Source of the DNA: a virus
Virus record (IMG/VR): IMGVR_UViG_3300000271_000006
Location: 1-64,000 of that record
DNA: 64,000 nt
Direction: 5' to 3' (one strand)
Part shown: piece after piece, positions 1 to 64,000 of the stretch
How the letters are laid out: the number at the start of each line of letters is the position of its first letter
How positions within the stretch are numbered: the first letter of the stretch is position 1
Program-made: the position numbers and the translations under genes
Notes under the pieces: generated by a model
Seen by the model: the letters and a program-made list of their open reading frames with translations, nothing else
Database searches by the model: none
Told to the model about the DNA's origin: nothing

Positions 1-480
1 GTGGAGTTCCAGCCCCTTGACCCCCTTGGCAATCAGGAGGTCAACGGCCTTGTTTGTGGCGGCGCCCGCCGTGGCTCCGTGGATTTGGGAGGGACGCGAA
101 GCGGAATGGCTGGCCGGCGCTGCGGCTTGGGCAGGCGGAGGAGTCGTTCCCTTGGATTGGTGGTAGACCTCCACGAACTGGAACTGGCCAGACTTGTTGA
201 CGTGAAGCTCTTGGGTTGTCTTCCCGTTGTACTCGTTCAACTTGGTGAACAAGCCCTGCCCGGCGGCATTCGCGTGAATGACAACGGTCTTCCCCTCCAT
301 CTTGGAAATGTCGGAGTGCTTCCAGACCACCAGCTTGATTTCGCCCGATGGGTCGGCAACAATCGCATTCTGGGGGGCACTAGGGTTGTCCTTCTTGGGA
401 TAGACCTTTTTGAGGGTCACGGAAACCTCGTCAACCGGAGATTCGGGCGGGAGGTTTTTTACATCACTGAGTTTCATCAT
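1..480 (-). CDS. OB-fold-like protein, possible ssDNA-binding protein (partial, runs off window start)
   Basis: Own translation of the minus strand from ATG 480 gives MMKLSDVKNLPPESPVDEVSVTLKKVYPKKDNPSAPQNAIVADPSGEIKLVVWKHSDISKMEGKTVVIHANAAGQGLFTKLNEYNGK..., open to nt 1. It is absent from the ORF track because there is no in-window stop. ATGA overlap with the stop of ORF 477..962. Function is guessed from the beta-rich N-domain plus Pro/Ala linker. Confidence 0.4.
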   Translation of the reverse strand, partial: MMKLSDVKNLPPESPVDEVSVTLKKVYPKKDNPSAPQNAIVADPSGEIKLVVWKHSDISKMEGKTVVIHANAAGQGLFTKLNEYNGKTTQELHVNKSGQFQFVEVYHQSKGTTPPPAQAAAPASHSASRPSQIHGATAGAATNKAVDLLIAKGVKGLELH

Positions 481-962
481 GTTGTTTTTGTTTCAGGTTC
501 AGGACTGAAATACTGGATCATACTCATGCTCCGCAAGCCCAAATGTCCAAGCAACGCCTTCTTTGGCTGTTTTTGTGGTCGGGGGCACGCGCAGGTGTTC
601 GTCCTTGGTCGCGATGCCGTAGCTCCGCCCCATTGGGCCGGTGCCTTGGCCGTTGAGTGCGCCGAACTTTCGGAGCGCCACGAGCGCAGCCCCCTTGCCG
701 CGTCGCCCAGCGGCTTTTCGATTGCACCGAACATGAAGACGATCGCATTGAGCGCCTGGGCCTGTGTCTTCGCCGCAACCCGAGGCGCCATGTCCTCGAG
801 CCAGGCGCGCACCCGTTCCTCGTTGGTCGAGTCGCGGTGGTTGCGCGCAACGAAGTCAATGAAGTCACGGGCGCGGGAGCAATATACAAGCTCCGTGTTG
901 TAGCTGAGGTGGCGGGTGCGGCAGACCGCCTGCATTCGGTTGATGATTTCTGACTTTGTCAT
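477..962 (-). CDS. Tyrosine-recombinase N-terminal SAM-like domain protein (IntI/XerD-type N-domain only, no catalytic domain)
   Basis: ORF track 477..992. ATG at 962 gives MTKSEIINRMQAVCRTRHLSYNTELVYCSRARDFIDFVARNHRDSTNEERVRAWLEDMAPRVAAKTQAQALNAIVFMFGAIEKPLGD, which fits the YS.RTE..Y..W...FI.F...E.V..FL..L...V...T..QAL.AL.F.Y pattern of integron-integrase/Xer N-domains. The remaining ~75 aa are low complexity, and no catalytic R..HxxR..Y region appears in any frame downstream. Confidence 0.5.
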   Translation of the reverse strand: MTKSEIINRMQAVCRTRHLSYNTELVYCSRARDFIDFVARNHRDSTNEERVRAWLEDMAPRVAAKTQAQALNAIVFMFGAIEKPLGDAARGLRSWRSESSAHSTAKAPAQWGGATASRPRTNTCACPRPQKQPKKALLGHLGLRSMSMIQYFSPEPETKTT

Positions 963-988
963 GATATAGGGGAAAATCGGCAGGATAA

Positions 989-1336
989 TCACTGGTTAGC
1001 CTTGGCGTGCGTGAGTCGGATAAAGACGATGCTCCCGGCCCCCTCGCCGATGTCCCACTCGTAGTGCCACGGCTCCCACGCTGCGTGCCACCAGTTGCCC
1101 TTGTCGGCCACATCCGCGACGAAGTCCGCGAGCTGATCATCTGGGGCATCACTGAGTCCGTGTAGCCACTGCGCCTCGGCCCAGAATCGTGCGACCTCGT
1201 CGCCCTTGATTTGCTCCGTCTTGTAGGACTCGCTGTCCGCGACGACAGCCAGGAGATCTAAACCGGCTAACCATGCGTCCACAGCCAACGCCGGGGATTG
1301 TCCGGCCGGCGATTGAGTTTCACTTTTCATCTCCAT
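989..1336 (-). CDS. hypothetical protein (accessory cassette ORF)
   Basis: ORF track, 115 aa. The ATG lies in the loop of structured repeat 1265..1395. The N-terminus MEMKSETQSPAGQSPALAVDAWLAG follows the leader pattern imposed by the repeat. Confidence 0.55.
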   Translation of the reverse strand: MEMKSETQSPAGQSPALAVDAWLAGLDLLAVVADSESYKTEQIKGDEVARFWAEAQWLHGLSDAPDDQLADFVADVADKGNWWHAAWEPWHYEWDIGEGAGSIVFIRLTHAKANQ

Positions 1337-1395
1337 AGAGTGCTGTCTTGAGGTTATTGGTTTTCGCCCGGCGTCGGCTGATACGCGGTGTTCTG
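1265..1395 (-). repeat. attC-like structured inverted repeat (copy 1)
   Basis: Gene-sense reading: CAGAAC-n9-CAGCCGACGCCGGG-[loop with ATG 1336]-CCCGGCGTTGGCTG-n10-GTTAGCC. 14-bp stem including one G.T. Confidence 0.65.
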
Positions 1396-1962
1396 CTGAT
1401 CGAGTTTCGCGAGGATCTGGCGCCCGAGAGCGTGCAGGTCGCTGAAGTATTTTTCGGAGTTGCGCCGCTCGTATTCGCGCTCAAAGACACGGCCGGACCA
1501 CTCTTCCCATCCGCGCGCAGAAATCACTTCGGACATCGCGCGGCAGTCGTCGTCGCTCGCCGGGTCGAACCCGTGTTCGGTGAAGTGGTCCACCTCGGCC
1601 TCGCACCCGTAGTTTGTGAGCGTGTTCGACAGCAGTTTTCCGCAGCCCTCGCAGAACGGCGTAGAGTCGCCCTCGTTACCCCAGCCCCCATCGACCAGCC
1701 ACTCGCCTTCGGGATCGGCCTGCTTGAGCTTCGCGATTTCCTTTTCCGCGCACTCGTAGCAGTAGCTTGTGCTCTCGTCGTGATCGCGATTGCTGCCGCA
1801 TATCCAGTGCTCCGGCGCAGCGGGCACGCGGGCCGCGCCTGCATCGAAGAGTTGCACCAGTCGTGCACGTTCGGCCTCAGACAACGGAGGCAGAACCAAG
1901 TGCCCAGAGCCAACAGGCACCGGCTGTCCGTTTTCGAGATTCATTTCAGTAGAGGAGATCAT
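1354..1962 (-). CDS. Cys-rich hypothetical protein (accessory cassette ORF)
   Basis: ORF track, 202 aa, with CYEC and CEGC pairs. ATGA overlap with 1959..2354. An alternative ATG at 1944 (MNLENG) lies inside the loop of repeat 1891..2004. Confidence 0.6.
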   Translation of the reverse strand: MISSTEMNLENGQPVPVGSGHLVLPPLSEAERARLVQLFDAGAARVPAAPEHWICGSNRDHDESTSYCYECAEKEIAKLKQADPEGEWLVDGGWGNEGDSTPFCEGCGKLLSNTLTNYGCEAEVDHFTEHGFDPASDDDCRAMSEVISARGWEEWSGRVFEREYERRNSEKYFSDLHALGRQILAKLDQQNTAYQPTPGENQ

Positions 1963-2004
1963 TGGATTTTCTGCGGTGCCTGCGGCTCATGCACGGCGTT
2001 CGGG
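1891..2004 (-). repeat. attC-like structured inverted repeat (copy 2)
   Basis: CCGAAC-n9-GAGCCGCAGGCACCG-[loop with ATG 1962/1944]-CGGTGCCTGTTGGCTC-n9-GGTTCTG. 5+9 bp stem. Confidence 0.7.
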
Positions 2005-2354
2005 CAAGAGGGCTCGACCATCTCGCAGGCGACCGCGAGGAGCACGACGGGCGAGTGGCCGTCATCGCTCATCTCCTTTGCCACGGGCAGCACGGTTTTG
2101 AGCACGTTATCAGAGCCCTCGTCTTCCATCAGCGCCTCGATTGCCGGGCGGATTTCACAGACCTTATCAGGCCATTTGTCGCCAAGCAGGCGCTTCACGC
2201 CGTCGCGCGTTTCAATGAGTTTCTCGGAGACACGGAGTGCCCGAACCAGTCCGCCAAAGCCAATTCCGGCCCGCGTGCCCGCGTCCGGCTGCTGCGTGTC
2301 ATGTCCCATATCAGTGTCCTTTCGTTTGGTTGTGATGGGCCGGAATCGGCTCAT
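1959..2354 (-). CDS. hypothetical protein (accessory cassette ORF)
   Basis: ORF track, 131 aa. The ATG at 2354 is part of the conserved GATGAGCC of repeat 2240..2368. An alternative ATG at 2309 (MGHDTQQ) lies in the repeat loop and may be the true start. Confidence 0.5.
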   Translation of the reverse strand: MSRFRPITTKRKDTDMGHDTQQPDAGTRAGIGFGGLVRALRVSEKLIETRDGVKRLLGDKWPDKVCEIRPAIEALMEDEGSDNVLKTVLPVAKEMSDDGHSPVVLLAVACEMVEPSCPNAVHEPQAPQKIQ

Positions 2355-2368
2355 CGGAATTGTTAGGC
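2240..2368 (-). repeat. attC-like structured inverted repeat (copy 3)
   Basis: GCCTAAC (its TAA is the stop of 2363..2692)-AATTCCGAT-GAGCCGATTCCGGCCC-[loop]-GGGCCGGAATTGGCTT-n9-GGTTCGGG. ~15 bp stem. Confidence 0.7.
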
Positions 2369-2692
2369 GCCGGACTCGCGGTTTGGGTCGTCGAGTCTTT
2401 TACGCAGCTCCAAAAGGGCGAAGCGGAGTTGGTTAGCCATGTATTCAGCCGCCGGGTTTTCTCCGTGCATCACCTCTACATCGCGGCTCATCTGCTCAAA
2501 GCGCAGCCACGTTTCTTCGAGGCGCTTGCGATAGCTCTCGGCGATCTTCTCCCAGTCCACAAATGCAGGCGGAACCGGGATGCGAGTCACCATCCCGCAG
2601 TGATAGCAGTCCATGTTTACGATCTGCATGGAGACCTTGGGCACGGTCGGAATAGCCGAGAGTGGATTATCGAATTTGTCGTAGTGTTGCAT
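2363..2692 (-). CDS. hypothetical protein (accessory cassette ORF)
   Basis: ORF track, 109 aa. Its TAA stop lies inside the GCCTAAC box of repeat 2240..2368. Confidence 0.6.
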   Translation of the reverse strand: MQHYDKFDNPLSAIPTVPKVSMQIVNMDCYHCGMVTRIPVPPAFVDWEKIAESYRKRLEETWLRFEQMSRDVEVMHGENPAAEYMANQLRFALLELRKRLDDPNRESGA

Positions 2693-2705
2693 CGTTAAAA
2701 TCGGA

Positions 2706-2773
2706 GCCTAACCAGCGATTACACACAACCTCCGGAGCTTCGCTCCTCCGGTGTGTGACCCGCGGTGTTAGCC
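2706..2773 (-). repeat. attC-like structured inverted repeat (copy 4, short loop)
   Basis: GGCTAAC (its TAA is the stop of 2768..2974)-n9-CACACACCGGAGGAGC-gaa-GCTCCGGAGGTTGTGTG-n9-GTTAGGC. Confidence 0.7.
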
Positions 2774-2974
2774 AAGACCGCGCTTTCGCATCTCTTGGCG
2801 AATCATATATTCGCGGGCTTTCGCTTCACTACCAGAGCATCCCCGCGCAAAGCGTAGAGCGTTTCTCAGGTGCTTCTCCGTGTGCTGCGAATACATATCG
2901 GGCTCGTCCCGAATGGACCGGGCTGCGTCTCGGTCGCGCCAGTCGGCACGTTTATCGTATCGGAATGCGGGCAT
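2768..2974 (-). CDS. hypothetical protein
   Basis: ORF track, 68 aa. The ATG is 7 nt after the GTTAGCC box of repeat 2982..3069, and the TAA stop lies inside the GGCTAAC box of repeat 2706..2773. Confidence 0.5.
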   Translation of the reverse strand: MPAFRYDKRADWRDRDAARSIRDEPDMYSQHTEKHLRNALRFARGCSGSEAKAREYMIRQEMRKRGLG

Positions 2975-2981
2975 AAAAAGA

Positions 2982-3069
2982 GGCTAACAAGTAGATGGAG
3001 CCAAGCCGGATACCTGTCACGGCGAGCGAGAACCGCCGTCCTCCGGCTGGTTCATTATGGTGTTTCGCC
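2982..3069 (-). repeat. attC-like structured inverted repeat (copy 5)
   Basis: GGCGAAAC..-GAACCAGCCGGA-[loop]-TCCGGCTTGGCTC-CATCTACTT-GTTAGCC. One mismatch plus one bulge. It ends 7 nt before ATG 2974. Confidence 0.55.
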
Positions 3070-3159
3070 ATCCAACCAAGCAACAACTTGGTAGACGAGT
3101 ACGAGAAAGAGGAAAACGCAAACAAAGGCAGCGGTCTCAAAGGCTTCAATTGGTTTCAT
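3055..3159 (-). CDS. 34-aa single-pass membrane micro-protein
   Basis: Own translation: MKPIEAFETAAFVCVFLFLVLVYQVVAWLDGETP. ATGA overlap with the upstream 58-aa ORF. Below the ORF-track size cut-off. Confidence 0.4.
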   Translation of the reverse strand: MKPIEAFETAAFVCVFLFLVLVYQVVAWLDGETP

Positions 3160-3332
3160 GGCTTGGTATGGTTTGCGGCAAAGCCCGCGAGCTTGTCAAT
3201 TTGTTTCTTGGTGAGGACAACGGAGCAGTATTCTCCGGTTGGGCGCGAAACGGTCAAAAGGAACTCTCCCCTGCCTGCTGGCGCGGCTTCTAGGGCCGAT
3301 TCCTTGCCTTTTAAGACAATTATGTCAGTCAT
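3156..3332 (-). CDS. hypothetical protein (58 aa)
   Basis: Own translation: MTDIIVLKGKESALEAAPAGRGEFLLTVSRPTGEYCSVVLTKKQIDKLAGFAANHTKP. Overlaps neighbours at both ends (coupled operon). Confidence 0.45.
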   Translation of the reverse strand: MTDIIVLKGKESALEAAPAGRGEFLLTVSRPTGEYCSVVLTKKQIDKLAGFAANHTKP

Positions 3333-3546
3333 GGGGGTTAGTCCTTACCCTTCGCTTCCGGCCTTCAGTAAAAGCCTCTTCTTGGGCCGCGTCAAGGCGG
3401 TTCCGATCGAGGGCAGAAGGCTTTTTCTCACTACCCGCGAGCAGCAATGCCTCGATCTCGGCTTCTGAGCGGTCGGGCGGGGCTTGGTTCATGCGGACAA
3501 CGGCAGCGTAATCCAGTTGAGATATTTCGACCCGACCTTTCGGCAT
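3325..3546 (-). CDS. hypothetical protein
   Basis: ORF track 3325..3600. Internal ATG 3546 (MPKGRVEISQLDY...) preferred because it reduces the overlap with 3489..3689. Start uncertain. Confidence 0.45.
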   Translation of the reverse strand: MPKGRVEISQLDYAAVVRMNQAPPDRSEAEIEALLLAGSEKKPSALDRNRLDAAQEEAFTEGRKRRVRTNPHD

Positions 3547-3689
3547 CCATGGTCGTTTGCTACGTCCTCGGGGATTCGCGCGAGGGTTTCGGCGTTCCAT
3601 ATCTTGTCGAGCAAATCTGAAACGAGTCGGGATTCAGATGCGGTTTCAGACTGGAGGCGAATACGGTCAGCTTCGATTTTTATTTTCAT
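3489..3689 (-). CDS. hypothetical protein
   Basis: ORF track 3489..3818. ATG 3689 (MKIKIEADRIRLQ...) makes an ATGA overlap with 3686..3877. It overlaps the next ORF by ~57 nt, so one of the two calls may be wrong. Confidence 0.4.
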   Translation of the reverse strand: MKIKIEADRIRLQSETASESRLVSDLLDKIWNAETLARIPEDVANDHGCRKVGSKYLNWITLPLSA

Positions 3690-3877
3690 GCGGTTGCCTT
3701 TGCGGTTGCGAGTCCTAGGCCAACGTAAGGACGGCTTGACTTGGGGCCTTGGATTGCGCGAACCATTATGCCCGCATGGCGCATGGTCAAGACTAGTTTT
3801 TCCTGAACTAACCAGCAAGCCCTTTCATAGTTGGTTAGCTTGCTCCAGTTGGCCGGTAGTTTGGCTGGGTCGATCAT
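3686..3877 (-). CDS. hypothetical protein
   Basis: ORF track, 63 aa; coupled to the downstream ORF. Confidence 0.5.
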   Translation of the reverse strand: MIDPAKLPANWSKLTNYERACWLVQEKLVLTMRHAGIMVRAIQGPKSSRPYVGLGLATAKATA

Positions 3878-3880
3878 GGG

Positions 3881-4078
3881 TTAGGTTGAAATAAAGCGGT
3901 ATCTGCCTTTTTTGCGATCCCAAGCAACGCCAACGTAGGCCTTTTGTTGACCTTCCTTCATGCGCGAGATGGTTCCGTCTTCGTTGAATAGAGGCGGAGG
4001 GTTTCCGACAAAGAACCGCTCGACAACCTTCCCTAACGCGGGAAGGGTCGGGGCTGTTGCGAGAACTAGGGCTTTCAT
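3881..4078 (-). CDS. hypothetical protein
   Basis: ORF track, 65 aa (MKALVLATAPTLPALGKVVERFF...). Confidence 0.55.
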   Translation of the reverse strand: MKALVLATAPTLPALGKVVERFFVGNPPPLFNEDGTISRMKEGQQKAYVGVAWDRKKGRYRFIST

Positions 4079-4088
4079 TGTGATGCGT

Positions 4089-4238
4089 CTATGGCTTTTT
4101 GATGGGCTTGGGTTGGATTGCGAGCTTGCTTTCTAGCTCGCGAATGCGAGCTAGGGCAAAGAAGTAGTTTTCTTGGATTAAGGTTAGTTGGGCCTAAAGG
4201 TCGGCAATGACTAGGGCTTGGCGTTCGGTTGGGGTCAT
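4089..4238 (-). pseudogene. 49-codon coiled-coil-like ORF interrupted by an in-frame TAG (4194..4196)
   Basis: Own translation: MTPTERQALVIADL-TAG-AQLTLIQENYFFALARIRELESKLAIQPKPIKKP-TAG. There is no alternative start after the TAG, and the ORF fills an otherwise unexplained 150-nt gap in a packed operon. Confidence 0.4.
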
Positions 4239-4240
4239 GA

Positions 4241-4480
4241 CTATGCTTTGTTATGCGCGAGCCATGCAGGATCGGAAGTTGTGGCGGAAGGGTCTGAGTC
4301 CTGCCCGAAAGAGTAGCCGGCGCAGTAAGCCTCATCCCAGCCAGGCAATGGAGTGCCGTTAGCGTCTCTGTGCGCGGGTAGGGCCGTGGAAAGCCTCCGG
4401 TCGATGCCCTTGGCTTTATTGAGGCGTCCGTCATGGTATCCCCAGTTGAAGCGGACCCTCTCAGGGAATTTCGGTGTCAT
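4241..4480 (-). CDS. hypothetical protein
   Basis: ORF track 4241..4630. ATG 4480 (MTPKFPERVRFNWGYHDG...) makes an ATGA overlap with the upstream micro-ORF. Confidence 0.55.
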   Translation of the reverse strand: MTPKFPERVRFNWGYHDGRLNKAKGIDRRLSTALPAHRDANGTPLPGWDEAYCAGYSFGQDSDPSATTSDPAWLAHNKA

Positions 4481-4608
4481 GACGCAACCTCCTTTACGAG
4501 TAGGGCGAGGCCTGCGGCAAAGGCAAGGCCAAGAATTGGGCTGACAAGCCACGCGAGGCAGACCCATGCAAGGCCAAGGATTGCGAGGGGAAAGAGGAAA
4601 TCGTTCAT
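4477..4608 (-). CDS. 43-aa hydrophobic membrane micro-protein
   Basis: Own translation: MNDFLFPLAILGLAWVCLAWLVSPILGLAFAAGLALLVKEVAS. ATGA overlaps at both ends. Confidence 0.45.
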   Translation of the reverse strand: MNDFLFPLAILGLAWVCLAWLVSPILGLAFAAGLALLVKEVAS

Positions 4609-4907
4609 GGCTGGCCTTCCGCTTTGGCAATGGCTTCGGTGAGGTCGCGAAGCACTACCTCGGCCGCGATGGTTCCGCTTTGCAGCCCCTCGGCGCGCAG
4701 TCGAAGCAGCAGGGCCTCGACCGCCTCAACCGAGTTTTGACAAGCCGTCAGTAAATCCGGCGCGGATGAAAACAAGGCAGCATTGCGGTTTGCGGCCCCC
4801 TCCGTAGGGAAGTAGCACTCGACTACTCCGTTGTTTGCAAGGCATGAGTGCATTTCCCTGCCTTCGCTTTCGTTTGCATAACTACGAGATGCGAGTAAGT
4901 GCTTCAT
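4605..4907 (-). CDS. hypothetical protein (APDLL-motif family)
   Basis: ORF track, 100 aa. Contains ...NAALFSSAPDLLTACQNSVEAVEALL..., a pattern shared with 6080..6397. Confidence 0.6.
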   Translation of the reverse strand: MKHLLASRSYANESEGREMHSCLANNGVVECYFPTEGAANRNAALFSSAPDLLTACQNSVEAVEALLLRLRAEGLQSGTIAAEVVLRDLTEAIAKAEGQP

Positions 4908-5005
4908 TTGGTTTCGGTGTCAATGGTTTCTGAGTTGTGGCCCAGGACTAGAACGGCAAAAGCCGCGCAAGCCATGCACCAGAGGAAAAGGAGGGCGTTT
5001 TTCAT
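4904..5005 (-). CDS. 33-aa signal/anchor-like micro-protein
   Basis: Own translation: MKNALLFLWCMACAAFAVLVLGHNSETIDTETK. ATGA overlap with 4605..4907. Confidence 0.4.
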   Translation of the reverse strand: MKNALLFLWCMACAAFAVLVLGHNSETIDTETK

Positions 5006-5011
5006 GGAAGG

Positions 5012-5200
5012 TTACTTCGTGTCGCAGTAGGCTTGGAAGGAGACTTTGCCCTTGAGGTAGAGGGCGGCGGCATGGGCCTTGGTGAGTGAAAATCCGTAGT
5101 CCTCTTGAGCGGACTGCATGAGCCTCCAGAATGGCGCGCGCTTGGCCGCTTTTTTGGCGTCCTTGAGGTTCCCGTTGATGAGGTCGCGAATGGCTTTCAT
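5012..5200 (-). CDS. hypothetical protein
   Basis: ORF track 5012..5371. ATG 5200 (MKAIRDLINGNLKDAKKAAKR...) preferred, because the upstream part is Pro/Ala/Thr low complexity. Confidence 0.5.
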   Translation of the reverse strand: MKAIRDLINGNLKDAKKAAKRAPFWRLMQSAQEDYGFSLTKAHAAALYLKGKVSFQAYCDTK

Positions 5201-5219
5201 GGCTGCATGGGGTTGGGGG

Positions 5220-5642
5220 TTAAAAGCAAACGGCAATGCCGCGGTTGTAGAAGCGGCCAATGGGCTCGCCGGCCGGGATGTCGGATTTGCGCCCAAGGTA
5301 GAGCGCGCAACCCCTGGGGTCGGTCTGCACGTAGGCCCAAAGGTCGGGGAATCCGGCCATGATGGCAGCAAGGCGCCTCTTGGCTCCGGCTTCCTTGTCG
5401 GGAATGGGCCTGCGATAGCTTTTGCCCGTATGGGGATGGGTCACGAGGTAGGGCTTGCCCGTTGCTTCGTCGCGTTCAATCGACCATGAAGCGTAGTCGT
5501 TCCCATCCCCGCATTCCAGTTCATGCCAGCGATGCAGAGCCATTTCAATCCTGCGAAGTCGCTGGGCCGTCGAGTAGTCAATTCCGAGCCGTTCCATCGC
5601 GGAAAAAAAGCGGATGGCGTTTTGTGTGCGTGAGTTGCTCAT
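5220..5642 (-). CDS. hypothetical protein
   Basis: ORF track, 140 aa, protein-like composition (…LHRWHELECGDGNDYASWSIERDEATGKPYLV…). Confidence 0.65.
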   Translation of the reverse strand: MSNSRTQNAIRFFSAMERLGIDYSTAQRLRRIEMALHRWHELECGDGNDYASWSIERDEATGKPYLVTHPHTGKSYRRPIPDKEAGAKRRLAAIMAGFPDLWAYVQTDPRGCALYLGRKSDIPAGEPIGRFYNRGIAVCF

Positions 5643-5687
5643 AGTAAAAGCCGTTTAACGTCTGGCGCCGACGATTTGGTTTTGGGT

Positions 5688-5801
5688 TTACTGACTGAGA
5701 GAGCGTCGCAGAAGGCTGGCGAGAGCCTCTGCGAGTCTGGGGAAACCGTTGGCTTGCGCGGACTGAATGGCAAGCGCAATGCGTAGCTGGTCGGAGGTCA
5801 T
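5688..5801 (-). CDS. hypothetical micro-protein (37 aa)
   Basis: Own translation: MTSDQLRIALAIQSAQANGFPRLAEALASLLRRSLSQ. It fills the gap between 5811..6074 and 5220..5642. Confidence 0.3.
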   Translation of the reverse strand: MTSDQLRIALAIQSAQANGFPRLAEALASLLRRSLSQ

Positions 5802-5810
5802 TAGGGGAGA

Positions 5811-6074
5811 TTATGCGCTGCGGCCATAGAGGCGAACCATTGCCTGCTTCCATTCGTCCGCAAATGCTGCGCAGCGTTCGGTTGCGGCAAACCGGGTCAG
5901 CTCTCCGCCCTCAAAGTCTGCGATGGCGTAGGCTTTCCCGTCAATCGCGCAAACCAGCTGGCACTGAATCCAGCGCTCACCATCCGCAGTCGTGAAGTCT
6001 CCGCCCTTATGGGATAGGAAACCCGTATCCCGGAAAGGAAGGGCATCGGCAAGATAGGAGTGATTTTCATTCAT
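5811..6074 (-). CDS. hypothetical protein
   Basis: ORF track, 87 aa. Confidence 0.6.
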   Translation of the reverse strand: MNENHSYLADALPFRDTGFLSHKGGDFTTADGERWIQCQLVCAIDGKAYAIADFEGGELTRFAATERCAAFADEWKQAMVRLYGRSA

Positions 6075-6079
6075 GGGCG

Positions 6080-6397
6080 TTAAGCGTTAAGGGTTGGGTT
6101 GGTTGCGCCGAGCTTGGCCAGCGTTGCTCTTGCCTGCATGATGGCAGAAAGGAGTTCGGTTGCAATGGGATGGCGGGAAGTCTTTTCGTATGCTGCGTCA
6201 ATGGCCTGAAGGGCCTGTAGTAGGTCGGGGGATGCCAGCAGCAAATTGCCGTTGTTTTCGTTTTCGCCCTCAACGGCTGCGTGATGCTGAACTTGCTTGG
6301 CGATTACGAATCCCGAGCAATCGGAAATTTTCCAGCCATCGGTAAGGGATACGTCTTTCCGCCAAGGAAGAAATGAGGGGAGCGTGAGCGGTTTCAT
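6080..6397 (-). CDS. hypothetical protein (APDLL-motif family), first gene of an early-left sub-operon
   Basis: ORF track, 105 aa. Contains ...NLLLASPDLLQALQAIDAAYE.... It is preceded by the ORF-free regulatory region. Confidence 0.6.
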   Translation of the reverse strand: MKPLTLPSFLPWRKDVSLTDGWKISDCSGFVIAKQVQHHAAVEGENENNGNLLLASPDLLQALQAIDAAYEKTSRHPIATELLSAIMQARATLAKLGATNPTLNA

Positions 6398-6509
6398 GGG
6401 AATGAGTCGGTTTGAGTCGGTTTTTCGGCCGCATCAGTGCCGCCGATGAAAGGACCGTGCGCAATTTCCCGCATCCCGGCAAGCATTTCTCCAAAAAAAG
6501 ATTCACAGA

Positions 6510-6537
6510 CTACGCAAACCTACGCATTGGCAACGCA
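6510..6537. promoter_or_regulatory. three phased direct repeats (C)TACGCA, operator/iteron-like
   Basis: CTACGCAaacCTACGCAttggcAACGCA, with 10-12 bp periodicity, ~115-140 nt upstream of the ATG 6397 operon. A tandem TGAGTCGGTT x2 also lies at 6403..6420. Confidence 0.3.
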
Positions 6538-7546
6538 TTAAGCCTAATTATTCATTTCAACTCATCCCGTTGAGTAAACCTGCTTTCGCGGCAAGCCAAC
6601 GCTGCGCTCTCGCATTGCGTACCGTTTCGCGCCCTCCCCAAACAACCACCGTCCTACCAAGAAAGAAGAGCCGTCGCCACCAAGAGAGAGCCCATGGGAC
6701 TAAGGGAATGCTAGGGGGCAGCGAGCGTTAGCGAGCTGGTGAGGGAATGCGGTTGCCCGGTGGGCCAGGCCTTTGCCTCGCATGGCCGTGTCTCTGCGGG
6801 AACGCGGAGCAGGGCTTAAGGGTGGTACTTTCTGAGACTATATCTCAATAGCCAAGCCAAACAAAGTTAGGTGAGACTAACTTTCCTACCCAACCCTAAG
6901 CACTGCAAGCCCTTAGCTCTACCGAGGTAGGGCCAAACCCAGCATCCTGCCGGCCCGATCCCGGGTCAAAGCAGGCCAGGCAAGTCCCTTGCGGTCTCAA
7001 TTGGGTAGGGGTTATGTTAGGATTCCGGCATTATTGCCATTCTGGCCGGTGGGGACTTCCCATATCCTAACGTTTTCCACGGTCCACAAGGTACCTTATG
7101 TCTAGTCAACTGTTAGCTTTAGGGTTGGATAAGACTATTAGGCTATGCTAAGGATCTTAGTCTAGGCTAATTCTGCCGCCGGACTGGCAGCTACCGACCA
7201 CCGGGGGTACCCCCACCCCCGCTTCTGGGGGCCTACGTCAAAAATGGGTACCCACCACCCTGAGGCACGTGAAGACTGGTTGCTCGGTAGTTTGAGGGCC
7301 AATAGACCCTCACGCCCATGAGCAATTGCTTTATGGATATTTCATGGCCAAGGCCCCACCACTCCCTTTAAGGGTTGGGGGATTAGGGGCCTATGGGTCT
7401 AAGTTGGCCCCTAAAAATTTTTTTGGGTGGTTTGGGGTTTGGGGGATGGCCGGAAGTGGGCTTTACGTGGCTTATACGGGGCTTTTGTGGCTTGGGGTAG
7501 GCTGGGGTAGGGGTTTGGCCTTAAAGGCCCGTAAAAGGCAAGGAAA

Positions 7547-7583
7547 GGGCAAAAGAAAAGGCCTACCCGGTTAAAGGTAGGCC
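7547..7583 (-). terminator. intrinsic terminator after gene 7676..8194
   Basis: Minus strand: GGCCTACC-TTTAACCG-GGTAGGCC followed by TTTTCTTTTG. Confidence 0.55.
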
Positions 7584-7675
7584 GTGGGGAGTTTGGGGCT
7601 TGGTGTGGTGGTTGGCTTACTTAATCAGATGGCTGATGTATTCGATGAGGTAGGGGGTTGGCGCGAAAGGTCTTC

Positions 7676-8194
7676 TTATTGCGACTTGATCTCAGTTTGG
7701 ATTTTCTTGATGAGGGCCTCAAGGTTGCCTACTCGCTCTTCAAGGGTCTTGGGGGTGGGGCCGGGGAGGGGCGGCAAGGTAGCTTCACCCGCGCACCATT
7801 TGTAAACCTGCTCCCAGAAGTCGTGCCCTTGGGGGGACGCCGCCCAATCAAACGCACCGAGCAGGGCATCCGCTACGTCAGACGAGGTGGTCAAATTGAG
7901 CGATCCCTCATCGAAGTTCTTGATGGCGAGGTCGCGGTAGCCGTCCGGAAGCTCCATGAGCCAGTCCTTGATGGTCTTGGGCTTGGCGGGTTCTTCCTTT
8001 TTGGGGAGGAAGTGGCCGGAGGCGATCTTGGGTTTGGCGATGCGGTAAAAGTACACGCCCCAAGACCATGATGGGTTAGGGTTGGGGTCATAGCCTTTGC
8101 CGAAAAGGCTATACTCCACCGGCTTGCCTTCCTTTGCGGCCTGCATTACGGCGATCTTGTAGTCCAGGCTGTCTTCGTATTCGTGGATATTCAT
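7676..8194 (-). CDS. hypothetical protein
   Basis: ORF track, 172 aa. Contains the GAFDWAASPQGHDFWEQVY motif. Followed by an intrinsic terminator at 7547..7583. Confidence 0.65.
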   Translation of the reverse strand: MNIHEYEDSLDYKIAVMQAAKEGKPVEYSLFGKGYDPNPNPSWSWGVYFYRIAKPKIASGHFLPKKEEPAKPKTIKDWLMELPDGYRDLAIKNFDEGSLNLTTSSDVADALLGAFDWAASPQGHDFWEQVYKWCAGEATLPPLPGPTPKTLEERVGNLEALIKKIQTEIKSQ

Positions 8195-8206
8195 TTGGTT
8201 TGTTAC

Positions 8207-8255
8207 TTGAGACTAAGTCTCATTACTTTTGAGTATTTGAGACTAAGCCTCATTA
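8207..8255. promoter_or_regulatory. two copies of a 19-nt repeat containing the palindrome TGAGACTaAGTCTCA
   Basis: TTGAGACTAAGTCTCATTA (8207..8225) and TTGAGACTAAGCCTCATTA (8237..8255), between and overlapping genes 8243..8521 and 7676..8194. TGAGACTA half-sites also occur at 6833 and 6872. Confidence 0.4.
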
Positions 8256-8521
8256 GTATTGTTGTGGTTTATGGCTTCGTCGGGGAGGCCGTAATCTTTA
8301 GGGTTGGGCCGGTAGTCGAGCCCAAACATTAGCGCCCAAATGGCATCTGCCCGCATGAAGCAGTAGCTGGCTACGTTGGGCTGGCCGTCCAGCTTGGCGT
8401 AGTACCCTGCCACCTGAAGGGCGACCGCGATTTTTGTAAGGGAGGGTTGCTGGAACTTGATCCAAGCCTTCTTGTACCAAGGAATCTCGGCGATGGCATT
8501 CTGTGCTTCTAGTAGGGTCAT
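8243..8521 (-). CDS. hypothetical protein
   Basis: ORF track 8243..8626. ATG 8521 (MTLLEAQNAIAEIPWYKK...) makes an ATGA overlap with 8518..8727. Confidence 0.55.
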   Translation of the reverse strand: MTLLEAQNAIAEIPWYKKAWIKFQQPSLTKIAVALQVAGYYAKLDGQPNVASYCFMRADAIWALMFGLDYRPNPKDYGLPDEAINHNNTNEA

Positions 8522-8727
8522 GCTAATTTGGGTTCGTGGGTAAATTGCCTTTTGCAGGTTTCGCAGCGCCAGACTGCGGGAATCGTTTGGCAGTTGGCAA
8601 GCACAATCCGGCAATCTTCCGCACAATAGGGACAGTCAGGCTTGTTGTCGTTGAGGTAGTCCCGCCGCGCAATCAGTTCATCAACGATGCGCCGGGCCTC
8701 CCTGTCCATGTGGCTGAAGTCTTTCAC
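8518..8727 (-). CDS. zinc-ribbon-like small protein
   Basis: ORF track, 69 aa, with CPYC...C...CETC spacing. Confidence 0.6.
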   Translation of the reverse strand: MKDFSHMDREARRIVDELIARRDYLNDNKPDCPYCAEDCRIVLANCQTIPAVWRCETCKRQFTHEPKLA

Positions 8728-9032
8728 CGTGTCTCGTAGAGCAGGATCAGTCTTTCGGCCCGATCAACCAAGGGAAGTCGGGATTTTAGGCTAGTAGAGT
8801 CTCTAATACCAAGCATAATGGATTCTACTGAGTCTGATCCAAGCCTCGGCAAATATCCGGCAAGTATGAGGTTTCGTATTTCCCATAGCCGGTGGAGTAG
8901 TTTTTCAAGGTATTCCGTCACGACCCATTCCTCCGAGTCAATCGAGTAGGCTTCTCCGCAATCCTCACAGTAAAACCCGCCAAGAACGAGCTGGCGGTTG
9001 CGATGGGTGCAGTATTCCGGGTTAAGCCTCAA
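8724..9032 (-). CDS. hypothetical protein
   Basis: ORF track, 102 aa; ATGA overlap downstream. Confidence 0.6.
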   Translation of the reverse strand: MRLNPEYCTHRNRQLVLGGFYCEDCGEAYSIDSEEWVVTEYLEKLLHRLWEIRNLILAGYLPRLGSDSVESIMLGIRDSTSLKSRLPLVDRAERLILLYETR

Positions 9033-9348
9033 CCGAGTAGTCGGTCGCGTCGTTTAGCGACTGAGGGCCAAAATAAAGGACCATCCTGATCCATGGCCCA
9101 TCCTCGCCATCCCCCTCGTCCTTGAGGACGGTAAGCCCGCCCGTGCTGTTTACTCTATTCCCGCGCTTGGCGGAATCTTCCATCATGTCAATGGCTTGGG
9201 TAATCATTTCGCCGATGGAAGGCACGCGCATTTCACCATCCATAAACCACTCCCAGTTGGTTGCCACCATCATCTTGTGGGCCTCTTCCCAGTCAAAAAT
9301 AGCAACGACTTCCTTGATCTGCTTCTTGATTGCTTGGTCTTTAGTCAT
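9022..9348 (-). CDS. hypothetical protein
   Basis: ORF track 9022..9618. ATG 9348 (MTKDQAIKKQIKEVVAIFDWEEAHK...) preferred. Confidence 0.6.
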   Translation of the reverse strand: MTKDQAIKKQIKEVVAIFDWEEAHKMMVATNWEWFMDGEMRVPSIGEMITQAIDMMEDSAKRGNRVNSTGGLTVLKDEGDGEDGPWIRMVLYFGPQSLNDATDYSVEA

Positions 9349-9688
9349 GGCGATGTGATTTGAATTCGCGAGTGCCGACAAACCATAGCTTGCTCTTGGG
9401 TATTCGGTTGGGTGTGCGGTATTCCGCCATCCACCAGTTTTCCTTCCCTTTGTGGGTATGGTCAAGTGGTACGGCAACGTTTGACCAGCAACACCAAAGG
9501 TCCCATGACTGAGGCTTTTGATGGGTTGCCGATAAAGCCCACGAGACGGTGGGGTAGCGCGAAAAGCAGATGTAGGACGGGTTCCATTGCCCACAAACAG
9601 ACTTCTTGCCCGGCACAAGCCCGTACTTTTTGATGGATGCCCGATTTTTGCTTGGGCTCCAGTGGTAGAGCATAAAAGGCCTAGTCAT
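9341..9688 (-). CDS. hypothetical protein
   Basis: ORF track, 115 aa. The N-terminal LYHWSPSKNRASIKKYGLVPGKK loosely recalls Tpt1/ART-fold openings, but this is too weak to call. Confidence 0.55.
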   Translation of the reverse strand: MTRPFMLYHWSPSKNRASIKKYGLVPGKKSVCGQWNPSYICFSRYPTVSWALSATHQKPQSWDLWCCWSNVAVPLDHTHKGKENWWMAEYRTPNRIPKSKLWFVGTREFKSHRHD

Positions 9689-9783
9689 GCGCCAAATGCC
9701 ATTAGTCCAAGCACAATTGCGGTAACGTAGTTTCCTTCAAGTAAATGAAGGAAGGCAAGAAAGAAGGCAATTAGTTCAATCAT
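9685..9783 (-). CDS. 32-aa hydrophobic micro-protein
   Basis: Own translation: MIELIAFFLAFLHLLEGNYVTAIVLGLMAFGA. ATGA overlap with 9341..9688. Confidence 0.4.
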   Translation of the reverse strand: MIELIAFFLAFLHLLEGNYVTAIVLGLMAFGA

Positions 9784-9907
9784 GGCGCTTGGGTTTCTTA
9801 TCTTTTCGGTCGATTAGGATGGAGAGGCCGTAGAGGATGGAAGGGGCGGTTATGACGGCAAGCGTCACGACCCCAACGAAAAACGACGTTGCCTCCCATT
9901 TATTCAT
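9776..9907 (-). CDS. 43-aa single-pass membrane protein
   Basis: ORF track 9776..9967. ATG 9907 (MNKWEATSFFVGVVTLAVITAPSILYGLSILIDRKDKKPKRHD) makes an ATGA overlap with 9904..10461. Confidence 0.45.
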   Translation of the reverse strand: MNKWEATSFFVGVVTLAVITAPSILYGLSILIDRKDKKPKRHD

Positions 9908-10461
9908 GGCTTCTTTTGAAGGAGAAAGGAGGACCAAGCGCAGGTTGTCAAGCCGGTAAGCTCCCAATCAGATTCTAGGCAGAAGTCTTCAACGGCCTCG
10001 ATTACGCCGAATCCCGCCTGCCGGCACCAGCCATTGTCAATGAAGTCGTGGCCCATAAGCCAGCCAGTGGGTTTGACGACCCTTGACCATGCGCGGAGGT
10101 CTTCCAGCACATGCTCATAGCTGTGGTTCGCGTCGATGTAGGCAAAGTCCAAGGAGCCTTGGGGAAGGCGCGAAGCCGCTTCCAATGATGTCATGCGGTG
10201 AATCTTGGCTCGGTAGTAGCCACCAAAGAGACCGAGGACGTAGCGGTAGTTCTCGTCCTGCGCACCTTGGGGCACGTTGGCCGGGTCGCCGTCATAGCCG
10301 GAATCAAAGTGGACCCAAGGGTCAACGAGGTGGAGAAGCTCAACCTGGGTTTCGTGGAAGATTTCCTTGGAGAACTCGCCTCGCTGAACTCCAATCTCGG
10401 CTCCTACGGCCCCGCTTGGCAATGCCTTGACCATGGCAACCCTGTCGGCAAAGTACCTCAT
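9904..10461 (-). CDS. class I SAM-dependent methyltransferase (Methyltransf_24-like)
   Basis: ORF track, 185 aa. Motif I-like GAEIGVQRGEFS and the DFAYIDANHSYEHVLEDL signature are typical of this O-methyltransferase-like family. Confidence 0.75.
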   Translation of the reverse strand: MRYFADRVAMVKALPSGAVGAEIGVQRGEFSKEIFHETQVELLHLVDPWVHFDSGYDGDPANVPQGAQDENYRYVLGLFGGYYRAKIHRMTSLEAASRLPQGSLDFAYIDANHSYEHVLEDLRAWSRVVKPTGWLMGHDFIDNGWCRQAGFGVIEAVEDFCLESDWELTGLTTCAWSSFLLQKKP

Positions 10462-11027
10462 TTGATTTTTCCTTTGCTAGCCTTGAAAAGCAGGTTCTTT
10501 ACGTGCCAATAGACGGTAATGCCGATGGATCGCCACCACAAATGGCGGACCTTCATGCCCTCAAACTTGGGCTTGCAGCCAAAGCGGTAGCAGTAGGAGA
10601 TGGGTTCGCCGCCGATGCGGGACCAGCGCCGGAAGACGTTGCCGGTCGGGTCCCCTTGGTCAACGTGCGCCCAATTGCCAATTTCAATGTCGCAGACCTT
10701 GGGTTTGCCGACAATGAACCAGTCGTCAAATTGGTTGTTCCGCGAATCCCCCTTCCATGTGAGGACGTACTTGCCCTTGGGGAGGCAGGTGAAGTTTGAG
10801 AGGGCGTTCCCTCGGTTGCGATTTGCCCCATCCACGCAATCCTCCCGCCCGCCTACGACGTAAAAGGAGTCAAAGGTTACGTTCTCACATTGATGGATTT
10901 TGCAGGTATCGTCCCAAGACAGGGGCTTAAACCCAATTGCAATTGGGTCAAGATGCTCGCCGACGATCTTGGAACCGGGTTCAAGCCGGGAGTAGGACTT
11001 GTAGTTAACGTCTATCTTGTTGCTCAT
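10458..11027 (-). CDS. hypothetical protein
   Basis: ORF track, 189 aa; ATGA overlaps at both ends. Confidence 0.65.
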   Translation of the reverse strand: MSNKIDVNYKSYSRLEPGSKIVGEHLDPIAIGFKPLSWDDTCKIHQCENVTFDSFYVVGGREDCVDGANRNRGNALSNFTCLPKGKYVLTWKGDSRNNQFDDWFIVGKPKVCDIEIGNWAHVDQGDPTGNVFRRWSRIGGEPISYCYRFGCKPKFEGMKVRHLWWRSIGITVYWHVKNLLFKASKGKIK

Positions 11028-11191
11028 TTGCGGACCTTCCTTTGGCTGGCTACTTTGGTTGTTTCCTTTTTCCGGAAAATGGAATCGTAGTTATCGCGGA
11101 ACTTAGGTCCGAGATTGCGAGCGGGCCACGAGCCCTTCCCGTTGCCGGAAAGCTGATAAGACGATGCCTTGTGGGGAGTGGGTGTGCTCAT
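11024..11191 (-). CDS. hypothetical protein (55 aa)
   Basis: Own translation: MSTPTPHKASSYQLSGNGKGSWPARNLGPKFRDNYDSIFRKKETTKVASQRKVRK. ATGA overlaps at both ends. Confidence 0.45.
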   Translation of the reverse strand: MSTPTPHKASSYQLSGNGKGSWPARNLGPKFRDNYDSIFRKKETTKVASQRKVRK

Positions 11192-11592
11192 TTGATTGAT
11201 CGTTCAATGATTTGCTGAAACAGGTACTGAGAGAAGTAGGTGTAGAACTCGCAGCTCTCATTGCAAGGCAGAAATCCTATTTGCCTCCCAATGAACAAGG
11301 TCGCATGGGTTGCCTCGTGGAGAATCGCGCCAAGCGTTTCAACCTTGGGCGATACGGACTCCAGCCAGATAAGCGCCCCTCCGTCAAGCTCCCAGCATCC
11401 CCCGCCAAGCTGGGACTCGTGGGGTGCTTGCAGTTCGTCGCTGAGGCCGAGGAGGCCAGCCCTTCGGGCAAAGGAGGTCAGCCCCTTGATTGTTGGCGGG
11501 CCAACCCACACCCCAACCTCAAAGGGAAAGATTGGGTTCTTGATTACGAACTTCCGAACCCTTGCCTTCGAGGTGCGCTTTGATTTGCCCAT
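11188..11592 (-). CDS. putative zinc metallopeptidase (HExxH)
   Basis: ORF track, 134 aa, with an AILHEATHA motif. Confidence 0.55.
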   Translation of the reverse strand: MGKSKRTSKARVRKFVIKNPIFPFEVGVWVGPPTIKGLTSFARRAGLLGLSDELQAPHESQLGGGCWELDGGALIWLESVSPKVETLGAILHEATHATLFIGRQIGFLPCNESCEFYTYFSQYLFQQIIERSIK

Positions 11593-11612
11593 AAATGCGG
11601 TTTCCTTGGCCT

Positions 11613-12251
11613 TTACGGCGTTTTCTCGCTTGGGCTAGGCTCTTGGCCCAATCTGCCCCCGTTATTGTCTGAAATTGGCTTGGATCGGTCGTCCAAAGCC
11701 CGTCCGTCAATTTCGTTTTCAATGATGTATGCGAGCCTAATCATAGCGTGGGCCAATGGATGGCATTTGCTTTCGTGATCCTCATTGCAGCCGTTGAGGT
11801 AGTCGCGGATATGCCGGAGTGCGCAAGAGGCGTTTCGAGTAACCTCAAGCCCGCGCTTCCAGTTATCCCATTCCCCGTACTTCCCATAGCCGTATGCCTG
11901 AACGTTCGCCATCTCATCCAGCGCCTTCCACGGCAGCCGGGCCAACGGCGGTTTACCGTCGTCGTGCGTTGCGGCCTTCCCGTCGGCCCCCGTTGACGCC
12001 GCCGTCCGAGCATCCTTCCAAGTCGGGTCGGTGTCTCCCTGCTTGGCTACGGGGAGCTTGCGGTAAATGTTCCAGCCACATGACAATGCAACCGGGTACT
12101 CTGCCAATAAATCGCCGATCATATCACACTTTATGAAGTATTTCGGTGCGCCATGCAAAACCCACATATCACCTTCGCGTAGGCGCTCATTCCTGCTAAT
12201 TGCCTGCCATCCGCCAAGGTCTTTAGGAAGGTCTTCGTTATTTGTGCTCAT
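11613..12251 (-). CDS. DUF5664-like (dATP/dGTP pyrophosphohydrolase N-domain-like) protein
   Basis: ORF track, 212 aa. The C-terminal half DDGKPPLARLPWKALDEMANVQAYGYGKYGEWDNWKRGLEVTRNASCALRHI...HPLAHAMIRLAYIIE matches the family pattern from memory. Confidence 0.6.
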   Translation of the reverse strand: MSTNNEDLPKDLGGWQAISRNERLREGDMWVLHGAPKYFIKCDMIGDLLAEYPVALSCGWNIYRKLPVAKQGDTDPTWKDARTAASTGADGKAATHDDGKPPLARLPWKALDEMANVQAYGYGKYGEWDNWKRGLEVTRNASCALRHIRDYLNGCNEDHESKCHPLAHAMIRLAYIIENEIDGRALDDRSKPISDNNGGRLGQEPSPSEKTP

Positions 12252-12504
12252 TAGGGTCTAGGAATAGGCAGTCAATTAGTTCAGTTGGTACGGCTACGGC
12301 TTCGGAGTCGCCCACCTTGACGACCCTGGCCTTTTTGTTTCGGACCAGAGTACGAAGGTTTACGCGAAGCCTGTCAATCGGAAATGAGGTGAAGGTGGAT
12401 GAATCTTTGGTTTGCGCGGTTCGGACGGTAAAGAATCGGTCCCGCTCCGTCAGGAACCCGCAATCCTGCCCCCTCTTGCGGTATTGGAAGACGACTTCCG
12501 TCAT
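12238..12504 (-). CDS. hypothetical protein
   Basis: ORF track, 88 aa. Confidence 0.55.
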   Translation of the reverse strand: MTEVVFQYRKRGQDCGFLTERDRFFTVRTAQTKDSSTFTSFPIDRLRVNLRTLVRNKKARVVKVGDSEAVAVPTELIDCLFLDPNEHK

Positions 12505-12719
12505 GGCCCTTCAAAGTATTTGTCAATCTGCTTTTGCCAAGGGGCGTTGAGCTTATCCAGCTCGTCGGCAATCCATCGCAAGTGGTGGCTCGATAAATGG
12601 CCACCAAAGTCAGCCGATGGCTACCAATACACAAAGCCATCAACGTCGGTCACAAACTCGCCACGATCATCGCATAGCTTGATAAGTCTATCGCGGATGG
12701 CTTCCGATTCCTTATTCAT
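12501..12719 (-). pseudogene. 72-codon ORF interrupted by an in-frame TAG (12621..12623)
   Basis: Own translation: MNKESEAIRDRLIKLCDDRGEFVTDVDGFVYW-TAG-PSADFGGHLSSHHLRWIADELDKLNAPWQKQIDKYFEGP. ATGA overlaps with both neighbours, and both halves look protein-like. Confidence 0.5.
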
Positions 12720-12931
12720 ACCATTGCCCACCTGCTTACAAGGGTTTCGCAGCCGGCCTTAAGGGCAGACGCTTTGTTTTCGCGGGTCGGCCCCCCAATC
12801 AGCACCATACCCACGGGATCGGCCCAAACGGCACTGAAGCCTCCTTTGGTTGAGTCAATGCGAAGCCCAATGCCAAGTTGGGATGCTGCGTAGCAGATGG
12901 TGCCACAGTAGCGGATTGCGTCCTCGTCCAT
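12716..12931 (-). CDS. hypothetical protein
   Basis: ORF track, 71 aa. Its start abuts the shared 54-nt segment 12930..12983. Confidence 0.55.
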   Translation of the reverse strand: MDEDAIRYCGTICYAASQLGIGLRIDSTKGGFSAVWADPVGMVLIGGPTRENKASALKAGCETLVSRWAMV

Positions 12932-12983
12932 TAGTTAAACTTATTCACTACACGTCGGCATATCCGCCTTGTTGGGCGAAGAA
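12930..12983 (-). repeat. 54-nt segment shared (inverted) with 32715..32768
   Basis: Minus reading TTCTTCGCCCAACAAGGCGGATATGCCGACGTGTAGTGAATAAGTTTAACTAAT versus plus-strand TTCTTCGCCGAAGAAGGCGGATATGCCGACGTGCAGTGAATAAGTTTAACTAAT. Three to four mismatches. Confidence 0.85.
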
Positions 12984-13051
12984 GGGCGGGGCGATTCGAG
13001 GATGCCGCGAAGCTGGGCCTGATTTTCGTGTAGGGCTTCAACGCTCATCAT
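12941..13051 (-). CDS. 36-aa ORF ending in KADMPTCSE (last ORF of accessory array A)
   Basis: ORF track 12941..13201. ATG 13051 gives MMSVEALHENQAQLRGILESPRPSSPNKADMPTCSE. The C-terminus is encoded by the 54-nt segment shared with 32715..32768. Confidence 0.35.
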   Translation of the reverse strand: MMSVEALHENQAQLRGILESPRPSSPNKADMPTCSE

Positions 13052-13310
13052 CTGTCCTCCGTTCGGTCGGGCGCGGCTCATGTGCGACGTTGGGCGAAAG
13101 AGCGGCCTTCGCTTTTTCGTAGATGCGCTCCGCTTCGGCGGCGATGCCGTGCTTGTCATCGTCTTCCCAGAACGCACGTTGTGCGATTGCGTCCTCTTCA
13201 AGCGTGTCCAGTGCCGCCGATAGCGCGCTCCGCAGTTGTTCGTTTTCGTGTGTGGAGGTCACTAGCTCAGCACGAAGCCGTCCGACCTCCTCCTTGTAGA
13301 AGTCTTGCAT
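13038..13310 (-). CDS. coiled-coil hypothetical protein (accessory ORF)
   Basis: ORF track 13038..13481. ATG 13310 (MQDFYKEEVGRLRAELV...) shares 1 nt with the stop of 13310..13684. Confidence 0.55.
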   Translation of the reverse strand: MQDFYKEEVGRLRAELVTSTHENEQLRSALSAALDTLEEDAIAQRAFWEDDDKHGIAAEAERIYEKAKAALSPNVAHEPRPTERRTDDER

Positions 13311-13684
13311 CACGACGCAGGCCCTCCCTCGCCACGGTTCACGCGATCCACTTCGTCTTCGACTTCTGGTGGGCATTGCGAGAAGTCCGCGTGCTTCGCC
13401 ACGAGCGCGATCACCCGGCGAAGATCTGCCAGTTGGTGCTCCTGCCATTCGACGGTGAGTTGCTTGTCGCGCTCTCCACACTTGTGAGCAGTCACCTCAC
13501 GCTCCAGCTTTTCGAGCGTATGGATTGCGCGGAATAGCGTGAGCGTTACGGGGTGTTGGTTCGCACGAAATTCGGCAGCCCACTCGCGGAGGTTGTCCAC
13601 GACATAAGGCACGCCCAACAAATCGCCAGAGACCAACGCGGGCCGCTCCACGGCCTGCGGATGTTGTGATGAGTTCGATTGCAT
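13310..13684 (-). CDS. hypothetical protein (accessory ORF)
   Basis: ORF track, 124 aa. The ATG lies in the loop of repeat 13614..13738. Confidence 0.6.
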   Translation of the reverse strand: MQSNSSQHPQAVERPALVSGDLLGVPYVVDNLREWAAEFRANQHPVTLTLFRAIHTLEKLEREVTAHKCGERDKQLTVEWQEHQLADLRRVIALVAKHADFSQCPPEVEDEVDRVNRGEGGPAS

Positions 13685-13738
13685 AGAGTGTTGGATTGAG
13701 TGAGAGCCCGGCCCGCGTGGCTCAGCCTTGGATGTTAT
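13614..13738 (-). repeat. attC-like structured inverted repeat (copy 6)
   Basis: GAGCCACGCGGGCCG-[loop with ATG 13684]-CGGCCCGCGTTGGTCTC-TGGCGATTT-GTTGGGC. 15 bp with two bulges. The stop of 13722..14051 lies at the 5' arm junction. Confidence 0.7.
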
Positions 13739-14051
13739 CTACACGCAGACGTTGCAGTCGCTCGATTTCCGCGACGATCAGAGCGCCCGCCTTCTCCAGA
13801 TTGCGGATCGGGTCGTCACTCGGCTTCCACCACGCATCGGCCCACGGCCAGACGCGCACCTTGTGCGTGACGTTGGGGCGCTTTCCATCGATCACATGTG
13901 GGTTGTCGAAGCCGCAAGCGGCGAGCGCGTAGATTGCGGCAGCCCCGGCCATTTCACCGAGCTTGTGGTTGTCGTCGTGAGAGGGCGTCCAGCCCTTCAC
14001 GGAGATTTGCCGCGCGCGTTCGGCGGCGATTAGTTCGAGTGCGTTTTTCAT
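13722..14051 (-). CDS. hypothetical protein (accessory ORF)
   Basis: ORF track 13722..14069. ATG 14051 gives MKNALELIAAERARQISVKGWTPSHDDNHKLGEMAGAAAIYA... It starts 10 nt after repeat 14062..14163. Confidence 0.65.
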   Translation of the reverse strand: MKNALELIAAERARQISVKGWTPSHDDNHKLGEMAGAAAIYALAACGFDNPHVIDGKRPNVTHKVRVWPWADAWWKPSDDPIRNLEKAGALIVAEIERLQRLRVDNIQG

Positions 14052-14061
14052 ACAAAAGAAA

Positions 14062-14163
14062 GATAACAAATTACTAGAGCGAACCCGGTTGACTGTTGCA
14101 GTTTGCGCTAGGCACGGCCACGGGCGCTCGATTCTGGCCGGGTTCGCTCAGTATGGTGTTCGG
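14062..14163 (-). repeat. attC-like structured inverted repeat (copy 7)
   Basis: CCGAAC-n8-GAGCGAACCCGG-[49-nt loop with the stop of 14108..14464]-CCGGGTTCGCTC-TAGTAATTT-GTTATC. Perfect 12-bp stem. Confidence 0.7.
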
Positions 14164-14464
14164 CCGAGGTGTCCGGCTTCTTGAGTTCCCAGTAGTAGCA
14201 AGCGCCGTGGGTGTTGAGGTTTTCGAGTGCGGCTGCGTAGAGAGGCGCGACATGTTTGCGCACGGCTTCGAGGATCGGCTCCCTGGCGTCAGCCTCGATC
14301 TCGTATTGCTCTTTGGCCACGTAGCCTTTTCGCGGCATGAAGTTGTCGGCGGTCCATCGCCACTTCGGAGATTCCTCGTCGGGTTCAGTGAGGAAGCTGT
14401 TCACCGGGATGTTTGCATCATCGGCGCCGGCGATTTCGATTGTGCCTTTGTCTTCGTAGTTCAT
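14108..14464 (-). CDS. hypothetical protein (accessory ORF)
   Basis: ORF track, 118 aa. It starts 28 nt after GTTAGGC of repeat 14493..14583, and its stop lies in the loop of repeat 14062..14163. Confidence 0.6.
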   Translation of the reverse strand: MNYEDKGTIEIAGADDANIPVNSFLTEPDEESPKWRWTADNFMPRKGYVAKEQYEIEADAREPILEAVRKHVAPLYAAALENLNTHGACYYWELKKPDTSAEHHTERTRPESSARGRA

Positions 14465-14492
14465 TTGGATTTCGTGAGGTTCTTTTTCGGAG

Positions 14493-14583
14493 GCCTAACC
14501 AGGCGAGACACCCAATTCGCATAGCTCACCGGTCCGGCGAGCTAGCATCAGGGGCTGCGAATTGGGTGCTCTTGTTGTTAGGC
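14493..14583 (-). repeat. attC-like structured inverted repeat (copy 8, canonical core boxes)
   Basis: GCCTAAC-AACAAGA-GCACCCAATTCGC-[34 nt]-GCGAATTGGGTG-TCTCGCCTG-GTTAGGC. 12-bp perfect stem. The boxes fit RYYYAAC / GTTRRRY exactly. Confidence 0.8.
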
Positions 14584-14916
14584 AAGACGCAGTTCATCGG
14601 ACGCAATTTCGACGGCGCGGGGGCAGTCCGCGAAGTCCACGATTGCCTTTAGCGCCTGCCGTGCGCTCTCCAGCTTTGCGGCCATTTTCTGGCACTCCTC
14701 TATCGGGTCGCCGGGCGCGACCGGAGCTGGCACGTGAAGCTCGGCGGCATTGCAGCGGTTGATTACCTCCTGCATCATCGCTTTCGCGTGCTTGCTGTCG
14801 CAGTCGTCGGTATCGACCTCGATTCGCAGATCCTGCCAGCCATCGTTTTGCTCAGCGACCACGAAGGCGCGCTTACCGTCGCCCGATTTACCGTCCCATT
14901 TTAGTGTTACATTCAT
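14578..14916 (-). CDS. hypothetical protein (accessory ORF)
   Basis: ORF track, 112 aa. It starts 30 nt after GTTAGGC of repeat 14947..15002, and its TAA stop is inside GCCTAAC of repeat 14493..14583. Confidence 0.6.
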   Translation of the reverse strand: MNVTLKWDGKSGDGKRAFVVAEQNDGWQDLRIEVDTDDCDSKHAKAMMQEVINRCNAAELHVPAPVAPGDPIEECQKMAAKLESARQALKAIVDFADCPRAVEIASDELRLA

Positions 14917-14946
14917 TGTGTTTTCGTGAGGTTAAAATTCGCTCCA

Positions 14947-15002
14947 GCCTAACCAGCGCATGGAGCCAATTCGCTTCGCTCATGGCTCATGGCATTGTTC
15001 GC
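14947..15002 (-). repeat. attC-like structured inverted repeat (copy 9, short)
   Basis: GCGAAC-AATGCCAT-GAGCCA-[14 nt]-TGGCTC-CATGCGCTG-GTTAGGC. Near-identical twin at 37211..37265. Confidence 0.6.
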
Positions 15003-15188
15003 TTGTGTATGACGCTCAATCTTAGCGCGCGCAGACTCAAGATTGCGGATGGCCTCGTCAATCCAAGCCATGGATTCGTTCCATTGCCCATCTTTCCATT
15101 CCTCTTCGGCCATAAACACATCGGCTCGGGCTCCTCCGAGATTTAGGTAGGCGGATTCTATACATGGAATAGGTTCGTTCATCGGCAA
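14949..15188 (-). CDS. hypothetical protein (first early-left ORF)
   Basis: ORF track, 79 aa. The C-terminus is encoded by repeat 14947..15002. Confidence 0.55.
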   Translation of the reverse strand: MPMNEPIPCIESAYLNLGGARADVFMAEEEWKDGQWNESMAWIDEAIRNLESARAKIERHTQANNAMSHERSELAPCAG

Positions 15189-15295
15189 ATGGGGCTGTTG
15201 GGGTCACGCTTGGGAGGGGCGTTGCGGCGGTTGTGTTTTGCAAGCTGGGCAACCCGACCTCGGGGCTTTTCGTCTTCCTCTTCAATCCAATTACG

Positions 15296-15315
15296 AGCCC
15301 GGAGCCGGGCTTTTT
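15296..15315 (+). terminator. terminator-like hairpin plus T-run in the divergent control region
   Basis: AGCCCGGAGCCGGGCT followed by TTTTC. A weaker CCCGAcctCGGGG-CTTTT lies at 15253..15270. No plus-strand ORF lies upstream. Confidence 0.3.
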
Positions 15316-15442
15316 CAAGGTGCTTTCGGGATGGCGGTTTAATGCGCATATTTTGTGTATTTGTATAGGTGGGTTTCGTCTTTGTGCTCCGGCATCCCCA
15401 TTAAGAAAGAAAGAATTTCGCGAAGATTCAAGAAAAAAGGTG

Positions 15443-15471
15443 TTGACGGGGCAACTTTTCTTTGCATGATT
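15443..15471 (+). promoter_or_regulatory. sigma70-like promoter candidate (early-right)
   Basis: TTGACG-n15-TGCATGATT. It shares the TGCATnAT element with the candidates at 16354 and 40853. Confidence 0.3.
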
Positions 15472-15773
15472 CGTCTTCGTTAGGTCTGGCGATTGGTATT
15501 GGTTGATGCGTCTCTCGTTGTGGTTTGCCTCCGGTATATATCCCGCGCAAAGGACCACCTTGCAGGAAAGTAGGACTGGCGAGAGGGCGACCAAGGTTCT
15601 TTTTCACGGTCGGCGGCTGAAAGAATGCCGAGGTATCCCGGCCACCAGTTTCCGGTAGATCATTGAGGGGGCTTGCCCAATGGGCGGCTAGCGACCTGAG
15701 TCTTCCGGACCAATTCGGCCCGGCGGCAGGCAGTAGAGGGCGACGAACACCTCATTAAAAAACGGCTATCGAC

Positions 15774-16148
15774 ATGCCGCCGGGCCACCATTTCAAGCAT
15801 AGCCGTAGAATCTCTTTTAAGGCTTGCCAAGGGCGACGGAGGGGTAGATACTACCCTCCGTCAAGAAAATCTCTTAAAACCCAAGCAAATGCCCTGTGCA
15901 ACCAAATCCAGCTCCATGAGCTACCCCAAGAAGAAAAAGAAGAAGACCAAGAAGTGAGGGTGGCTGGCAAAGTCTTGGCTGTAATCGGCGGCATCTCCCT
16001 TGGTCTTTTGGCCATTGCGGGGGTTCGCGGATACTACGAAGCCCGTCTTCAGCAGGAGAGGGTAATCGGCCACGCCACCGGCTTCCTTGAGGGCTTTGCC
16101 TTGGGGATTCAGATCAAGGAATCAACTGACAAAAACAAGCGGCTATGA
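15774..16148 (+). CDS. possible small membrane protein (start uncertain)
   Basis: ORF track, 124 aa. Only the C-terminal ~64 aa (from GTG 15955: RVAGKVLAVIGGISLGLLAIAGV...) look protein-like. Confidence 0.3.
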   Translation: MPPGHHFKHSRRISFKACQGRRRGRYYPPSRKSLKTQANALCNQIQLHELPQEEKEEDQEVRVAGKVLAVIGGISLGLLAIAGVRGYYEARLQQERVIGHATGFLEGFALGIQIKESTDKNKRL

Positions 16149-16324
16149 AGGGCAGGAACCGAAAGAACGTGAATTGGGTATCCCCCTTCCATTGGAAGGA
16201 TGCGCTGGGCATGGAGCGGGACCGCAAGGGAAACCTGATCGTTGATACCCGCCCCAACTGCATGAGGCCGGAGCGCCCCAAGATTGATATGAGCTTGGGG
16301 TTCGCGCAGGCGGCTAAGGGTTAG
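16145..16324 (+). CDS. hypothetical protein (59 aa)
   Basis: Own translation: MKGRNRKNVNWVSPFHWKDALGMERDRKGNLIVDTRPNCMRPERPKIDMSLGFAQAAKG. ATGA overlap with 15774..16148. Confidence 0.4.
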   Translation: MKGRNRKNVNWVSPFHWKDALGMERDRKGNLIVDTRPNCMRPERPKIDMSLGFAQAAKG

Positions 16325-16353
16325 GTTAAGTTTTCGACAACACCACTTAGGTA

Positions 16354-16383
16354 TTGACCTAGGTGGGGAGGTTGGTGCATTAT
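16354..16383 (+). promoter_or_regulatory. sigma70-like promoter candidate for the initiator gene
   Basis: TTGACC-n18-CATTAT with an upstream TG (gTGCATTAT), embedded in the near-palindrome CACTTAGGTattgACCTAGGTG. Confidence 0.35.
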
Positions 16384-16451
16384 TTGCACATCGGCGAGAC
16401 TATCGCCAAGGGAGTGAAGCCCCTTTCCATGACAAAATCATCTCACAATTT

Positions 16452-16528
16452 CCCCCCCCAGTTTGGCGCGAGCGGCTGTCATGGGCCAATCTTCACCTCG
16501 TTCCGGCTGGGGGGGGCTCTTTTTTTTT
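16452..16528 (+). terminator. leader hairpin C8...G8 followed by T9, ending at the initiator ATG
   Basis: CCCCCCCC (16452..16459), 49 nt, GGGGGGGG (16509..16516), CTC, then TTTTTTTTT (16520..16528), then ATG 16529. Confidence 0.45.
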
Positions 16529-17017
16529 ATGGCCGCGTTTAAGGGAGTTTGGATTGCGGCGGCGCTCTTCAAGGACAAGAGGCTGACGGACAAGGACCGA
16601 CTACTCTATTCCTACATGACCTCGTTTCCGTCCGGTGACTTCTTTGCGTCCGACAGTCATATCGCAGAAACCCTTGGTTGGCCGCATAAGACTGTGCGTA
16701 ACGTGATGTCCCGTTTGCGTAAGCTGGGGTACGTTGAAGGCAGAAAGCCAATGTCCCGCCAGCGGGACAACGATACCCCTCAAATGTCCCGCTACAGGGA
16801 CAAATCATGTCCCGCTAGCGGGACGATAGATAAAAGAGTAGAAAAAAGAACAGAAGAGATTAAAGTTAATACTAAGCTTAATCTTAAGGGTAAGGTTGTT
16901 GATGATGATTTTGAGCCTTTCTTTGACGATCCGCCAGCAGACCGACCACCAACCCGCAGCGTAACCCCATCGGCGAACGCAAAGGAAGATGCCGTCGGAA
17001 TGCTTGGTCATTTTTGA
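16529..17017 (+). CDS. winged-HTH (HTH_36-like) DNA-binding protein, putative replication initiator
   Basis: ORF track 16463..17017. ATG 16529 preferred because it lies directly after the C8...G8-T9 hairpin. KDKRLTDKDRLLYSYMTSFPSGDFFASDSHIAETLGWPHKTVRNVMSRLRKLGYVEG fits the HTH_36 pattern. The gene contains three iterons plus an AT-rich tract, and has an acidic C-terminus. Confidence 0.6.
   Translation: MAAFKGVWIAAALFKDKRLTDKDRLLYSYMTSFPSGDFFASDSHIAETLGWPHKTVRNVMSRLRKLGYVEGRKPMSRQRDNDTPQMSRYRDKSCPASGTIDKRVEKRTEEIKVNTKLNLKGKVVDDDFEPFFDDPPADRPPTRSVTPSANAKEDAVGMLGHF
16751..16825. promoter_or_regulatory. putative replication origin iterons inside the initiator gene
   Basis: ATGTCCCGCCAGCGGGACA (16751), ATGTCCCGCTACAGGGACA (16784) and ATGTCCCGCTAGCGGGACG (16807). 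Each contains the dyad GTCCCGC-nn-GCGGGAC. A half-site lies at 16705, and an A/T-rich tract at 16826..16915 follows. Confidence 0.5.
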
Positions 17018-17099
17018 GTGGTTGTTGTCGAAAAAGGAATGCCGTCGGTAAACGAAAAGCCTTGACGTCCGCCGTAACCCTTGTTTTCACGTAGACCCA

Positions 17100-17390
17100 A
17101 TGACAACCGCTGAAGTCCGCTACATCAAAAAACGCGCAAGGGAGATGATTCCAAATGCAATCAGTATCAGCCACATCCTCCCAAGGGCTTACTGCGTTGC
17201 CAAGACGGCTGAATGGTGTGCCGTTTTCGCCGTTCCTACCCAAGACCGAGAGCCGCAGGTAAGATTTGATCCTTGGGCCGTCGTCCAAAACAAGTCTGCC
17301 GTCGGAGTAAAAACAGGCGACTGGCGTTCGCTGGCTTACATCGCCAGCAAAGACGGAACCGGCTCAATGTACGTGATTGATACCCAATGA
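17100..17390 (+). CDS. hypothetical protein
   Basis: ORF track, 96 aa. Confidence 0.55.
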   Translation: MTTAEVRYIKKRAREMIPNAISISHILPRAYCVAKTAEWCAVFAVPTQDREPQVRFDPWAVVQNKSAVGVKTGDWRSLAYIASKDGTGSMYVIDTQ

Positions 17391-17707
17391 GCCTTCCCGA
17401 CGAAATGGTGCGTGCGCAGGAACGAGCCTTCAGGCTAACGGCCAAAGATAGCGATTTAAAGCACCTTATCGGCCCAGACCACCTCAGATACCTCCTTGAG
17501 GTAGAAAACCCCTTAAAAGCCAAGGAAACGGCAAAGGACGCGAAATTACGGAAGGCCGTAAAGGAGTTCATTGACCTAATGGGCAGGGTTGAGGAGTCCG
17601 ACAGCGGAAAGGAGTTTCGGCCCAACCAAATCTCAAGCTGCCGAGCATTGGAAGGAGAACGCCTGCAAGCCCTGATGGATGAGATGGGCAAACTTGTTAA
17701 TGATTGA
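17387..17707 (+). CDS. hypothetical protein
   Basis: ORF track, 106 aa; ATGA overlap upstream. Confidence 0.55.
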   Translation: MSLPDEMVRAQERAFRLTAKDSDLKHLIGPDHLRYLLEVENPLKAKETAKDAKLRKAVKEFIDLMGRVEESDSGKEFRPNQISSCRALEGERLQALMDEMGKLVND

Positions 17708-18455
17708 CTTTAGTTCCTGTATCCAAGAAACTATTCAAAATGGCATCAGCCAAAAGGCCCAAAAACCAATTGAAATGAGCCGGGTTCTTGCTTTCTCTTG
17801 CACTCACTGCCCGGCGATCCATCCAAGATTCATTGACTTCTTGCTTTCGGTCAAGGAGAAGTATCGGTGCAATCGAGTTGTCCACCTTGGGGACTTGGTT
17901 GATTGGCACGCAATCAGTTTTCACGAAAAAGACCCATCAATGCCATCGGTCCACGATGAGTACCGGGCCGCAAAGAAGCAGGTTGAAAAGCTTCACAAGG
18001 CCTTCCCGAAGGCGGATTACCTGATAGGAAACCACTCTGACTTGCCTAACAGAAAGGCAATAACAGTTGGGTTAATGGAAGAGCAGCTGGTCCCGTTTGG
18101 CCAATTCTGGGGGCTGAAGGGGTGGGCAATCCACCCAAGGTTCAGCAAGTTATTCATAGACGGCGTGCAGTACCGCCACGGCGATTCCGGGAAGGGCGGA
18201 TCGGTAAATGCCGCCTACAACAACAGCCTCGCTGAGTTCTGCTCTGTCGTTCAGGGAGACAAGCATTCGCAGGGCGGAGTTGTTTACCATACCAATGAAA
18301 ACCATTGCGTCTTCGGAATGCAGGTTGGGTGCGGGGTCAAACCCAACCATCGGGCCATGAACTACGGCAAGAAGTACGCATCCCGCCCTATTCTAGGTTG
18401 CGGGGTGGTGATTGACGGCAAAGAGGCCTACTTTGAGCGAATGAATCTACGATGA
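17700..18455 (+). CDS. calcineurin-like metallophosphoesterase
   Basis: ORF track 17679..18455. HLGDLVDWH and IGNHSD motifs (GD / GNH). ATG 17700 chosen. Confidence 0.65.
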   Translation: MIDFSSCIQETIQNGISQKAQKPIEMSRVLAFSCTHCPAIHPRFIDFLLSVKEKYRCNRVVHLGDLVDWHAISFHEKDPSMPSVHDEYRAAKKQVEKLHKAFPKADYLIGNHSDLPNRKAITVGLMEEQLVPFGQFWGLKGWAIHPRFSKLFIDGVQYRHGDSGKGGSVNAAYNNSLAEFCSVVQGDKHSQGGVVYHTNENHCVFGMQVGCGVKPNHRAMNYGKKYASRPILGCGVVIDGKEAYFERMNLR

Positions 18456-18832
18456 AGCACTCAGCAGAACATAACCTAAGCAGGCGTATTGCCTGCAATA
18501 AGTACGAGAAGACCAAGAACGGGTTTATCATGCGGCTTTATCGCAACATGAAATCTCGAGTCACCGGCATCCAGTGGAGTAAGCACCATCTCTATGTCGG
18601 ATGCGAAATCCTTCCAAAAGAAGAATTTTACAAGTGGGCAAGCAGCAATTCCGAATTTCATCGACTGTTCGCTAACTACGAGGCAAATGGGTTTCCGCGC
18701 AAGCTCGCGTCAAGCGTTGATCGCATAGACAGCCGAAAGGGATACGAAATAAGCAACATGGAGTTTGTCACGATGTCCGAAAATTCCCGCCGCGGCTCTG
18801 TAAGTCAACACCGTCAACGCCGGGCGGCGTAA
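18452..18832 (+). CDS. HNH_3-like nuclease-fold protein (first His replaced: SVDRIDSRKGY...FVTMSEN)
   Basis: ORF track, 126 aa. The motif spacing resembles HNH_3 homing endonucleases. Its position upstream of the terminase is typical of packaging-associated HNH proteins. Confidence 0.45.
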   Translation: MKHSAEHNLSRRIACNKYEKTKNGFIMRLYRNMKSRVTGIQWSKHHLYVGCEILPKEEFYKWASSNSEFHRLFANYEANGFPRKLASSVDRIDSRKGYEISNMEFVTMSENSRRGSVSQHRQRRAA

Positions 18833-18877
18833 ATCGGCAATTTCCCTTACAAAGCCAGCGCGTTCAAAGATTTCTAA

Positions 18878-19345
18878 ATGGAGGAACCAAAAGACAGTCT
18901 TGCCCTAAGCCCGTCCGACCAGATCGGCAAATTGATCGGCAATTCTGCCGTCATTAAGGAGGACGATGGGGCCGAGATCGTAGTCCCCTTAGATACGAAA
19001 TCCGCCCTGACAGCGGACCGCATCTTGGCCGCGCAAGGCCGCCACCTACTTCAAGAAACGATCCGGCAATACCGAGCCGACGGCAACAAGCTCACCCCCG
19101 CAGAACTAAAGGCCGTAATGGACGGTATAGGGGCGCTGGCCAAGGCCTCCGGCCCCCTCTACAACCCAACAACGAAGGAGATTGAGGAGGATGAAGAAAA
19201 GAACGCACGCAGGCTCGGAAAGAGGTTGACAGGACTCAGCTTTGAGGCATTGACCAAGAAGGTCGAACCCGCCAACCCAAATGAGTCTGGACAAAGCCAT
19301 AGCCCACAAGAAGGAGAAGCGCAAGCCGTACAGGAAGGCAGCTAG
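18878..19345 (+). CDS. hypothetical protein, possible small terminase subunit (position only)
   Basis: ORF track, 155 aa, immediately upstream of the large terminase. No motif recognised. Confidence 0.4.
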   Translation: MEEPKDSLALSPSDQIGKLIGNSAVIKEDDGAEIVVPLDTKSALTADRILAAQGRHLLQETIRQYRADGNKLTPAELKAVMDGIGALAKASGPLYNPTTKEIEEDEEKNARRLGKRLTGLSFEALTKKVEPANPNESGQSHSPQEGEAQAVQEGS

Positions 19346-19445
19346 GTGGGACAAGTCTTGCCGAAACCACGGGTCATGCGGATACTGCCTGAGTAACCGG
19401 ACCCACAAGCACAAGCGCCATGATCCAATCTTATCAGACCTATAA
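19281..19445 (+). CDS. small basic Cys-rich protein (54 aa)
   Basis: Own translation: MSLDKAIAHKKEKRKPYRKAARWDKSCRNHGSCGYCLSNRTHKHKRHDPILSDL. It overlaps the end of 18878..19345 in another frame. Confidence 0.35.
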   Translation: MSLDKAIAHKKEKRKPYRKAARWDKSCRNHGSCGYCLSNRTHKHKRHDPILSDL

Positions 19446-19454
19446 GGAGTCCTA

Positions 19455-21365
19455 ATGGAGATCAAGGAAGCAGCCAAGATACGGGACTACATCGTCAAGG
19501 GCGAATGGGTGATGGCGGCAAACTTCACCCTAAGCCTCATGGGGAAGGACCCCATCGTTGAAACTAAGGATGATGCCTTGGTGGTTCTGCGCGGCCTGCT
19601 TCAGCACCTCCTTGACAGCGAACTTTATCTCCACGCCGGAACGCTTCTTTGGGGTCCGGAAATGTTTTGCGCGGAACCCAAGTTTGTTCAAGACGTCTTC
19701 CGCATCCTTCACTCCGAGGCAAAGATACTCATTCAGGGGGCCGCGTCAACGGGCAAGTCGTATAATGCAGGTGTTTGGATGTACCTTGATTGGAGGCGCG
19801 ACCCAGAATACACGTCAATCAAGTGCATTGGTACGTCAGAGGATCAGGTGCGAAAGCATGTATTTGCCCACTTGGTAAAGCTCCACAGGGCAGCATGTAT
19901 CCCCATGGAGGAGGAGGTCATTATCCGCGACTCGGATATGTGGCTCGGGGTCAAGGGGGCTGGATTCGAGTTTGGCATTACGTCAATCGCCTACAAGCAG
20001 TCACAGGAAACGTCGGGCGCGGTTAAGGGATACAAGTCCATGCCGGTCCGCACCCATCCCCACCCAAAGTTTGGGCTTTTTAGCCGCCTTCGCCTACTTG
20101 CTGACGAGGCTCAAAATATTCCCGGCGGCCCATTCCAAGACCTTAACTCATGGGTCAGTCAAATTGATGGAACTGAATTTGTTAAGATCGCGCTCGCGTA
20201 CAACCCCGAGGACGTAACGCGCACGGTTGTAACAATGGCCGAACCTGAACAGGGCTGGGGCATTGAAGACTTGGATAAGCTCTACGAGTGGAAGTCCAAA
20301 GCCGGTTGGAATGTGCTTAGGCTTGATGCCGCAAAGTCAGAAAACGTCATAGCCAAGCGCAAGATTTACCACGGCATTCAGTCCTATGAAGGCTTCATGG
20401 GATATATCCTTGCCGGCGGAGATACTTCGGCTTCGTATATGTGCTTTGGTCGAGGATTTCCGCCAACCAAGGGCGTCAGCAACACAATCATCCCCATGAG
20501 CTGGCCACAAGAAGCGCGTGGCGAAGCAATCTTCATCGGCGTCCCAGAGAACGTAGCCGCCGTTGACTTGGCATTCATGGGCATGGATAGCGCCCAAATG
20601 GCCGTTGGGCGATGGGGTCTCGCGTCCGGCTACCGCGTAGAAGCACCCAATACCCTAGAGGGATATAAGGTGGTGAACTTTACAAGCCGTCTCAATATCT
20701 CCAAAAAAGAACCCCGTCACGTCTTGCAGCTTGACCAAGTGATACCAATGGAAAAGCATGACGACACGGTAATGATGGCCGAAGAGATCATGGGCCGGTG
20801 CAACATGCTTGGCATCAAGCCAGAATGGGTTGGTGTGGATTGCACGGGAATCGGTCTCGGAACCCACTCTCACCTCAACAAAGTTTGGGGCGATGTTATG
20901 GGCATAGCTTGGAATACGATGGCGTCGGAAAAGAAGATTCTAGCCGAAGACAAGCAGAATGCCCGCGAGACGTGCGACGGAGTAATGAGCGAAATGTGGT
21001 ACGCGTTTCGGCGCTGGCTTGACCCGCGAGTCAAAGCGGTTCTAATAAACCCCATCATCCCGCAAACCCCGCTCAATAGCCAGCTAACCACCCGCCGCTA
21101 TAGCACCGGTAAAAACGGGATCAAGGTTGAGTCAAAGGAGCAATACAAGGCCCGCAACCAGCGATCGCCAGACGAGGCGGATTGCGCAATCATGCTTTGC
21201 CATGTGGTGCGGATGCGGGCGGAAGTAACCCCTGGGCTTGTCGAGGAAACCAAGCCCAGCCACAATACCGTACAAAGAGATGAAGGAACTGGCTTTACTC
21301 CCGTAACCAAGCGGGAATCAGTTGACGCAGAGGACTCAATCTGCAAGGATGGGGTTGATGGCTAA
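19455..21365 (+). CDS. terL: terminase large subunit
   Basis: ORF track, 636 aa. Walker A-like LIQGAASTGKSYNAG, Walker B-like LRLLADEAQNIP, and a C-terminal nuclease-like VDCTGIGLG. AAGGAG is 6 nt upstream of the ATG. Confidence 0.85.
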   Translation: MEIKEAAKIRDYIVKGEWVMAANFTLSLMGKDPIVETKDDALVVLRGLLQHLLDSELYLHAGTLLWGPEMFCAEPKFVQDVFRILHSEAKILIQGAASTGKSYNAGVWMYLDWRRDPEYTSIKCIGTSEDQVRKHVFAHLVKLHRAACIPMEEEVIIRDSDMWLGVKGAGFEFGITSIAYKQSQETSGAVKGYKSMPVRTHPHPKFGLFSRLRLLADEAQNIPGGPFQDLNSWVSQIDGTEFVKIALAYNPEDVTRTVVTMAEPEQGWGIEDLDKLYEWKSKAGWNVLRLDAAKSENVIAKRKIYHGIQSYEGFMGYILAGGDTSASYMCFGRGFPPTKGVSNTIIPMSWPQEARGEAIFIGVPENVAAVDLAFMGMDSAQMAVGRWGLASGYRVEAPNTLEGYKVVNFTSRLNISKKEPRHVLQLDQVIPMEKHDDTVMMAEEIMGRCNMLGIKPEWVGVDCTGIGLGTHSHLNKVWGDVMGIAWNTMASEKKILAEDKQNARETCDGVMSEMWYAFRRWLDPRVKAVLINPIIPQTPLNSQLTTRRYSTGKNGIKVESKEQYKARNQRSPDEADCAIMLCHVVRMRAEVTPGLVEETKPSHNTVQRDEGTGFTPVTKRESVDAEDSICKDGVDG

Positions 21366-21473
21366 CTCCTGAGATGAGCCACGAGCCCGCAGAAAACTCT
21401 ATGGAAACGACAACTCAAAAACCACCCGAAAACGTACCGGCTGCGAGCGTTGGCTCTGGACGGCTGGTTCGGC
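21361..21473 (+). repeat. attC-like structured inverted repeat (copy 10)
   Basis: GCTAAC (its TAA is the terminase stop)-TCCTGAGAT-GAGCCACGAGCCCGCAG-[loop with ATG 21401]-CTGCGAGCGTTGGCTC-n10-GTTCGGC. Confidence 0.65.
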
Positions 21474-21742
21474 TCCGTCTTTTTTTGGCGCACGGGACGG
21501 CCGGTGCGCTCGGCTTCATGCCCCACCAAAGGACAGGCGTGAAGGACACAGCGAAAAACCTGATATGGCTCCCCAAGCAGGCGGTGAACATAGTGCGTCA
21601 ATCCCCGGCCAAGGCGTGGACATGGCGGGAAACAGATTTGGAGATATGTTCAATCTTCGCTCGCAGGAAGGGGCTGCTGCCCTACGCCTTGCCGAACGGT
21701 CGGGATGAGCCGCGAGCACAGCGCGAAAACAAAAACACATGA
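21401..21742 (+). CDS. hypothetical protein (accessory ORF)
   Basis: ORF track 21374..21742. The in-frame ATG 21401 (METTTQKPPENVPAASVGSGRLV...) lies in the loop of repeat 21361..21473, as in the paralogous leaders. The sequence is of low plausibility. Confidence 0.4.
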   Translation: METTTQKPPENVPAASVGSGRLVRLRLFLAHGTAGALGFMPHQRTGVKDTAKNLIWLPKQAVNIVRQSPAKAWTWRETDLEICSIFARRKGLLPYALPNGRDEPRAQRENKNT

Positions 21743-21809
21743 GCACTCACGCAAATGAATCGAGCACCAAGGGGCCGCTGTGCTCGTTGGCTCTGGCACA
21801 TGGTTCGGC
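21691..21809 (+). repeat. attC-like structured inverted repeat (copy 11)
   Basis: GCCGAAC-GGTCGGGAT-GAGCCGCGAGCACAGCG-[loop with ATG 21739]-CGCTGTGCTCGTTGGCTC-TGGCACATG-GTTCGGC. 5+11 bp stem, and the outer boxes are perfectly complementary. Confidence 0.8.
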
Positions 21810-22035
21810 AATCGTGCGCCGCGCTACATTCTGGAGCGATACCGGACTGGCTATCGCCGCTCGCCAATGCTTCGGAAGCAATGCGGATGTAGGAGGGTGG
21901 AATAGCCCAATCGACATCTGGGACGAAAAGGCCGCAGACCTCGTGGCTTTCTGTGAACTGGTCGATGAATGGCCGGTTACGATGAGCTTGCCGAACAACA
22001 TGATATGCGAATCTCATGAGAATTTGAATGGCTAA
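21739..22035 (+). CDS. hypothetical protein (accessory ORF)
   Basis: ORF track, 98 aa. The ATG lies in the loop of repeat 21691..21809. Confidence 0.45.
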   Translation: MSTHANESSTKGPLCSLALAHGSAIVRRATFWSDTGLAIAARQCFGSNADVGGWNSPIDIWDEKAADLVAFCELVDEWPVTMSLPNNMICESHENLNG

Positions 22036-22615
22036 GGTAATCAATAAAGACCAAGGGCGCGAGCCCTTTGGTGGCCACCACTTCTACCAAAAGCAGGGGG
22101 GGCAAACCTTGCTCATTCGCGCCAGCTCCTACCGCGAACTCATTGAGGAGATCAAGTCCTTCCGGCTATCCAATGGCATTCCCATTGGGGACCCGGCAAA
22201 AGAAGTCGTTGACTACTACGCCGCAAACTGGCCTTGGATGGTAATTGAGGACTTCAAGCCTGAGAAAGGGCCGGAAGACCCCGATTACGCCGCATGGAAG
22301 GCTTGGATTTACAAGGTATGGGTCCGCGCCTCCCCCAAGATTGTAACGCGCCTACAAGCGAAGGAAAGGTGGGAGAAATGCAAAGCCTGCCCGGCCAACC
22401 AACCCCTCAAGGGCCATGACTCAGAGGAAGCGGAAGAACTGCAAAAGCGGGCCTTCATCTACCGAAGGGGAGAATGGACGCCAAAAGAACTCGGATTTTG
22501 CTTGCACCACAAATGGGACATCGCCACAGCTTCCGTCCTAGAAAGCCCCAAGACCTATTCGGAGAATCCACTGAAGGAATTTCCGGGGTGCTGGGTAAAT
22601 GAACCAACTCCATGA
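22028..22615 (+). CDS. hypothetical protein
   Basis: ORF track, 195 aa. Confidence 0.6.
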   Translation: MAKVINKDQGREPFGGHHFYQKQGGQTLLIRASSYRELIEEIKSFRLSNGIPIGDPAKEVVDYYAANWPWMVIEDFKPEKGPEDPDYAAWKAWIYKVWVRASPKIVTRLQAKERWEKCKACPANQPLKGHDSEEAEELQKRAFIYRRGEWTPKELGFCLHHKWDIATASVLESPKTYSENPLKEFPGCWVNEPTP

Positions 22616-22854
22616 ATCCACAACCATCCGATACCGATATACTTGACTTCATTGAGCGCAATGAGGCCAACGTCACCCACGCGACCGCTGAGCCTCCATA
22701 TAGCCGCTGGCGCTGCTATATTTACGAGCGCCGCCTACCAAGCCCTCACGTAGACGAAAGACCGGGGAGGATCGGGTTTGGCAGTACCGCTAGGGGTGCT
22801 GTGCTTGCGGCCATGTCCGAGAAGGGGCTTAGTGACTTTTACCCAGCCCGATAG
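22612..22854 (+). CDS. hypothetical protein
   Basis: ORF track, 80 aa. Confidence 0.5.
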   Translation: MNPQPSDTDILDFIERNEANVTHATAEPPYSRWRCYIYERRLPSPHVDERPGRIGFGSTARGAVLAAMSEKGLSDFYPAR

Positions 22855-22936
22855 GGTTTTAAGTTCCGCGCCCAGCCAATCCCGACAATAATCCCGACAT
22901 TGTGTCGCGATACAGACTAACTATCGCCAAATACCT

Positions 22937-25855
22937 ATGAGTGACGCATCAGCCATCAATCAAATGCTTCTTTCCCGCATGGAAGAGTTCTGTGCGTATA
23001 TCCTGCCAAACGGCAAGCGAATGGGCAACAAATGGGTGGTTGGAAGCTCCGATGGAGAGCAGGGTAAATCCTTCCAAGTTACCATGGCCGGAAGCAAGGC
23101 CGGTATGTTCAAGGACTTTGCCGGCGAAGACAAGGGCGGTACTCCGCTTTGGCTGTTGTCTCAGGTCAAGAAAATTCCCTTCGCCCAAGCCGTCAAAGAA
23201 GCGGCAGACTGGCTTGGGATCAAGGCCGACGACTACGGGGTTAAGCGCCACAAACCCAAGTCCTACGCCAAGCCCGATAAAGCCCCCATCCGCCAATCCG
23301 AGCCCAACACAAAGGTCATGGACTACCTCACAATCGAAAGGAAGATTGACCCGAGGGTGATCGCGGAATCCAAGATCGCCGAGACCGAGAACGGCGAAAC
23401 CATCGTCTTCAACTACGCAGACTACGACGACGAAACCCAGCGCTGGCTTGTCGCCCACCGCAAATACCTAGATGTGGACCGCCCCGAAGGGAAAAAGAAG
23501 ATGTGGGCCACCAAGGACACCAAGCCATGCCTCTACGGCAAGCAAATGGTGGGGGATGACGTAAGGGAACTGCTGGTTAGTGAGGGCGAAATCGACCAGC
23601 TTTCATGGCTCTCTTGGTCCATCCCTGCCGTCAGTGTGCCAATGGGGGCTAAGAACCTCCAATGGATCGACATTGACTGGGATTGGCTTTCCCGATTTGA
23701 GAAGATTTACATTGCCCTAGACCAAGACGAAGTAGGGATTCAGGCCGCTCAGGACGTATGCAAGCGCCTCGGAATCCACCGATGCTACATCGTCACGATG
23801 CCCAAGAAGGACGCCAATGAATGCTTGCAACAGGGGTTTACGCGGGAGCAAATGCTTCAAGTGCTCAAGGAGTCCAAGGCCATCGAGCTTGACGAGATTA
23901 AGCGCCCCAGCGACTTCCGCCAAGAGGTTCACGACCTCTACGACGTGGACCCTAGTAAGATGGGGCTTGAGACGCCATGGTATCCCGAACTTCCGTGGCG
24001 TTTGCGCAAGGCCGAGTTTACCATCCTTACTGGATTTTCGGGCGGGGGGAAAGCGCTCGATGTCTCAACCCCCATCCCGACGCCTACCGGTTGGACTACC
24101 ATGGGGGATATAAGGGTCGGAGACAGGGTGTTTGATGAAAACGGAAAACCGTGCAACGTAGTGCTTGTTACCGATTTTCAGTATGACCGAAAATGCTTTA
24201 GCGTTAACTTTTCGGACGGCAGCGCAATCATTGCGGACGAAGACCATCTGTGGGAAACGTGGACACCCCACGCCCGCAATTCCCATGCCCGTGCTATGCG
24301 ACGGGGTCCACTAAAGCCAAAGGGAACAGACCAAAGCCATAAACGCATCCAACCGCAGGTTGTAACAACCAAAGAGATTTCCGAAACCATTTACGAAACG
24401 AAATGGAAGTCCGGAAAGCACTTGCGCCATGCAGTTCCGGTAACAAAGCCGATAGAAATGCCCGCCGTCGCGCTCCCCATTGACCCCTACTGCTTGGGGT
24501 ATTGGCTTGGAAACGGAACGGCAAGAGTCGGGGATGTGACCTTTGGCAACGGAGACGAGGAGGTTTTGGAAAACTACCGCGCAGCGGGTTACGAGATTGG
24601 GCACAACAAGGCCAGTGAGGATCGGGCACCAACCCACCGCATAATTGGGCTTCGTGAGCAGCTGTCTTCGCTCAATCTCATTGAGAATAAGCACGTCCCC
24701 AAAATCTATCTTCGGGCGTCTGCCGCCCAACGACTTGCGCTACTCCAGGGGCTCATGGACTCAGATGGCTACGGGGCTCAAGACGGGTCTTGCGAATTTT
24801 GCTCAACTACGCTTGAACTGGCTGAAGCATGCCAAGAGCTACTTCTCTCGTTTGGCATTCGTGCCGGGATTAACGAGGGCCGCGCCATGCTCTACGGCAA
24901 GGATTGTGGGCCAAAATACCGGGTTCTTTTCACGCCGTCGATTCCGGTGTTTCGCCTGAAACGAAAACTGGACAGATTGAAGATGGACAGCTTCCCGGCA
25001 TATCGAAACTATCGCTATATAACCTCTGTGGAGCCGGTGGCCTCTCGCCCAGTTAAGTGCATTCAGGTGGATTCACCAAGGCATCTATACCTTTGCGGCA
25101 AGGCAATGATTCCAACCCACAACACAATAAGCCTTAATCAGTTAATGGTTTATGCAATGTCCAATGGCATGAAGGTTCTGGATGCGAGTTTGGAGGTAAG
25201 GCCCGGCATGACTCTTTACAACATGACCCGAACGGCCTTGGCAAAGCGGGTTAGCACAAAGGAAGAGCGCAACGCCTGCATCAACTGGCTGGAGGAGGGG
25301 ATGCTGTTCCTTGACTGCGTGGGTACGGTGAATGTAGACCGGCTTATGCAAGCAATGGAGTACGCCCGCAAGCGCCACGGCGTTGACGTGTTCGTTATCG
25401 ACTCCTTGTTTAAGTGCGGACTTTCAGGGGAAGACTACGCGGGTGCTCGCGCCTTCGTGGACCGCCTTACGACATTCTGCAACAATACCGGCGCCCACGT
25501 CATCCTAGTCGCCCATAGCCGCAAGACAGCAAACGGCAATGAGCTTTCGCCGCCGTCCAAGTCTGACGTGGCCGGTTCATCGGACATCACCAACGCGGCC
25601 TTCAACGTACTTGTCGTATGGCGCAACAAGCTCAAAAAGCGAAAGATGGACGAGGCGAAGCAGGCCGGCAACCTTGAAGAGTACGCCAAATGGGAGTCTG
25701 AACCGGACGGCAAGATCATACTGGACAAACAGCGGTTCGGCGAAGGCGAAGAGTGCGAGATTCCGATATGGTTTAACCGCGATGCGATGCAATTTCATAC
25801 TGTTCAGGGTAGAAGCTACCCCTATTTCGTCATGGAAGGGGCAGATCAGGCCTAA
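22937..25855 (+). CDS. bifunctional DNA primase-helicase (Toprim + DnaB/gp4-like), interrupted by an intein in the P-loop
   Basis: ORF track, 972 aa. Toprim-like LVSEGEIDQLSWL...IALDQDEVG. Walker A GFSGGGK|[intein]|T. The helicase C-domain contains VFVIDSL and ILVAHSRK. Confidence 0.9.
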   Translation: MSDASAINQMLLSRMEEFCAYILPNGKRMGNKWVVGSSDGEQGKSFQVTMAGSKAGMFKDFAGEDKGGTPLWLLSQVKKIPFAQAVKEAADWLGIKADDYGVKRHKPKSYAKPDKAPIRQSEPNTKVMDYLTIERKIDPRVIAESKIAETENGETIVFNYADYDDETQRWLVAHRKYLDVDRPEGKKKMWATKDTKPCLYGKQMVGDDVRELLVSEGEIDQLSWLSWSIPAVSVPMGAKNLQWIDIDWDWLSRFEKIYIALDQDEVGIQAAQDVCKRLGIHRCYIVTMPKKDANECLQQGFTREQMLQVLKESKAIELDEIKRPSDFRQEVHDLYDVDPSKMGLETPWYPELPWRLRKAEFTILTGFSGGGKALDVSTPIPTPTGWTTMGDIRVGDRVFDENGKPCNVVLVTDFQYDRKCFSVNFSDGSAIIADEDHLWETWTPHARNSHARAMRRGPLKPKGTDQSHKRIQPQVVTTKEISETIYETKWKSGKHLRHAVPVTKPIEMPAVALPIDPYCLGYWLGNGTARVGDVTFGNGDEEVLENYRAAGYEIGHNKASEDRAPTHRIIGLREQLSSLNLIENKHVPKIYLRASAAQRLALLQGLMDSDGYGAQDGSCEFCSTTLELAEACQELLLSFGIRAGINEGRAMLYGKDCGPKYRVLFTPSIPVFRLKRKLDRLKMDSFPAYRNYRYITSVEPVASRPVKCIQVDSPRHLYLCGKAMIPTHNTISLNQLMVYAMSNGMKVLDASLEVRPGMTLYNMTRTALAKRVSTKEERNACINWLEEGMLFLDCVGTVNVDRLMQAMEYARKRHGVDVFVIDSLFKCGLSGEDYAGARAFVDRLTTFCNNTGAHVILVAHSRKTANGNELSPPSKSDVAGSSDITNAAFNVLVVWRNKLKKRKMDEAKQAGNLEEYAKWESEPDGKIILDKQRFGEGEECEIPIWFNRDAMQFHTVQGRSYPYFVMEGADQA
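24053..25123 (+). mobile_element. intein (357 aa) with LAGLIDADG homing-endonuclease domain, class-3-like (Ala1, W-C-T)
   Basis: It starts ALDVSTPIPTPTGWTTMGDIRVGDRVF directly after GGGK. Block B reads IIADEDHLWETW. LAGLIDADG motifs are LGYWLGNGT and LQGLMDSDGY. Block F reads VKCIQVDSPRHLYL. It ends IPTHN followed by Thr, and excision restores GFSGGGKT. Confidence 0.85.
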
Positions 25856-25932
25856 ATTTGTTGTTGCAAAGTTCTGAAATACTGCAATACTTCATCTAAT
25901 AACTCAAAGGAGGAATGCTTATAGCCCAATAA

Positions 25933-28110
25933 ATGCCGAACCAACTCCCCGACAGCGCGACCGACGAAAGCAACAGTGACAATTTCGGGACAACCCCGGA
26001 AATCAACAGCCGGCTTGAAAACGAGGTTCGTTCAGTAAGCTCCGTAGCGCAGGCTTACGCCATCATTGAAACGATGGTGGCTGATTGGGAGGACGGCATC
26101 AAAAAGGCGGCGCGAATTACGGCCAAGCTCAACGGAGAGCGCCCGTACAACCAAAGCCTACTCAAGAAGGCCGGTAAGGGTCACAAGACCAATATCTCCA
26201 CTCGGTTCCTCGCTACGGAGTGCAACCGGGTGGTTCCGCGTTTCTTCATGCCGATCAAGACGGCCCGCTACCTCACGGCAGCGGCGCTGCCTGCGAATTG
26301 GCCGGACGGTCTTCGCAAGACAGAAATCTTCCGCGAGGCGTTTACGGAGAAGATTCGCTCATGGCCCAAGTTCAACTTTTACATCCGTGGCCTTGCTCGC
26401 GAGGTAGGCATCTTCGGATTCGCGTTCAACGTATTCTTTGACGAGTATAGCTGGCAACCCACCCTGATCCGCATGGACCGGGGGTTCGTGCCAAAGGGAA
26501 CGGAGGTCCTTGAAGAGCCGTCATTCTTTTTGGCGAAGTACAACTATCGCCCAGATGAGCTTCTGGAATTGCTCAAGCGCAACATTGACGGAGGCAGGAC
26601 GGAATGGAAAAAGAAGGCGGTTGTAAATGCGATCAACCATGCCGCCCCCCCCGACACGGAACCAACGGACGAGAATGCGCGGTCCTACGAGGAACTTCTC
26701 CGCCAGTCGGCAGTCGGGTACTCCTATCAAAAGGGGGCAAACCTTGTTGAGACCTACCACCTGTTTGCCAAGGAAACGAGTGGAAAGGTAAGCCATTACG
26801 TGTTTCTGGCTAACGTTGGGTCCGTTAGCGGTGCAGACCGCGCCGAAGCCATGGATGGCAACCAGCTTCTTTACGAGAACATGGACCAATACGAGTCCAT
26901 CAGTGATGCAGTCCACGCCATGGTCTTTGACTACGGTGACGGCACCATTCACGGTTCTTGGGGTGCGGGCGCAATCCTGTACGACCTTGCCGCTATGGTT
27001 GAGAAGATTCGTTGCGACTCGATGGACAATCTTCGCAACACGAACAAGATCAAGGCAAATGTCCCCGACGCCACGAAGGTCAACGACGTAAAGCTCCTTG
27101 TTGACGACGAGATGATGGTGGTTAGCGGCGCTCAGTTCGCCGGCAACTCCGCTGCAATGGGGCAGGAGGTTAACGGGTACGAGGCCCTTGACCAGAAGCT
27201 CGCTTCGCTTGCCCAGCAGCAGATTGGTTCCTTCATCCCGCCCATCCCCCTCCAGCCCTCCGACATCAAGGCCACCCAGATCAACGCGGCCATCTCCAAA
27301 GAACGCGAAATCCAGGAGGCCTTGCTTGAGAACTGGCTGATTCAGTGGGCTTATCTTGCCAAGCCGATTGCGAAGCGCCTTTGCATGAAGGGCTCGCCGG
27401 ACAAGGACGCCAAGGAGTTCCGCAAGCACCTTCTGGAAAAGGGGCTGACAGAGGAGGAAATCCAGTACCTTGCCGAACGCGCTCCCGTTCAGTCGGTCAT
27501 GGAATTTACCGAGTACAAGACCCAGCAGAAGGCCTTGTTTGCGGCGAACATCCTTGGGAATCCCCTCTTCCGTCAGAACGTGGCAGCGCGGACCATGGCG
27601 GCGGGGGCAGGAGACCTTCGTTTCGTGGATGAGATCGTCGTGCCGGAGGGCGATCAATCTGAGCAGATGGAAGCTGCGAGACTCCAACTCATGGAGAACG
27701 CGGCGATGGCGCTTGGCCAGCCGGTTCCCGTTCTGCCCAAGGACAATGATTGGGTGCATATGCAGACGATGGAGCCGGGGCTCTTGGCGGCGATTGAAAG
27801 CAATCAGGCCGAGATTGCGCAAGTCGGACTCCAGCACTACGCAGCCCACTACGAGCAGGGGGTTGCGAAGAAGACTATCCCAAAGGAGGAAATCAATCAG
27901 AAGAAGAGTCTGATTGCGGCCTTGGAGAAGCGCATCGGAGTTATCGTGGAAAATCAGCTCATTGAGCAGCAGAAGGCGCAGGCCCAAGCCACGGCTGAGG
28001 CCGAGGCGCAGCGAATCATTTCGGCGGAGTTGGCCGGCGGCATCCGTCAAGTACCGCGAATTGGGCAGACCGCCCAAATCCCCGAAGGGGCATTCGCGCC
28101 AAACCAATAA
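25933..28110 (+). CDS. putative portal protein
   Basis: ORF track, 725 aa. Size and position (after the terminase region, before the scaffold). No motif recognised. Confidence 0.6.
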   Translation: MPNQLPDSATDESNSDNFGTTPEINSRLENEVRSVSSVAQAYAIIETMVADWEDGIKKAARITAKLNGERPYNQSLLKKAGKGHKTNISTRFLATECNRVVPRFFMPIKTARYLTAAALPANWPDGLRKTEIFREAFTEKIRSWPKFNFYIRGLAREVGIFGFAFNVFFDEYSWQPTLIRMDRGFVPKGTEVLEEPSFFLAKYNYRPDELLELLKRNIDGGRTEWKKKAVVNAINHAAPPDTEPTDENARSYEELLRQSAVGYSYQKGANLVETYHLFAKETSGKVSHYVFLANVGSVSGADRAEAMDGNQLLYENMDQYESISDAVHAMVFDYGDGTIHGSWGAGAILYDLAAMVEKIRCDSMDNLRNTNKIKANVPDATKVNDVKLLVDDEMMVVSGAQFAGNSAAMGQEVNGYEALDQKLASLAQQQIGSFIPPIPLQPSDIKATQINAAISKEREIQEALLENWLIQWAYLAKPIAKRLCMKGSPDKDAKEFRKHLLEKGLTEEEIQYLAERAPVQSVMEFTEYKTQQKALFAANILGNPLFRQNVAARTMAAGAGDLRFVDEIVVPEGDQSEQMEAARLQLMENAAMALGQPVPVLPKDNDWVHMQTMEPGLLAAIESNQAEIAQVGLQHYAAHYEQGVAKKTIPKEEINQKKSLIAALEKRIGVIVENQLIEQQKAQAQATAEAEAQRIISAELAGGIRQVPRIGQTAQIPEGAFAPNQ

Positions 28111-28116
28111 AGCACT

Positions 28117-28350
28117 ATGGAGCAGCCATCACGCAGCACGCGCCTCCAACTACGGAGGTTCCTAAAGGAAGACTTTGGCAAGGAGGTCTTTTCGTTTCTT
28201 CGCGGGGAGACCCCCCGCATCGGCGGTCTGGACAAGGACGGAATCACCTTTACGGCTGGCAAGGCCGAGGGTTGGCGGCAATGCCTTGACCTGATGGAGA
28301 AGCTAGCGGAAGTGGACAAGCAGAAGGAGGAAGACATTGAAAACAAATGA
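28117..28350 (+). CDS. hypothetical protein
   Basis: ORF track, 77 aa. Confidence 0.5.
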   Translation: MEQPSRSTRLQLRRFLKEDFGKEVFSFLRGETPRIGGLDKDGITFTAGKAEGWRQCLDLMEKLAEVDKQKEEDIENK

Positions 28351-28577
28351 GCGCCCGGCCCCACAAGTATGTCCTCAAGCAGTTTCGGGAAGATGTGGAA
28401 CGACTGGCCGAAACCATGTATGGGATTTACACCTCCATCGTGGCAGGGAGTACCAGTCAAAACCCTCCCGAATGGAAGATTGTAAAAACCCGATGGGATC
28501 AATCGGGAAACTACCGGGAGTGGATGAACAGCGCGGCTCGCGTATGGGATGAGCAATGGAAGGCGGGGGGTCGGTAA
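28347..28577 (+). CDS. hypothetical protein
   Basis: ORF track, 76 aa; ATGA overlap. Confidence 0.5.
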   Translation: MSARPHKYVLKQFREDVERLAETMYGIYTSIVAGSTSQNPPEWKIVKTRWDQSGNYREWMNSAARVWDEQWKAGGR

Positions 28578-28605
28578 TAACTTTGGTTAGAACAACAACA
28601 ACAAA

Positions 28606-30051
28606 ATGGCTGAAACAACGATTGAAGTAGAAAAAGGGGAGGCTTCGCCTGCCACCATCATCACGAAGACGGAGACCCGCGAGGTCTTGGGCAAGGACGG
28701 CAATCCGCTGGCCCTTAATACCGCGTTTGCGGATGCGCTGGCAAAAGCGCAGTCAAAGAAGCTTGGCAAGCCCGTCATTGACGAGGCCCGCGCTAAGGAA
28801 GCGGCCGAGAAGGAGGCAACCGAAGAGCCCAAGGCCGAGACCGAAACGGCTGAGGAATTGCCCAAACCCGAGGAAACCAAGGCTGAGGCCACGGAGACCC
28901 CCGGAGGCGAGGAAAAGCCCGCAGAAGAGAAGGAAGAGGCCAAGGAAACGAAGCCAGAAGCCAAGGAGGAAGACGATGCGATCAAGGACGAGGAGCTTAC
29001 GGTTTTGCCGCACGACAAGCCGAAGACCCGCCGCCGCATCCTTGCCCTCCTTGAAAAGATTGAGAAAGTCAGCAACTCCGAGGCCAACACCAAGAAGGAA
29101 CTCGCCGCCAAGGACGAGAAGTTGAAGGCGCTGGAAGAGGAGCTTGCGAAGGTCAAGACGACAAGCCCCGAGGTAAACGAGGAACTCAAGAAGGAACTGG
29201 ACGAACTCAAGATGCTGCGCCGCCGCTACCAGCTTGAGAACGACCCCGAGGTTCAGACGAAGTTTACCTCCCGAATCGAGGGCGGCGAGAAGACCATCGT
29301 TGGGATGATCCAGAAGAAAGGGGCTTCCGGCGAGGCCATTGCTAAACTGATTGAGGCCGAAGGTGGCTGGCTCAAGTTTAGTGAGTCTGGCCGCGAAATC
29401 CCGCTTGCGGACGGAACGGCCACGACTGCCGCGGAGCTTGCAGACACGATCAAGTCCAAGCTGCCCCTGTCCGAACGCCGGTCCATTGAAGCCCTTGAAC
29501 GGGACATCGTTTCAGCCAAAATTGAAAGGGACCGATTCTTTGAAGAGGAGTCCAAGCGCGCAGACGAATACTTCAAGAAGCAGACCGAATCCCAGAAGAA
29601 GGCTCAGGAGGAGCGCGAACGCCTTGTCGCGGAAAACCAGAAGAAGGCGGACGAATGGACGAAGAAGTTCCTTGCCGCTGACTGGCTCAAGGAAAAGGAC
29701 GGAAGTGACGATGCCGTCAAGGACCACAACGAGTTTGTGAAGCAGGTTAAGGGCGAACTCACGAAGGCCCTTTCCGCCAACTCCCTCGAGGACATGCTTA
29801 AGGTGGTTGAGGACGCAATGGTACTCCACAAGGAGCGCCGCGAACTTGCCGCTGCGCAGGCCCGCATCCAAGCCCTTGAGGCCAAGCTCAAGGAAGAGGA
29901 GGCCAAGTGGGAGAAGCACAAGAAGGCGTCTGCCTCTACGCCCCGATCCGGGTCCATCGCATCCAGCGGTTCGGGAGTGGAGTCCAGCAAGCGCCCAATG
30001 AGCATCGAGGAGGCCATCATCGCCAAGTGGAAGGAGAAGCGTAACGGCTAA
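28606..30051 (+). CDS. putative scaffolding protein
   Basis: ORF track, 481 aa. Very Glu/Lys/Ala-rich with predicted coiled coil, located between the portal and the capsid module. Confidence 0.65.
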   Translation: MAETTIEVEKGEASPATIITKTETREVLGKDGNPLALNTAFADALAKAQSKKLGKPVIDEARAKEAAEKEATEEPKAETETAEELPKPEETKAEATETPGGEEKPAEEKEEAKETKPEAKEEDDAIKDEELTVLPHDKPKTRRRILALLEKIEKVSNSEANTKKELAAKDEKLKALEEELAKVKTTSPEVNEELKKELDELKMLRRRYQLENDPEVQTKFTSRIEGGEKTIVGMIQKKGASGEAIAKLIEAEGGWLKFSESGREIPLADGTATTAAELADTIKSKLPLSERRSIEALERDIVSAKIERDRFFEEESKRADEYFKKQTESQKKAQEERERLVAENQKKADEWTKKFLAADWLKEKDGSDDAVKDHNEFVKQVKGELTKALSANSLEDMLKVVEDAMVLHKERRELAAAQARIQALEAKLKEEEAKWEKHKKASASTPRSGSIASSGSGVESSKRPMSIEEAIIAKWKEKRNG

Positions 30052-30055
30052 GGCA

Positions 30056-30982
30056 ATGGGGCTGGTCAAAAAGGTTCTGGCCAAGATTGATGAACTTGGC
30101 ACCGCAGAGGCGTCTAAGTTCTTTGGGGTAAGCGCGGGCACGATTGCCAACTGGAAGTCGGGCAAATCCAAGCCGTCCATTGAGGCGGCGGAGCTTTGCC
30201 TCGGTTTTGGCGAACCCCCAACCACAAAGGACGAAGACGACTTCTTCACGGATTGGGAAGGCAAGGACTTGCTGATCCTCATCCCTGCCTACCAATACAT
30301 GAACCCCAAGACCCACTTCTCCCTCTTTGCGAACTACGCGAAGTACGGGCCGGAGAAGATCGGAATCCTTTACAAGCAAAGGACCCTCATCGGAGAGGCG
30401 CGATCCGTCCTCATCAACAAAGCCATGCAGGGCAAGGCCAACAACTTCCTGTTCGTCGACAACGATATGGTCCTGCCATTTGGCAACGAAGGGGTCTTTA
30501 ATGGGAGGTATCGGGCCGGGGTAAAGCCTGAGACGGCAAGGCTGAACGCCATCTCCCGTATCATGAGCCACCCCGAGGACAAGGGAATCGTTGGGGGGCT
30601 CTACTACGGACGCAATGAGTACGGAGTACCGCAATGCGGCCAAGGCTTCCGCAACAAAGACAACTCTGATTTCCGCAAGGGCAAGTATTCGGGGTTAATG
30701 GAAACCGAGTTTGTCGGTACAGGATTCATGCTCATCCGCCGATGGGTCATTGAAAAGATGAAGGAGGCGATTGACTCCGGCAAGTGGCCGGAGTGCAAGC
30801 CGATCAAGGAGGGTTCCCATTACGGGTACTTCACTCACCCGACCGGACAAGGAGAGGACTTAAGTTTTTGCTTGCGTGCCGCGCAAATCGGAATCAAGAC
30901 CTACGTGGATACCGACTTGGTGTGCCTCCACGAAGGGGACATGCTGTTCGGCCCGCGCACCACAAAAGACAAGCCTCAATGA
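30056..30982 (+). CDS. HTH-domain / GT-A (family 2-like) glycosyltransferase fusion
   Basis: ORF track, 308 aa. N-terminal Cro/C1-like FFGVSAGTIANWKSGKSKPS, then LILIPAY..., the DxD motif FVDNDM, and GEDLSFCLRAAQIGIK. Confidence 0.65.
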   Translation: MGLVKKVLAKIDELGTAEASKFFGVSAGTIANWKSGKSKPSIEAAELCLGFGEPPTTKDEDDFFTDWEGKDLLILIPAYQYMNPKTHFSLFANYAKYGPEKIGILYKQRTLIGEARSVLINKAMQGKANNFLFVDNDMVLPFGNEGVFNGRYRAGVKPETARLNAISRIMSHPEDKGIVGGLYYGRNEYGVPQCGQGFRNKDNSDFRKGKYSGLMETEFVGTGFMLIRRWVIEKMKEAIDSGKWPECKPIKEGSHYGYFTHPTGQGEDLSFCLRAAQIGIKTYVDTDLVCLHEGDMLFGPRTTKDKPQ

Positions 30983-31524
30983 AGTTTTCTCGCACATGGG
31001 CAATGCCAAGTGAGGACACGTTTAGCGTCCCACCAATTGGCGCATTTGTGCGCAGTTATCTAAGCTCCGCCAATGTGTCTGTTGATCCTTTCGCTCGCGA
31101 TAAACGCTGGGCAACGCACACCAATGACCTAAACCCGGCTACGCAGGCCGAATACCACTTGGACGCTGAAAAGTTCCTTATGATGCTTGGCAAGCAGGGT
31201 GTAAAAGCGGACCTAGTAATCTTCGACCCGCCATACAGCCCGCGCCAAATCAGCGAGTGCTACAAGTCGGTCGGGCTAGAAGTAGGCATGAAGGAAACGC
31301 AGTCGGCGCTGCTCTATCAGCGCGTGCGCAACGCCATAGTGCCAATCCTCACGGAGGGCGCCATCGTACTTTCGTTTGGGTGGAATACCGTTGGCATGGG
31401 AAAAAAGCGCGGATTTGAGATAATTGAAATCCTGCTGTGCTGTCATGGTGGTGCGCACAATGATACGATTTGCATGGCCGAGAGGCGGGTTAAGGATTGT
31501 CAGCAACAAATAAAATTCCTTTGA
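30979..31524 (+). CDS. putative DNA methyltransferase (DPPY motif)
   Basis: ORF track 30784..31524. ATG 30979 makes an ATGA overlap. DLVIFDPPYSPRQ matches motif IV of N6A/N4C methyltransferases. Confidence 0.6.
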   Translation: MKFSRTWAMPSEDTFSVPPIGAFVRSYLSSANVSVDPFARDKRWATHTNDLNPATQAEYHLDAEKFLMMLGKQGVKADLVIFDPPYSPRQISECYKSVGLEVGMKETQSALLYQRVRNAIVPILTEGAIVLSFGWNTVGMGKKRGFEIIEILLCCHGGAHNDTICMAERRVKDCQQQIKFL

Positions 31525-32243
31525 TGAAAACCTACGAACTGAAATCTAACAAGAACAAGCTGGACGCCATTGTGGGCGTGGCAGCTACGGGCAACGACCT
31601 AAAGGAATCGGTCCATTGGGTTGACTCCGCCGCGCTTGCCATCTTGCACGTTCCGGACGGCTTTACGCCCGCCCAGGGGCGGCAGGGCACGGTCTTTGTG
31701 CGCCACCCCAGCCACCCGCCCATGATTGGCGCGATCCTTCGCGATGCCGCAACCCGCTTCATCAGAGGCGAGTGCGTGGCGTTTGCGCGAACGGATGTGG
31801 CCTTTGAAACCGACCTGCGCCACATCCACGACTACATTGAAAAGCATGGGCTGGGGCGGACTTGGGTAATCGGAACCGCAGACTTCATCATCCTGAGTAA
31901 CGCCGTCGTCAAAGCGGTGGCCAATTCGGGAGAGCTTGACTTCATCCCCGCAACCGACCTTGTTTCAGCCATCACGAAAGTAGCCAAAACAAGGGTGGGC
32001 CACAACCGCTACCATAGCGGCGTCTACTTGAATATCGGCTACCCCAAGGTTTATGCTGAGGCAACGGAGCCCGCCCCATTCTCGTTTAGTGAGTCGGTGG
32101 CGGAAGAGTACGGCTTCGGCGACCGGGTCCACGTTGAAACCACGGCAAGTAACGCGAGTACGGTGACGGTTTCGGTTGACGCGAGTGAGAAGTCGTCAAC
32201 AAAGGCGAAGCGAGGCCGCAAACCAAGGAAAGTCGTCAAGTAA
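31524..32243 (+). CDS. hypothetical protein
   Basis: ORF track 31497..32243. ATG 31524 shares 1 nt with the upstream stop. Basic C-terminal tail KAKRGRKPRKVVK. Confidence 0.6.
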   Translation: MKTYELKSNKNKLDAIVGVAATGNDLKESVHWVDSAALAILHVPDGFTPAQGRQGTVFVRHPSHPPMIGAILRDAATRFIRGECVAFARTDVAFETDLRHIHDYIEKHGLGRTWVIGTADFIILSNAVVKAVANSGELDFIPATDLVSAITKVAKTRVGHNRYHSGVYLNIGYPKVYAEATEPAPFSFSESVAEEYGFGDRVHVETTASNASTVTVSVDASEKSSTKAKRGRKPRKVVK

Positions 32244-32284
32244 GGCGAACATCCGGGATTAGGGACGCGCCGGTACTGCCTCCC

Positions 32285-32394
32285 CCGAACTCCTGAGATG
32301 AGCCACACGGCGCGAAAACTTTATGGAAACTCAAACTAAAAAAACCACCGGAGAAGGACAGACCGCCGTGTTGCGCTCTGGCGATTTGTTCGGC
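32285..32394 (+). repeat. attC-like structured inverted repeat (copy 12)
   Basis: CCGAAC-TCCTGAGAT-GAGCCACACGGCG-[loop with ATG 32323]-CGCCGTGTTGCGCTC-TGGCGATTT-GTTCGGC. 13 bp with two bulges, and the outer boxes are complementary. Confidence 0.75.
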
Positions 32395-32757
32395 GAGACC
32401 GTCCGCAAGCACAACCTCGCGGTCGAATCACTGACAGAGCAACAGCTCGCTGAAGTCATCCGTCAGGCTATCGCATCCGGTGACATCGTGCGGAACGTGA
32501 CGCACGACGGCTCCGCGCAGGCGATCACCTACATCCCATATCGCGAGGTCTCGCGCCTGCGGGACCAGTATCACGAACTACTCTATGCGGTCGCCAGCAA
32601 GCATGACGGCGAGACGCGACACGAGACAGCCCTGCGCTACATCAAGGAGCGCGAAGACCACTCGTGCGGCGACTGCGATCCGTGCTTGGGTGGGCGACCC
32701 GACCAATGCGCTCTTTCTTCGCCGAAGAAGGCGGATATGCCGACGTGCAGTGAATAA
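32323..32757 (+). CDS. hypothetical protein (single accessory cassette ORF)
   Basis: ORF track, 144 aa. The ATG lies in the loop of repeat 32285..32394. The C-terminus KKADMPTCSE is encoded by the shared 54-nt segment. Confidence 0.5.
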   Translation: METQTKKTTGEGQTAVLRSGDLFGETVRKHNLAVESLTEQQLAEVIRQAIASGDIVRNVTHDGSAQAITYIPYREVSRLRDQYHELLYAVASKHDGETRHETALRYIKEREDHSCGDCDPCLGGRPDQCALSSPKKADMPTCSE

Positions 32758-32768
32758 GTTTAACTAAT
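32715..32768 (+). repeat. 54-nt segment shared (inverted) with 12930..12983
   Basis: See the partner entry. It forms the promoter-distal end of the single-cassette insertion after 31524..32243. Confidence 0.85.
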
Positions 32769-32821
32769 AGCAAGCAAGACAAGTATTCCTATTCTTACTT
32801 GTTACGAAATAAACTCACTTT

Positions 32822-34132
32822 ATGGCAAGTGAAGGAGTAATGACACTTGGCAGGTTTGGGGACGTGATTATCTCGCTCCCAATCGCCCATAGGCTTGCCG
32901 AGCAGGCAGGCCAACCAACGCGGTTCTACGTCAGCCGTGACTTTTCCTCAATCATGGACGGGGTAAGCTATGTTGCTCCCGTAGTCATTGACCTGCCCTA
33001 CAACAATCTTCCAGAGGCATTGCGCCTTACCCCGCCGAACGTAAGGGTTGCGCAGTACCACACCAACCCAAACCGCTCCCGCCAAACCAAGTCCTTCCAG
33101 TCTGAGGCATGGCGGTTGGCTGGGATGGACCCTAACTTGGCCAATTCGGTTCCGATCTTCGACCGCCGAAGCCCCGAGCGCGAAAGGGCTCTCATAGCCG
33201 CTATTCCCAAGCCATATATCCTTTTTTGCGGATTCTCCCATAGCAGCCCATTCCCAAAGGCAGAAAGCCTCTTAAAAGCCCTGCAAACCGCCTTCCCATG
33301 CCACTACGTTTACGACATCGGCAACCTGCGAGCGGAACGGGTCTATGACCTGATCGGCCTGATGGACGAAGCGGAACTGCTTGTCACGGTGGACACGATG
33401 CACCTCCACCTTAGCCGCGCATCCAAAGTGCCTTCGGTAGTGATTACGAATAATGGGTGGTACGGTTCGCTACCTCCGCCCAACTGCGTCTCGTGGACTA
33501 GTTACGCTTCCGTAACGGCATACAATCTTGTGCTTACCTGCTCTGCTGCGCTAGGTCGCGCTAGCCAGCTACTCCACGTCGTCAGTCCTTATGGCGAAAA
33601 CGAGCGCCAAACGCAGGCAATGGCTACATGGGAGAACCCAATTAAGGTGGGCGCAGAGACGATCAACCAAGTTCTTGCCTCCCATAAGTGTAGCGACAGG
33701 GACGTGATCCTTTGGACCAACAACGACATCCAGCTTAACGATGAACTGCGCAAGAAAATCCACGACCACGTAAGCGTTTACGGTTGCGCATCCTTCCACC
33801 GCAACGAAGAAGGGCATGTAGGCAGGGATGGTTTTGCGTTTAGGGCTGACGTGCTGGCTAAGATGCTCCCGCGCATCCCCAGGTTCTACTTAGGCTACCC
33901 CATGTTTGACCTAGTGATTGCTGCCATGATCCGCGAATACCACGGCCTGCGTAAATCAACCTTGGGGAACATGGCGGAAAGAATCTTTCCAGCCGAGATT
34001 CCCGGTTTCGCGCTACCCCACGAACCCCATAAGAGCGAATGGGTTGGCCGCGACTCCCACCCCAAATACCAAGAGAACAGAAAAAATGCGCTTGACTGGA
34101 CTAGGCGGTTTATGCCTTCGTTGGCGTTATGA
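32822..34132 (+). CDS. putative glycosyltransferase (GT9/heptosyltransferase-like N-domain)
   Basis: ORF track, 436 aa. N-terminal MTLGRFGDVIISLPIAHRLAEQ resembles the GT9 opening motif. The rest is unassigned. Confidence 0.5.
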   Translation: MASEGVMTLGRFGDVIISLPIAHRLAEQAGQPTRFYVSRDFSSIMDGVSYVAPVVIDLPYNNLPEALRLTPPNVRVAQYHTNPNRSRQTKSFQSEAWRLAGMDPNLANSVPIFDRRSPERERALIAAIPKPYILFCGFSHSSPFPKAESLLKALQTAFPCHYVYDIGNLRAERVYDLIGLMDEAELLVTVDTMHLHLSRASKVPSVVITNNGWYGSLPPPNCVSWTSYASVTAYNLVLTCSAALGRASQLLHVVSPYGENERQTQAMATWENPIKVGAETINQVLASHKCSDRDVILWTNNDIQLNDELRKKIHDHVSVYGCASFHRNEEGHVGRDGFAFRADVLAKMLPRIPRFYLGYPMFDLVIAAMIREYHGLRKSTLGNMAERIFPAEIPGFALPHEPHKSEWVGRDSHPKYQENRKNALDWTRRFMPSLAL

Positions 34133-34584
34133 GAGGAATCCAATTTGGTTCAGGCGGTCGTAAGATTGATGGATGGGCTAACCATGATCGGGATTTGGAC
34201 ATCTCGGTTACGCCATTCAAGATTCCTGACAACCATTACGACGCAGCATTTGCGTCCCACGTTGTTGAGCATATCACCGGCCCGCAAGCCCTGCGATTCT
34301 TTCAGGAGTGCCACCGAATCATTAAGCCGGGAGGCTGGCTGCGAATCTCAATCCCGGTAGTAGGCCCTTGGCTCACCCTTGACCACGCCCGCGACCTCAC
34401 CGTAAACCACGGCCACCTTTGCTGTTGGAATGAGGACTTGCTTCGCGCCTTCTTTTGGATGGCTGGGTTTGACCAGCAAAAAACCCGCAGGGTTGATCGG
34501 GATGACCGCTACGACCGCCACCACCTTGAAATTGGAGAAGAGCTTGACGCTATCGAAAGCTGCCGGATGATTGCTTGGAAATGA
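34129..34584 (+). CDS. class I SAM-dependent methyltransferase (type 11-like)
   Basis: ORF track, 151 aa, with IQFGSGGRKIDGWANHD and ASHVVEHITGPQALRFFQECHRIIKPGGWLRISIP. Confidence 0.7.
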   Translation: MRGIQFGSGGRKIDGWANHDRDLDISVTPFKIPDNHYDAAFASHVVEHITGPQALRFFQECHRIIKPGGWLRISIPVVGPWLTLDHARDLTVNHGHLCCWNEDLLRAFFWMAGFDQQKTRRVDRDDRYDRHHLEIGEELDAIESCRMIAWK

Positions 34585-34648
34585 AGGAAATAAGGCTTTC
34601 CAATTCCGATCTTGTCGCAGTGGTTGACGACGAAGACTACGATCTAGT

Positions 34649-35344
34649 ATGAAATACCTACTTGGCAGCGGCTATTACCGCCCGGAAAACAGCGGCTACG
34701 ATCTATTCAAGTATAATTGGGCGGAAAATACGGCTAAGGCTGCCCCAGCACCAAACATGGTGGTAATTATTTGCGCGGGCCACGAGGCCCCGGAGACCGT
34801 TGGTGCATTTCACCCAATACAAGCACTTGAACTTCGCATGGGTCAGAATTTAGGCCATGTTGGCGACCTGCTTAACGGAAGTAAAGCATATGAGTTTTGT
34901 GGATGGTCTGCCTCGGTTCTTGCCCTAGCCCTGCTGGCATACAATGCCGAACTAGACTTGCTTTACAAAGAATCTGATGCCCTAGCCTTCGGCCCTTGGG
35001 TAGAGCGCATGTACGCAGATATGGGCGACGGAGATATGGTGTTCGGGCGAAAGATGAACAGCCCGCCCTACATGGCCTGCTCCCAAAGCCTGTTCCTGAT
35101 CCGCCACCGATTCCTGCCGGCCTTCGTAGCCTCCTACATCGCAATGGGGAAGGACGGGGACCCGCACAACCTACCCGAGACCAAGTTTGCCAAGTTGGAA
35201 GAGATTATCGGGACAGACCGGATTAAGCGGCTTAGTTTTGGCGTGGATCGAGAAAGACCTATTCCTTGGGACGACGAGGTTTTCTTTGCTCAGAAGTGGA
35301 CCGATGAGGAACTTAACGAAGCCAAGCGAAGGGAGTTGATATGA
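34649..35344 (+). CDS. hypothetical protein in glycosylation cluster
   Basis: ORF track, 231 aa. Confidence 0.6.
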   Translation: MKYLLGSGYYRPENSGYDLFKYNWAENTAKAAPAPNMVVIICAGHEAPETVGAFHPIQALELRMGQNLGHVGDLLNGSKAYEFCGWSASVLALALLAYNAELDLLYKESDALAFGPWVERMYADMGDGDMVFGRKMNSPPYMACSQSLFLIRHRFLPAFVASYIAMGKDGDPHNLPETKFAKLEEIIGTDRIKRLSFGVDRERPIPWDDEVFFAQKWTDEELNEAKRRELI

Positions 35345-35925
35345 CCGACCAAACCGTCCACCTTATCCACCTAGGAGAGCCGAGTGGTTACGCCTACGGC
35401 CAAGCCCGCGAAGCTGTTAACTCCTTTAACGCGATGGGCAATCCTTGCGCGCTATGGGAGGAGGACGACCTTCGCCTGCGCTATGGTAGGGCTTTGGTGA
35501 ACCGAGTCGTCATGGACTTCCCCTCGCTTGCCGGCGCAAGCAACGTGTTCCGCCTCTGGGTCATCAACGACTTCGGGGGTATCTACGCCGATACGGACAT
35601 CATCTGCCACAAGCCAATCCACAAGCTCTTTGAGCACGAGGCATTCGGCGCAATCCAAGATGACGAAGGCCGCATCTGCAATGCGTTCTTTGGTGCTCGC
35701 AAAAACCACCCATGGATTCGGTGGCAGATTGACCATGTTTACGAATACAAGGGGCTTGGGGCGTACTGGGGGGTTGACCTAATGAGCCGCGCCCCTCGCG
35801 AGGGAGTAACGCTTATCGACCCCGCAATCTGCTACCCCTATTCATGGACAACCCCAAAGGACGAACGCAAACTAAAGCCCGAAACGCTCGTTGAGCACAA
35901 ATGGGCTGGGAGCTGGATCAAATGA
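35341..35925 (+). CDS. glycosyltransferase, DXD sugar-binding type (GT32-like)
   Basis: ORF track, 194 aa. SNVFRLWVINDFGGIYADTDI matches the Gly_transf_sug signature. Confidence 0.65.
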   Translation: MTDQTVHLIHLGEPSGYAYGQAREAVNSFNAMGNPCALWEEDDLRLRYGRALVNRVVMDFPSLAGASNVFRLWVINDFGGIYADTDIICHKPIHKLFEHEAFGAIQDDEGRICNAFFGARKNHPWIRWQIDHVYEYKGLGAYWGVDLMSRAPREGVTLIDPAICYPYSWTTPKDERKLKPETLVEHKWAGSWIK

Positions 35926-36719
35926 TCCTAATTTTTACAATCTGCCGCAATGGGATGCCGTTCATCAAGCATCACATTGAGGAGTTCAAGAAGCTGGACG
36001 AACCTTGGGAGTGGTACATTGCGGAGGGCGCATCCAACAACAAGCGGGATACGGCGTGGTGCGCGACTCCCGAGCCAGGCCTTTCGGGCGATGGCACGAC
36101 GGAGTACCTGCAAAAGCTATCGGTCGCCAACGACAACGTTTTCGTCTACCGCAACCGTCTTTGGCCATGCAAGACCTCAATGGTCAATACGCTTACCTCG
36201 GCCATGCACAACGACGGGGTGCTCATTCAGGTTGACGTGGATGAGTTCTGGACGGCGGAGCAACTTGCTAAAATCTCGTTCCTGTTTCGCGCCAACCCAA
36301 CCTACACCGCAGCAAGGTTTGACTGCCGGTACTACGTAGGCAAAAACCTGGCCAGCGTTAAACGCGGAACATACGGCAATAATCCGGGAGAATGGGTCAG
36401 GGCTTGGCGGTTCAAGGTGGGCGATACCTTCAAGTCCCATGAGCCCCCCGTCATGCACGGCCCGCAACCCCGCATCATTGACAACGAGACAACGCGGAAG
36501 TGCGGGCTTGTCTTTGACCACCTAAGCTGGGTGTTCCCCGATCAGGTCAAGAAGAAGGAGAAGTTTTACAAGTACGAGGGAGCCTATGCTGGCTGGGAAA
36601 GGCTGCAATCCAATGACAAATTCCCCGCCCCCCTAAATCGGTTCTTGCCTTGGGTGGATAAGGGGGCTGTTGTGGACCGAATCAACCCGCCAGAACGAAT
36701 CCAACGAATCTTTCAATAG
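35922..36719 (+). CDS. putative GT-A glycosyltransferase (family 2-like)
   Basis: ORF track 35901..36719. ATG 35922 makes an ATGA overlap. Contains MILIFTICRNGMPFI..., DGTTEYL and VDVDEFW. Confidence 0.55.
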   Translation: MILIFTICRNGMPFIKHHIEEFKKLDEPWEWYIAEGASNNKRDTAWCATPEPGLSGDGTTEYLQKLSVANDNVFVYRNRLWPCKTSMVNTLTSAMHNDGVLIQVDVDEFWTAEQLAKISFLFRANPTYTAARFDCRYYVGKNLASVKRGTYGNNPGEWVRAWRFKVGDTFKSHEPPVMHGPQPRIIDNETTRKCGLVFDHLSWVFPDQVKKKEKFYKYEGAYAGWERLQSNDKFPAPLNRFLPWVDKGAVVDRINPPERIQRIFQ

Positions 36720-36720
36720 T

Positions 36721-36870
36721 ATGAATACTACGAATCGACTCGGGCCACACGCACCCGAAACACAGAAGGTGCTCGACGCCGGGCTGCACGAGCGAGCGGC
36801 TGATCTGCCGCCTGAGTTGGCACAATGGCGCGATGCTGCTCCCGACAGCCCGTTTCCGCCGAACTCCTAA
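36721..36870 (+). CDS. 49-aa ORF (accessory array D, d1)
   Basis: ORF track 36670..36870. ATG 36721 comes directly after the upstream stop. Its TAA stop lies in the spacer of repeat 36859..36957. Confidence 0.35.
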   Translation: MNTTNRLGPHAPETQKVLDAGLHERAADLPPELAQWRDAAPDSPFPPNS

Positions 36871-36957
36871 GATGTGCAAGATGCACCAACTCTATCACTC
36901 TATAAAAAACACTAAAAACGTCCGCTGGTGCATCTTGGCACTGGCGATTTGTTCGGC
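36859..36957 (+). repeat. attC-like structured inverted repeat (copy 13)
   Basis: CCGAAC-TCCTAAGAT-GTGCAAGATGCACCA-[37-nt loop, no ATG]-TGGTGCATCTTGGCAC-TGGCGATTT-GTTCGGC. 15 bp with one bulge. Confidence 0.75.
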
Positions 36958-37138
36958 CTTCTGCGCGTCCGGCTGTATGGATTCACGCACGCTAGCCAAA
37001 GATGCGCCAGAAGTTCTGCAAACCATCGAACTGCAAGGCTGTGAATACTTCTTCACGGAGTTCAGTGCCCGCCAATCCAACAACTATGCGGTGGCGATCA
37101 ACGCCTCGGCCGAGGCGGAGGGGGAAGTGTTTGGGTGA
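36872..37138 (+). CDS. putative secreted protein or lipoprotein (d2)
   Basis: ORF track 36833..37138. MCKMHQLYHSIKNTKNVRWCILALAICSAFCASGCMD has a signal peptide with an imperfect lipobox (ASGC). The signal peptide is encoded by the 3' arm of repeat 36859..36957. Confidence 0.5.
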   Translation: MCKMHQLYHSIKNTKNVRWCILALAICSAFCASGCMDSRTLAKDAPEVLQTIELQGCEYFFTEFSARQSNNYAVAINASAEAEGEVFG

Positions 37139-37210
37139 ACCATGCGGAAGAGGCGTCTCTCATGGTCCAGAATTTCTGTCAGCCAACCGAAAATCAAAAA
37201 TCCAATACAA

Positions 37211-37265
37211 TGAACAATGCCATGAGCCATGAGCGAAGCGAATTGGCTCCATGAGCTGGTTGGAC
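37211..37265 (+). repeat. attC-like structured inverted repeat (copy 14, short)
   Basis: GAACAATGCCAT-GAGCCA-[14 nt]-TGGCTC-CATGAGCTG-GTTGGAC. An alternative upstream 5' arm CAGCCAAC-CGAAAA lies at 37180. Confidence 0.55.
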
Positions 37266-37594
37266 TCCGTAATAACTTTTTAAATACAATGAAAGCATCC
37301 GATTACAAAATGACCGTGAATCAGCGCATCGAGGTCGAGCATCTGACCGAAAGGGCGCAGGACGATCTAGAGTCCACGCTAGCTCGCCTGGTGTGCCAGC
37401 GCGACCTAGCAATAGAGGGCGCAACCAAGCAAAAGGCCGAATCCGACGATCAGGCCCAATGGGCCAAGGATGCCAGCGCACGAATGAACCGCATGGAAGA
37501 CGCCATCCGCGCGGTGCTGGCGGTCAATATACCGCTGCCGTCTGGACTCGGGGCGCAACTCTGCAACGCCATCGAATACAACGAAAAACCATGA
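37229..37594 (+). CDS. hypothetical protein (d3)
   Basis: ORF track, 121 aa. An alternative in-frame ATG at 37289 (MKASDYK) lies 23 nt after the GTTGGAC box. Confidence 0.5.
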   Translation: MSEANWLHELVGLRNNFLNTMKASDYKMTVNQRIEVEHLTERAQDDLESTLARLVCQRDLAIEGATKQKAESDDQAQWAKDASARMNRMEDAIRAVLAVNIPLPSGLGAQLCNAIEYNEKP

Positions 37595-37986
37595 ACCGAG
37601 AAATCTTTAATCTCTTCGCAGACAACAAACCGCTTCCGAAAAATGCCATGCTCCGAGGCGAACCGATTTCGCGCATCGCACTTGAAAGCGCGAACAAAGT
37701 CCCGAACCACATGAGCGAACACGTTCCGTTCTGGGTGCTCGGTTGGCGTGACCTGCATGATGACCTTACGATCCGCTCAGAAGCTGTCTGCTACGGCGGG
37801 CCGTGGGACGGTCGCGAAGTCATCGACGCGGGCGAATACAAGGCCGAGAAACTCGACCGCCAAACGGGGCTGATCCACGTCTATGAGCGCAGCGCACGCG
37901 GCTTTGACTACCGGGGCACGCAGCTTTTCGGCTCTCTGTCCAACAATAAGCTGACCGGCGCGGGCAGCAGCCCGCGTTCGGTCTAA
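37591..37986 (+). CDS. hypothetical protein (d4)
   Basis: ORF track 37393..37986. ATG 37591 makes an ATGA overlap (MNREIFNLFADNKPLPKN...). Confidence 0.55.
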   Translation: MNREIFNLFADNKPLPKNAMLRGEPISRIALESANKVPNHMSEHVPFWVLGWRDLHDDLTIRSEAVCYGGPWDGREVIDAGEYKAEKLDRQTGLIHVYERSARGFDYRGTQLFGSLSNNKLTGAGSSPRSV

Positions 37987-38006
37987 CGCCTTGTTCGCCA
38001 ATTTTT

Positions 38007-38333
38007 ATGAACACCGAAGGACCTCGAAAATTCACTATTCCGCGGCGCTCCGTAACCGAATGCGGAGCCTGCAAGTATCACGTCTGTCATAGCTCTTTCC
38101 ACACCCGTAGCGGATCGGGCGGGTGGCGCGATTATGCCTGCTCGCATCCCGACGCATTCAAAGACGAATCGCTTGTCGGCGTGGCACCGGAAGAAAACGC
38201 GGCGCTCGTGGCGCACATCGCCGCGATTGAGAAGCAGAGCTACGGGGGCCGGCTGATTGGTCGCACCGAAGCGACGCCCAACTGGTGCCCATATTTGGCG
38301 AACACCAAGGTGAGCCACACGGCCGGGAAATAA
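38007..38333 (+). CDS. Cys-rich hypothetical protein (d5)
   Basis: ORF track, 108 aa. Its stop lies in the loop of repeat 38297..38418. Confidence 0.5.
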   Translation: MNTEGPRKFTIPRRSVTECGACKYHVCHSSFHTRSGSGGWRDYACSHPDAFKDESLVGVAPEENAALVAHIAAIEKQSYGGRLIGRTEATPNWCPYLANTKVSHTAGK

Positions 38334-38418
38334 CTCTATGAGCAATACAACCGAACAGAAAACCCCTGATGCGAGTAGCGCGGCCAATGGCCGTGTTGGC
38401 TCTAGCGATTTGTTAGCC
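38297..38418 (+). repeat. attC-like structured inverted repeat (copy 15)
   Basis: GGCGAAC-n8-GAGCCACACGGCC-[loop with the stop of d5 and ATG 38338]-GGCCGTGTTGGCTC-TAGCGATTT-GTTAGCC. 13 bp with one bulge. Confidence 0.75.
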
Positions 38419-38553
38419 GCTTTGGGCGGAAGCATGTGTGTAAGCGGCGAAGTGCTGACCGGGCAGCGCGCACTCGACTACATCGAAACAATGCACCCGG
38501 TGGACCGCGGATCACTCGTGGAAGACCTGCGCAGCCTCGAAATGCTCAAATAA
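38338..38553 (+). CDS. hypothetical protein (d6)
   Basis: ORF track, 71 aa. The ATG lies in the loop of repeat 38297..38418. Confidence 0.5.
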   Translation: MSNTTEQKTPDASSAANGRVGSSDLLAALGGSMCVSGEVLTGQRALDYIETMHPVDRGSLVEDLRSLEMLK

Positions 38554-38554
38554 T

Positions 38555-38755
38555 ATGGACTTCTCTGGAATGCCCGGACCGGGCGCTTTCTTCTTCGTCG
38601 CGGCCCTCGTGTGCTCGCTTCTCGCAACTCTCGTCGGCGTGGCCCTAAAGCTCGGCGGCGTGCTCTTGCTCTCGTGGTGGTGGGTGCTTTCGCCGCTGCC
38701 TATTCTGCTCGTGCTGGCGGTAATCGTGGCCGGCCTCGGAGCTTTGTTCGGCTAA
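38555..38755 (+). CDS. two-TM membrane protein (d7)
   Basis: ORF track, 66 aa, strongly hydrophobic. It ends in ...GALFG, encoded by a degenerate GTTCGGC box. Confidence 0.5.
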   Translation: MDFSGMPGPGAFFFVAALVCSLLATLVGVALKLGGVLLLSWWWVLSPLPILLVLAVIVAGLGALFG

Positions 38756-38779
38756 CGACCAAGGTCAGACACGCTCGCC

Positions 38780-39088
38780 ATGAAGAATAATAAAATCCCC
38801 GCGCGTAGAACCAGCTCCCGAAAACGGACGGCTGGCGAGCGTTGTTCTGTAGCGACTGGTTCTCATGCCGTGCGCAAACGGCGGGACTCCTTCGACATCG
38901 GCCAAGCCGCGAGGATCAAGGGACTCAAGCGGATCGATAACCCCTACGAAGGCTTTTCGTATTCGTGGTATGGGTGGGACGCCGGATGGTCTGTCGAAGA
39001 CCAGAATCTCGGGCATGAGAACGCTGAGGTCTCGCACAGAGACCGGGAGCGCCAGCCCGATGCCGATCAACCACCCAAGCAACCCTAA
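38780..39088 (+). CDS. ribosome-modulation-factor (Rmf)-like domain protein (d8)
   Basis: ORF track, 102 aa. FDIGQAARIKGLKRIDNPYEGFSYSWYGWDAGWS fits the G..A...G......NPY.....W..GW pattern of Rmf-like proteins. Confidence 0.45.
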   Translation: MKNNKIPARRTSSRKRTAGERCSVATGSHAVRKRRDSFDIGQAARIKGLKRIDNPYEGFSYSWYGWDAGWSVEDQNLGHENAEVSHRDRERQPDADQPPKQP

Positions 39089-39136
39089 AACTCAACTACA
39101 AGGCGGGTCTCTGTTGCGAGCACCGTTTTGTTCTGC
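39017..39136 (+). repeat. attC-like structured inverted repeat (copy 16)
   Basis: GAGAAC-n8-CTCGCACAGAGACC-[loop with the stop of d8]-GGTCTCTGTTGCGAG-CACCGTTTT-GTTCTGC. 14 bp with one bulge. The arm sequence co-varies relative to other copies. Confidence 0.7.
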
Positions 39137-39168
39137 CTCTTGAAAATCTCCGACAACACCAAGAAACC

Positions 39169-39444
39169 ATGAAAATAAAACAGATTATCGACCGCACGAA
39201 AACCGAATATGAATATTCCGATCCCCACGGATCAGCAACCACAACGCTCGCCGCGCTGAACCTGCTCGCGGAAATCGAGAGGTGGCTATCTGAGGGTGCC
39301 ACGCTAAAGGCCACGAATGCCGATGGATTCGGATTCGAGATATTGGAAGATGGTTCCGTGCGATCTGAAATGACGATCACCGGGGCTAAGGCAGGCGTCA
39401 TCTTGTACCGGCAGAACGTTCCCGATGAGCCACGCGGAAAATGA
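39169..39444 (+). CDS. hypothetical protein (d9)
   Basis: ORF track, 91 aa. It starts 32 nt after repeat 39017..39136. Confidence 0.5.
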   Translation: MKIKQIIDRTKTEYEYSDPHGSATTTLAALNLLAEIERWLSEGATLKATNADGFGFEILEDGSVRSEMTITGAKAGVILYRQNVPDEPRGK

Positions 39445-39500
39445 AGCCTGAACAACACAAGCAGCCGTCGCCCGCGTTGCGCTCTGGCGGGTGGTTGGGG
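39412..39500 (+). repeat. attC-like structured inverted repeat (copy 17)
   Basis: CAGAAC-GTTCCCGAT-GAGCCACGCGG-[loop with ATG 39441]-CCGCGTTGCGCTC-TGGCGGGTG-GTTGGGG. Confidence 0.65.
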
Positions 39501-39641
39501 GCGCCCTCGGCAATCGTCTGCGTGAAGATCGAAGACGACGGCCTTCCTCCGTGCCCTCTCTGCGGAGGACCACTAAAAGACGACTGGCACGGCGTCGCCG
39601 CATGCTTCTGCAACTTCGGCGGGCAACCGCCACGAATTTAA
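39441..39641 (+). CDS. small zinc-ribbon-like protein (d10)
   Basis: ORF track, 66 aa, with CPLC...C.C. The ATG lies in the loop of repeat 39412..39500. Confidence 0.45.
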   Translation: MKPEQHKQPSPALRSGGWLGAPSAIVCVKIEDDGLPPCPLCGGPLKDDWHGVAACFCNFGGQPPRI

Positions 39642-39644
39642 GCC

Positions 39645-39751
39645 CCCAACAGTCGGGATGAGCTAACGGCGCCCCCGACCCCCGACCACAAATGAACTCT
39701 TGCGAAAACCAAGTGAGCCCCGTCGCCGTTAGCTCTGGCCCGTGGTTCGGA
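39645..39751 (+). repeat. attC-like structured inverted repeat (copy 18)
   Basis: CCCAAC-AGTCGGGAT-GAGCTAACGGCG-[loop with ATG 39692]-CGCCGTTAGCTC-TGGCCCGTG-GTTCGGA. Perfect 12-bp stem with a compensatory C>T / G>A change relative to the consensus. Confidence 0.8.
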
Positions 39752-39973
39752 AGTTCAGGACGTGAGAAGCACTGCAAGACCATCGATGCCATCCCGGCGT
39801 GGAAACGCTTCCTGCTTTGCTGGCTATCGTATCGCAAATGGAAGCTGGCTCGCGCCTGCGACCACGCAGCAATCCACGCGCTGAAACGTCTCGACGACTA
39901 CGCGCTATTCGACCGCCTGCTGCGCGTGTCTGACGCCCAATGGGCTGAAATTTTCAATCTTCCGAACAAGTGA
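39692..39973 (+). CDS. hypothetical protein (d11)
   Basis: ORF track, 93 aa. The ATG lies in the loop of repeat 39645..39751. Confidence 0.45.
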   Translation: MNSCENQVSPVAVSSGPWFGSSGREKHCKTIDAIPAWKRFLLCWLSYRKWKLARACDHAAIHALKRLDDYALFDRLLRVSDAQWAEIFNLPNK

Positions 39974-40001
39974 TTCTGGAAAGGCGTCTTCGTATATCAG
40001 C

Positions 40002-40772
40002 ATGAGCGGTAGGCTTCTACTTATCGCCCAATTCTGCCGGGAAGACGCAAAAGAGATGGCGGCGCTTATCCGCCTCATTTGCGATTTGAGAACGGCGAAT
40101 AAGCTCAAGGACAGCGCAGACCTTATCTTTCTACCCAAGCCGGAAGTCAGGCGGTACGACGATAGCCTCTTAACCTACGCCAGAACCGCTTTTAGGCGTG
40201 TTTCCGAGTCGAGGGGTAGTCGCGGCCCCACCGGATGGCCTATGGGGCCTAATGCCCTTGCAATGGACGCTTTTGCGCTCACCCACAAGCTCTGGAAGGC
40301 TGGTCAGTTTGATTTCACGGCCGCAATGCTGGTTGAGGCCGACTGTGTACCCCTCTATCCCGACTTTGTTGAGCGGCTGGCGAGGGACTACGCTGAACGT
40401 AAGCGCCTCGTCACCGGCCATCTCCAATTCAGCCCGCTACCCCATATCAACGGGAACCTCCTCTTCCACCCCATGCTGTTCGACCTAGAGCCTAGTTTGG
40501 CTTTCGGCGAAACCCCCAAAGAGGCATGGGATTTGAAGTTCTGGCCTAAATTGGAGCCCTATTCCGCCCCAACGGACCTGATTCTAAACGACTACCGGCT
40601 CAATACCCACAAGAACCCGTGGAAGGGCTGCGACTACCTCTACAAGCCAAGGCTTTACGAGACCCCCCACCCATTCGCAGGGTCCATGACACGCCAAGTT
40701 TGGCTGCATGGCGTTAAGGGAATGGCGGGGATTGACTGCATCCGCAACCGCTACGGGTTGCAAGGGGCATAA
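40002..40772 (+). CDS. hypothetical protein, possibly glycosyltransferase-related
   Basis: ORF track, 256 aa. The guess rests on position next to the glycosylation cluster only; GWPMGPNA is the sole motif noted. Followed by two hairpins. Confidence 0.55.
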   Translation: MSGRLLLIAQFCREDAKEMAALIRLICDLRTANKLKDSADLIFLPKPEVRRYDDSLLTYARTAFRRVSESRGSRGPTGWPMGPNALAMDAFALTHKLWKAGQFDFTAAMLVEADCVPLYPDFVERLARDYAERKRLVTGHLQFSPLPHINGNLLFHPMLFDLEPSLAFGETPKEAWDLKFWPKLEPYSAPTDLILNDYRLNTHKNPWKGCDYLYKPRLYETPHPFAGSMTRQVWLHGVKGMAGIDCIRNRYGLQGA

Positions 40773-40820
40773 GCAACCCTGATGGGTTGCGCCCGGCGTA
40801 AGGTAAAAACTTTTACCTTA
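40773..40820 (+). terminator. two consecutive hairpins after gene 40002..40772
   Basis: GCAACCC-tgat-GGGTTGC (40773..40790) and TAAGGTAAAA-ac-TTTTACCTTA (40799..40820). Confidence 0.4.
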
Positions 40821-40833
40821 GCTTGCGCAATGT

Positions 40834-40875
40834 CGCATATATCGGTCGTTACTTGACTTAAAGTGCGATATATCG
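40834..40875. promoter_or_regulatory. pair of CGATATATCG-type palindromes flanking a TTGACT box
   Basis: CGCATATATCGG (40834..40845) and GCGATATATCG (40865..40875) flank TTGACT (40853..40858), with gTGCATTAT at 40875..40883. Confidence 0.3.
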
Positions 40876-40964
40876 TGCATTATCCTGCAAGGTTACGCAT
40901 TACGCGCCTCTTTCCGTGGATTATTTGCCATGGCATAAGTTTTTACAAATAGGTCAAATTAGGC

Positions 40965-40993
40965 TTGACCTGCATAAGATTCTCTAATCTAAT
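40965..40993 (+). promoter_or_regulatory. sigma70-like promoter candidate upstream of the capsid gene
   Basis: TTGACC-n17-TCTAAT, about 200 nt upstream of ATG 41198. Confidence 0.4.
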
Positions 40994-41197
40994 AGGGGTG
41001 CGGTAAATTGAGATGGGGCTGTAGGCCGCACTAATCGCCCCAAATCGTAGGCAAGACTCTATTCCGTCGCCGGGAAACCAAAGCGAGGTCCACGAAGGAT
41101 TTCGCGGTAATCCAAACGGTGGCGGAGCCTGCGACCCAAGAAAAGGAAGCGGAGGAAGCTACCGAACAGCAAGGTAACTTCAAATTCTACTTCCTAA

Positions 41198-42442
41198 ATG
41201 GCTACGACTATCCCTGTTGATTGCGATCTTGATCCCGGTGAGGTTTCAAACGTAATCGCCTCTCAGGTTGCCCAGCTCAAGAACGATATGGTTCGCTTCA
41301 ATGCGCTTAACGCGCCCTACGCGAACATGATCGACGGCGGGACGACCCCCAACAACAACGGCACCGAGATCAAGACTCTCGTCACGTCCCGCATGGTGAC
41401 TGGCCAGAGCCTTACCCGTCCGGTGTTCGTGGACACGATTGACGCCTGCGGCACCAAGGGTCCGAAGGCCGAACCGAATCAGACCCTGTTTACGACCAAG
41501 CTCCAGACCCTTCGCGGTCTCGGCCCGGTCATCTGCGTTAAGCAGGCCATGTACTCGGTTATCGAGTCCTACTCCATCGTTGAGCAGAACCTCAAGGATG
41601 CGATCAAGGCTCTGTACGATGCCGACATCCGTAACAACATGCTCACGCTTTCGGGCGTCAAGGCGGTTCTTACGAGTGGCGCGACCCACCTCGGGCAGGT
41701 GCTAACGGGCGGCTACAACAGCCTCTCGGCCCCCTTCCTTGGCGGTGCCCCCTCGGCTCCGATCAGCCAGAAGTTCCTCGTGGCACTGTCCCACTACATG
41801 CGCGACCAGCTCTCGCCGGAGTTCTTCGGTGACGGCGCTGGCCAGCATTTCGTGTACGTCGGTTCCTCGGAATCGGTTGAGAAGCTCCGCAATGAAGCTG
41901 GTCTCAAGACCGAGACTCTGGCCTTCGTGCAGGGTTCGGATGCCCAGGCCAAGGAGGCCCTCCGTCGGTACGCCTTCATCGACTACCCGTATCGCGGTAT
42001 CAAGCTGGCCATCGACCAGCAGCCCCTCCGCTTTGACGACGTTGACGGCAACGGCTTCCCGCAGTTCTACGAGCCCCTGATCCCGACCGCTACGGATTAC
42101 GGTGACGAGAACGCGGTCAATCCGGCGTGGGTTTCGGCCCGCTACGAAGTCGGCTTCCTCGTCTCCAAGGGCACCTTCAAGCGCCTTGTGCCGGAGAAGT
42201 ACACGGGTGAGGATTCCTTCCGCTGGCCGGCTCAGTTCGCGATGGGCGAACTCAAGTGGAAGCTCGGTGGCAACGACTGCGACATCTGGGAGGACTATGG
42301 CTACCATATGTACCAGATCGAGCGTGCGTTTCAGGCCAAGCGCCCCCACGGCGTCATCCCGATCCTCATGCAGCGCTGCCAGCAGGACCTCGGCCTGACC
42401 TCCGAGGGCTGCACCCCGCTGGTGACGGACGAGGAGACCTAA
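41198..42442 (+). CDS. putative major capsid protein
   Basis: ORF track, 414 aa. Its own promoter-like element and a ~200-nt leader lie upstream, and a strong hairpin with a T-run lies downstream. Position and size are typical. No fold evidence is available by eye. Confidence 0.6.
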   Translation: MATTIPVDCDLDPGEVSNVIASQVAQLKNDMVRFNALNAPYANMIDGGTTPNNNGTEIKTLVTSRMVTGQSLTRPVFVDTIDACGTKGPKAEPNQTLFTTKLQTLRGLGPVICVKQAMYSVIESYSIVEQNLKDAIKALYDADIRNNMLTLSGVKAVLTSGATHLGQVLTGGYNSLSAPFLGGAPSAPISQKFLVALSHYMRDQLSPEFFGDGAGQHFVYVGSSESVEKLRNEAGLKTETLAFVQGSDAQAKEALRRYAFIDYPYRGIKLAIDQQPLRFDDVDGNGFPQFYEPLIPTATDYGDENAVNPAWVSARYEVGFLVSKGTFKRLVPEKYTGEDSFRWPAQFAMGELKWKLGGNDCDIWEDYGYHMYQIERAFQAKRPHGVIPILMQRCQQDLGLTSEGCTPLVTDEET

Positions 42443-42457
42443 TCGGCTTAGTTCTTC

Positions 42458-42485
42458 GAGCCCCTGAGTAATCGGGGGCTCTTTA
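42458..42485 (+). terminator. intrinsic terminator/attenuator after the capsid gene
   Basis: GAGCCCC-tgagtaatcg-GGGGCTC followed by TTTAG, 16 nt after the stop. Confidence 0.5.
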
Positions 42486-42490
42486 GAGCT

Positions 42491-42673
42491 ATGATGATGC
42501 TCCCCTCAGTCAATGACTCCAATCAGAACCTTTGGTTCAAGGTCGCGTACAATTGGTACGAATGGGCGGTTAGCTACGGAATCACCGGACTTCGTCCGCC
42601 GCGCTTTGACGATACCGAGTCCGAACTGATGAAGAAAGCGGCCTACTACACGGCCCGCATGGCAGACTTGTAA
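42491..42673 (+). CDS. hypothetical protein
   Basis: ORF track, 60 aa. Confidence 0.45.
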   Translation: MMMLPSVNDSNQNLWFKVAYNWYEWAVSYGITGLRPPRFDDTESELMKKAAYYTARMADL

Positions 42674-42715
42674 GATACCCTGACCGAACTCCCCAAAACT
42701 CCGAAGTGAAAACCT

Positions 42716-44662
42716 ATGGCAGTCCAATATCCTAGCCCGAACGACGGGCCGGCCGATCTTCTCAAGAAGCTCGTTTACAATGCTGCCGAAGGCGGCACAG
42801 GTGGTGGAGGTGGTACGCAGGGAGCACAGGGAGTTCAGGGACCGCAAGGCGATGCAGGAGGCCCGCAAGGGGCACAAGGAGCGCAAGGTGCTCAGGGTTC
42901 GGTAGGCCCACAGGGCGCAACGGGTTCTGGGGCACAGGGCGCTCAGGGTGCAACCGGCGCACAGGGAAGTCAAGGAGCCCAAGGAGCACAGGGCTCGGGG
43001 TCCCAGGGTGCCCAAGGACCACAGGGAGCCGCAAGTGATGCGACGCTGGCCGCAAACCAGACATGGACTGGCAGCAATACGTTCAGCATCAGTCCCCGCA
43101 TAGTCCGGTACAGCCTTGGCTCAGGAACAGCCCTTACGCTTGGGCTCCACTACTACGCCAGCCTTTCGGCCAACCGGACGCTTACCTTTAGCGGAACGCC
43201 GGCAGAGGGGTCTACTACCAGCGTTGTCATTACGACCACGGCCGCAATCACCCTTACGTTCCCGAGTTCCAAGCGGAGCGGCTCGTCTTCAACGCCGATT
43301 ACCTCGATTGCGCTTGAGGGCGCGCAAATCTATACGTTCCTCTGGACCTATGCTGGCGGAGAGTGGGTGCTTGCGGATTCGGTTGGCATTGATGATCCGC
43401 TGGCAACGACAGAGGAAATGGAGTTGCGCACAGAGACGGACCCCCGCCGCATGAGCCCCGCCAACGTTGGCACGGCGATTGATGGGGCATTGCTTGAGGT
43501 TATTTCCACCGACGGCACCTTGGGTGACAACAGCGACAATGTGGTGCCTAGCGAGAAGGCCGTCAAGGCCTACGTTGACAACAACTCTGGCAGTGTGCCT
43601 GACGCGATGTACGTCTTGCGCGAAACCGCAGACCTAGGTACTTTGCCTGCCGGCTGGTATGTAGCCGACGGCACCGAGGGGACCGTTGACCTTTCGCTTG
43701 AGGCGCCCGCTGGCATGACATGGGTGAAGCGCACGCAGGGCCTTGCACCGACAGTCGTGAGCGCGAAAATCTTGGCGGACGGCGAAACGCTTGAGGTGGT
43801 CTTTGACAAGGCCGTCACGGGTAATGGAAGCGGCTTCACGCTAACCCCGAGCGGTGGCGCAGCCGGCCTGAGCTACCTGTCAGGTGATACTACCGCGACG
43901 TGGCGCTGGACCATTGATCGCCCGATTATCGACACCGAGACCGCGACGTTGGGCTACAATGCGGGTGTAGGCAACATGGCTGCGGTCAACAACAGCGTTG
44001 CTCTTGCGACCTTCTCTGGCGAGTCGGTCACGAACAACTCGGCCGAAAGCGGCATCACGTACCTCGTCAACCAGCGCTTCGAGGGTGCTGGGTATGACAA
44101 CGGTGAGACGTGGACCACGTCCGTTGGTACGCCTGACCCCGACTATACTACGACGGTGCTGGATGGCTCGCAGTCGCTCTTCCTCAACCTTGCAACTGGT
44201 ACGCCGGCGCGAATCCGGCTGGACTTCCTCAACCAAGACACGGTCTATTTCTACTGCCTGTTCCGGCTAGTCGGAAGCGCGCCCGGCGGAAACCGCGACA
44301 TCGTTGCGTTCGGTCCGAACGGAAGTGCCGACCAAGACCTGCGCATCGTCGTAACCTCGGCGGGAAGGCTATCGACGCATATCACCGGAGTTAGCCCGGC
44401 AGATGCCCTGAGCTTTGGCACGACCTACCACCTCTGGGCGCGCTACTCGAAGGGGACCGGCTCAGACGCGGTCGTGGAGGTCGCATACTCGACCGACGGC
44501 ACCAAGCCGACTTCCGGCACCAAGTACGCGACGGCGACGAATCTCGCGCACACGGCTCAAGCGGGCCGCGTTTGGCTCGGTTTCAACGCAACCGGAAACT
44601 ACGACGTGATCTTTGATAAGGTTTTGGTGGCGGCGACGGAGATTGGCAGCAACCCGACCTAA
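42716..44662 (+). CDS. collagen-like repeat tail fibre protein
   Basis: ORF track, 648 aa. Gly-X-Y tract over about nt 42794..43027 ([23 protein letters not shown]...). Fibre motif NVVPSEKAVKAYVD. Large beta-rich C-terminal domain. Confidence 0.8.
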   Translation: MAVQYPSPNDGPADLLKKLVYNAAEGGTGGGGGTQGAQGVQGPQGDAGGPQGAQGAQGAQGSVGPQGATGSGAQGAQGATGAQGSQGAQGAQGSGSQGAQGPQGAASDATLAANQTWTGSNTFSISPRIVRYSLGSGTALTLGLHYYASLSANRTLTFSGTPAEGSTTSVVITTTAAITLTFPSSKRSGSSSTPITSIALEGAQIYTFLWTYAGGEWVLADSVGIDDPLATTEEMELRTETDPRRMSPANVGTAIDGALLEVISTDGTLGDNSDNVVPSEKAVKAYVDNNSGSVPDAMYVLRETADLGTLPAGWYVADGTEGTVDLSLEAPAGMTWVKRTQGLAPTVVSAKILADGETLEVVFDKAVTGNGSGFTLTPSGGAAGLSYLSGDTTATWRWTIDRPIIDTETATLGYNAGVGNMAAVNNSVALATFSGESVTNNSAESGITYLVNQRFEGAGYDNGETWTTSVGTPDPDYTTTVLDGSQSLFLNLATGTPARIRLDFLNQDTVYFYCLFRLVGSAPGGNRDIVAFGPNGSADQDLRIVVTSAGRLSTHITGVSPADALSFGTTYHLWARYSKGTGSDAVVEVAYSTDGTKPTSGTKYATATNLAHTAQAGRVWLGFNATGNYDVIFDKVLVAATEIGSNPT

Positions 44663-46344
44663 TGGCGACGATTGTAGCAGACTCCGCAGGGTTTGACGAC
44701 GTGCAGGCGGCATACCTCGCTGCCGCGCCGGGCGATACCGTGAAAATTCCCGCAGGCGATGTGACGTGGGGCGCGTCTCTTAGCATCACGAAGCTTGTCA
44801 CACTTCAAGGGGCAGGTGTCGGTAACACGATCATCCGGCGCACTGGCACGTCCATGATCGGCGGCAGCTACAACGTGGTCTATCACGTGGACGGGCTGGA
44901 GCTACGCCTCACCCACACGAACAATTCGGCCAATATCCTCTTTCTATCTGGTCGAGGTCACAAGATTTCTAACTGTAAATTCGTCGGAGAGACATCCAAG
45001 GTCGTTGGAACAATCTGGCGGGGAGGCACGCTGTGCCCGCATCCCAGCGGAGTCGTCTGGAACTGTACATATGAGAGCGCCCGAGTCATGGTGCAAGGTG
45101 ACTCTGCAAGTACACCCGGTTACGTTTACGGTCGGCGGATTTGGGCAGACCTCGACGACGTAGTCTCGTGGGGCATGGAGCATACGGTGTTCATTGAGGA
45201 CTGCATTTTCGACGCGACTGCAACGACCGGGAACATCACCGACGCTGAGATCGGCGGGCACTACGTGATCCGTTACTGCGACATCACTGGCGGCGGCGTC
45301 TTCGTGCACGGCATATCGAGCAATGGAGAGCGGGGTACCCGACAGATCGAGGTGTACGGCAATACCATGCACTACGAAGGAACGGGTGCTCAAGACCCGC
45401 CGATCCGCGTGCGCGGTGGAACGGCTTTGATTTGGGGAAACACGATCACGGGTGGGTGGACCAACTGGTCGACCGCGACGATCATGCTGGACAACGAGCT
45501 TCAGCGGTTCGGCAACGACATTGGCGACGGCAACGAGCCGGTGGAGAACGGCACAGGCTCTCACACGGGCGGCACGTCGTCCACGGTATTGACGGACTCC
45601 GGCAAGAGCTGGACGCCGTCTGCCTTTGTCGGATGGACTGTTTACAACCTGACCGACGGAAGCCTTGGCACGATCACGGCGAACACCGCGACGACCGTTA
45701 CCGTCTCCGCACTTTCCGGCGGCTCCGATAACCAATGGGAGTCCGGCGACTCCTACAAGGTGACATCCGGCTACCCAACCCGCGACCAAGTCGGCCGCGG
45801 AAAGGACGCCGAGTTCTGGGTGCTTGACACCCCCGGCCCGGCACAGGAACTCGTACCGGTTTACCAGTGGAACAACACGCGGAACGGCTTTGCCCTCACG
45901 CCTTCGGACGTGGTGGTTGCGAATAACTCTGGCGGATGGATTCAGCTTAACCGCGACTACTACAACGCCGAGTTCACCTACACCCCCTACCCATATCCGC
46001 ACCCCCTGCGCGGCACCGCAGCCGCCCCCGTCGTCACCAGCAACCCCACCAGCGCAACCCGCGACGTAGGCCAGTCGGTGACGTTCAGCATCACCGCATC
46101 TGGCAACCCAACCCCGACCTATCAATGGCGGAAGGCGGGTGTTAACATCAGCGGCGCGACCTCATCCAGCTACACTATCGCCTCCGTCCAGCTCTCCGAC
46201 GCGGCGGACTACGACTGCGTTGTGGCCAACTCCGAAGGAGCCGACACGAGCGGCGTTGCGACACTCACGGTCAATAGCCCTTCTGCTGGCGTAACCGGCC
46301 CCGGAGGGCGCGGCGGAAGACGCGCCATTGCATCAATGGTATGA
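44662..46344 (+). CDS. beta-helix tailspike/depolymerase-like protein with C-terminal Ig (I-set) domain
   Basis: ORF track, 560 aa. N-terminal pectate-lyase-like pattern (TVKIPAGDVTWGASLSITKLVTLQGAGVGNTII). C-terminal SVTFSITASGNPTPTYQWRKAGVNISGATSSSYTIASVQLSDAADYDCVVANSEG. Confidence 0.7.
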   Translation: MATIVADSAGFDDVQAAYLAAAPGDTVKIPAGDVTWGASLSITKLVTLQGAGVGNTIIRRTGTSMIGGSYNVVYHVDGLELRLTHTNNSANILFLSGRGHKISNCKFVGETSKVVGTIWRGGTLCPHPSGVVWNCTYESARVMVQGDSASTPGYVYGRRIWADLDDVVSWGMEHTVFIEDCIFDATATTGNITDAEIGGHYVIRYCDITGGGVFVHGISSNGERGTRQIEVYGNTMHYEGTGAQDPPIRVRGGTALIWGNTITGGWTNWSTATIMLDNELQRFGNDIGDGNEPVENGTGSHTGGTSSTVLTDSGKSWTPSAFVGWTVYNLTDGSLGTITANTATTVTVSALSGGSDNQWESGDSYKVTSGYPTRDQVGRGKDAEFWVLDTPGPAQELVPVYQWNNTRNGFALTPSDVVVANNSGGWIQLNRDYYNAEFTYTPYPYPHPLRGTAAAPVVTSNPTSATRDVGQSVTFSITASGNPTPTYQWRKAGVNISGATSSSYTIASVQLSDAADYDCVVANSEGADTSGVATLTVNSPSAGVTGPGGRGGRRAIASMV

Positions 46345-46919
46345 AGCTAATCGCGGCAATACTCGTTTCCTTGGCTTTTACGGGCTGCAACTTACTTCCG
46401 AAGGCCAAGGTGGGAAGCGCCTCGGTAACGGGCATTAAAGACCAAGGAACAGCCGCTACGATTGATTCCGGCAAGGCAGGTGAGTCCTTTGAGGTTCCGG
46501 CCAACTCAACCTACACAATCACCAAGGTTGATCCGGGCTTGGATATGCCGGCAACGGTTGTGGAGTCATGGACCTTCGCCGGCCCAACCAAGTTTGTCAG
46601 AACAAGCGAAACGACCAAGGCCTCTACGGGAGCGGTTGACCAATCCGTTGCCAAGGCCCGAATCGTTGAGGAGAGCCGGCGCTATCTTGTTTGGGCAGGC
46701 ATTGGCCTTATTGCCATCGGCGCAATCCTCGCCTTCAACCCGCTGGCCCGCTACCCACTTGGGGGAATCGGCCTCGGCGGAACCGGAGGATTACTCCTTT
46801 TCGCCCACCAAAACCCAACCCTTTTCTACGTTGCTATTGGGGTAGGGGCTTTGGCGGTAGGCATCATCTTCGGCGGAGAGATCATGGAGAAACTGAAAAA
46901 GAAGGGGGATGATACCTAA
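46341..46919 (+). CDS. lipoprotein-signal protein with C-terminal TM segments (unimolecular-spanin-like topology)
   Basis: ORF track, 192 aa. MKLIAAILVSLAFTGC lipobox. The C-terminal third is hydrophobic (WAGIGLIAIGAILAF..., VAIGVGALAVGIIFGG). Confidence 0.6.
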   Translation: MKLIAAILVSLAFTGCNLLPKAKVGSASVTGIKDQGTAATIDSGKAGESFEVPANSTYTITKVDPGLDMPATVVESWTFAGPTKFVRTSETTKASTGAVDQSVAKARIVEESRRYLVWAGIGLIAIGAILAFNPLARYPLGGIGLGGTGGLLLFAHQNPTLFYVAIGVGALAVGIIFGGEIMEKLKKKGDDT

Positions 46920-47760
46920 CCTTACGGTCAACGACTCCACTCGCACCGCTATCTATCGCGGAACGCAGGCCCTTGCCCAGCTTTCAGGCTCCCAAGCCCC
47001 CGACCTGCAAAAGGACTCCATCACCGACTTTGAGCGGAAGATGGTTCAGAGCCTCATCAGTCTGGCGAATAGCGGATTCGGTGCTCTGACAGGACCGCAA
47101 GGGTCCCAAGGAAGCCAAGGGATTCAAGGCGCGCAGGGGCCACAAGGCCCATCCGGCCCTCAGGGTGCTTCCGGAGCCCAAGGACCGCAAGGCGTTGCGG
47201 GGTCTCAGGGCAATCAAGGCGCGCAGGGGCCACAAGGAGCCAATCCCGCTGGGGACGTTAACTTTACCTCTATCGGCGCGACGACGCCGGGTACAGGGGC
47301 GTTTACGACGCTGAGTAGCACCACTGGGGCCAACTTTGCGACCACCTCCGGCAACGTCGGTATCGGGACGGCGTCGCCCGTAAATGGGCGGCTGCAAGTT
47401 CAAACCGATACGAACAAAAATGCAGCGTTTATCAATGCTGTGCACGATACTTTTACAAATAACGCCACAGGCATTGGATTTAGCCGGTCTTCGGATGGCG
47501 TCTTTGCTTTAAGTGCCATTTTTGACACTGCCGCCGGCGGGCTGGCCGTTACTGGACGAGAGGGGTTGTTTTTCGCCACGGGCGGGGGTTCTCTTTACAA
47601 CAGTACCGTTGAACACATGCGCATCACAGACGCAGGCAACGTCGGCATCGGGACGACGACGCCCGGAAGCAAGCTGTCCATAGTTGGCTTGCCAACCTCT
47701 TCCGCAGGACTTTCCGCAGGCGATATCTGGAACGACGGTGGAACACTAAGAATAGTCTAA
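46909..47760 (+). CDS. collagen-like repeat fibre protein
   Basis: ORF track, 283 aa. [34 protein letters not shown] tract. The C-terminal domain has GNVGIGT repeats. Confidence 0.8.
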   Translation: MIPNLTVNDSTRTAIYRGTQALAQLSGSQAPDLQKDSITDFERKMVQSLISLANSGFGALTGPQGSQGSQGIQGAQGPQGPSGPQGASGAQGPQGVAGSQGNQGAQGPQGANPAGDVNFTSIGATTPGTGAFTTLSSTTGANFATTSGNVGIGTASPVNGRLQVQTDTNKNAAFINAVHDTFTNNATGIGFSRSSDGVFALSAIFDTAAGGLAVTGREGLFFATGGGSLYNSTVEHMRITDAGNVGIGTTTPGSKLSIVGLPTSSAGLSAGDIWNDGGTLRIV

Positions 47761-47764
47761 CTCT

Positions 47765-47998
47765 ATGTATATGGTAGTGCCGGTCATCAAAAACAACGTA
47801 GCCCCCCTCGCCGGAAACGTCGGGACATGGCTGGCAACTCTTTTGAGTTACCAATCGGCCCAAGCCACCTTAACCCTTATCGCCACCGCGTTCTCAATCA
47901 CGGTGAGCTTGGTTACGCTCCTTTGGATAGCCAAGCAATGGCGGGACAAGAACCGCGATTACAAGGCAACAAAGCCGGATGGCGAACCCAAGGAATAA
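47765..47998 (+). CDS. membrane protein (holin-like topology, speculative)
   Basis: ORF track, 77 aa, with two hydrophobic stretches and a charged C-terminus. Confidence 0.45.
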   Translation: MYMVVPVIKNNVAPLAGNVGTWLATLLSYQSAQATLTLIATAFSITVSLVTLLWIAKQWRDKNRDYKATKPDGEPKE

Positions 47999-47999
47999 C

Positions 48000-48029
48000 T
48001 TGACCTTTAGGCAAATAAGAGATACTAAT
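48000..48029 (+). promoter_or_regulatory. sigma70-like promoter candidate
   Basis: TTGACC-n18-ACTAAT, upstream of 48049..48390. Confidence 0.3.
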
Positions 48030-48048
48030 ACACCGAACAAAAAAACTT

Positions 48049-48390
48049 ATGGAATCCACGTCTGGCATGGTTAACTTGGGCAAGGAATACGGGTTGCCGG
48101 CAATGCTGGACGCGCCCTCCGCAACGGCGGGCAGCGAAGAAAAGCGGGTGGACTACCCAACCCTCTATATCAGCGGGGTTAACGTGGAATTGCCCGACGA
48201 TGAGTTTTACTTTGTGGCCAAGGGCAAAAAGGTCGCCTACCGCAAGCCAATTGACGGCGAACCCTCCTGCGAAATCGCGGTTATGAGCATGAAGGTCAAG
48301 GGACTTGCTGAGGACCACAAAGAGGAGGAAGAAGAGGATGCGGGTCTGCGCCTCCTTGCTGCAATGCTCAAGTACAAGGGCAAGAAGTAA
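48049..48390 (+). CDS. hypothetical protein
   Basis: ORF track, 113 aa, with a promoter-like TTGACC element upstream. Confidence 0.55.
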   Translation: MESTSGMVNLGKEYGLPAMLDAPSATAGSEEKRVDYPTLYISGVNVELPDDEFYFVAKGKKVAYRKPIDGEPSCEIAVMSMKVKGLAEDHKEEEEEDAGLRLLAAMLKYKGKK

Positions 48391-48393
48391 CCT

Positions 48394-48660
48394 ATGGCTT
48401 GCGGAACCACCACGTCAACGGCTTGCGGCACGTTTGAGGAGGCAACCAACCCCGACGAGGGGTGCTGCCATGCCTACCGCGTCAAGCGGGACTGCGAGCG
48501 CCCAGCGCTTACCGTTATTGAGTGCGACGATACGGAGTACGTGACTGAGGTAAGCAACGATCCAACCCGCCCATTTCGCGTACTTGCCCGCATCTTTGAC
48601 GAGGACTGCGATCCAATCCTTGACGAGAATAGCGAAGAAATCACCGCCTACGTTAACTAA
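48394..48660 (+). CDS. hypothetical Cys-rich protein
   Basis: ORF track, 88 aa. Confidence 0.5.
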   Translation: MACGTTTSTACGTFEEATNPDEGCCHAYRVKRDCERPALTVIECDDTEYVTEVSNDPTRPFRVLARIFDEDCDPILDENSEEITAYVN

Positions 48661-48667
48661 CCCCGCC

Positions 48668-49087
48668 ATGCCCCAACTTGGAACCTATCCCGTAATTACG
48701 ACCCTTGCCGCGAACGACCAAATCCCGATTCAGCAGGAGGCATCGGGTGCGCTCAAACTGATTGAGGCGGAAGATTTGGCGACCGAAGTCAAGGCCCTTG
48801 CCCCCGTTGAGCGTGAAGTCACCACGCTTTCGTCCAACACAACCCTTTCCACGCAGGACGTTGTTGTTGGAAATTCAGGTGGCGGGATCACCCTGACCCT
48901 TCCCGATGCGGCCACGAACGAAGGCAAGCGGTACTACATTTCCAACCGAGGCGCTGGGGCGGTTACGGTTGAGGCGGATTCGGGCGACACGATCAACGGG
49001 GATGCCTCCGTTGTCCTAGCCCAGTATGAGGGATGCGTAGTTATCTCGGTGGGTAACGGTCTCTGGCAAACCTACGGGGCGGCTTAA
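48668..49087 (+). CDS. hypothetical virion-module protein
   Basis: ORF track 48584..49087. ATG 48668 (MPQLGTYPVITTLAAND...). Confidence 0.55.
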   Translation: MPQLGTYPVITTLAANDQIPIQQEASGALKLIEAEDLATEVKALAPVEREVTTLSSNTTLSTQDVVVGNSGGGITLTLPDAATNEGKRYYISNRGAGAVTVEADSGDTINGDASVVLAQYEGCVVISVGNGLWQTYGAA

Positions 49088-49097
49088 CAAAAGGATT

Positions 49098-50045
49098 GTG
49101 GTTGTATCCGACATCATTGACGACCTGAAAAGTGCTGAGATTCTCGGCACTTGCGACAACCGGACGATCTTCAACCGGCTGACCGATGCGCAGCGGCTTC
49201 TCGCCAACCAAGGCATCATTGACCCGCTCATCGGAGAGATGGACCTCTGCGTGTGCGATGGGTGCGTGACTTTGCCGGCGGAGGTTGAGACCCCCCTCGC
49301 CGTTAACGTCGCCGGCCAGCCCACCCTTATTCGCGATGAATGGTTCCAGTACCACATCGGAGGCACGGGCTCTCAGTCCTATGCCGATTGGCGCTATACC
49401 GACCACCTTGGAACGGTTGCCACCTTCCGCGACCCCAGCGCCCCCGTAAAGCTCGTTGCAGAGGTAGAGAACGCCAAGGACAGCAATACCCAGCTTCGTG
49501 TCTTCGGTTGGGATTCTACAGGCAAGCGCATCTATACCCCTGATGAGAATGGAGACCTTCAAGACGGCTTCCTCGTCCCGACCGTTTACGGCTTCTCCCA
49601 GCCCAATCCCGCCGCCCCCCTTATCGCACGTATAGACCGGGTGCAGAAACTCGTTACAAACGGGTTTATCCGGCTTCTGGCGGTCAACGACGACGGCTCC
49701 GCGCACACCCTCATCGGCCACTACCGGCCCAACGAGACGAATCCCCGCTATGCCCGAATCCGCGTCGGGAACAAGAAGTGGATCAGGCTCAAGTACCGCA
49801 AGCGGGATTTTGAAGTCCGCTCGGTAAACGACTGGATCAACATCGAGAACCGCGAGGCAATTCTGTTGGCGGTCAAGGCGGTCCACCTTCGCCGTCGGGG
49901 CCAGTACGAGGCAGCCCGTACCGCAGAGGCGGAAGCCGTGCGCATCCTTGGCAACGAAGCCCATGCCAAGCGCCCGCCGGGAATATCCCCCTTCCAAGTC
50001 ATCTATAACGACTTCCCGCAAGGGACCGAGAGCCTTACCTACTAA
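49098..50045 (+). CDS. virion structural protein (function unassigned)
   Basis: ORF track, 315 aa (GTG start). Shares 1 nt with the next ORF. Confidence 0.6.
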   Translation: MVVSDIIDDLKSAEILGTCDNRTIFNRLTDAQRLLANQGIIDPLIGEMDLCVCDGCVTLPAEVETPLAVNVAGQPTLIRDEWFQYHIGGTGSQSYADWRYTDHLGTVATFRDPSAPVKLVAEVENAKDSNTQLRVFGWDSTGKRIYTPDENGDLQDGFLVPTVYGFSQPNPAAPLIARIDRVQKLVTNGFIRLLAVNDDGSAHTLIGHYRPNETNPRYARIRVGNKKWIRLKYRKRDFEVRSVNDWINIENREAILLAVKAVHLRRRGQYEAARTAEAEAVRILGNEAHAKRPPGISPFQVIYNDFPQGTESLTY

Positions 50046-51994
50046 TGGCCGATGCCTCAGTCCTCATTCCGCCGCAAGGAGACGACTTTCTGGCGCTAGG
50101 CCAGAACAGCTATCTTAAGCCCCAGAAACTCCAAGCTGGCCAGTATGTCGAGGGCATGAACATCATGTGCCGAGGGGGTAGCCCGCAAACCCGCCCCGGC
50201 TCCCGTACCGTCTTCACCGTACCGGACGGCAACTTCCAGGGGGTGACGTTCTTCTCGCCGGCAAACGGGGTCGGCCATATCGTCTTTGCGGTGGATGGTC
50301 GGGTTTACGCCGCATCCCATCCCTTCACGGCCTGCGTTCGCCTACCCGGAATCCAGTTTTCGGTTGATGCCCCTCAAATCGCTTGGGCTTCCTGCCTAAA
50401 GTCCACCTTCTACGATTCCAACGGAGAGCTGCAATCGCACGACACTCCCTACTCCGTCCTTATGATGCAGGACGGTCGGACCCGTGCGGCCTACTGGGAC
50501 GGAACGGTTTCCGGCCATATTGACCCGACCCAGAGCGACAACTTCGCCGAAGACGGAAGTCGCATCACAATTGATGGGAGGGACGGCACGCCTGTTGGGT
50601 TGTGGATGGTTTGGAGCAACAACCGCCTTTGGGTTTCGCGGGGCAATCAGGTTTTCGCCTCCGACATCGGCAACCCCCTTAAGTTTACGGAGGCCCAATA
50701 CATCAATGAGGCCAGGGCCTTCTACCTCCCATGCCCGTGCACGGGCATGGTTGAGACAAGCGACCAGCAGGGCATCATATGCTTTACCGAGACGACCGGC
50801 ACGTTCCTGACAACCTCCATCCAAGACCGGTTGAAGTGGTTGGACACCCCTGAGTTCCAGAAGACCGTACTGCCAACCATTGGATGCGTGGCCCCGCGCT
50901 CAATCGTCCAGCAGTACGGCATGGTGTGGTGGTATTCGGCGAAGGGGCTAATCAGTCTTAACGACGCACTCCGCCAGAACTTCACGTCTCGTCTCGACAT
51001 CCAAGACAACGAGATGTTTTCAACTAAGTTCAACGTAAGCTACGACTTGAGCAGGATTTGCGGCCACTCCTACGAGAACCTGCTCCTGATGAGTGTGCCA
51101 TATGGGGATGCACTTAACACTCGAACGATGGTGCTGGATCAGGCGCCCTTCAACGAGAACGTGAACGCATGGGCGTCCCACTGGACGGGATGGAGACCGA
51201 TTGAGTGGGCCAAGGGGCTCATCAACAGCGAGGAACGAATCTTCTTTGGGTCCGTGGACTATGACGGAAAGAACCGGATATGGGAAGCTATGACGCCGGA
51301 CAAGACGGACAACGGGACCCCCATCACCTGCTACGTCATGACCCGCGAGCACTTGTTTGATTCGCGGGACTACAAGGTGTTCAACTATGCCGAGATCGAG
51401 GTTGAGGGGCTTTATGGGAATTGCGCGGTCATGGTGGCGGCGGCTGGGGTACGCGGGGCATTCCAGAAGATCGGCACGTTCGACTTGGTCGCAACAAAGG
51501 GCACGGTCTACGGGGACAAGAACTACGGCGTAAGCCATAGGTTCGGAGGCTCTCGGCCGCAAACCCGTCTCATCAAAACTCAGGACCGGGTGCCGGCTAG
51601 CGAATGCAATGAGGCCTGTGTTGAGGGGGATGTGGCGCCCATGAAGGACAAGGCGTTCAGCCTGCTTATCGCTTGGTCGGGGGTAATGGCGGTGAACTCA
51701 TACCGAATCTTTGTCCAGTCCACCGACCAAACCTACCAAGGGGCCTGCGAAACGGACGAGGAAGGTCCGCGCCTGCTTACTGAAGAGGGGTGTGGGGCGC
51801 TTGCCTACTTCACAGACCTAAAGCCGTTTGAGGAGTACGAGTCCACCAAGACCTTTTCCAAAGTCAACCCCGAGACGGCGATTCTCAATACCTACACTTG
51901 GACGGCGGAATCAAAGATCAGCCAGAAGGACGCCGACCGAAAGGCGGAGACGGCGGCAGAGGTTTACGTGCTGACTCAACTCGGAGAAGCGTAG
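50045..51994 (+). CDS. large virion structural protein (function unassigned)
   Basis: ORF track, 649 aa. Confidence 0.7.
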   Translation: MADASVLIPPQGDDFLALGQNSYLKPQKLQAGQYVEGMNIMCRGGSPQTRPGSRTVFTVPDGNFQGVTFFSPANGVGHIVFAVDGRVYAASHPFTACVRLPGIQFSVDAPQIAWASCLKSTFYDSNGELQSHDTPYSVLMMQDGRTRAAYWDGTVSGHIDPTQSDNFAEDGSRITIDGRDGTPVGLWMVWSNNRLWVSRGNQVFASDIGNPLKFTEAQYINEARAFYLPCPCTGMVETSDQQGIICFTETTGTFLTTSIQDRLKWLDTPEFQKTVLPTIGCVAPRSIVQQYGMVWWYSAKGLISLNDALRQNFTSRLDIQDNEMFSTKFNVSYDLSRICGHSYENLLLMSVPYGDALNTRTMVLDQAPFNENVNAWASHWTGWRPIEWAKGLINSEERIFFGSVDYDGKNRIWEAMTPDKTDNGTPITCYVMTREHLFDSRDYKVFNYAEIEVEGLYGNCAVMVAAAGVRGAFQKIGTFDLVATKGTVYGDKNYGVSHRFGGSRPQTRLIKTQDRVPASECNEACVEGDVAPMKDKAFSLLIAWSGVMAVNSYRIFVQSTDQTYQGACETDEEGPRLLTEEGCGALAYFTDLKPFEEYESTKTFSKVNPETAILNTYTWTAESKISQKDADRKAETAAEVYVLTQLGEA

Positions 51995-51995
51995 C

Positions 51996-52145
51996 ATGGC
52001 GAGGAACGTACTCATCAAGGATAGTGCAACGGCGTTCAAGACGTTAGACCCCACGCCGCCAACCCGAGTTGTGATCGAATACCAAGCGTTTCCTACGGAC
52101 AAGTACGTGGTTCCAGAAGAAGAGGAGGAAGACGAAGAAGAATAA
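51996..52145 (+). CDS. 49-aa acidic-tail protein
   Basis: Own translation: MARNVLIKDSATAFKTLDPTPPTRVVIEYQAFPTDKYVVPEEEEEDEEE. Confidence 0.35.
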   Translation: MARNVLIKDSATAFKTLDPTPPTRVVIEYQAFPTDKYVVPEEEEEDEEE

Positions 52146-52991
52146 TTGGACTACATCGGTGGAGAGCGATCTACGGCGTTTCGCCAGATGGGGGTGCGGT
52201 ATCCGCGCCTTAGCGGACTTGACTACATCGCCTTCCCGGTGGACATGGCCCCCGGAGACCAAGGTCCGCCCGGCGCCCCCGGAACACAAGGCGAGCAGGG
52301 GCTTCAAGGCATCACCGGCAACGCCGGACCCCAAGGCATAAGCGGAGAGGGCGGCGCACAGGGACCGCAAGGAACCTTCGGGGCTCAGGGTCTGCCCGGC
52401 TTGCAAGGTGTGGTTGGTGTCCAAGGGGCACCGGGAAGCAACGGTGTCCAAGGGGCAACCGGAACACAGGGAGCCGTTGGCGCTCGAGGGACGCAGGGCG
52501 TGCAGGGTCCCCAAGGATTTCAGGGACCAAATGGAGCGAACGGTCCGCAAGGCCCGCAGGGGAGTCAGGGCGTACAAGGCCCGCAAGGGGTGCAGGGCGC
52601 GCAAGGCAACCAAGGTGCGCAGCTTACCGGACAGACCGGAGACCCCGGCGCCACCGGCCCCCAAGGCGTTTCTGGCAGCAATGGAATCCAAGGACCCCAA
52701 GGACCGCAAGGGCCACAGGGCTTCAATGGCGCTAATGGCGCACAAGGCCCTTCCGGTGGCACGGGTCCGCAGGGGCTGCAAGGACCACAAGGGAGTCAAG
52801 GTGTTCAGGGTCCACAGGGCCAGCTTGGTCCGCAAGGCGCAACAGGCAATGATGGACAGGAGGGCGCAGAGGGGGACGGGTCTGAGTTTTATCTTGGGTA
52901 TGGTGACGGTTATGCGGACTTCCGAAAACCATATGAATCATACCTTGCTGGCTATGATGAGGGCGTAGCATCTTGTTGCGGTGGAGGATAA
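52146..52991 (+). CDS. collagen-like repeat protein 1 of tandem trio
   Basis: ORF track, 281 aa (TTG start, true start uncertain). Long Gly-X-Y tract. The C-terminus is ...[16 protein letters not shown]. Confidence 0.75.
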
Positions 52992-53776
52992 TGGCTACTG
53001 ACATCTGTATTCCGTGTGGCGACCAGGGACCCCAAGGGTTTCAGGGAGCATCCGGCCCGCAAGGGGTTCAAGGCCCCCCCGGATTTGATGGGGCGCAGGG
53101 CGCTACGGCACCCAATGGCCCACAGGGGGTAGCGGGGGCACAGGGCTCCATCGGCGCAACGGGTCCTGCCGGGCCACAGGGGTTTAATGGTTCCAATGGA
53201 GCACAAGGCGCAATTGGGGCAACGGGCGCACAAGGAACCACGGGCGCGGGCGGCGCTCAGGGCGCAAGAGGCGCTCAGGGTAGCCAAGGGGTGGCCGGCG
53301 CTCAGGGCGTCGCAGGAATTGGCGGGCCTATCGGGTTTCAGGGGCCTCCCGGACCAATTGGATCAACGGGAGTATCTGGCGTACAGGGAGCCAAGGGTGC
53401 ACAAGGAACAATTGGCCCACAAGGGGCTCCGGGCGCCAATGGTGCAAATGGCCCACAGGGTGCTCAGGGTCCCAGGGGCGCTCAGGGCGGAGCCGGCAAT
53501 ACGGGGCCGTCTGGGGCAAGTGGCGGCCAGGGGCCTCAAGGCACAGTTGGTGGTAATGGTGGTCCGGGTACGCAAGGTACGCAAGGCCCGGTTGGCGAGA
53601 ATGGAGACGACGGTCCTCCGGGCGAGGATGGCGAACCCGGCACCTATGCCGACGGCTACGCCGCTGGCATTGGCGATGCGGAAGACGCCAACACCATAGA
53701 CTTTCTCGCCGGCTACGATGATGGGTGTAGCTGCGCCACGGGTAAAACTTGCGATACCGCACCCTCATCCTGCTAA
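52991..53776 (+). CDS. collagen-like repeat protein 2 of tandem trio
   Basis: ORF track 52973..53776. ATG 52991 ([19 protein letters not shown]...). The C-terminus is ...[24 protein letters not shown]. Confidence 0.8.
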
Positions 53777-54417
53777 TGAGCGACGATTGCATATCAAGAG
53801 GTGTTCAGGGAATCCAAGGCGACGAGGGCGTACAAGGCCCGCAGGGCGCTCAAGGTCCGCAGGGAGCACAAGGAACGACAGGCCCGCAAGGGGCTCCGGG
53901 CGCAACGGGGCCGCAGGGTGGTACCGGCGCGCAAGGCGCTCAAGGTCCGCAGGGGCTGGCCGGAACCACTGGCCCGCAAGGCGCAACGGGTGCTCAGGGA
54001 GCGCAGGGTGCTCAGGGGTTTCAGGGAACAAGTGGCACCCATGGATCACAAGGGGGCGCTGGTGCCCAAGGTGGCCAAGGCCCGCAGGGCTCGCGTGGCG
54101 TTCAGGGGCGTCAAGGCACACAGGGTGCCCAAGGCCCGCAAGGCGCAAACGGGGCTCAGGGAGCGCAAGGCCCATCTGGCAACCAAGGGCCGCAGGGAGT
54201 GAACGGAAGCAATGGTGCGCAGGGTGCGCAAGGTGCTCAGGGGACATCTGGCGTTGCAGGAGAGGATGGGCCTCCGGGTGCAGACGGTCCAGATGGCCCG
54301 CAAGGCCCGCAGGGGGCGTTCGGGGACTTTGGTCCCCAGGGGGCTCAAGGACCACAAGGACCAAAGGGAGAGACTGGCGCACAAGGGCCTCCCGGACCGC
54401 CGTTCTCTGGGTTTTAA
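53776..54417 (+). CDS. collagen-like repeat protein 3 of tandem trio
   Basis: ORF track 53749..54417. ATG 53776 ([24 protein letters not shown]...). Confidence 0.8.
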
Positions 54418-54454
54418 CTTGACACATAAGGACTACTAATCCACGAATTGGTTC

Positions 54455-55681
54455 ATGGCAAAAGTCAGCGTAATCACCCCCACAAATTCGGTTGAGCGGT
54501 TTCGCAAGGCAAAGCAAAGCCTCCTCTATCAAACCGAGCAGGACTGGGAGTGGATTGTGCTGTTCAATGGTGGGGCACAAGCGCCGATTGAAGACGATCC
54601 GCGCATCCGCTGCATCAATTCCCGCATCAGCCTTCCATTCGTTGGAGCCCTGAAAAAGGAGGCATGTAGCTATGCGACGGCTCCCTTCATCGTGGAGTTT
54701 GACCATGACGATGAGCTTTCGCGAGATTGCCTTGAGGAAGTGGTAAAGGCGTTTGAGACGACCCCCGCCGTGTTCGTCTACTCGGACGACGCCTGCGTAA
54801 ATGCCGACGCCACCCCGCGTACCCCCTACTCCTCGTGGTACGGATGGAGCACAAGAGTGGATACGTTTAAGGGCGAGAAGGATGAGGAGTTGATGGTGCA
54901 TAACCGCCCCCTTCTCATCCCCCAGAACGTAAGCCGAATCCTCTTCGCCCCTGACCATGTTCGGGCTTGGCGAAAGGACGCCTACGAGGCAGTAGGAGGG
55001 CACGACCCCTCGCTTAAGATTTGCGACGACCTCGACCTGATGCAGAAGCTCTACGCCTATTCCGGCGGGAAGTTTCACTACATCCAGAAGTGCCTCTACA
55101 AGTACATCGTCCACGGGTCTAACACTTGGCTCAAGAATCAGGATGAGATTCAGGTCAAGATGATGGAGCTTCACGACAAGATGGTGGAGCCAATGGCCCG
55201 CGCCCATTGCAACAACTGGGGGCTGGCGATTGCGGAACTTGGGGTCAACTTCCCCATCAACGACCTTCGGGCCATAGAGAATGCCGGCGGTCATTGGCCG
55301 CTCAAGGACAGCTCCGTTGGGCTCATCGTAAGCAAGGGGGCAATCGAGCAGCTAGAGAAGCCCGTCCACCTTATGAACGAGGCCTACCGCGCGCTTGTGC
55401 ATGGAGGGCTATTCATCATTGAAGTTCCGGAGTCCCCAAGCTCCATCACCTTCCACCCTGCCAACAAGAGTCAATGGAACATGACGAGCTTCTGGTACTT
55501 CACCCGTAAGCAGAACCAAGAGTTCATCCGCCACCTTGGCGTTGATTGCCGGTTTCAGGAGGTCCAGCTTTCGCGGTTCTACCCTAGCGACTGGCACAAG
55601 GAAAACAACCTCCCCTACATCCGCGCCCACCTTGCCGCCATCAAAGACGGGCCGGTTCTCCACGGCGGCTACCATATCTAA
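54455..55681 (+). CDS. bifunctional GT2 glycosyltransferase / SAM-methyltransferase
   Basis: ORF track, 408 aa. KVSVITPTNSVERF...QDWEWIVLFNGG and FDHDDEL (GT2). C-terminal LVHGGLFIIEVP methyltransferase-type motif. Confidence 0.75.
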   Translation: MAKVSVITPTNSVERFRKAKQSLLYQTEQDWEWIVLFNGGAQAPIEDDPRIRCINSRISLPFVGALKKEACSYATAPFIVEFDHDDELSRDCLEEVVKAFETTPAVFVYSDDACVNADATPRTPYSSWYGWSTRVDTFKGEKDEELMVHNRPLLIPQNVSRILFAPDHVRAWRKDAYEAVGGHDPSLKICDDLDLMQKLYAYSGGKFHYIQKCLYKYIVHGSNTWLKNQDEIQVKMMELHDKMVEPMARAHCNNWGLAIAELGVNFPINDLRAIENAGGHWPLKDSSVGLIVSKGAIEQLEKPVHLMNEAYRALVHGGLFIIEVPESPSSITFHPANKSQWNMTSFWYFTRKQNQEFIRHLGVDCRFQEVQLSRFYPSDWHKENNLPYIRAHLAAIKDGPVLHGGYHI

Positions 55682-55684
55682 TCC

Positions 55685-55888
55685 ATGAAAACATACGAAA
55701 TAAAACAAGTCGCAAACGGTTACATTGTTAGCGATTCACACGACCGATTTGAGGGTTGCCACGCATCCACTCCGCCCCACGTGTTTGAGACCTTTGAGGC
55801 CATGAGCGCGTGGCTTGAGTGCCAGTTTCTTGCCTTGGATAAGAAAACGAATGATGGGTGCATTGGAACGATGGGCATTGTTGGATAA
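55685..55888 (+). CDS. hypothetical protein
   Basis: ORF track, 67 aa. Confidence 0.5.
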   Translation: MKTYEIKQVANGYIVSDSHDRFEGCHASTPPHVFETFEAMSAWLECQFLALDKKTNDGCIGTMGIVG

Positions 55889-55891
55889 GCC

Positions 55892-56557
55892 GTGAATAGG
55901 GGCGTCCTTTACATCGTCTGGGGCAACAAGGCTGAACAAGCCCTTAATCGCTCCATTGCGTCCGTTAAGCGCCACCACCCCGAGCTGTCCATCCACGTCC
56001 ACCGCCTAGACCAAGGAAGCCTCAAGTCCAAGGTTGTCATGGGAAGCCTTAGCCCGTTTGACACGACCCTTTACCTTGACGCTGACACTGTTGTATTGGG
56101 CGATCTTAACGCGGGGTTTAAGAAGGCGGAGTGGTTCGGGCTTGCCTGCTGCATTTGTGAGGCGCCATGGATGAGACGGTACGGTCACGAGCATGGCGAC
56201 ATGATTGAGTACAATACCGGCGTAATCTTCTGGCACAAGGAGAAGGCGAAGCCCGTTATGGACCTCTGGCCAACTGAGGCAGAGGGACCAAGCAAGTCTT
56301 CGTGGACGACCTTTGACAACGTTGTACGCGGGCTGGCATTTGACGATCAGGCGGGCTTTGCGCGAGCCGTCGATAAGAGCGGGATCAACCCGTTCGTCCT
56401 TCCCGTCAACTACAACTACCGAGGGGACTACTTTCAGCGATGGGCATTTTCACCCATCAAAGTCTGGCATGGGTACAGCGAACCTCCGCCTCATGCCCAG
56501 ATGATTAGCGAATCCACAGAGCGAGGAGAACGTCTTGTAACCTACATTACCACCTAG
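55892..56557 (+). CDS. GT8-like glycosyltransferase
   Basis: ORF track, 221 aa (GTG start). TLYLDADTVVLGDL (DxD) and EYNTGVIFW. Confidence 0.65.
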   Translation: MNRGVLYIVWGNKAEQALNRSIASVKRHHPELSIHVHRLDQGSLKSKVVMGSLSPFDTTLYLDADTVVLGDLNAGFKKAEWFGLACCICEAPWMRRYGHEHGDMIEYNTGVIFWHKEKAKPVMDLWPTEAEGPSKSSWTTFDNVVRGLAFDDQAGFARAVDKSGINPFVLPVNYNYRGDYFQRWAFSPIKVWHGYSEPPPHAQMISESTERGERLVTYITT

Positions 56558-56595
56558 GAGGTATAAAGTACGACCACCACTTAAAACAAGTATCA

Positions 56596-57249
56596 ATGGA
56601 AAAAGGCCACCTTGTCCTCTATACCTATTCACGAACCGGCGAAGCGCCGCCCCCGTTCTTACTGGAGGATAAGAAAGGCCGTCCCATTGAGAAGGTGTGC
56701 TTTATCAGGTCGGACGAGGACCGCGACGAGAACGGTTGGGCGCTTGTGCCAGTCCGTGAAATCATGGCCAACAAGCCGGACGAGATCATCGAGACCCAGC
56801 TTAAGTGCTTCTCGGTAGGCCAGTTCAAGAGTGAGTTTACGGTGTGGTTCAATTTTGGATCACCCCCCGAGGTAAATCCTTGGGAGCTGGTGGACGCGAT
56901 GGTTGCGGATGGGGCGTGCATTGCCATGCCTCGCATGGGTAAGCAGGTTTACGCAACCCTTCCGCGCACCCACGAAACCCGCAAGGATCAGGCGATTGTC
57001 AACCGACTTGAGACCGCACTCAACGAAGCCAGCGTAGGGGAAGAGGTCCCCGTTGATAGCTCGGTAGTGGTACGCCGGCAATGCGTTGATCTTTTCAGGC
57101 TTGAGCGGGCGTGGATTAATGAATCCCTCAAGACGATGGGGCGCTTTCCAAATCAGGCCTTCTTTCTGGCAAAGAAGAAAGCCGAAGCCACAAAGTTCAA
57201 AACCATTGCCGATGAAAAGCTACGCAAGGAAGACGCTATTAAGGGTTAA
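56596..57249 (+). CDS. hypothetical protein
   Basis: ORF track, 217 aa. Confidence 0.6.
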   Translation: MEKGHLVLYTYSRTGEAPPPFLLEDKKGRPIEKVCFIRSDEDRDENGWALVPVREIMANKPDEIIETQLKCFSVGQFKSEFTVWFNFGSPPEVNPWELVDAMVADGACIAMPRMGKQVYATLPRTHETRKDQAIVNRLETALNEASVGEEVPVDSSVVVRRQCVDLFRLERAWINESLKTMGRFPNQAFFLAKKKAEATKFKTIADEKLRKEDAIKG

Positions 57250-57429
57250 GCCCGGCACGCTGTTCAAGTGGGTAATAAGGCCCTATGTCCTTTTTAGCGA
57301 CAAGTTTATGGGTACGTCGCTGGCGACCTGCACCCGATGCAAGGCACGGGAGATTCGCTGGAACGGCAAGTGGGAGCGGCTTGTCAAGAAAATCCTTCCA
57401 ATTCCAAGCGAAGACAAGAGACTATTAGA

Positions 57430-57458
57430 TTGACTTAACGCTCTCATTAGGAAACAAT
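57430..57458 (+). promoter_or_regulatory. sigma70-like promoter candidate
   Basis: TTGACT-n17-AACAAT, ~20 nt upstream of the AAGGAG RBS and ATG 57479. Confidence 0.25.
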
Positions 57459-57478
57459 ACCCCTACTAACCAAGGAGA

Positions 57479-58378
57479 ATGGCCACCCAAGTACCCCTAA
57501 ACTTCCGAGTCCATCCCTTTCCGGCTGGGTATGACAAGCCGATAAACGAGTTTGCGCAGGACTTCGCCAACCGACTTCGCGGGTTCTCCTCTTCCCCGAC
57601 CGCCCTCATTGCAAGTGGGACTGTTCTTCCCACAAGCGATGTTGGGCCGTTTTGGAAGGAGGACACAAGGGAGTGGTACGGTTGGAACGCGGGAACAGGA
57701 ACCTACATTGCTCAGGCGATTGGAGACGAAAGCCTTGGGTATATTGCCCAGATTTCCCCCGGCCCGAACCAAGCGGTTTATACCTTCTGGATTGAGCTGG
57801 ATGGAACGGGTAAAGCCAAGTCCATCAGGTACTACTCGGGCGGAGCGTGGAAGGACGTTTACGAGGACAAGTTTGCCCAATACCCCACAACCGCCCAGAT
57901 GAACGCGGCTATCTCCGCCGCTATTGGAGGAAGCTCGTCGTCTGCTGTTCCGGTTGAGGCATTCATCAACGGGGGAAGCCAATCGGTGCTGGCGGATGGT
58001 ACCTTTGATAAGGTTGTTCTCTCAGGCGAGCTGGTTGACCCCGAGGGCGCGTGGAATACTACCAACTCGGAGTTTACCGCCCCGGAGAGCGGTACTTACG
58101 TCGTAAGCGCATGGGCTCAGGTTGATAACGATACCGCCACGGCTTCCGGTATGGAGGTCTTGCTTGCTTTGTTCGTTAACAACGTGCAGTACGGCGTTCC
58201 GGAGGGTACATCCGTTGCATCCCCTCCTAGCGGTCGGTGGTTTCCCAACCTGAGCGGCAAGATCGTGGCGCTCTCACAAAACGACGTTCTAGACCTTCGT
58301 CTTGCACCGGGAGACGGGGTCGGCTCTGGCAACGTTACGATTACCCACGCCCGTATCTCAATCCATAAGATTGCCTAA
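57479..58378 (+). CDS. tail fibre-like protein with C1q/TNF-like C-terminal domain
   Basis: ORF track, 299 aa. C-terminal FTAPESGTYVVSAWAQV...VLLALFVNN...VLDLRL pattern of C1q-type jelly rolls. AAGGAG RBS. Confidence 0.6.
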   Translation: MATQVPLNFRVHPFPAGYDKPINEFAQDFANRLRGFSSSPTALIASGTVLPTSDVGPFWKEDTREWYGWNAGTGTYIAQAIGDESLGYIAQISPGPNQAVYTFWIELDGTGKAKSIRYYSGGAWKDVYEDKFAQYPTTAQMNAAISAAIGGSSSSAVPVEAFINGGSQSVLADGTFDKVVLSGELVDPEGAWNTTNSEFTAPESGTYVVSAWAQVDNDTATASGMEVLLALFVNNVQYGVPEGTSVASPPSGRWFPNLSGKIVALSQNDVLDLRLAPGDGVGSGNVTITHARISIHKIA

Positions 58379-58749
58379 TGATTGAGGTAAAGGAAACCAA
58401 GGACAGGGATTACGTCAAGTCGGTGCTTTCCAATCCCGGAATGGGAAGGCTTTGCAACGGCGGGCGAAATGGCCCGGACGTGTCTGACATTGATGCCGTT
58501 GTTGACCTCCCCATCCATACCTTTCTTGAGGTGACGGAGGACGGAGTGCGCAAGGGGTTCGTTTCGTTTACGGCGTTCGGCGGTGCCCACTTCATCCACT
58601 TGGCGCTTTATACCCGAGGGGCCAAGACCCTTGAGGCTTTTGGCAAGGCGATGGACTACGCCCGTGAGAACCTAGGCTACAACGAAGTCCACGCCATCTA
58701 CCCCGAGGGGCGCAAGAGTTTTGAGCGCATTACTGCTATTGCTGCATAA
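58378..58749 (+). CDS. small GNAT-like protein (weak)
   Basis: ORF track, 123 aa. Size and adjacency to a clear GNAT. No strong motif. Confidence 0.45.
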   Translation: MIEVKETKDRDYVKSVLSNPGMGRLCNGGRNGPDVSDIDAVVDLPIHTFLEVTEDGVRKGFVSFTAFGGAHFIHLALYTRGAKTLEAFGKAMDYARENLGYNEVHAIYPEGRKSFERITAIAA

Positions 58750-59195
58750 TGTACGAAGTTTCCACACTTTCAAAAGATTCTCTGCCTGAGCTTTATCAGC
58801 TTGGCCATGCTTTCTTCAAGGAAGGAAAGCTTCCCGGCGAGTTCATTGAGTCCGAGTTTATCAAGACGTGGAATACGCTTATGGACCTTGGTGTTGGCAC
58901 AATCTTTTCTTTACGAAAGGACGGTGAACTTAAAGGCGGGCTGGGCGCAATTAAATACCCCGACGCAAACGACGGGAAGTGTGTGGTGACAGAGGCGTTT
59001 TGGTATGTGCTAGCGGAAGCAAGGGGACACGGGCTCGCCCTACTGAAGGCCTTTGAGCGATGGGCAGTGGATGTTGGCGCAGAGCGCATTATCATGGTCC
59101 ATCTTTCGGGACTCACTCCAGAGCCTCTCAAAAAGCTATACCTCCGAATGGGGTATGATGAGTGTGAGGTTCATTACGTCAAAAAGATAACCTAA
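58749..59195 (+). CDS. GNAT family N-acetyltransferase
   Basis: ORF track, 148 aa. VLAEARGHGLALLKAFERWA matches GNAT motif A. Confidence 0.65.
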   Translation: MYEVSTLSKDSLPELYQLGHAFFKEGKLPGEFIESEFIKTWNTLMDLGVGTIFSLRKDGELKGGLGAIKYPDANDGKCVVTEAFWYVLAEARGHGLALLKAFERWAVDVGAERIIMVHLSGLTPEPLKKLYLRMGYDECEVHYVKKIT

Positions 59196-60040
59196 TGGCA
59201 ATTACAACCGCAGCGGCTATTGCTATGGGTGTGGGAGCGGCATCCACTGCATACGGCGCATCCCAGCAGCGAAAGGCCCAAAAGGATGCGATTGAGGCGG
59301 GCAAGTCCGGTCAGGTAAACATCGCCGCCATTGACGCCCAAACGCGGGAGATGGCGCGCCGCAACGCCCTTGAGTCGGCAGAGCTTGAGCGCCAGCTTAC
59401 GCCGGAAGTCCCGCAGCTTCGTACTGCCGCCAACCAAGCGGTCATGCAGGGGCTTAACCCGTCCAGCCAGCAGCAGGCCGCAATAGACAGCCTTTATGCT
59501 CGGATGGGGGGTTCGGTATCAACCCCGCTTCTTCAAGCCGCTATTGAGAAGGCTAGGGCCGATCTAGCGCAAGGTGGCCAGCTTAGTGTGGACCAGAGGA
59601 ATGAGGCGGCGCGCAGAGGGCTTGCGCGGGCCGGTACGGTTACGGGCGGGCTTGGGCTTGGCCGCGATCTTGCCGCTCGTGACATTGGTCTTACGTCCTA
59701 CCAAGTCGAACAGCAGAGGCTCCAGAATGCAGCGGGCCTAGGCGCTCAGGAGCTTGGCCGTGAGCAGTTCAATGCAAGCAATTTCCTGAATCAGTTTCAG
59801 GCGCTCCAGAACTACTACAATAACAACCGGAGTTTTGCGCTGGGAGCGGCTCAGTATGGCCAGTCCATCCAGCAACCCATCGTCGGACTCGATCCGTCCT
59901 CGGCGGCGAATCTCGCGGTCGGCAACCAAAACGTCTCAGCTCAAGCCCTTGCCAATCAGGCCAATATCCGTGGGCAGCAAGCGCAAGGACTCACCCAGCT
60001 AGGCGGTCAGTTCCTCGGGTTCGGGCTTTCAAAAATCTAA
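59195..60040 (+). CDS. putative internal virion/ejection protein
   Basis: ORF track, 281 aa. Gln/Ala-rich, with an N-terminal hydrophobic segment, located upstream of larger similar proteins. Confidence 0.5.
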   Translation: MAITTAAAIAMGVGAASTAYGASQQRKAQKDAIEAGKSGQVNIAAIDAQTREMARRNALESAELERQLTPEVPQLRTAANQAVMQGLNPSSQQQAAIDSLYARMGGSVSTPLLQAAIEKARADLAQGGQLSVDQRNEAARRGLARAGTVTGGLGLGRDLAARDIGLTSYQVEQQRLQNAAGLGAQELGREQFNASNFLNQFQALQNYYNNNRSFALGAAQYGQSIQQPIVGLDPSSAANLAVGNQNVSAQALANQANIRGQQAQGLTQLGGQFLGFGLSKI

Positions 60041-60043
60041 TCC

Positions 60044-61447
60044 ATGGCTATTCAAACCAGGGGATTTCAGACCCAAGCTCAGCCAATGCCTGCTTTGGCC
60101 GATCCCCGCCTTGTTGCGTTTAACCCCGCCCTGATTGGTCAAGGGATTGGTCAAGGTCTTCAACTCGCGGACCAATACGCCACGATGAGGGAGAATCGGG
60201 CGATGGCCCCCATCCGGCAGAGTACCGCCCAGAATCAAGCCGACCTGACGAAGATTCAGCTTGAGGAGGCGGAGCGCCGGGCCGGAGAAACCCCGCTTGG
60301 GGTTGCGATTCGTGAGGTGCCGCGAGGAGACTTCCCCATGCCGGCAGAAGTTCCGCCGGGTACGGTTGGCAATCCCAACGTTCCGGCCGGAACCCCTGTC
60401 GATATTGTGGAGGTTGAGCGGGTTCAACTAAAGGACGGGTCAATTGTTGAGCGGCCTCGGCGAATTGTCCAATCGGCGGAAGAGCTTCCGCAAATCCTGA
60501 CCATGACCCCCGACCAGCTTGCGGGTCTTGCGCCGGGAAGCCGTTATCAGATTGTGGGCCAGAACCCCGACGGTACGGTTCAGGTTTCCAATCTCCAAGG
60601 TCAGGTTCTTGGAGGGACTACCGCACGCCTTCAGCAGGGAGGGGCGGTTCGCCTTCCGGACGGAACCGTTGTCAAGACTTACTTTGACCCCAACAATCAG
60701 GGTTACTTTTATCAGGATGCCTCGGGTAATGCAGTGCCTGTTCCTGCAAATGCGCAGCCAACGACTGTTTCGGCAGAGTCGCGAGCCTTGCTTTCGGTCA
60801 AGGATTTCAACAACCTTGAGAACGCCATCAAGCAAGAGGAGGGAAGCCTTCGCGCGCTTGAGTCGTATTACAACACTTCTGAGGGAACCCGGCAGGGCAT
60901 CGGCGGGCTGGTTGATAAGCTCTCTGCCTCGTTGCTGACTCTGCTTGGCAACGAGAACCTTAGCGATGAGCAACTTGGAACTTTTGTTAGGGAGGGCCAG
61001 CTTCAGGGACTCATCGGGCGTGTCCGAACCGATATTCTTGGGCCGGGTGTATTGACCAATCAAGACGCAGCCCGCATTATGGAGTTTCTTGGTGGCGACA
61101 GCCTCTTGCTGCGCAACAAGGAGCGGGTTCGTCAGGCGATTGGGGCGGTAATGGCTGAGAAGTACGACAGGTACAATATTCTTGTCAATCAATACAATCG
61201 TCAGGCGGGAAGGGGGATTTACTCCGAGTACCAGCCCATTAATCCGATTGAGATTGATCCCTCCAAGTTTGGCGGCAAGTCCACGGATATGTTCGTTCGC
61301 CCAAATGAGTCAAGGCGGGTCAATGCTGCACCCATGACGGGTGGGGTTCGCGCAACCGATGAGAACGCCCAGCAAAACGCCCAGCGGGGAACATCCTCAC
61401 AAGCCGACGCAATCTATCAAGAGCTTCTGAACAAGTACCGCCGCTAA
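60044..61447 (+). CDS. putative internal virion/ejection protein
   Basis: ORF track, 467 aa. Confidence 0.55.
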   Translation: MAIQTRGFQTQAQPMPALADPRLVAFNPALIGQGIGQGLQLADQYATMRENRAMAPIRQSTAQNQADLTKIQLEEAERRAGETPLGVAIREVPRGDFPMPAEVPPGTVGNPNVPAGTPVDIVEVERVQLKDGSIVERPRRIVQSAEELPQILTMTPDQLAGLAPGSRYQIVGQNPDGTVQVSNLQGQVLGGTTARLQQGGAVRLPDGTVVKTYFDPNNQGYFYQDASGNAVPVPANAQPTTVSAESRALLSVKDFNNLENAIKQEEGSLRALESYYNTSEGTRQGIGGLVDKLSASLLTLLGNENLSDEQLGTFVREGQLQGLIGRVRTDILGPGVLTNQDAARIMEFLGGDSLLLRNKERVRQAIGAVMAEKYDRYNILVNQYNRQAGRGIYSEYQPINPIEIDPSKFGGKSTDMFVRPNESRRVNAAPMTGGVRATDENAQQNAQRGTSSQADAIYQELLNKYRR

Positions 61448-61448
61448 A

Positions 61449-64000
61449 ATGGCCCTTACCGAACAGGAAATCAGAGACCGGGGCCGGGAGCTTGAGCAAG
61501 CCGGTGCTACCCCAGATGAAATCCGCTCCTTCATGGATGCGGCTTTTCGCGAGCTTGAAGCGGGAGGGCCAAGCGGAGAACTGATTGCGGGTACGCCAGA
61601 GCAGCGCCGGACCCAACAGCGGGAAGCGGTACGCCGTGAACTTGGCCTAATTGAACCAATCTCAGATCAGCCAGTTGGGCTCGTCCCCCGTGCGGGTGCT
61701 TCATTTGCCCGAAGTGACGAATCTGCTCGCGCCTATTGGGAAAAGCTTTCTGGCGGACCAGATCGCGTCAAGGCTCTTGGTGGTGGTAGGTTTTTGGTCC
61801 TGATGCCCGGTAGCCAGAAGTGGGAACCAACCGACCCTGCCGGTCTTGACATTGGAGACGTTACTGCCGACGTGGCCGGCGAGGCGCTCCCAGCCGTTGC
61901 AGGCTTTGCGGCAGAGCGCGCAGCGGGGCCGATTACGGGGGTGGGTCGCGCCATCACGGGCTCTGCAATCGGGGCCGGGGTTGGCAATCTCGTAGGCGCC
62001 GCGCAAGACGTTGCCTTCAACAAGGCAGTTGGCGTCCCTGTTGACCTTGCCGATATTGCAGTTCGTCGGGGCATTAGCGGCGTTGTTGAGACTGGGGTTG
62101 GCGCGGCACTCCCCGCTGTGCTATCCCCTGTTGTCAGAAACAACATGGCCATTGAGCAACTTGGGGGAGCGGTCAGGGCCAATGCGGCACTTCCTGCCGT
62201 TTCTCGCCAGATCACCGAGGAGGGAATAGAGGCAGCGGGCGGACTTGAACGTAGGTTTGGTGAGGGAGCGGCCCCGCTTACCGCCGGTCAGGCCACAGGC
62301 AACCGTGCCGTCCAAGAGGTTGAATCCGCCGTCCGCAAGTCGGGTCGCTTCGTCAAAGCTGGTCAGGAAATCCAAGAGCAGCAGGAGCGCCTTCCCCAGA
62401 TCGTTCGTGAAAGCCTTACTCGTGGGCTCGACCTTCCGGAGGCCGCTGGTGCCGTTTCCGCCGCAATAGAGCGCAGTGCTAGCCTTACGAGGGACTTCGT
62501 CAAGGAATCGTTTGATTCCGCCGCAAAGGCCGTAGAAGAGGCCCTTGCGAAGAAGATGCAGCAGGTTGCCGCCGGAGAGGTTGCCCCCCTTAGCCTTACA
62601 CAAGCAGGGGCTCGCGTTCGCACAGCCTTCAATGAAAAGATGGCCCAAATGAAGGAGGCAGAGGATGCGGCATACAAGTCATTTCGGGATCAATTCGCCC
62701 AAAGTGGAACGCCCGAAAAGTTCGTCAAGCTGGAGAAGTCTGAGGCGTTGATTGATGAGATCCTTGGAAAGCTCCTTACGACCAAGCGAGCAGCGGACGG
62801 AAAGCTTGTTGATGCCAAGGGCAAACCAATCCCGGAAGAGGTTGAGGAAGTCCTTCGCATCTACGCCCCCCAGCGCGACACCCTTACTCAGATCAAGGAG
62901 GCGGCCAACGATGAGCAGAAGCTTGAGGCAGTCCTCAACCTTCGCTCGTTCATCAACGAACAGGTCCGCAAGATGGGGACGCAAACCAACCTTGAGTCTA
63001 GCGTCGTCAAGCGGCTAACCGCCGCGCTTACCGATGACATCACCCGCTCGGTTGACGAGTTCACAGGCAATGGTTCTGAGGCGCTCAAAGCTGCGTGGGA
63101 GGCAACCCGCACCAAGTACGAACGGTTTGAGAAGTCCCCAGTCCTTTACAATATCCTTGAGGATGCAGCGGATGGAGGGTTCAGGAATAATGCCGAAATC
63201 ATCACCTACTTTACACAGGGAGGCGGCAAGTACGATGAGCTTCGCGCAGTTGGTCAGGTGCTTCCGCCCCGCGAATACAACGCCCTTCGCCGCGCCATGG
63301 TTGATTCGATCATGGGGCAGGACTCCATCACCATCGGCAACCGAAGGACGGCGGACCTCGGGGCAATGGGTAGTCGGATGAAGTCCCTTAGCAAGGAGGT
63401 CAAGGACGAGGTATTCGGAGACCGCAAGACATGGGAGGGACTTGAATCCATCCTTGACTCCTTCAAGGACGTTACCCAAAACAGGTCCATCTTCGTTACC
63501 GAGGGGCTTCCGGATGCTGCGGCGCTTGAGCGGGTCAAGGAGGCGATTGAACGAAACGCCGTTCCCGAAGCTCGCGCCCTCATGGGGCAGGCCGTACAGG
63601 CAGCAAGAAACGAGGCCAAGCAGGCATCGTCCGAAATCGTCAGCAAAATCCGACGCGGGGACTACAGCGGGATTGACGCCGACCCCCACCAGTTCCTTGA
63701 CAAGTTCTTTCTTAGCAAGGACATTGCACCAGCCTACGCCAAGCGGATTTACGACATGCTTCCGGAGCCTCAGCGGAAGAACGTCAGCAAGGCACTCATA
63801 GACACGATGTTTAACCGAGCGCTTGACGCAACGGAGTCTCCACTGTCGACCGCAATTGGAAAAAACCTAGCCGGCACCTACAACCCCGAGAAGTTTGTCA
63901 AAACCCTCATGGGTGGCTCAGACAACCAGAGGGACGCGATTCGGTATGTGGCTGGTTTCGATAACTTTGAGGCGATCAAGGACATGCTGTCCTACCAGCA
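61449..64000 (+). CDS. large virion protein (internal virion/ejection-like), 3' end beyond window
   Basis: Own translation from ATG 61449 (MALTEQEIRDRGRELEQAGATPDEIRSFMDAAFRELEAGGPSGELIAG...) stays open to nt 64000, about 850 codons. It is absent from the ORF track because it has no in-window stop. All listed ORFs in 61.4-64 kb are in other frames or antisense. Confidence 0.65.
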   Translation, partial: MALTEQEIRDRGRELEQAGATPDEIRSFMDAAFRELEAGGPSGELIAGTPEQRRTQQREAVRRELGLIEPISDQPVGLVPRAGASFARSDESARAYWEKLSGGPDRVKALGGGRFLVLMPGSQKWEPTDPAGLDIGDVTADVAGEALPAVAGFAAERAAGPITGVGRAITGSAIGAGVGNLVGAAQDVAFNKAVGVPVDLADIAVRRGISGVVETGVGAALPAVLSPVVRNNMAIEQLGGAVRANAALPAVSRQITEEGIEAAGGLERRFGEGAAPLTAGQATGNRAVQEVESAVRKSGRFVKAGQEIQEQQERLPQIVRESLTRGLDLPEAAGAVSAAIERSASLTRDFVKESFDSAAKAVEEALAKKMQQVAAGEVAPLSLTQAGARVRTAFNEKMAQMKEAEDAAYKSFRDQFAQSGTPEKFVKLEKSEALIDEILGKLLTTKRAADGKLVDAKGKPIPEEVEEVLRIYAPQRDTLTQIKEAANDEQKLEAVLNLRSFINEQVRKMGTQTNLESSVVKRLTAALTDDITRSVDEFTGNGSEALKAAWEATRTKYERFEKSPVLYNILEDAADGGFRNNAEIITYFTQGGGKYDELRAVGQVLPPREYNALRRAMVDSIMGQDSITIGNRRTADLGAMGSRMKSLSKEVKDEVFGDRKTWEGLESILDSFKDVTQNRSIFVTEGLPDAAALERVKEAIERNAVPEARALMGQAVQAARNEAKQASSEIVSKIRRGDYSGIDADPHQFLDKFFLSKDIAPAYAKRIYDMLPEPQRKNVSKALIDTMFNRALDATESPLSTAIGKNLAGTYNPEKFVKTLMGGSDNQRDAIRYVAGFDNFEAIKDMLSYQ

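Follow-up and report, generated by a model that had tools for sequence, protein, structure and literature searches.

A nucleotide string at positions 36926-36957 of the window, the 64,000-nt stretch of phage DNA analyzed here, recurs elsewhere in the window with a different coding status from copy to copy. As the first-pass annotation reported, the string encodes ..TAVLRSGDLFG in the gene 32323..32757 (copy A below), a version 1 nt shorter encodes ..ILALAICSAF in the gene 36872..37138 (copy B, the flagged locus), and a third version is untranslated (copy G). The locus raises the question of whether the conserved feature is a peptide, an RNA structure or a segment of DNA.

A hairpin element in twenty copies

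A covariance model, R1, was seeded on 14 copies of the repeat found by hand. With this model, 20 copies of one structured element were recognized in the window, as opposed to the approximately 10 first noticed, and all of them are co-oriented with the local genes. Their E-values range from 1e-29 to 0.016, and the next-best match has an E-value of 0.27. The phage genome is a complete virus record of 69,916 bp with 82-bp terminal repeats, and a search of the remaining 64-69.9 kb with R1 returned zero copies. The 20 copies per genome are distributed over five places in both arms, with nine on the minus strand (F, G, H, N, O, Q, R, T and U) and the other 11 on the plus strand. The copies and the associated genes are as follows; "3′ half" refers to the 3′ arm, spacer and box of the hairpin, and "majority", "+1" and "third" to the frame in which it is read.

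Copy A, 32284..32394, plus strand: R1 score 94 bits; ATG at 32323 in the loop; 3′ half in the majority frame (..AVLRSGDLFG).
Copy B (flagged), 36858..36957, plus strand: R1 score 83 bits; 3′ half at 36926-36957, in the +1 frame, ..WCILALAICSAF.
Small lipoprotein gene, 36872..37138, plus strand: starts inside copy B; codon log-odds +0.14.
Copy C, 21360..21473, plus strand: loop ATG at 21401; majority frame; 5′ box GGCTAAC includes the upstream TAA stop.
Copy K, 21691..21809, plus strand: loop ATG at 21739; +1 frame (..CSLALAHGSA).
Copy V, 37209..37265, plus strand: short loop; untranslated; ATG ~26 nt downstream.
Copy P, 37938..37999, plus strand: 4-nt loop; third frame; ATG of the next gene at 38007.
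Copy E, 38297..38418, plus strand: loop ATG at 38338; majority frame (..RVGSSDLLA).
Copy L, 38750..38865, plus strand: loop ATG at 38780; +1 frame; upstream gene terminates within its 5′ box, GGCTAAC.
Copy S, 39016..39136, plus strand: 5′ arm and part of the loop encode the end of the gene 38780-39088; 3′ half untranslated; ATG at 39169.
Copy D, 39411..39500, plus strand: 5′ half encodes the end of the gene 39169-39444; loop ATG at 39441; majority frame.
Copy M, 39644..39751, plus strand: loop ATG at 39692; majority frame.
Copy F, 13613..13740, minus strand: loop ATG at 13684; majority frame (..ALVSGDLLG).
Copy G (first annotated as intergenic), 14061..14164, minus strand: loop without a start codon; ATG 9 nt downstream of the element.
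Copy T, 14493..14583, minus strand: untranslated; boxes GCCTAAC / GTTAGGC; upstream TAA in the 5′ box; ATG at 14464.
Copy U, 14947..15003, minus strand: short loop; untranslated; ATG at 14916.
Copy N, 2982..3068, minus strand: untranslated; ATG at 2974.
Copy R, 2706..2773, minus strand: short loop; untranslated; ATG at 2692; upstream TAA in the 5′ box.
Copy H, 2240..2368, minus strand: loop ATG; majority frame (..AGIGFGGLV); upstream TAA in the 5′ box GCCTAAC.
Copy O, 1890..2004, minus strand: loop ATG; majority frame (..VPVGSGHLV).
Copy Q, 1265..1396, minus strand: loop ATG at 1336; +1 frame (..SPALAVDAWLA); last copy before the integrase remnant.
Integron integrase remnant gene, 477..992, minus strand: on the same strand as the array and directly downstream of Q-O-H-R-N.

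The outer stem of the element is a 7-bp R box with the consensus GCCGAAC / GTTCGGC on the gene-sense strand, in which AAC is retained in 98-100 and GTT in 97-101 of 101 copies. Full-consensus boxes (GCCTAAC / GTTAGGC) occur in several window copies (T, R, U) and in most of the bacterial copies described below; it is the fourth box position that deviates in many phage copies (GCCGAAC / GTTCGGC). An unpaired spacer of 8-10 nt per side with conserved letters (..ARGAT / TGGCGNCTG) forms an internal loop of ~9 nt on each side between the two stems. The long inner stem, L, has the arms GAGCCAC.. / ..GT[T]GGCTC, also written GAGCCAC.. / ..GTTGGCTC, and carries an extrahelical T in its 3′ arm at the sixth stem base in 99 of 101 copies, with a second bulge in ~10%. 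The terminal loop is variable, from 3 to 128 nt.

Outer stem, internal loop and inner stem were all recovered when single copies were folded alone, and the RNA fold z-scores of copies B and G were -5.1 and -4.4, respectively. Among the 14 seed copies, double changes were found at 12 of the 13 inner-stem pairs, and 0 of 500 shuffles scored equally high. In 98 distinct copies from ~20 other phage contigs, aligned by fitting to the model, 94.5% of inner-stem cells were paired (slid controls, 30-42%) and 361 cells showed double changes. G-T pairs (58) barely outnumber A-C mismatches (44). Nothing consistent was found when pairing inside the 9x9 internal loop or a kink-turn-like motif was sought, and the whole window gave no match to Rfam at the gathering threshold and none in a tRNA scan. 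Rfam itself includes no attC family.

Relationship to integron attC sites

Nivina et al. (2016; PMC5027507) describe attC sites as having R boxes (5′-RYYYAAC-3′ / 5′-GTTRRRY-3′), a spacer that is unpaired, a variable terminal structure and extrahelical bases in one of the arms. Because AAC/GTT boxes, an unpaired spacer, an extrahelical T and a variable loop are all hallmarks of attC, we consider the element very likely to be an integron attC site, of the type used by the chromosomal integrons of Opitutaceae (Verrucomicrobiota). It was found to fold as an imperfect palindrome, to have the core boxes and an extrahelical base, and to occur in one-strand arrays by intI. Some details differ from the classical site, in which the extrahelical positions are G16/T20/T24 as opposed to the sixth stem base of the phage element. 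The unpaired spacer of classical attC measures 5-6 nt; that of the phage element, at 8-10 nt, exceeds this and is also conserved in sequence to an unusual degree.

When prokaryote genomes were scanned with a gapped two-box pattern, most matches came from Opitutaceae and other Verrucomicrobiota. In 26 Verrucomicrobiota loci, R1 detected 127 copies, which form one-strand arrays with as many as 18 copies in 8 kb; it detected zero copies in four non-Verrucomicrobiota loci that had matched the pattern, presumably by chance. An intI gene was present in 4/5 of those bacterial genomes, with scores of 366-379 bits against a TIGR02249 cut-off of 265. Cury et al. (2016; PMC4889954) have already reported integrons in Verrucomicrobia. 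In sedentary chromosomal integrons, of which the Vibrio cholerae repeats are an example, highly similar attC sites occur every 300-700 nt, on one strand and by intI, and the Opitutaceae arrays fit this description. The phage differs from them in that its genes are inverted, its loops carry start codons and its copies are scattered among core phage genes.

The same gapped pattern identified 28 loci in IMG/VR, 23 of which were confirmed by R1 (101 copies with a typical spacing of 300-500 nt), while five had no model match. A full-length intI gene was found in three of 20 related phage contigs (G001, G014 and G020), at 280-313 bits versus the cut-off of 265, which none of the control genomes passed. 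In three phage loci (L149, L151, L152) and one bacterial locus (L277), the copies are located upstream of intI and share its coding strand. The other 17 of the 20 related contigs show no integrase, and 13 of the 20 records are <90% complete. A phage-encoded integrase as the general partner of the element was rejected, as only 3/20 contigs have one. In the genome studied here, only the first ~90 residues of the product of 477..992 are integrase-like (PF13495, E = 1e-14). Its best resemblance is to integron integrases (TIGR02249, E = 1e-10, positions 2-78 of 315), and the single meaningful match in PDB, VchIntIA (2A3V), is weak. The catalytic domain PF00589 is absent from all six frames of the whole genome. 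What the genome contains, then, is attC clusters and an intI remnant, and not a complete integron with a catalytic integrase.

A 15-mer scan of IMG/VR gave mostly single matches, presumably by chance, and only L042 and L081 recurred in the two-box scan with copies. Neither a search of cultured phages with 10 kb of DNA and a 725-aa protein nor a search for relatives with a 436-aa neighboring protein returned a match. A Bacteroidetes-type promoter (TAnnTTTG in the 3′ spacer) was considered and rejected because of misfitting spacing.

Phage genomes, including those of virulent phages, are known to carry attC sites, and clusters of them without an integrase (CALINs), around small accessory genes, and some of these sites are recombined by IntI1 (Qi et al., 2023; PMC9892861). 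The present genome has in common with them the attC hairpins with AAC/GTT core boxes and the small accessory genes. A CALIN in that study comprises at least two predicted sites, compared with 20 per genome here. Two further differences are that the element is conserved across an uncultured phage lineage, three members of which have their own intI, and that the genes are on the bottom strand and start inside the hairpin.

Gene orientation, loop sequences and possible recombination

In the bacterial arrays, 58 of 67 spacers are filled by an ORF that runs antisense to the model, which is the canonical layout. The phage genes, on the other hand, lie on the bottom strand of the hairpin, which is the intI coding strand; this is not the layout of canonical cassettes, and the hairpin therefore precedes its gene. 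ORF length was rejected as a test of the coding strand in the phage arrays, where about half of the spacers are open on both strands, and codon log-odds and substitution patterns were used instead. Codon log-odds were positive for the sense ORFs of this phage and negative for every long antisense ORF. In addition, in two gene pairs compared between phages, only the sense frame was free of stops and had substitutions at third positions. In canonical integron cassettes, the ORF can run into attC, so that the site overlaps the 3′ end of the gene, whereas the phage element supplies the 5′ end. Common to both are a recombination site that overlaps coding sequence, a hairpin in the transcript and side effects on expression; attC hairpins in mRNA reportedly affect the translation of neighboring cassettes.

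The loops also differ between the two groups. Bacterial loops are G+C-rich, structured and without start leaders, whereas phage loops contain A-rich leaders and ..ACTCTATG-type starts that match the start context of this phage's other genes, in which no Shine-Dalgarno sequence is used. Strict co-orientation with genes and the A-rich ..ACTCTATG leaders indicate that at least the phage loops have been adapted for expression, whereas the arms and boxes are conserved for a function in DNA.

The first-pass annotation had offered a portable translation-initiation structure as an alternative explanation at the RNA level. More broadly, the element could be primarily an RNA structure of phage early mRNAs, acting as an AUG-presenting 5′ module, a translational operator or a processing site. 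Such a role would agree with the co-orientation of 20/20 copies with genes, at gene starts, and with the placement of the ATG in an unpaired loop after an A-rich ..ACTCTATG-type leader in 11 copies. The phage has no Shine-Dalgarno sequences, so local structure could matter for initiation, and the contrast with the leaderless bacterial loops points to phage loops remodelled for expression. However, the arms, spacer and boxes are equally conserved in bacterial arrays whose genes are on the other strand, the element being antisense to the cassette genes in 58/67 Opitutaceae spacers. Moreover, 7/20 phage copies are untranslated, several with loops of 4-13 nt and an ATG 7-35 nt beyond the hairpin, and copy P is read by its upstream gene only. 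Among 118 phage copies, roughly a third lack a start codon in the loop. The near parity of G-T pairs (58) and A-C mismatches (44) is unlike an RNA helix, and the near-invariance of three helix pairs (AAC/GTT) fits the core site of a protein-DNA interaction. The element adjoins integron integrase genes, and it has zero matches to Rfam families. These observations speak against portable initiation as the cause of conservation, and we regard a primarily RNA-level role as quite unlikely. A T7-type RNase III processing site was excluded for copies in which a reading frame spans the 3′ side of the hairpin. As a side effect, the hairpin may influence translation or the stability of the mRNA.

The DNA-level reading favored here, that the element is an attC site, suggests the following mechanism. 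The selected feature would be a folded single-stranded DNA hairpin recognized by an integron integrase. A gene starts in the loop or 7-35 nt past the hairpin, and the previous gene often ends in the 5′ box or 5′ arm. The 3′ half (L″ arm, spacer and R″ box) would then be translated in whichever frame the local start sets, and look-alike N-termini would thereby be imposed on unrelated proteins. If exchange occurs between AA and C of the 5′ box, the hairpin and the downstream gene body would form one cassette, ending in the ..TAA of the next box. We infer that phage copies are still recombined, by phage IntI in the relatives and by host IntI in this phage, and that recombination explains the mosaic boundaries seen at element ends. 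As examples of such mosaicism, copies U and V, which lie on opposite arms, are 98% identical over 50 nt with the identity confined to the element, and in two pairs the gene body is common from the 3′ box onward and the loop is different; copy F has such a gene body, but not its loop, in common with another phage. Several boundaries misfit a simple cassette exchange at AA/C of the 5′ box; these could reflect top-strand recombination, homologous exchange at the arms or rapid turnover of loops.

Alternatively, the copies may be attC sites by descent only, with the integrase inactive in phages and the boxes promoting homologous, microhomology-based shuffling of small genes, as in the promoter-stem-loop cassettes of T4-type phages. 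This phage and most of the related contigs indeed lack a catalytic IntI, and mosaic breakpoints are not restricted to the 5′ box but fall anywhere in the conserved arms and at both element ends. Homology alone, however, would not need the covariation, AAC/GTT and extrahelical T that are maintained over ~20 diverged contigs. Intact intI genes are found beside copies in three phage contigs, and the presumed hosts commonly encode IntI. A relic without integrase activity seems quite unlikely.

Short repeats at the starts of small, fast-changing genes are also known as promoter-early stem-loops (PeSL) in T4-type phages and as start-associated sequences (SAS/ESAS), the latter reportedly in Cluster K mycobacteriophages, and roles in modular shuffling or translation initiation have been proposed for them. 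Neither is known to have integrase core boxes, a counterpart in host arrays or a covarying 13-bp stem that encloses the start codon, all of which distinguish the element described here.

A more far-reaching version of the attC reading, put forward tentatively as one possibility, is that these phages form a Verrucomicrobiota-infecting lineage with an inverted integron system of its own. A remodelled attC would then serve for recombination and at the same time provide the cassette gene with its 5′ leader, start codon and N-terminal segment. Exchange by the integrase, possibly of both strands, would join arbitrary gene bodies in frame to one common leader, to be expressed from phage promoters, and one subfamily would come with a lipoprotein export signal. 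If this is true, and if the bottom strands are all on what is presumed to be the lagging-strand template, rapid turnover of cassettes would be expected; that orientation has been reported to favor attC folding (Richard et al., 2024). Under the attC reading, integrons would also exist in a phage lineage, with cassette genes in the opposite orientation to attC, and the shared attC type would link this lineage to Opitutaceae hosts. Were the sites active, phages and hosts could exchange accessory genes, possibly for defense and counter-defense, through common machinery.

Coding status of the 3′ half and a probable hairpin-encoded signal peptide

A frame census of the 20 copies, curated by hand, placed the 3′ half of eight (A, C, D, M, E, F, H, O) in the majority frame, where it encodes V/L-G/R-S-G-x-L/W. 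Four copies (B, K, L, Q) are read in the +1 frame and encode Leu/Ala-rich peptides. The third frame is used once, in copy P, where the gene 37591-37986 has its final 16 codons and its TAA stop encoded by the entire hairpin. The remaining seven (G, N, R, S, T, U, V) are untranslated, with the next ATG 7-35 nt past the hairpin, and some of these have loops of only 4-13 nt. Even within the majority-frame copies, the frame of the GTT box varies, because the spacer is 9 or 10 nt. The earlier observation that coding status changes from copy to copy therefore extends to three frames plus seven untranslated copies among the 20. Start codons within the loop, counted as nine in that annotation, are real but number 11 (A, C, K, D, M, E, L, F, H, O, Q). 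At the other end of the element, in copies C, L, H, T and R, the upstream gene terminates at a TAA within the 5′ box (..TAAC), and the 5′ half encodes upstream C-termini in copies D and S. A rough frame classifier applied to 118 copies from this phage and related contigs assigned 37, 23 and 3 to the coding frames and ~35 to the untranslated class; it misassigns some copies (e.g., D), for which reason the 20 copies of the window were curated by hand.

The phage element supplies up to about 25 N-terminal residues, together with the 5′ leader and the start codon. When the 20 downstream proteins were compared pairwise, no similarity was found at E <= 0.05, and none of them reached the cut-off in a comparison with Pfam. 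Protein A has 151 homologs; its leader recurs in some of them, and in many a short N-terminus of unrelated sequence is joined to the conserved core at ..DLFGE.

The nucleotide consensus of the 3′ half is identical across frame-1, frame-2 and untranslated copies and has no 3-periodicity. Information per codon position was 1.51, 1.21 and 1.22 bits in frame-1 copies and 1.20, 1.30 and 1.22 bits in frame-2 copies. In addition, the 5′ arm, which is outside the gene that it precedes, covaries with the 3′ arm. A consensus common to every class, together with the lack of relaxation at third codon positions, places the conservation at the level of the nucleic acid and not of the peptide, as the first-pass annotation had concluded from fewer copies.

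The opposite view, that the peptide is a common N-terminal leader or targeting signal of small phage proteins and that nucleotide similarity follows from it, can draw on the V/L-G/R-S-G-x-L/W motif in one frame in eight copies and on subfamily B, in which three otherwise unrelated proteins begin with an identical 20-residue lipoprotein signal-peptide start, but as a general explanation it is highly improbable and largely refuted by the use of three frames, the seven untranslated copies with the same consensus, the unrelaxed third codon positions, a noncoding 5′ arm that covaries with the coding 3′ arm, the leaderless homologs of protein A and a GTT-box frame that differs even among majority-frame copies. 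Thus, the copies are not all translated in one frame with a conserved peptide, the exception being subfamily B with its plausible lipoprotein signal. In T4-type phages, a capsid-targeting sequence provides unrelated internal proteins with a conserved N-terminus, and there the peptide is selected and one frame is used. The phage element differs in having three frames and untranslated copies with one nucleotide consensus. Look-alike N-termini of this kind would be explained by an overlapping DNA recombination site and not by a common peptide function.

For annotation, the conserved GATGAGCC creates spurious in-frame ATGs, and those noted earlier at 21374 and 2354 are real occurrences. True starts should be sought in the loop or after the hairpin, and stops are possible in the TAAC box. 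What this analysis contributes is the frame census, the test for conservation at the nucleotide level, the link to Opitutaceae and the hairpin-encoded signal peptide.

The signal peptide is encoded in copy B, the loop start of which is mutated: the sequence is CACTCTATA in the window versus CACTCTATG in a 92%-identical copy from another phage (L131:7049-7149). The former loop ATG is now ATA, and the 5′ spacer and 5′ arm contain in-frame ATGs, at 36872 and 36881. The gene 36872..37138 encodes ..ILALAICSAF followed by the lipobox ASGC. The flanks of copy B and of the L131 copy are unrelated on both sides, and L131 was the only hit in a 27-nt scan for more B-type copies. Two database proteins, P0002 and P0003, have identical first 20 aa (MKNTKNVRWCILALAICSAF), each followed by its own lipobox and an unrelated mature part, and their similarity to the copy B product is confined to these 20 aa. 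To judge from these sequences, the +1 reading of the 3′ half in subfamily B probably provides a lipoprotein signal peptide with its n- and h-regions, and subfamily B is probably the sole place where peptide and DNA constraints coincide. Copy B may be a naturally occurring recombination site from which a signal peptide is translated.

Coding strand and coding status of the cassette genes

About half of the spacers between the hairpins (attC-type sites) of the phage arrays contained no stop codons on either strand, so ORF length cannot assign the coding strand there. Examples are:

38000-38296, phage array spacer
1397-1889, phage array spacer
14165-14492, phage array spacer

In the bacterial arrays, a single strand was open. 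The coding status of three cassette ORFs, each named after its hairpin, is uncertain because their codon log-odds were near zero:

21401-21742, cassette ORF C
21739-22035, cassette ORF K
39441-39641, cassette ORF D

Segments shared between cassette genes

Two cassette genes on opposite arms of the genome, dissimilar elsewhere, were found to share a 54-nt stretch (12930-12983 and 32715-32768; 94% identity) comprising their final ~14 codons and 11 nt beyond the stop. Protein A, the product of ORF 32323..32757, gave many short database matches confined to a ..YxELLYAVAxKHxGETRHETALRYI.. segment, which was present in very different proteins.

Gene starts, host and attC distribution

Throughout the window, phage genes lacked Shine-Dalgarno sequences, and their starts were preceded by A/C/T-rich contexts (e.g., ..AACCAAATG or ..CTCTATG). 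These features, together with the shared attC type, are consistent with a Verrucomicrobiota (Opitutaceae) host. Opitutaceae-type attC arrays also occurred in MAG contigs labelled Candidatus Paceibacterota (L156, DASZTF010000128.1; 18 copies in 8 kb) and Gemmatimonadota (L181). Both contigs may be mis-binned; alternatively, this type of attC may have a broader distribution.

Other genes in the window

The primase-helicase at 22937-25855 (Toprim and DnaB_C/AAA_25) contained a LAGLIDADG domain at residues ~598-648, suggesting an intein. Long tracts of collagen-like GXY repeats (42790-43030, 47080-47240 and 52270-54370) were located within several presumed tail-fibre genes, which matched Pfam Collagen and many tail-fibre PHROGs.

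Follow-up and report, generated by a model that had tools for sequence, protein, structure and literature searches.

Three collagen-like genes and a glycosyltransferase-methyltransferase fusion gene beside the nozzle gene of an uncultured podovirus: a probable accessory tail-fibre cassette

What does a phage build from three consecutive collagen-like genes, and why do glycosyltransferase genes follow them? The question is raised by the window (the whole 64,000-nucleotide stretch of DNA that was analysed), which comes from an uncultured podovirus of ~70 kb and carries the features collected in Table 1. The explanation that we regard as just on the probable side is that an accessory tail-fibre cassette lies here, directly downstream of the nozzle gene, with chains A, B, and C probably forming one A/B/C heterotrimer.

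The first-pass annotation described three consecutive Gly-X-Y open reading frames at 52146, 52991, and 53776, and this description holds. Their Pfam scores are far above the PF01391 gathering score, and the collagen content cannot be chance. Both junctions of the trio have the sequence TAATG, and no promoter- or terminator-like break above chance level was detected inside the block. Chain A has 69 triplets with a single two-residue break (LT), and chain B has 70 triplet positions with a Gly to Ala exchange at position 11, where a break to Ala or Ser is conserved in the ortholog alignment. The reported richness in Gln, Pro, and Ala was also correct: 38-58% of Y positions are Gln, and X is mostly Pro or Ala. 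Strong PHROG tail-fibre matches run via the collagen region. Further single collagen-containing fibre genes are located in the window at 42716 and 46909.

Table 1. Features of the nozzle-proximal region (window coordinates)
Feature	Coordinates	Strand	Characteristics
315-aa virion protein, putative adaptor	49098..50045	+	assigned by synteny only; always paired with nozzle gene
Podovirus tail nozzle, T7 gp12 / P22 gp10 class	50045..51994	+	649 aa; AF2 pLDDT 82.6
49-aa ORF	51996..52145	+	first copy of the chain A N-terminal anchor motif
Collagen chain A	52146..52991	+	281 aa; Pfam Collagen PF01391 E 2e-31; orthologs in L029, L061; second anchor-motif copy (res ~8-36); Gly-X-Y 209 residues (52254-52880); 36-aa C-terminal tail ending CCGGG
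Collagen chain B	52991..53776	+	261 aa from ATG; Pfam Collagen E 8e-29; aligned with L029 ortholog; 9-aa N-cap MATDICIPC; Gly-X-Y 210 residues (53018-53647); 42-aa tail with 4 Cys
Collagen chain C	53776..54417	+	213 aa; Pfam Collagen E 2.4e-31; aligned with L029 ortholog; 8-aa N-cap MSDDCISR; 67 triplets without break (53800-54402); 4 residues past helix
GT2 + methyltransferase-fold fusion (GT2-MT), soluble	54455..55681	+	Pfam PF00535, PF08241
67-aa ORF	55685..55888	+	between the two enzymes; from ORF list
Putative retaining GT-A glycosyltransferase, GT8-like fold	55892..56557	+	AF2 pLDDT 94.4
217-aa protein	56596..57249	+	only alongside cassette; 27% homolog in L029 (tblastn survey)
299-aa clade protein	57479..58378	+	weak C1q/BclA_C-like C-terminal domain

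The surroundings of the trio point to the tail. For the 649-aa protein each of the top 18 Foldseek matches in PDB is a nozzle or tail-hub chain of a podophage (E 8e-21 to 2e-10), and because this upstream protein is a podovirus nozzle, the trio can be regarded as tail-proximal accessory fibres. The earlier proposal of fibrils decorating the virion is thus kept as far as structural collagen genes are concerned, but its general virion or head placement gives way to a tail-proximal one, given the nozzle adjacency and the N-terminal motif of chain A. In 10 clade relatives, every gene directly behind the nozzle gene starts with this motif of ~25 aa, while the distal domains differ; chain A is the only carrier of the motif among the window-lineage trio, where B and C have only 8-9 residues ahead of the helix. 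From these sequence features we infer that the fibres attach to the virion. In ~30 clade loci, a homolog of the 315-aa protein is encoded immediately ahead of the nozzle homolog; in the second clade it is encoded directly upstream of the trio. Neither this protein nor the 217-aa protein had a family match in Pfam or PHROG.

Downstream of the nozzle gene lies a variable hotspot. The 299-aa gene, which forms the downstream boundary of the insertion, stands after the nozzle gene at almost every clade locus, whether the trio is present or not, and its product is likely the primary fibre or receptor-binding protein; the BclA_C match (E 0.004) is under the cut-off. At the upstream end, the 49-aa ORF is in frame with chain A and parted from it only by the TAA at 52143-52145 within a (GAA)n acidic run. 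It aligns with the N-terminal end of chain A in L029, a single protein of 350 aa, and in L061, where chain A is intact, and exactly the same 49-aa product was recorded by JGI and by Logan. The TTG start of chain A retains one complete copy of the anchor motif. This in-frame stop may indicate decay of the cassette in this genome.

Chains A, B, and C together with GT2-MT are a conserved, mobile cassette that is passed on as one block in two podophage clades of distant relationship. The block was found in seven fully resolved genomes, being contiguous in the window, L029, L001, L003/L026, L056/L004, L005, and L058 with a gap of 0-38 bp between C and GT2-MT, and in a truncated eighth, L061, where chain A and the beginning of B are visible before the contig ends. 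It is missing from ~30 other clade members with the same backbone, and the two clades have it at positions that lie one gene apart. Both clades keep the order A-B-C, and each chain keeps its own type of tail.

How equal are the three chains? The helix spans of A/B/C are 209/210/201 residues in the window, 237/237/228 in L029, 120/120/117 in L001, 141/141/138 in L003, 111/111/111 in L056, 168/162/165 in L005, and 135/135/132 in L058. Lengths therefore match within each genome while ranging from 111 to 237 residues between genomes, and an equal match was obtained in 0 of 200,000 permutations. Gene conversion is ruled out as the cause, since the collagen regions within one genome share only 38-55% nucleotide identity. 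The window and L029 differ by 27-28 residues per chain, through indels at differing positions.

The ends of the chains show a second regularity. A Cys-rich non-collagenous C-terminus had been noted on two of the three chains, and it is indeed present in A and B as described (the ends quoted comprise 17 residues for chain A and 24 for the second) and is conserved; all Cys of chain B are kept in the L029 ortholog. The CCGGG end of chain A presumably resembles the cystine-knot motif of collagen III. Chain C ends with FSGF, and its tail has 2-6 aa in every cassette genome. The numbers of C-terminal Cys in A/B/C are 2/4/0 in the window and L029 and 3/5/0, 5/7/0 (four loci), and 5/9/0 elsewhere; the sum is even in all loci. 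In six loci, which belong to one clade, both A and B have an odd number, and C has no Cys anywhere. The N-terminal Cys of the window (A 0, B 2, C 1) give an odd total.

The matched lengths, the anchor motif found on A only in the window lineage, and the C-terminal Cys pattern argue for a single A/B/C heterotrimer; the odd N-terminal Cys total of the window speaks against it. The comparative evidence makes this the main point, while in the first-pass annotation heterotrimer register appeared only as a test. The trio could instead represent three separate homotrimeric fibres, paralogous and with different tips, which we think rather unlikely. Every collagen-like protein that has been characterised from prokaryotes and phages is described as a homotrimer (PMC8968730), the other collagen-containing fibre genes of the window are single, and the second clade gives each chain its own similar N-terminal domain of ~60 aa, so that the argument that only A can dock fails there. 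Equal lengths could also be expected if three homotrimers must span one distance from the tail. Nevertheless, odd Cys in A and in B cannot fully pair within homotrimers, the lengths co-vary to within 0-3 triplets across a two-fold range by independent indels, and A-B-C order and tails are maintained in two clades; the anchor motif is missing from B and C of the window lineage, whose C chain also has no domain at either end. In the literature searched we found no description of a heterotrimer among prokaryotic or phage collagens, the mixed-chain design being described only for animal collagens.

The GT2-MT protein matches Glycos_transf_2 (PF00535, E 5.7e-10, residues 5-126) and Methyltransf_11 (PF08241, E 1.1e-5, residues 232-322), both exceeding the gathering score. 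Its proposed bifunctionality is doubtful here because the SAM-binding motif I/post-I segment, 'DLGGG...P.GW.S.D' in other members, is deleted in the window copy. No transmembrane segment was found in the GT2-MT enzymes. The product of 55892 had no Pfam or PHROG match; by Foldseek its AF2 model resembles GT8, GT6, and GT77 enzymes (prob 1.0, TMq 0.5-0.63), with GT8 enzymes ranking first (LARGE1 xylosyltransferase domain, GlyE, XXYLT1, LgtC, glycogenin), and the first assignment as GT8-like is right at the level of the predicted fold. The protein belongs to a family of 511 unannotated proteins and has an invariant D63-x-D65. The order of the enzymes after the trio was given correctly, except that the 67-aa ORF separates them; this ORF had no family match in Pfam or PHROG and no homolog in the surveyed clade loci including L029. 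A second sugar-enzyme cluster is located elsewhere in the window.

Do these enzymes act on the collagens? The suggested substrate-plus-enzyme module is upheld for A-B-C with GT2-MT and not for the GT8-like gene, which is lineage-specific (present in L029, missing from the second clade) and stays outside the conserved core. Apart from inheritance in two clades, the reading is supported by bacterial genomes, since collagen-like ORFs adjoin GT2-MT homologs in 64 of 80 loci across phyla, 29 of them within 300 bp and most others within ~800 bp. In prophage L060 collagen genes flank GT2-MT on both sides, and in L082 a 1212-aa collagen-C1q protein is encoded directly upstream; two loci with long flanks, L008 and L012, had no collagen gene nearby. 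Ser or Thr at X/Y positions, proposed earlier as the acceptor, is not universal: linked collagens have 0 to 0.85 Ser/Thr per triplet, some being nearly free of them, and their only universal trait is G-X-Q. Collagen glycosylation by the cassette enzymes is suggested by the sequences, with gene adjacency being no proof of substrate.

Mycobacteriophage glycosyltransferases glycosylate capsid and tail-tube proteins. The enzymes of the window could be cargo aimed at other virion proteins or at, e.g., host surface polysaccharide (superinfection exclusion), at a site that tolerates insertions; to this we give a low probability. Several homologs are annotated at source as 'O-antigen biosynthesis protein', and the literature contains virion-associated glycosyltransferases encoded by mycobacteriophages, with capsid glycosylation suggested. 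The hotspot, the second sugar-enzyme cluster, and the partner collagens lacking Ser/Thr would also fit. Yet the enzyme genes lie inside a structural operon, the enzymes have neither a membrane segment nor a flippase partner, and a scan of 20 further window ORFs gave no integrase. Moreover, collagen genes adjoin GT2-MT repeatedly on backbones that are unrelated: both podophage clades, a prophage containing a tape measure, a jumbo contig, and the bacterial loci. It is very improbable that GT2-MT acts mainly without catalysis, as a chaperone or assembly factor for Gln-rich helices, with any glycosylation incidental, even if its methyltransferase half keeps full length without motif I and the universal G-X-Q offers no known acceptor residue. 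The nucleotide-sugar and metal motifs of GT2 (E81, D83-H-D-D86, and others) are invariant in 15 diverse members, which implies selection for catalysis. All in all, the first interpretation is partly supported.

If the A/B/C heterotrimer is accepted, the three translationally coupled genes would yield roughly equal protein amounts, and the chains would fold into one triple helix of ~200-210 residues, roughly 60 nm. The N-terminal motif of A would dock the fibre at the adaptor/nozzle, A and B, with 2 and 4 C-terminal Cys here, would provide a Cys-rich knot that sets stoichiometry, register, and distal tip, and C would be essentially helix alone. The soluble GT2 enzyme may glycosylate the chains in the cytoplasm, either ahead of assembly or as it proceeds, its methyltransferase-fold half, with the SAM-binding loop lost, probably serving only substrate binding or scaffolding. 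The GT8-like retaining transferase might then extend the glycan, this order of enzymes being conjectural.

It is instructive to compare this arrangement with known systems. The giant viruses also use virus-encoded enzymes on virus-encoded collagen or capsid proteins: L230 of Mimivirus modifies collagen with hydroxylysine-linked sugars, and A064R of the chlorovirus PBCV-1 is a GT-GT-methyltransferase, which joins glycosyltransferase and sugar methyltransferase in one protein. However, their hosts are eukaryotic and Lys is almost absent from the trio. C1q and other animal heterotrimeric collagens similarly combine three distinct chains (here from adjacent paralogous genes) with near-equal helices and with Cys-bearing non-collagenous ends on some chains only, chain selection being made by such ends with interchain disulfides. 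In contrast, the trio chains have no C1q globular head or C-propeptide by Pfam, no prolyl hydroxylase is in evidence and the Y position is rich in Gln instead of Hyp, and the setting of the probable heterotrimer is a phage tail.

A precedent for the link between enzyme and substrate comes from Clostridioides difficile, where SgtA, a GT-A enzyme encoded beside bclA3, transfers GlcNAc onto Thr of the collagen repeats (PMC7157674). There, as in BclA glycosylation in Bacillus, a collagen-like surface fibre gene lies beside a soluble GT-A/GT2-type glycosyltransferase. Unlike the 54455 product, SgtA has TPR repeats and no methyltransferase fold, and BclA3 has Thr-rich repeats on a cellular spore surface, whereas the trio is Gln-rich with modest Ser/Thr and would belong to a virion. 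In virophage DSLV2, three consecutive co-oriented paralogous fibre genes, whose products are related to cyanophage fibres, give a 1:1:1 heterotrimer by co-purification (PMC12724248). The gene arrangement is the same as in the trio, but the DSLV2 heterotrimer was shown and ours is deduced; those fibres have T4 gp37-like collar/needle domains (PF07484) and no collagen repeats, and no glycosyltransferase was reported.

Similar in setting are the collagen-like tail fibres of phages (PHROG 'collagen like minor tail' and tail fiber families; the EPclA type of E. coli prophages, PMC3368898), whose Gly-X-Y stalks are likewise encoded in tail-fibre genes that adjoin tail structural genes. There, a single gene is assumed to give a homotrimer, and the proteins have globular or coiled-coil domains of considerable size. 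In the cassette, by contrast, three minimal chains would divide the anchor, knot, and helix functions among themselves, and a dedicated enzyme gene travels along with them.

The three tandem genes that we call chains A, B and C encode long Gly-X-Y repeats, with 67-70 triplet positions per chain. All three match the Pfam Collagen profile PF01391 (E 8e-29 to 2e-31; scores of 99.6-108 bits, where 27.2 is the cut-off), and by this sequence criterion they would be collagen triple-helix repeat proteins. The Gly-X-Y region of chain A has 69 triplets and one 2-residue 'LT' break, that of chain B has a single Gly to Ala replacement in triplet 11, and that of chain C runs through 67 triplets without interruption and leaves only 4 residues beyond the helix. 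Gln occupies 38-58% of the Y positions, and most X positions are Pro or Ala. In our reading of the ORFs the sequence TAATG stands at both the A/B and the B/C junction. The first-pass annotation had noticed three near-pure Gly-X-Y ORFs with such junctions, followed by a glycosyltransferase-methyltransferase fusion (GT2-MT) and a GT8-like gene, and the ORFs, Pfam matches and fold comparisons confirm this observation.

Features of the collagen block and the adjacent nozzle gene in the window
Feature	Position	Strand	Basis
p649, nozzle protein, directly upstream of the trio	50045-51994		AlphaFold2 model (pLDDT 82.6), fold match
Chain A	52146-52991	+	Pfam Collagen match
Chain B	52991-53776	+	Pfam Collagen match
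Chain C	53776-54417	+	Pfam Collagen match
GT2-MT	54455-55681	+	PF00535, E 5.7e-10; Methyltransf_11, E 1.1e-5
GT8-like	55892-56557	+	AlphaFold2 model (pLDDT 94.4), Foldseek

Our readings of the three collagen products have no counterpart in the public gene calls, which gave no guide to the start codons. Public calls also split or mis-strand the collagen genes of relatives (L026, 7868-10001; L056, 6083-7970), listing, for example, products of 116, 37, 130 and 150 aa or products on the minus strand, so the trio is invisible in existing annotations. Two antisense ORFs, 52044-52835 and 53765-55294, were rejected as genes, being periodicity artefacts opposite conserved plus-strand genes. Short collagen stretches occur in two further proteins of the tail module: one of 648 aa (42716-44662), with a weak Pfam match and strong PHROG tail-fibre matches, and one of 283 aa (46909-47760; Collagen E 5e-8). 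Together with the trio they make five collagen-containing genes in the window.

A search with GT2-MT led to a second, distantly related clade of podophages (L001, L003/L026, L056/L004, L005 and L058; contigs of roughly 47 kb), whose enzymes are 46-53% identical to that of the window. Here three collagen genes again lie directly 5′ of the enzyme, with a gap of 0-31 bp (38 bp between chain C and GT2-MT in the window), and the block sits between genes for a p315-like putative adaptor and a nozzle-like protein, 22-26% identical to those of the window. Gene order and chain types are identical in all genomes with the cassette: the tail of A is Cys-rich and about 35 aa long, that of B is Cys-rich and longer (42-67 aa), and that of C has 2-6 aa. 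The GT8-like gene and its neighbour p217 are limited to the window lineage, and therefore the core of the cassette consists of A, B, C and GT2-MT. The p217 protein (56596-57249, 217 aa) is found only in genomes with the cassette, its homolog in L029 being 27% identical; a family search detected no family for it, and it might help to assemble the fibre or form its tip. An exact-sequence lookup of the window GT2-MT returned zero contigs, and the metagenome scan added little to the viral scan.

How are the three chains assembled? We infer that A, B and C form one mixed triple helix, a heterotrimer. This is our main finding, a strong and directly testable claim of novelty in which the mixed helix itself is predicted. 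The lengths of the helices are matched inside each genome, while across the seven genomes they vary over a two-fold range, and none of 200,000 permutations gave as good a match.

Length of the Gly-X-Y helix (residues) in the three chains of each genome
Genome	A	B	C
Window	209	210	201
L029	237	237	228
L001	120	120	117
L003	141	141	138
L056	111	111	111
L005	168	162	165
L058	135	135	132

Gene conversion among the three genes could be a source of equal lengths, but it is excluded by the nucleotide identity of the A, B and C collagen regions within one genome, which is 38-55% in register, about the Gly-X-Y baseline. From the window to L029 the length changes by 28 residues in chain A (three gaps: 12, 6 and 10), by 27 in chain B (three gaps: 3, 21 and 3) and by 27, in one block, in chain C; judged from these alignments, each gene has its own, independent indels, yet they total the same length of 27-28 residues.

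The ends of the chains are also informative for the heterotrimer. In the window lineage only A carries the N-terminal docking motif described below, B and C begin 8-9 residues ahead of the helix, and C has no terminal domain at either end. The tails of A, B and C contain 2, 4 and 0 Cys in the window and L029, and 3/5/0, 5/7/0 (four loci) and 5/9/0 in the second clade. Thus in the second clade both A and B have odd numbers and C has zero, while the sum is even in every trio counted. Homotrimers of chains with an odd count could not pair every Cys, whereas a 1:1 A:B knot could, and the parity of the A and B tails is consistent with such pairing. In the second clade each chain has a paralogous N-terminal domain of about 60 aa (D-F-A..P-W..I.G-K-P..F-P-P..H), compatible with a pseudo-threefold heteromeric base.

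Like the C1q-like heterotrimeric collagens, this system has three distinct co-encoded chains with matched helix lengths; Pfam gave no C1q or BclA_C match on A, B or C, and the C1q globular head was not found on them. The nearest precedent is the virophage DSLV2, with a heterotrimeric fibre encoded by three tandem genes (PMC12724248), although that fibre contains no collagen. In the open-access text searched, no phage is reported to carry A, B and C collagen genes in tandem.

The position of the block points to the tail. All 18 best PDB matches of the p649 model are podovirus nozzle or tail-hub proteins (Foldseek E 8e-21 to 2e-10), including those of Pa223, PhiM1, VP1, P22 gp10, Sf6 and T7 gp12, and p649 is thus predicted to be a podovirus tail nozzle of the T7 gp12 / P22 gp10 class. 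Sequence-only PDB searches with p649, its family profile and a 221-aa protein gave nothing useful, and megablast of the window between 48 and 60 kb against GenBank phages gave zero matches. Homologs of p649 mark a large uncultured clade, the longest contigs of which reach about 65-76 kb. In about 30 loci of this clade the backbone is p167, p315, nozzle, a variable gap, p299 and, further on, p281. The collagen block fills the gap only in the window, L029 and L061; other members have unrelated fibre or spike-like genes there, encoding 114-984 aa. All these post-nozzle genes share an N-terminal motif of about 25 residues (approximately S-T-x-F-K-x-L-x-P-x-x-P-R-v-v-x-L-x-Y-v-A-x-P-v-D), which chain A carries as well and through which the fibres encoded at this modular site appear to dock to the virion.

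Several observations concern the same region. The post-nozzle site is a swap hotspot (L063, L067, L077, L085, L087, L089), where unrelated distal domains follow one N-terminal motif, and some genomes have two motif-bearing genes. We found no convincing promoter or terminator dividing the block. The p299 gene (57479-58378, 299 aa) follows the nozzle gene in almost every member of the clade, its C-terminus has a BclA_C (C1q/TNF-like) match below threshold, and it is likely the primary receptor-binding fibre. A GNAT acetyltransferase (58749-59195; PF00583, E 7.6e-7) lies amid the tail genes, L078, L083 and L084 have homologs in the corresponding position, and a 560-aa protein (44662-46344) ends in an immunoglobulin-like domain (Ig_3, E 6e-14).

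Chain A of the window is interrupted by an in-frame TAA. The ORF 51996-52145 (49 aa), its TAA stop and the sequence from 52146 onward can be aligned over the full length of the uninterrupted chain A found in L029 and L061, where the 49 aa upstream and the 281 aa downstream of the stop belong to a single ORF. The TAA, at 52143-52145, lies within an acidic (GAA)n run that separates two copies of the docking motif, and the deposited gene calls of JGI and Logan contain it too. A single G to T change would suffice to produce it. The product started from TTG at 52146 would retain one full docking motif; chain A may still be functional, may be freshly broken, or the stop may be a base error.

The enzyme GT2-MT belongs to GT2 by its PF00535 match (39.8 bits against a gathering threshold of 23.3), and the motifs E81 and D83-H84-D85-D86 are invariant in the 15 members aligned. 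Its second half matches PF08241 with 26.4 bits (gathering threshold 21.2), over profile positions 19-95 only. In most family members this domain carries 'DLGGG...P.GW.S.D', the SAM-binding motif I and post-I acidic residue. The window copy and its closest relative (P0123) have 'ELGVNF' in its place together with a deletion of 9-12 residues, and the conserved motif downstream of the deletion has also diverged. Motif I of class I methyltransferases is thus missing from the window copy, the methyltransferase half of which is probably inactive. So while both domains that the first-pass annotation assigned to a bifunctional enzyme match Pfam, the SAM motif I is gone in the window copy, and the claim of bifunctionality has to be cut back.

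The GT8-like protein has no Pfam match at E <= 0.01 and no meaningful match in a PDB sequence search. The top Foldseek matches of its model are GT8 enzymes (the xylosyltransferase domain of LARGE1, GlyE, XXYLT1, LgtC and glycogenin; TMq 0.5-0.6), followed by GT6 and GT77, all with probability 1.0, and D63 and D65 are invariant across its family. The model indicates a retaining GT-A fold with a DxD motif, like LgtC and glycogenin; the name GT8-like therefore holds for predicted fold and motif, not for sequence family.

Do these enzymes act on the fibre? Beyond the two clades, the linkage recurs on unrelated backbones. In L006, a 225-kb contig, a single 644-aa collagen gene lies 35 bp 5′ of a GT2-MT homolog. 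L060 is a prophage within a chromosome of 6.3 Mb and encodes a tape measure and an integrase; here collagen genes flank the homolog on both sides (locus 5512-10409), and one of the two has a BclA_C-like end. In L082, a further member of the p649 clade, a 1212-aa collagen-C1q protein is encoded directly 5′ of the homolog (3686-8558); its C1q domain is a true one (PF00386, above threshold). Reference genomes, when scanned, yielded 302 relatives of GT2-MT. Among the best 80 of these, from Actinomycetota, Planctomycetota, Bacteroidota, Proteobacteria and others, with ±8 kb fetched, 64 loci contain a collagen-like ORF. Its distance from the enzyme is no more than 300 bp in 29 of them and no more than about 800 bp in most of the rest; the two genes usually share a strand, and some of the ORFs have as many as 742 triplets. 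The sole background comparison was internal: the collagen ORFs cluster by the enzyme and not across the ±8 kb. This linkage to Gln-rich collagen genes in phages and many bacterial phyla points to what may be a widespread collagen modification system; we found no report of it in open-access full text. The proposal of a substrate-plus-enzyme module appears largely right, given this adjacency and that in the two clades, with the site of the fibrils moved to the tail.

SgtA, a characterised analogue encoded beside bclA3, puts GlcNAc on Thr of collagen repeats (PMC7157674). The window shares with it a GT-A glycosyltransferase gene beside a collagen-like gene, in an adjacency that is widely conserved, but it has neither the TPR substrate-binding domain (none by Pfam in GT2-MT) nor the Thr-rich repeats of that system. 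Thr takes only about 9% of Y positions in the window; Ser plus Thr per triplet is 0.27 there and ranges from 0.00 to 0.85 in partner collagens, some of which have no Ser or Thr. Glycosylation of the hydroxylysine type was rejected on the near absence of Lys from the partner collagens. The one feature that all partner collagens share is about 50% Gln at Y, and in one, improbable, reading the Gln of G-X-Q would for this reason be the target. To our knowledge, modification of the Gln side-chain amide by sugar or methyl is a chemistry unknown in any collagen. We regard as improbable the full proposal, a collagen-specific GT2-MT that places sugar or methyl on the Gln amide of G-X-Q, with the first natural non-animal heterotrimeric collagen as its substrate. 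A HemK-like Gln methyltransferase was rejected, no NPPY-type motif being seen on inspection of the alignment. As to the Gtr-type lysogenic conversion of temperate phages, its set with a membrane transferase/flippase was not found: neither GT2-MT nor the GT8-like enzyme has a hydrophobic or membrane segment, and the subset of window ORFs scanned includes no integrase.

Other genes for sugar or nucleotide enzymes lie elsewhere in the window. A 151-aa methyltransferase fragment (34129-34584), matching the C-terminal half of profiles only, and a 194-aa DXD glycosyltransferase (35341-35925; Gly_transf_sug E 2.5e-8) form the separate sugar-enzyme cluster named in the first-pass annotation. On the minus strand, 11613-12251 and 9904-10461 encode a dATP/dGTP diphosphohydrolase N-terminal domain (PF18909, E 1e-20) and a nearby Methyltransf_24 protein with a weak match to rhamnosyl O-methyltransferase/CmcI; the PF18909 protein is a hint of manipulated nucleotide pools or of modified bases in the DNA. 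A 972-aa primase/helicase is encoded at 22937-25855 (PHROG 239, E 1e-86).

Prokaryotic and phage collagens have been treated as homotrimers, and this restricts how far they can serve as models or materials for the heterotrimeric collagens of animals. If the mixed helix is true, then A/B/C would be a natural minimal system without hydroxyproline, with a small Cys knot and with helices of 37 to 79 triplets tuned by evolution, and a possible source of chain-selection and register-setting modules. The cassette adds to two known kinds of system, collagen-like phage fibres and dedicated collagen glycosylation. For phage biology, it is an example of an accessory-fibre cassette that can be swapped next to the nozzle gene in a large uncultured podovirus clade.
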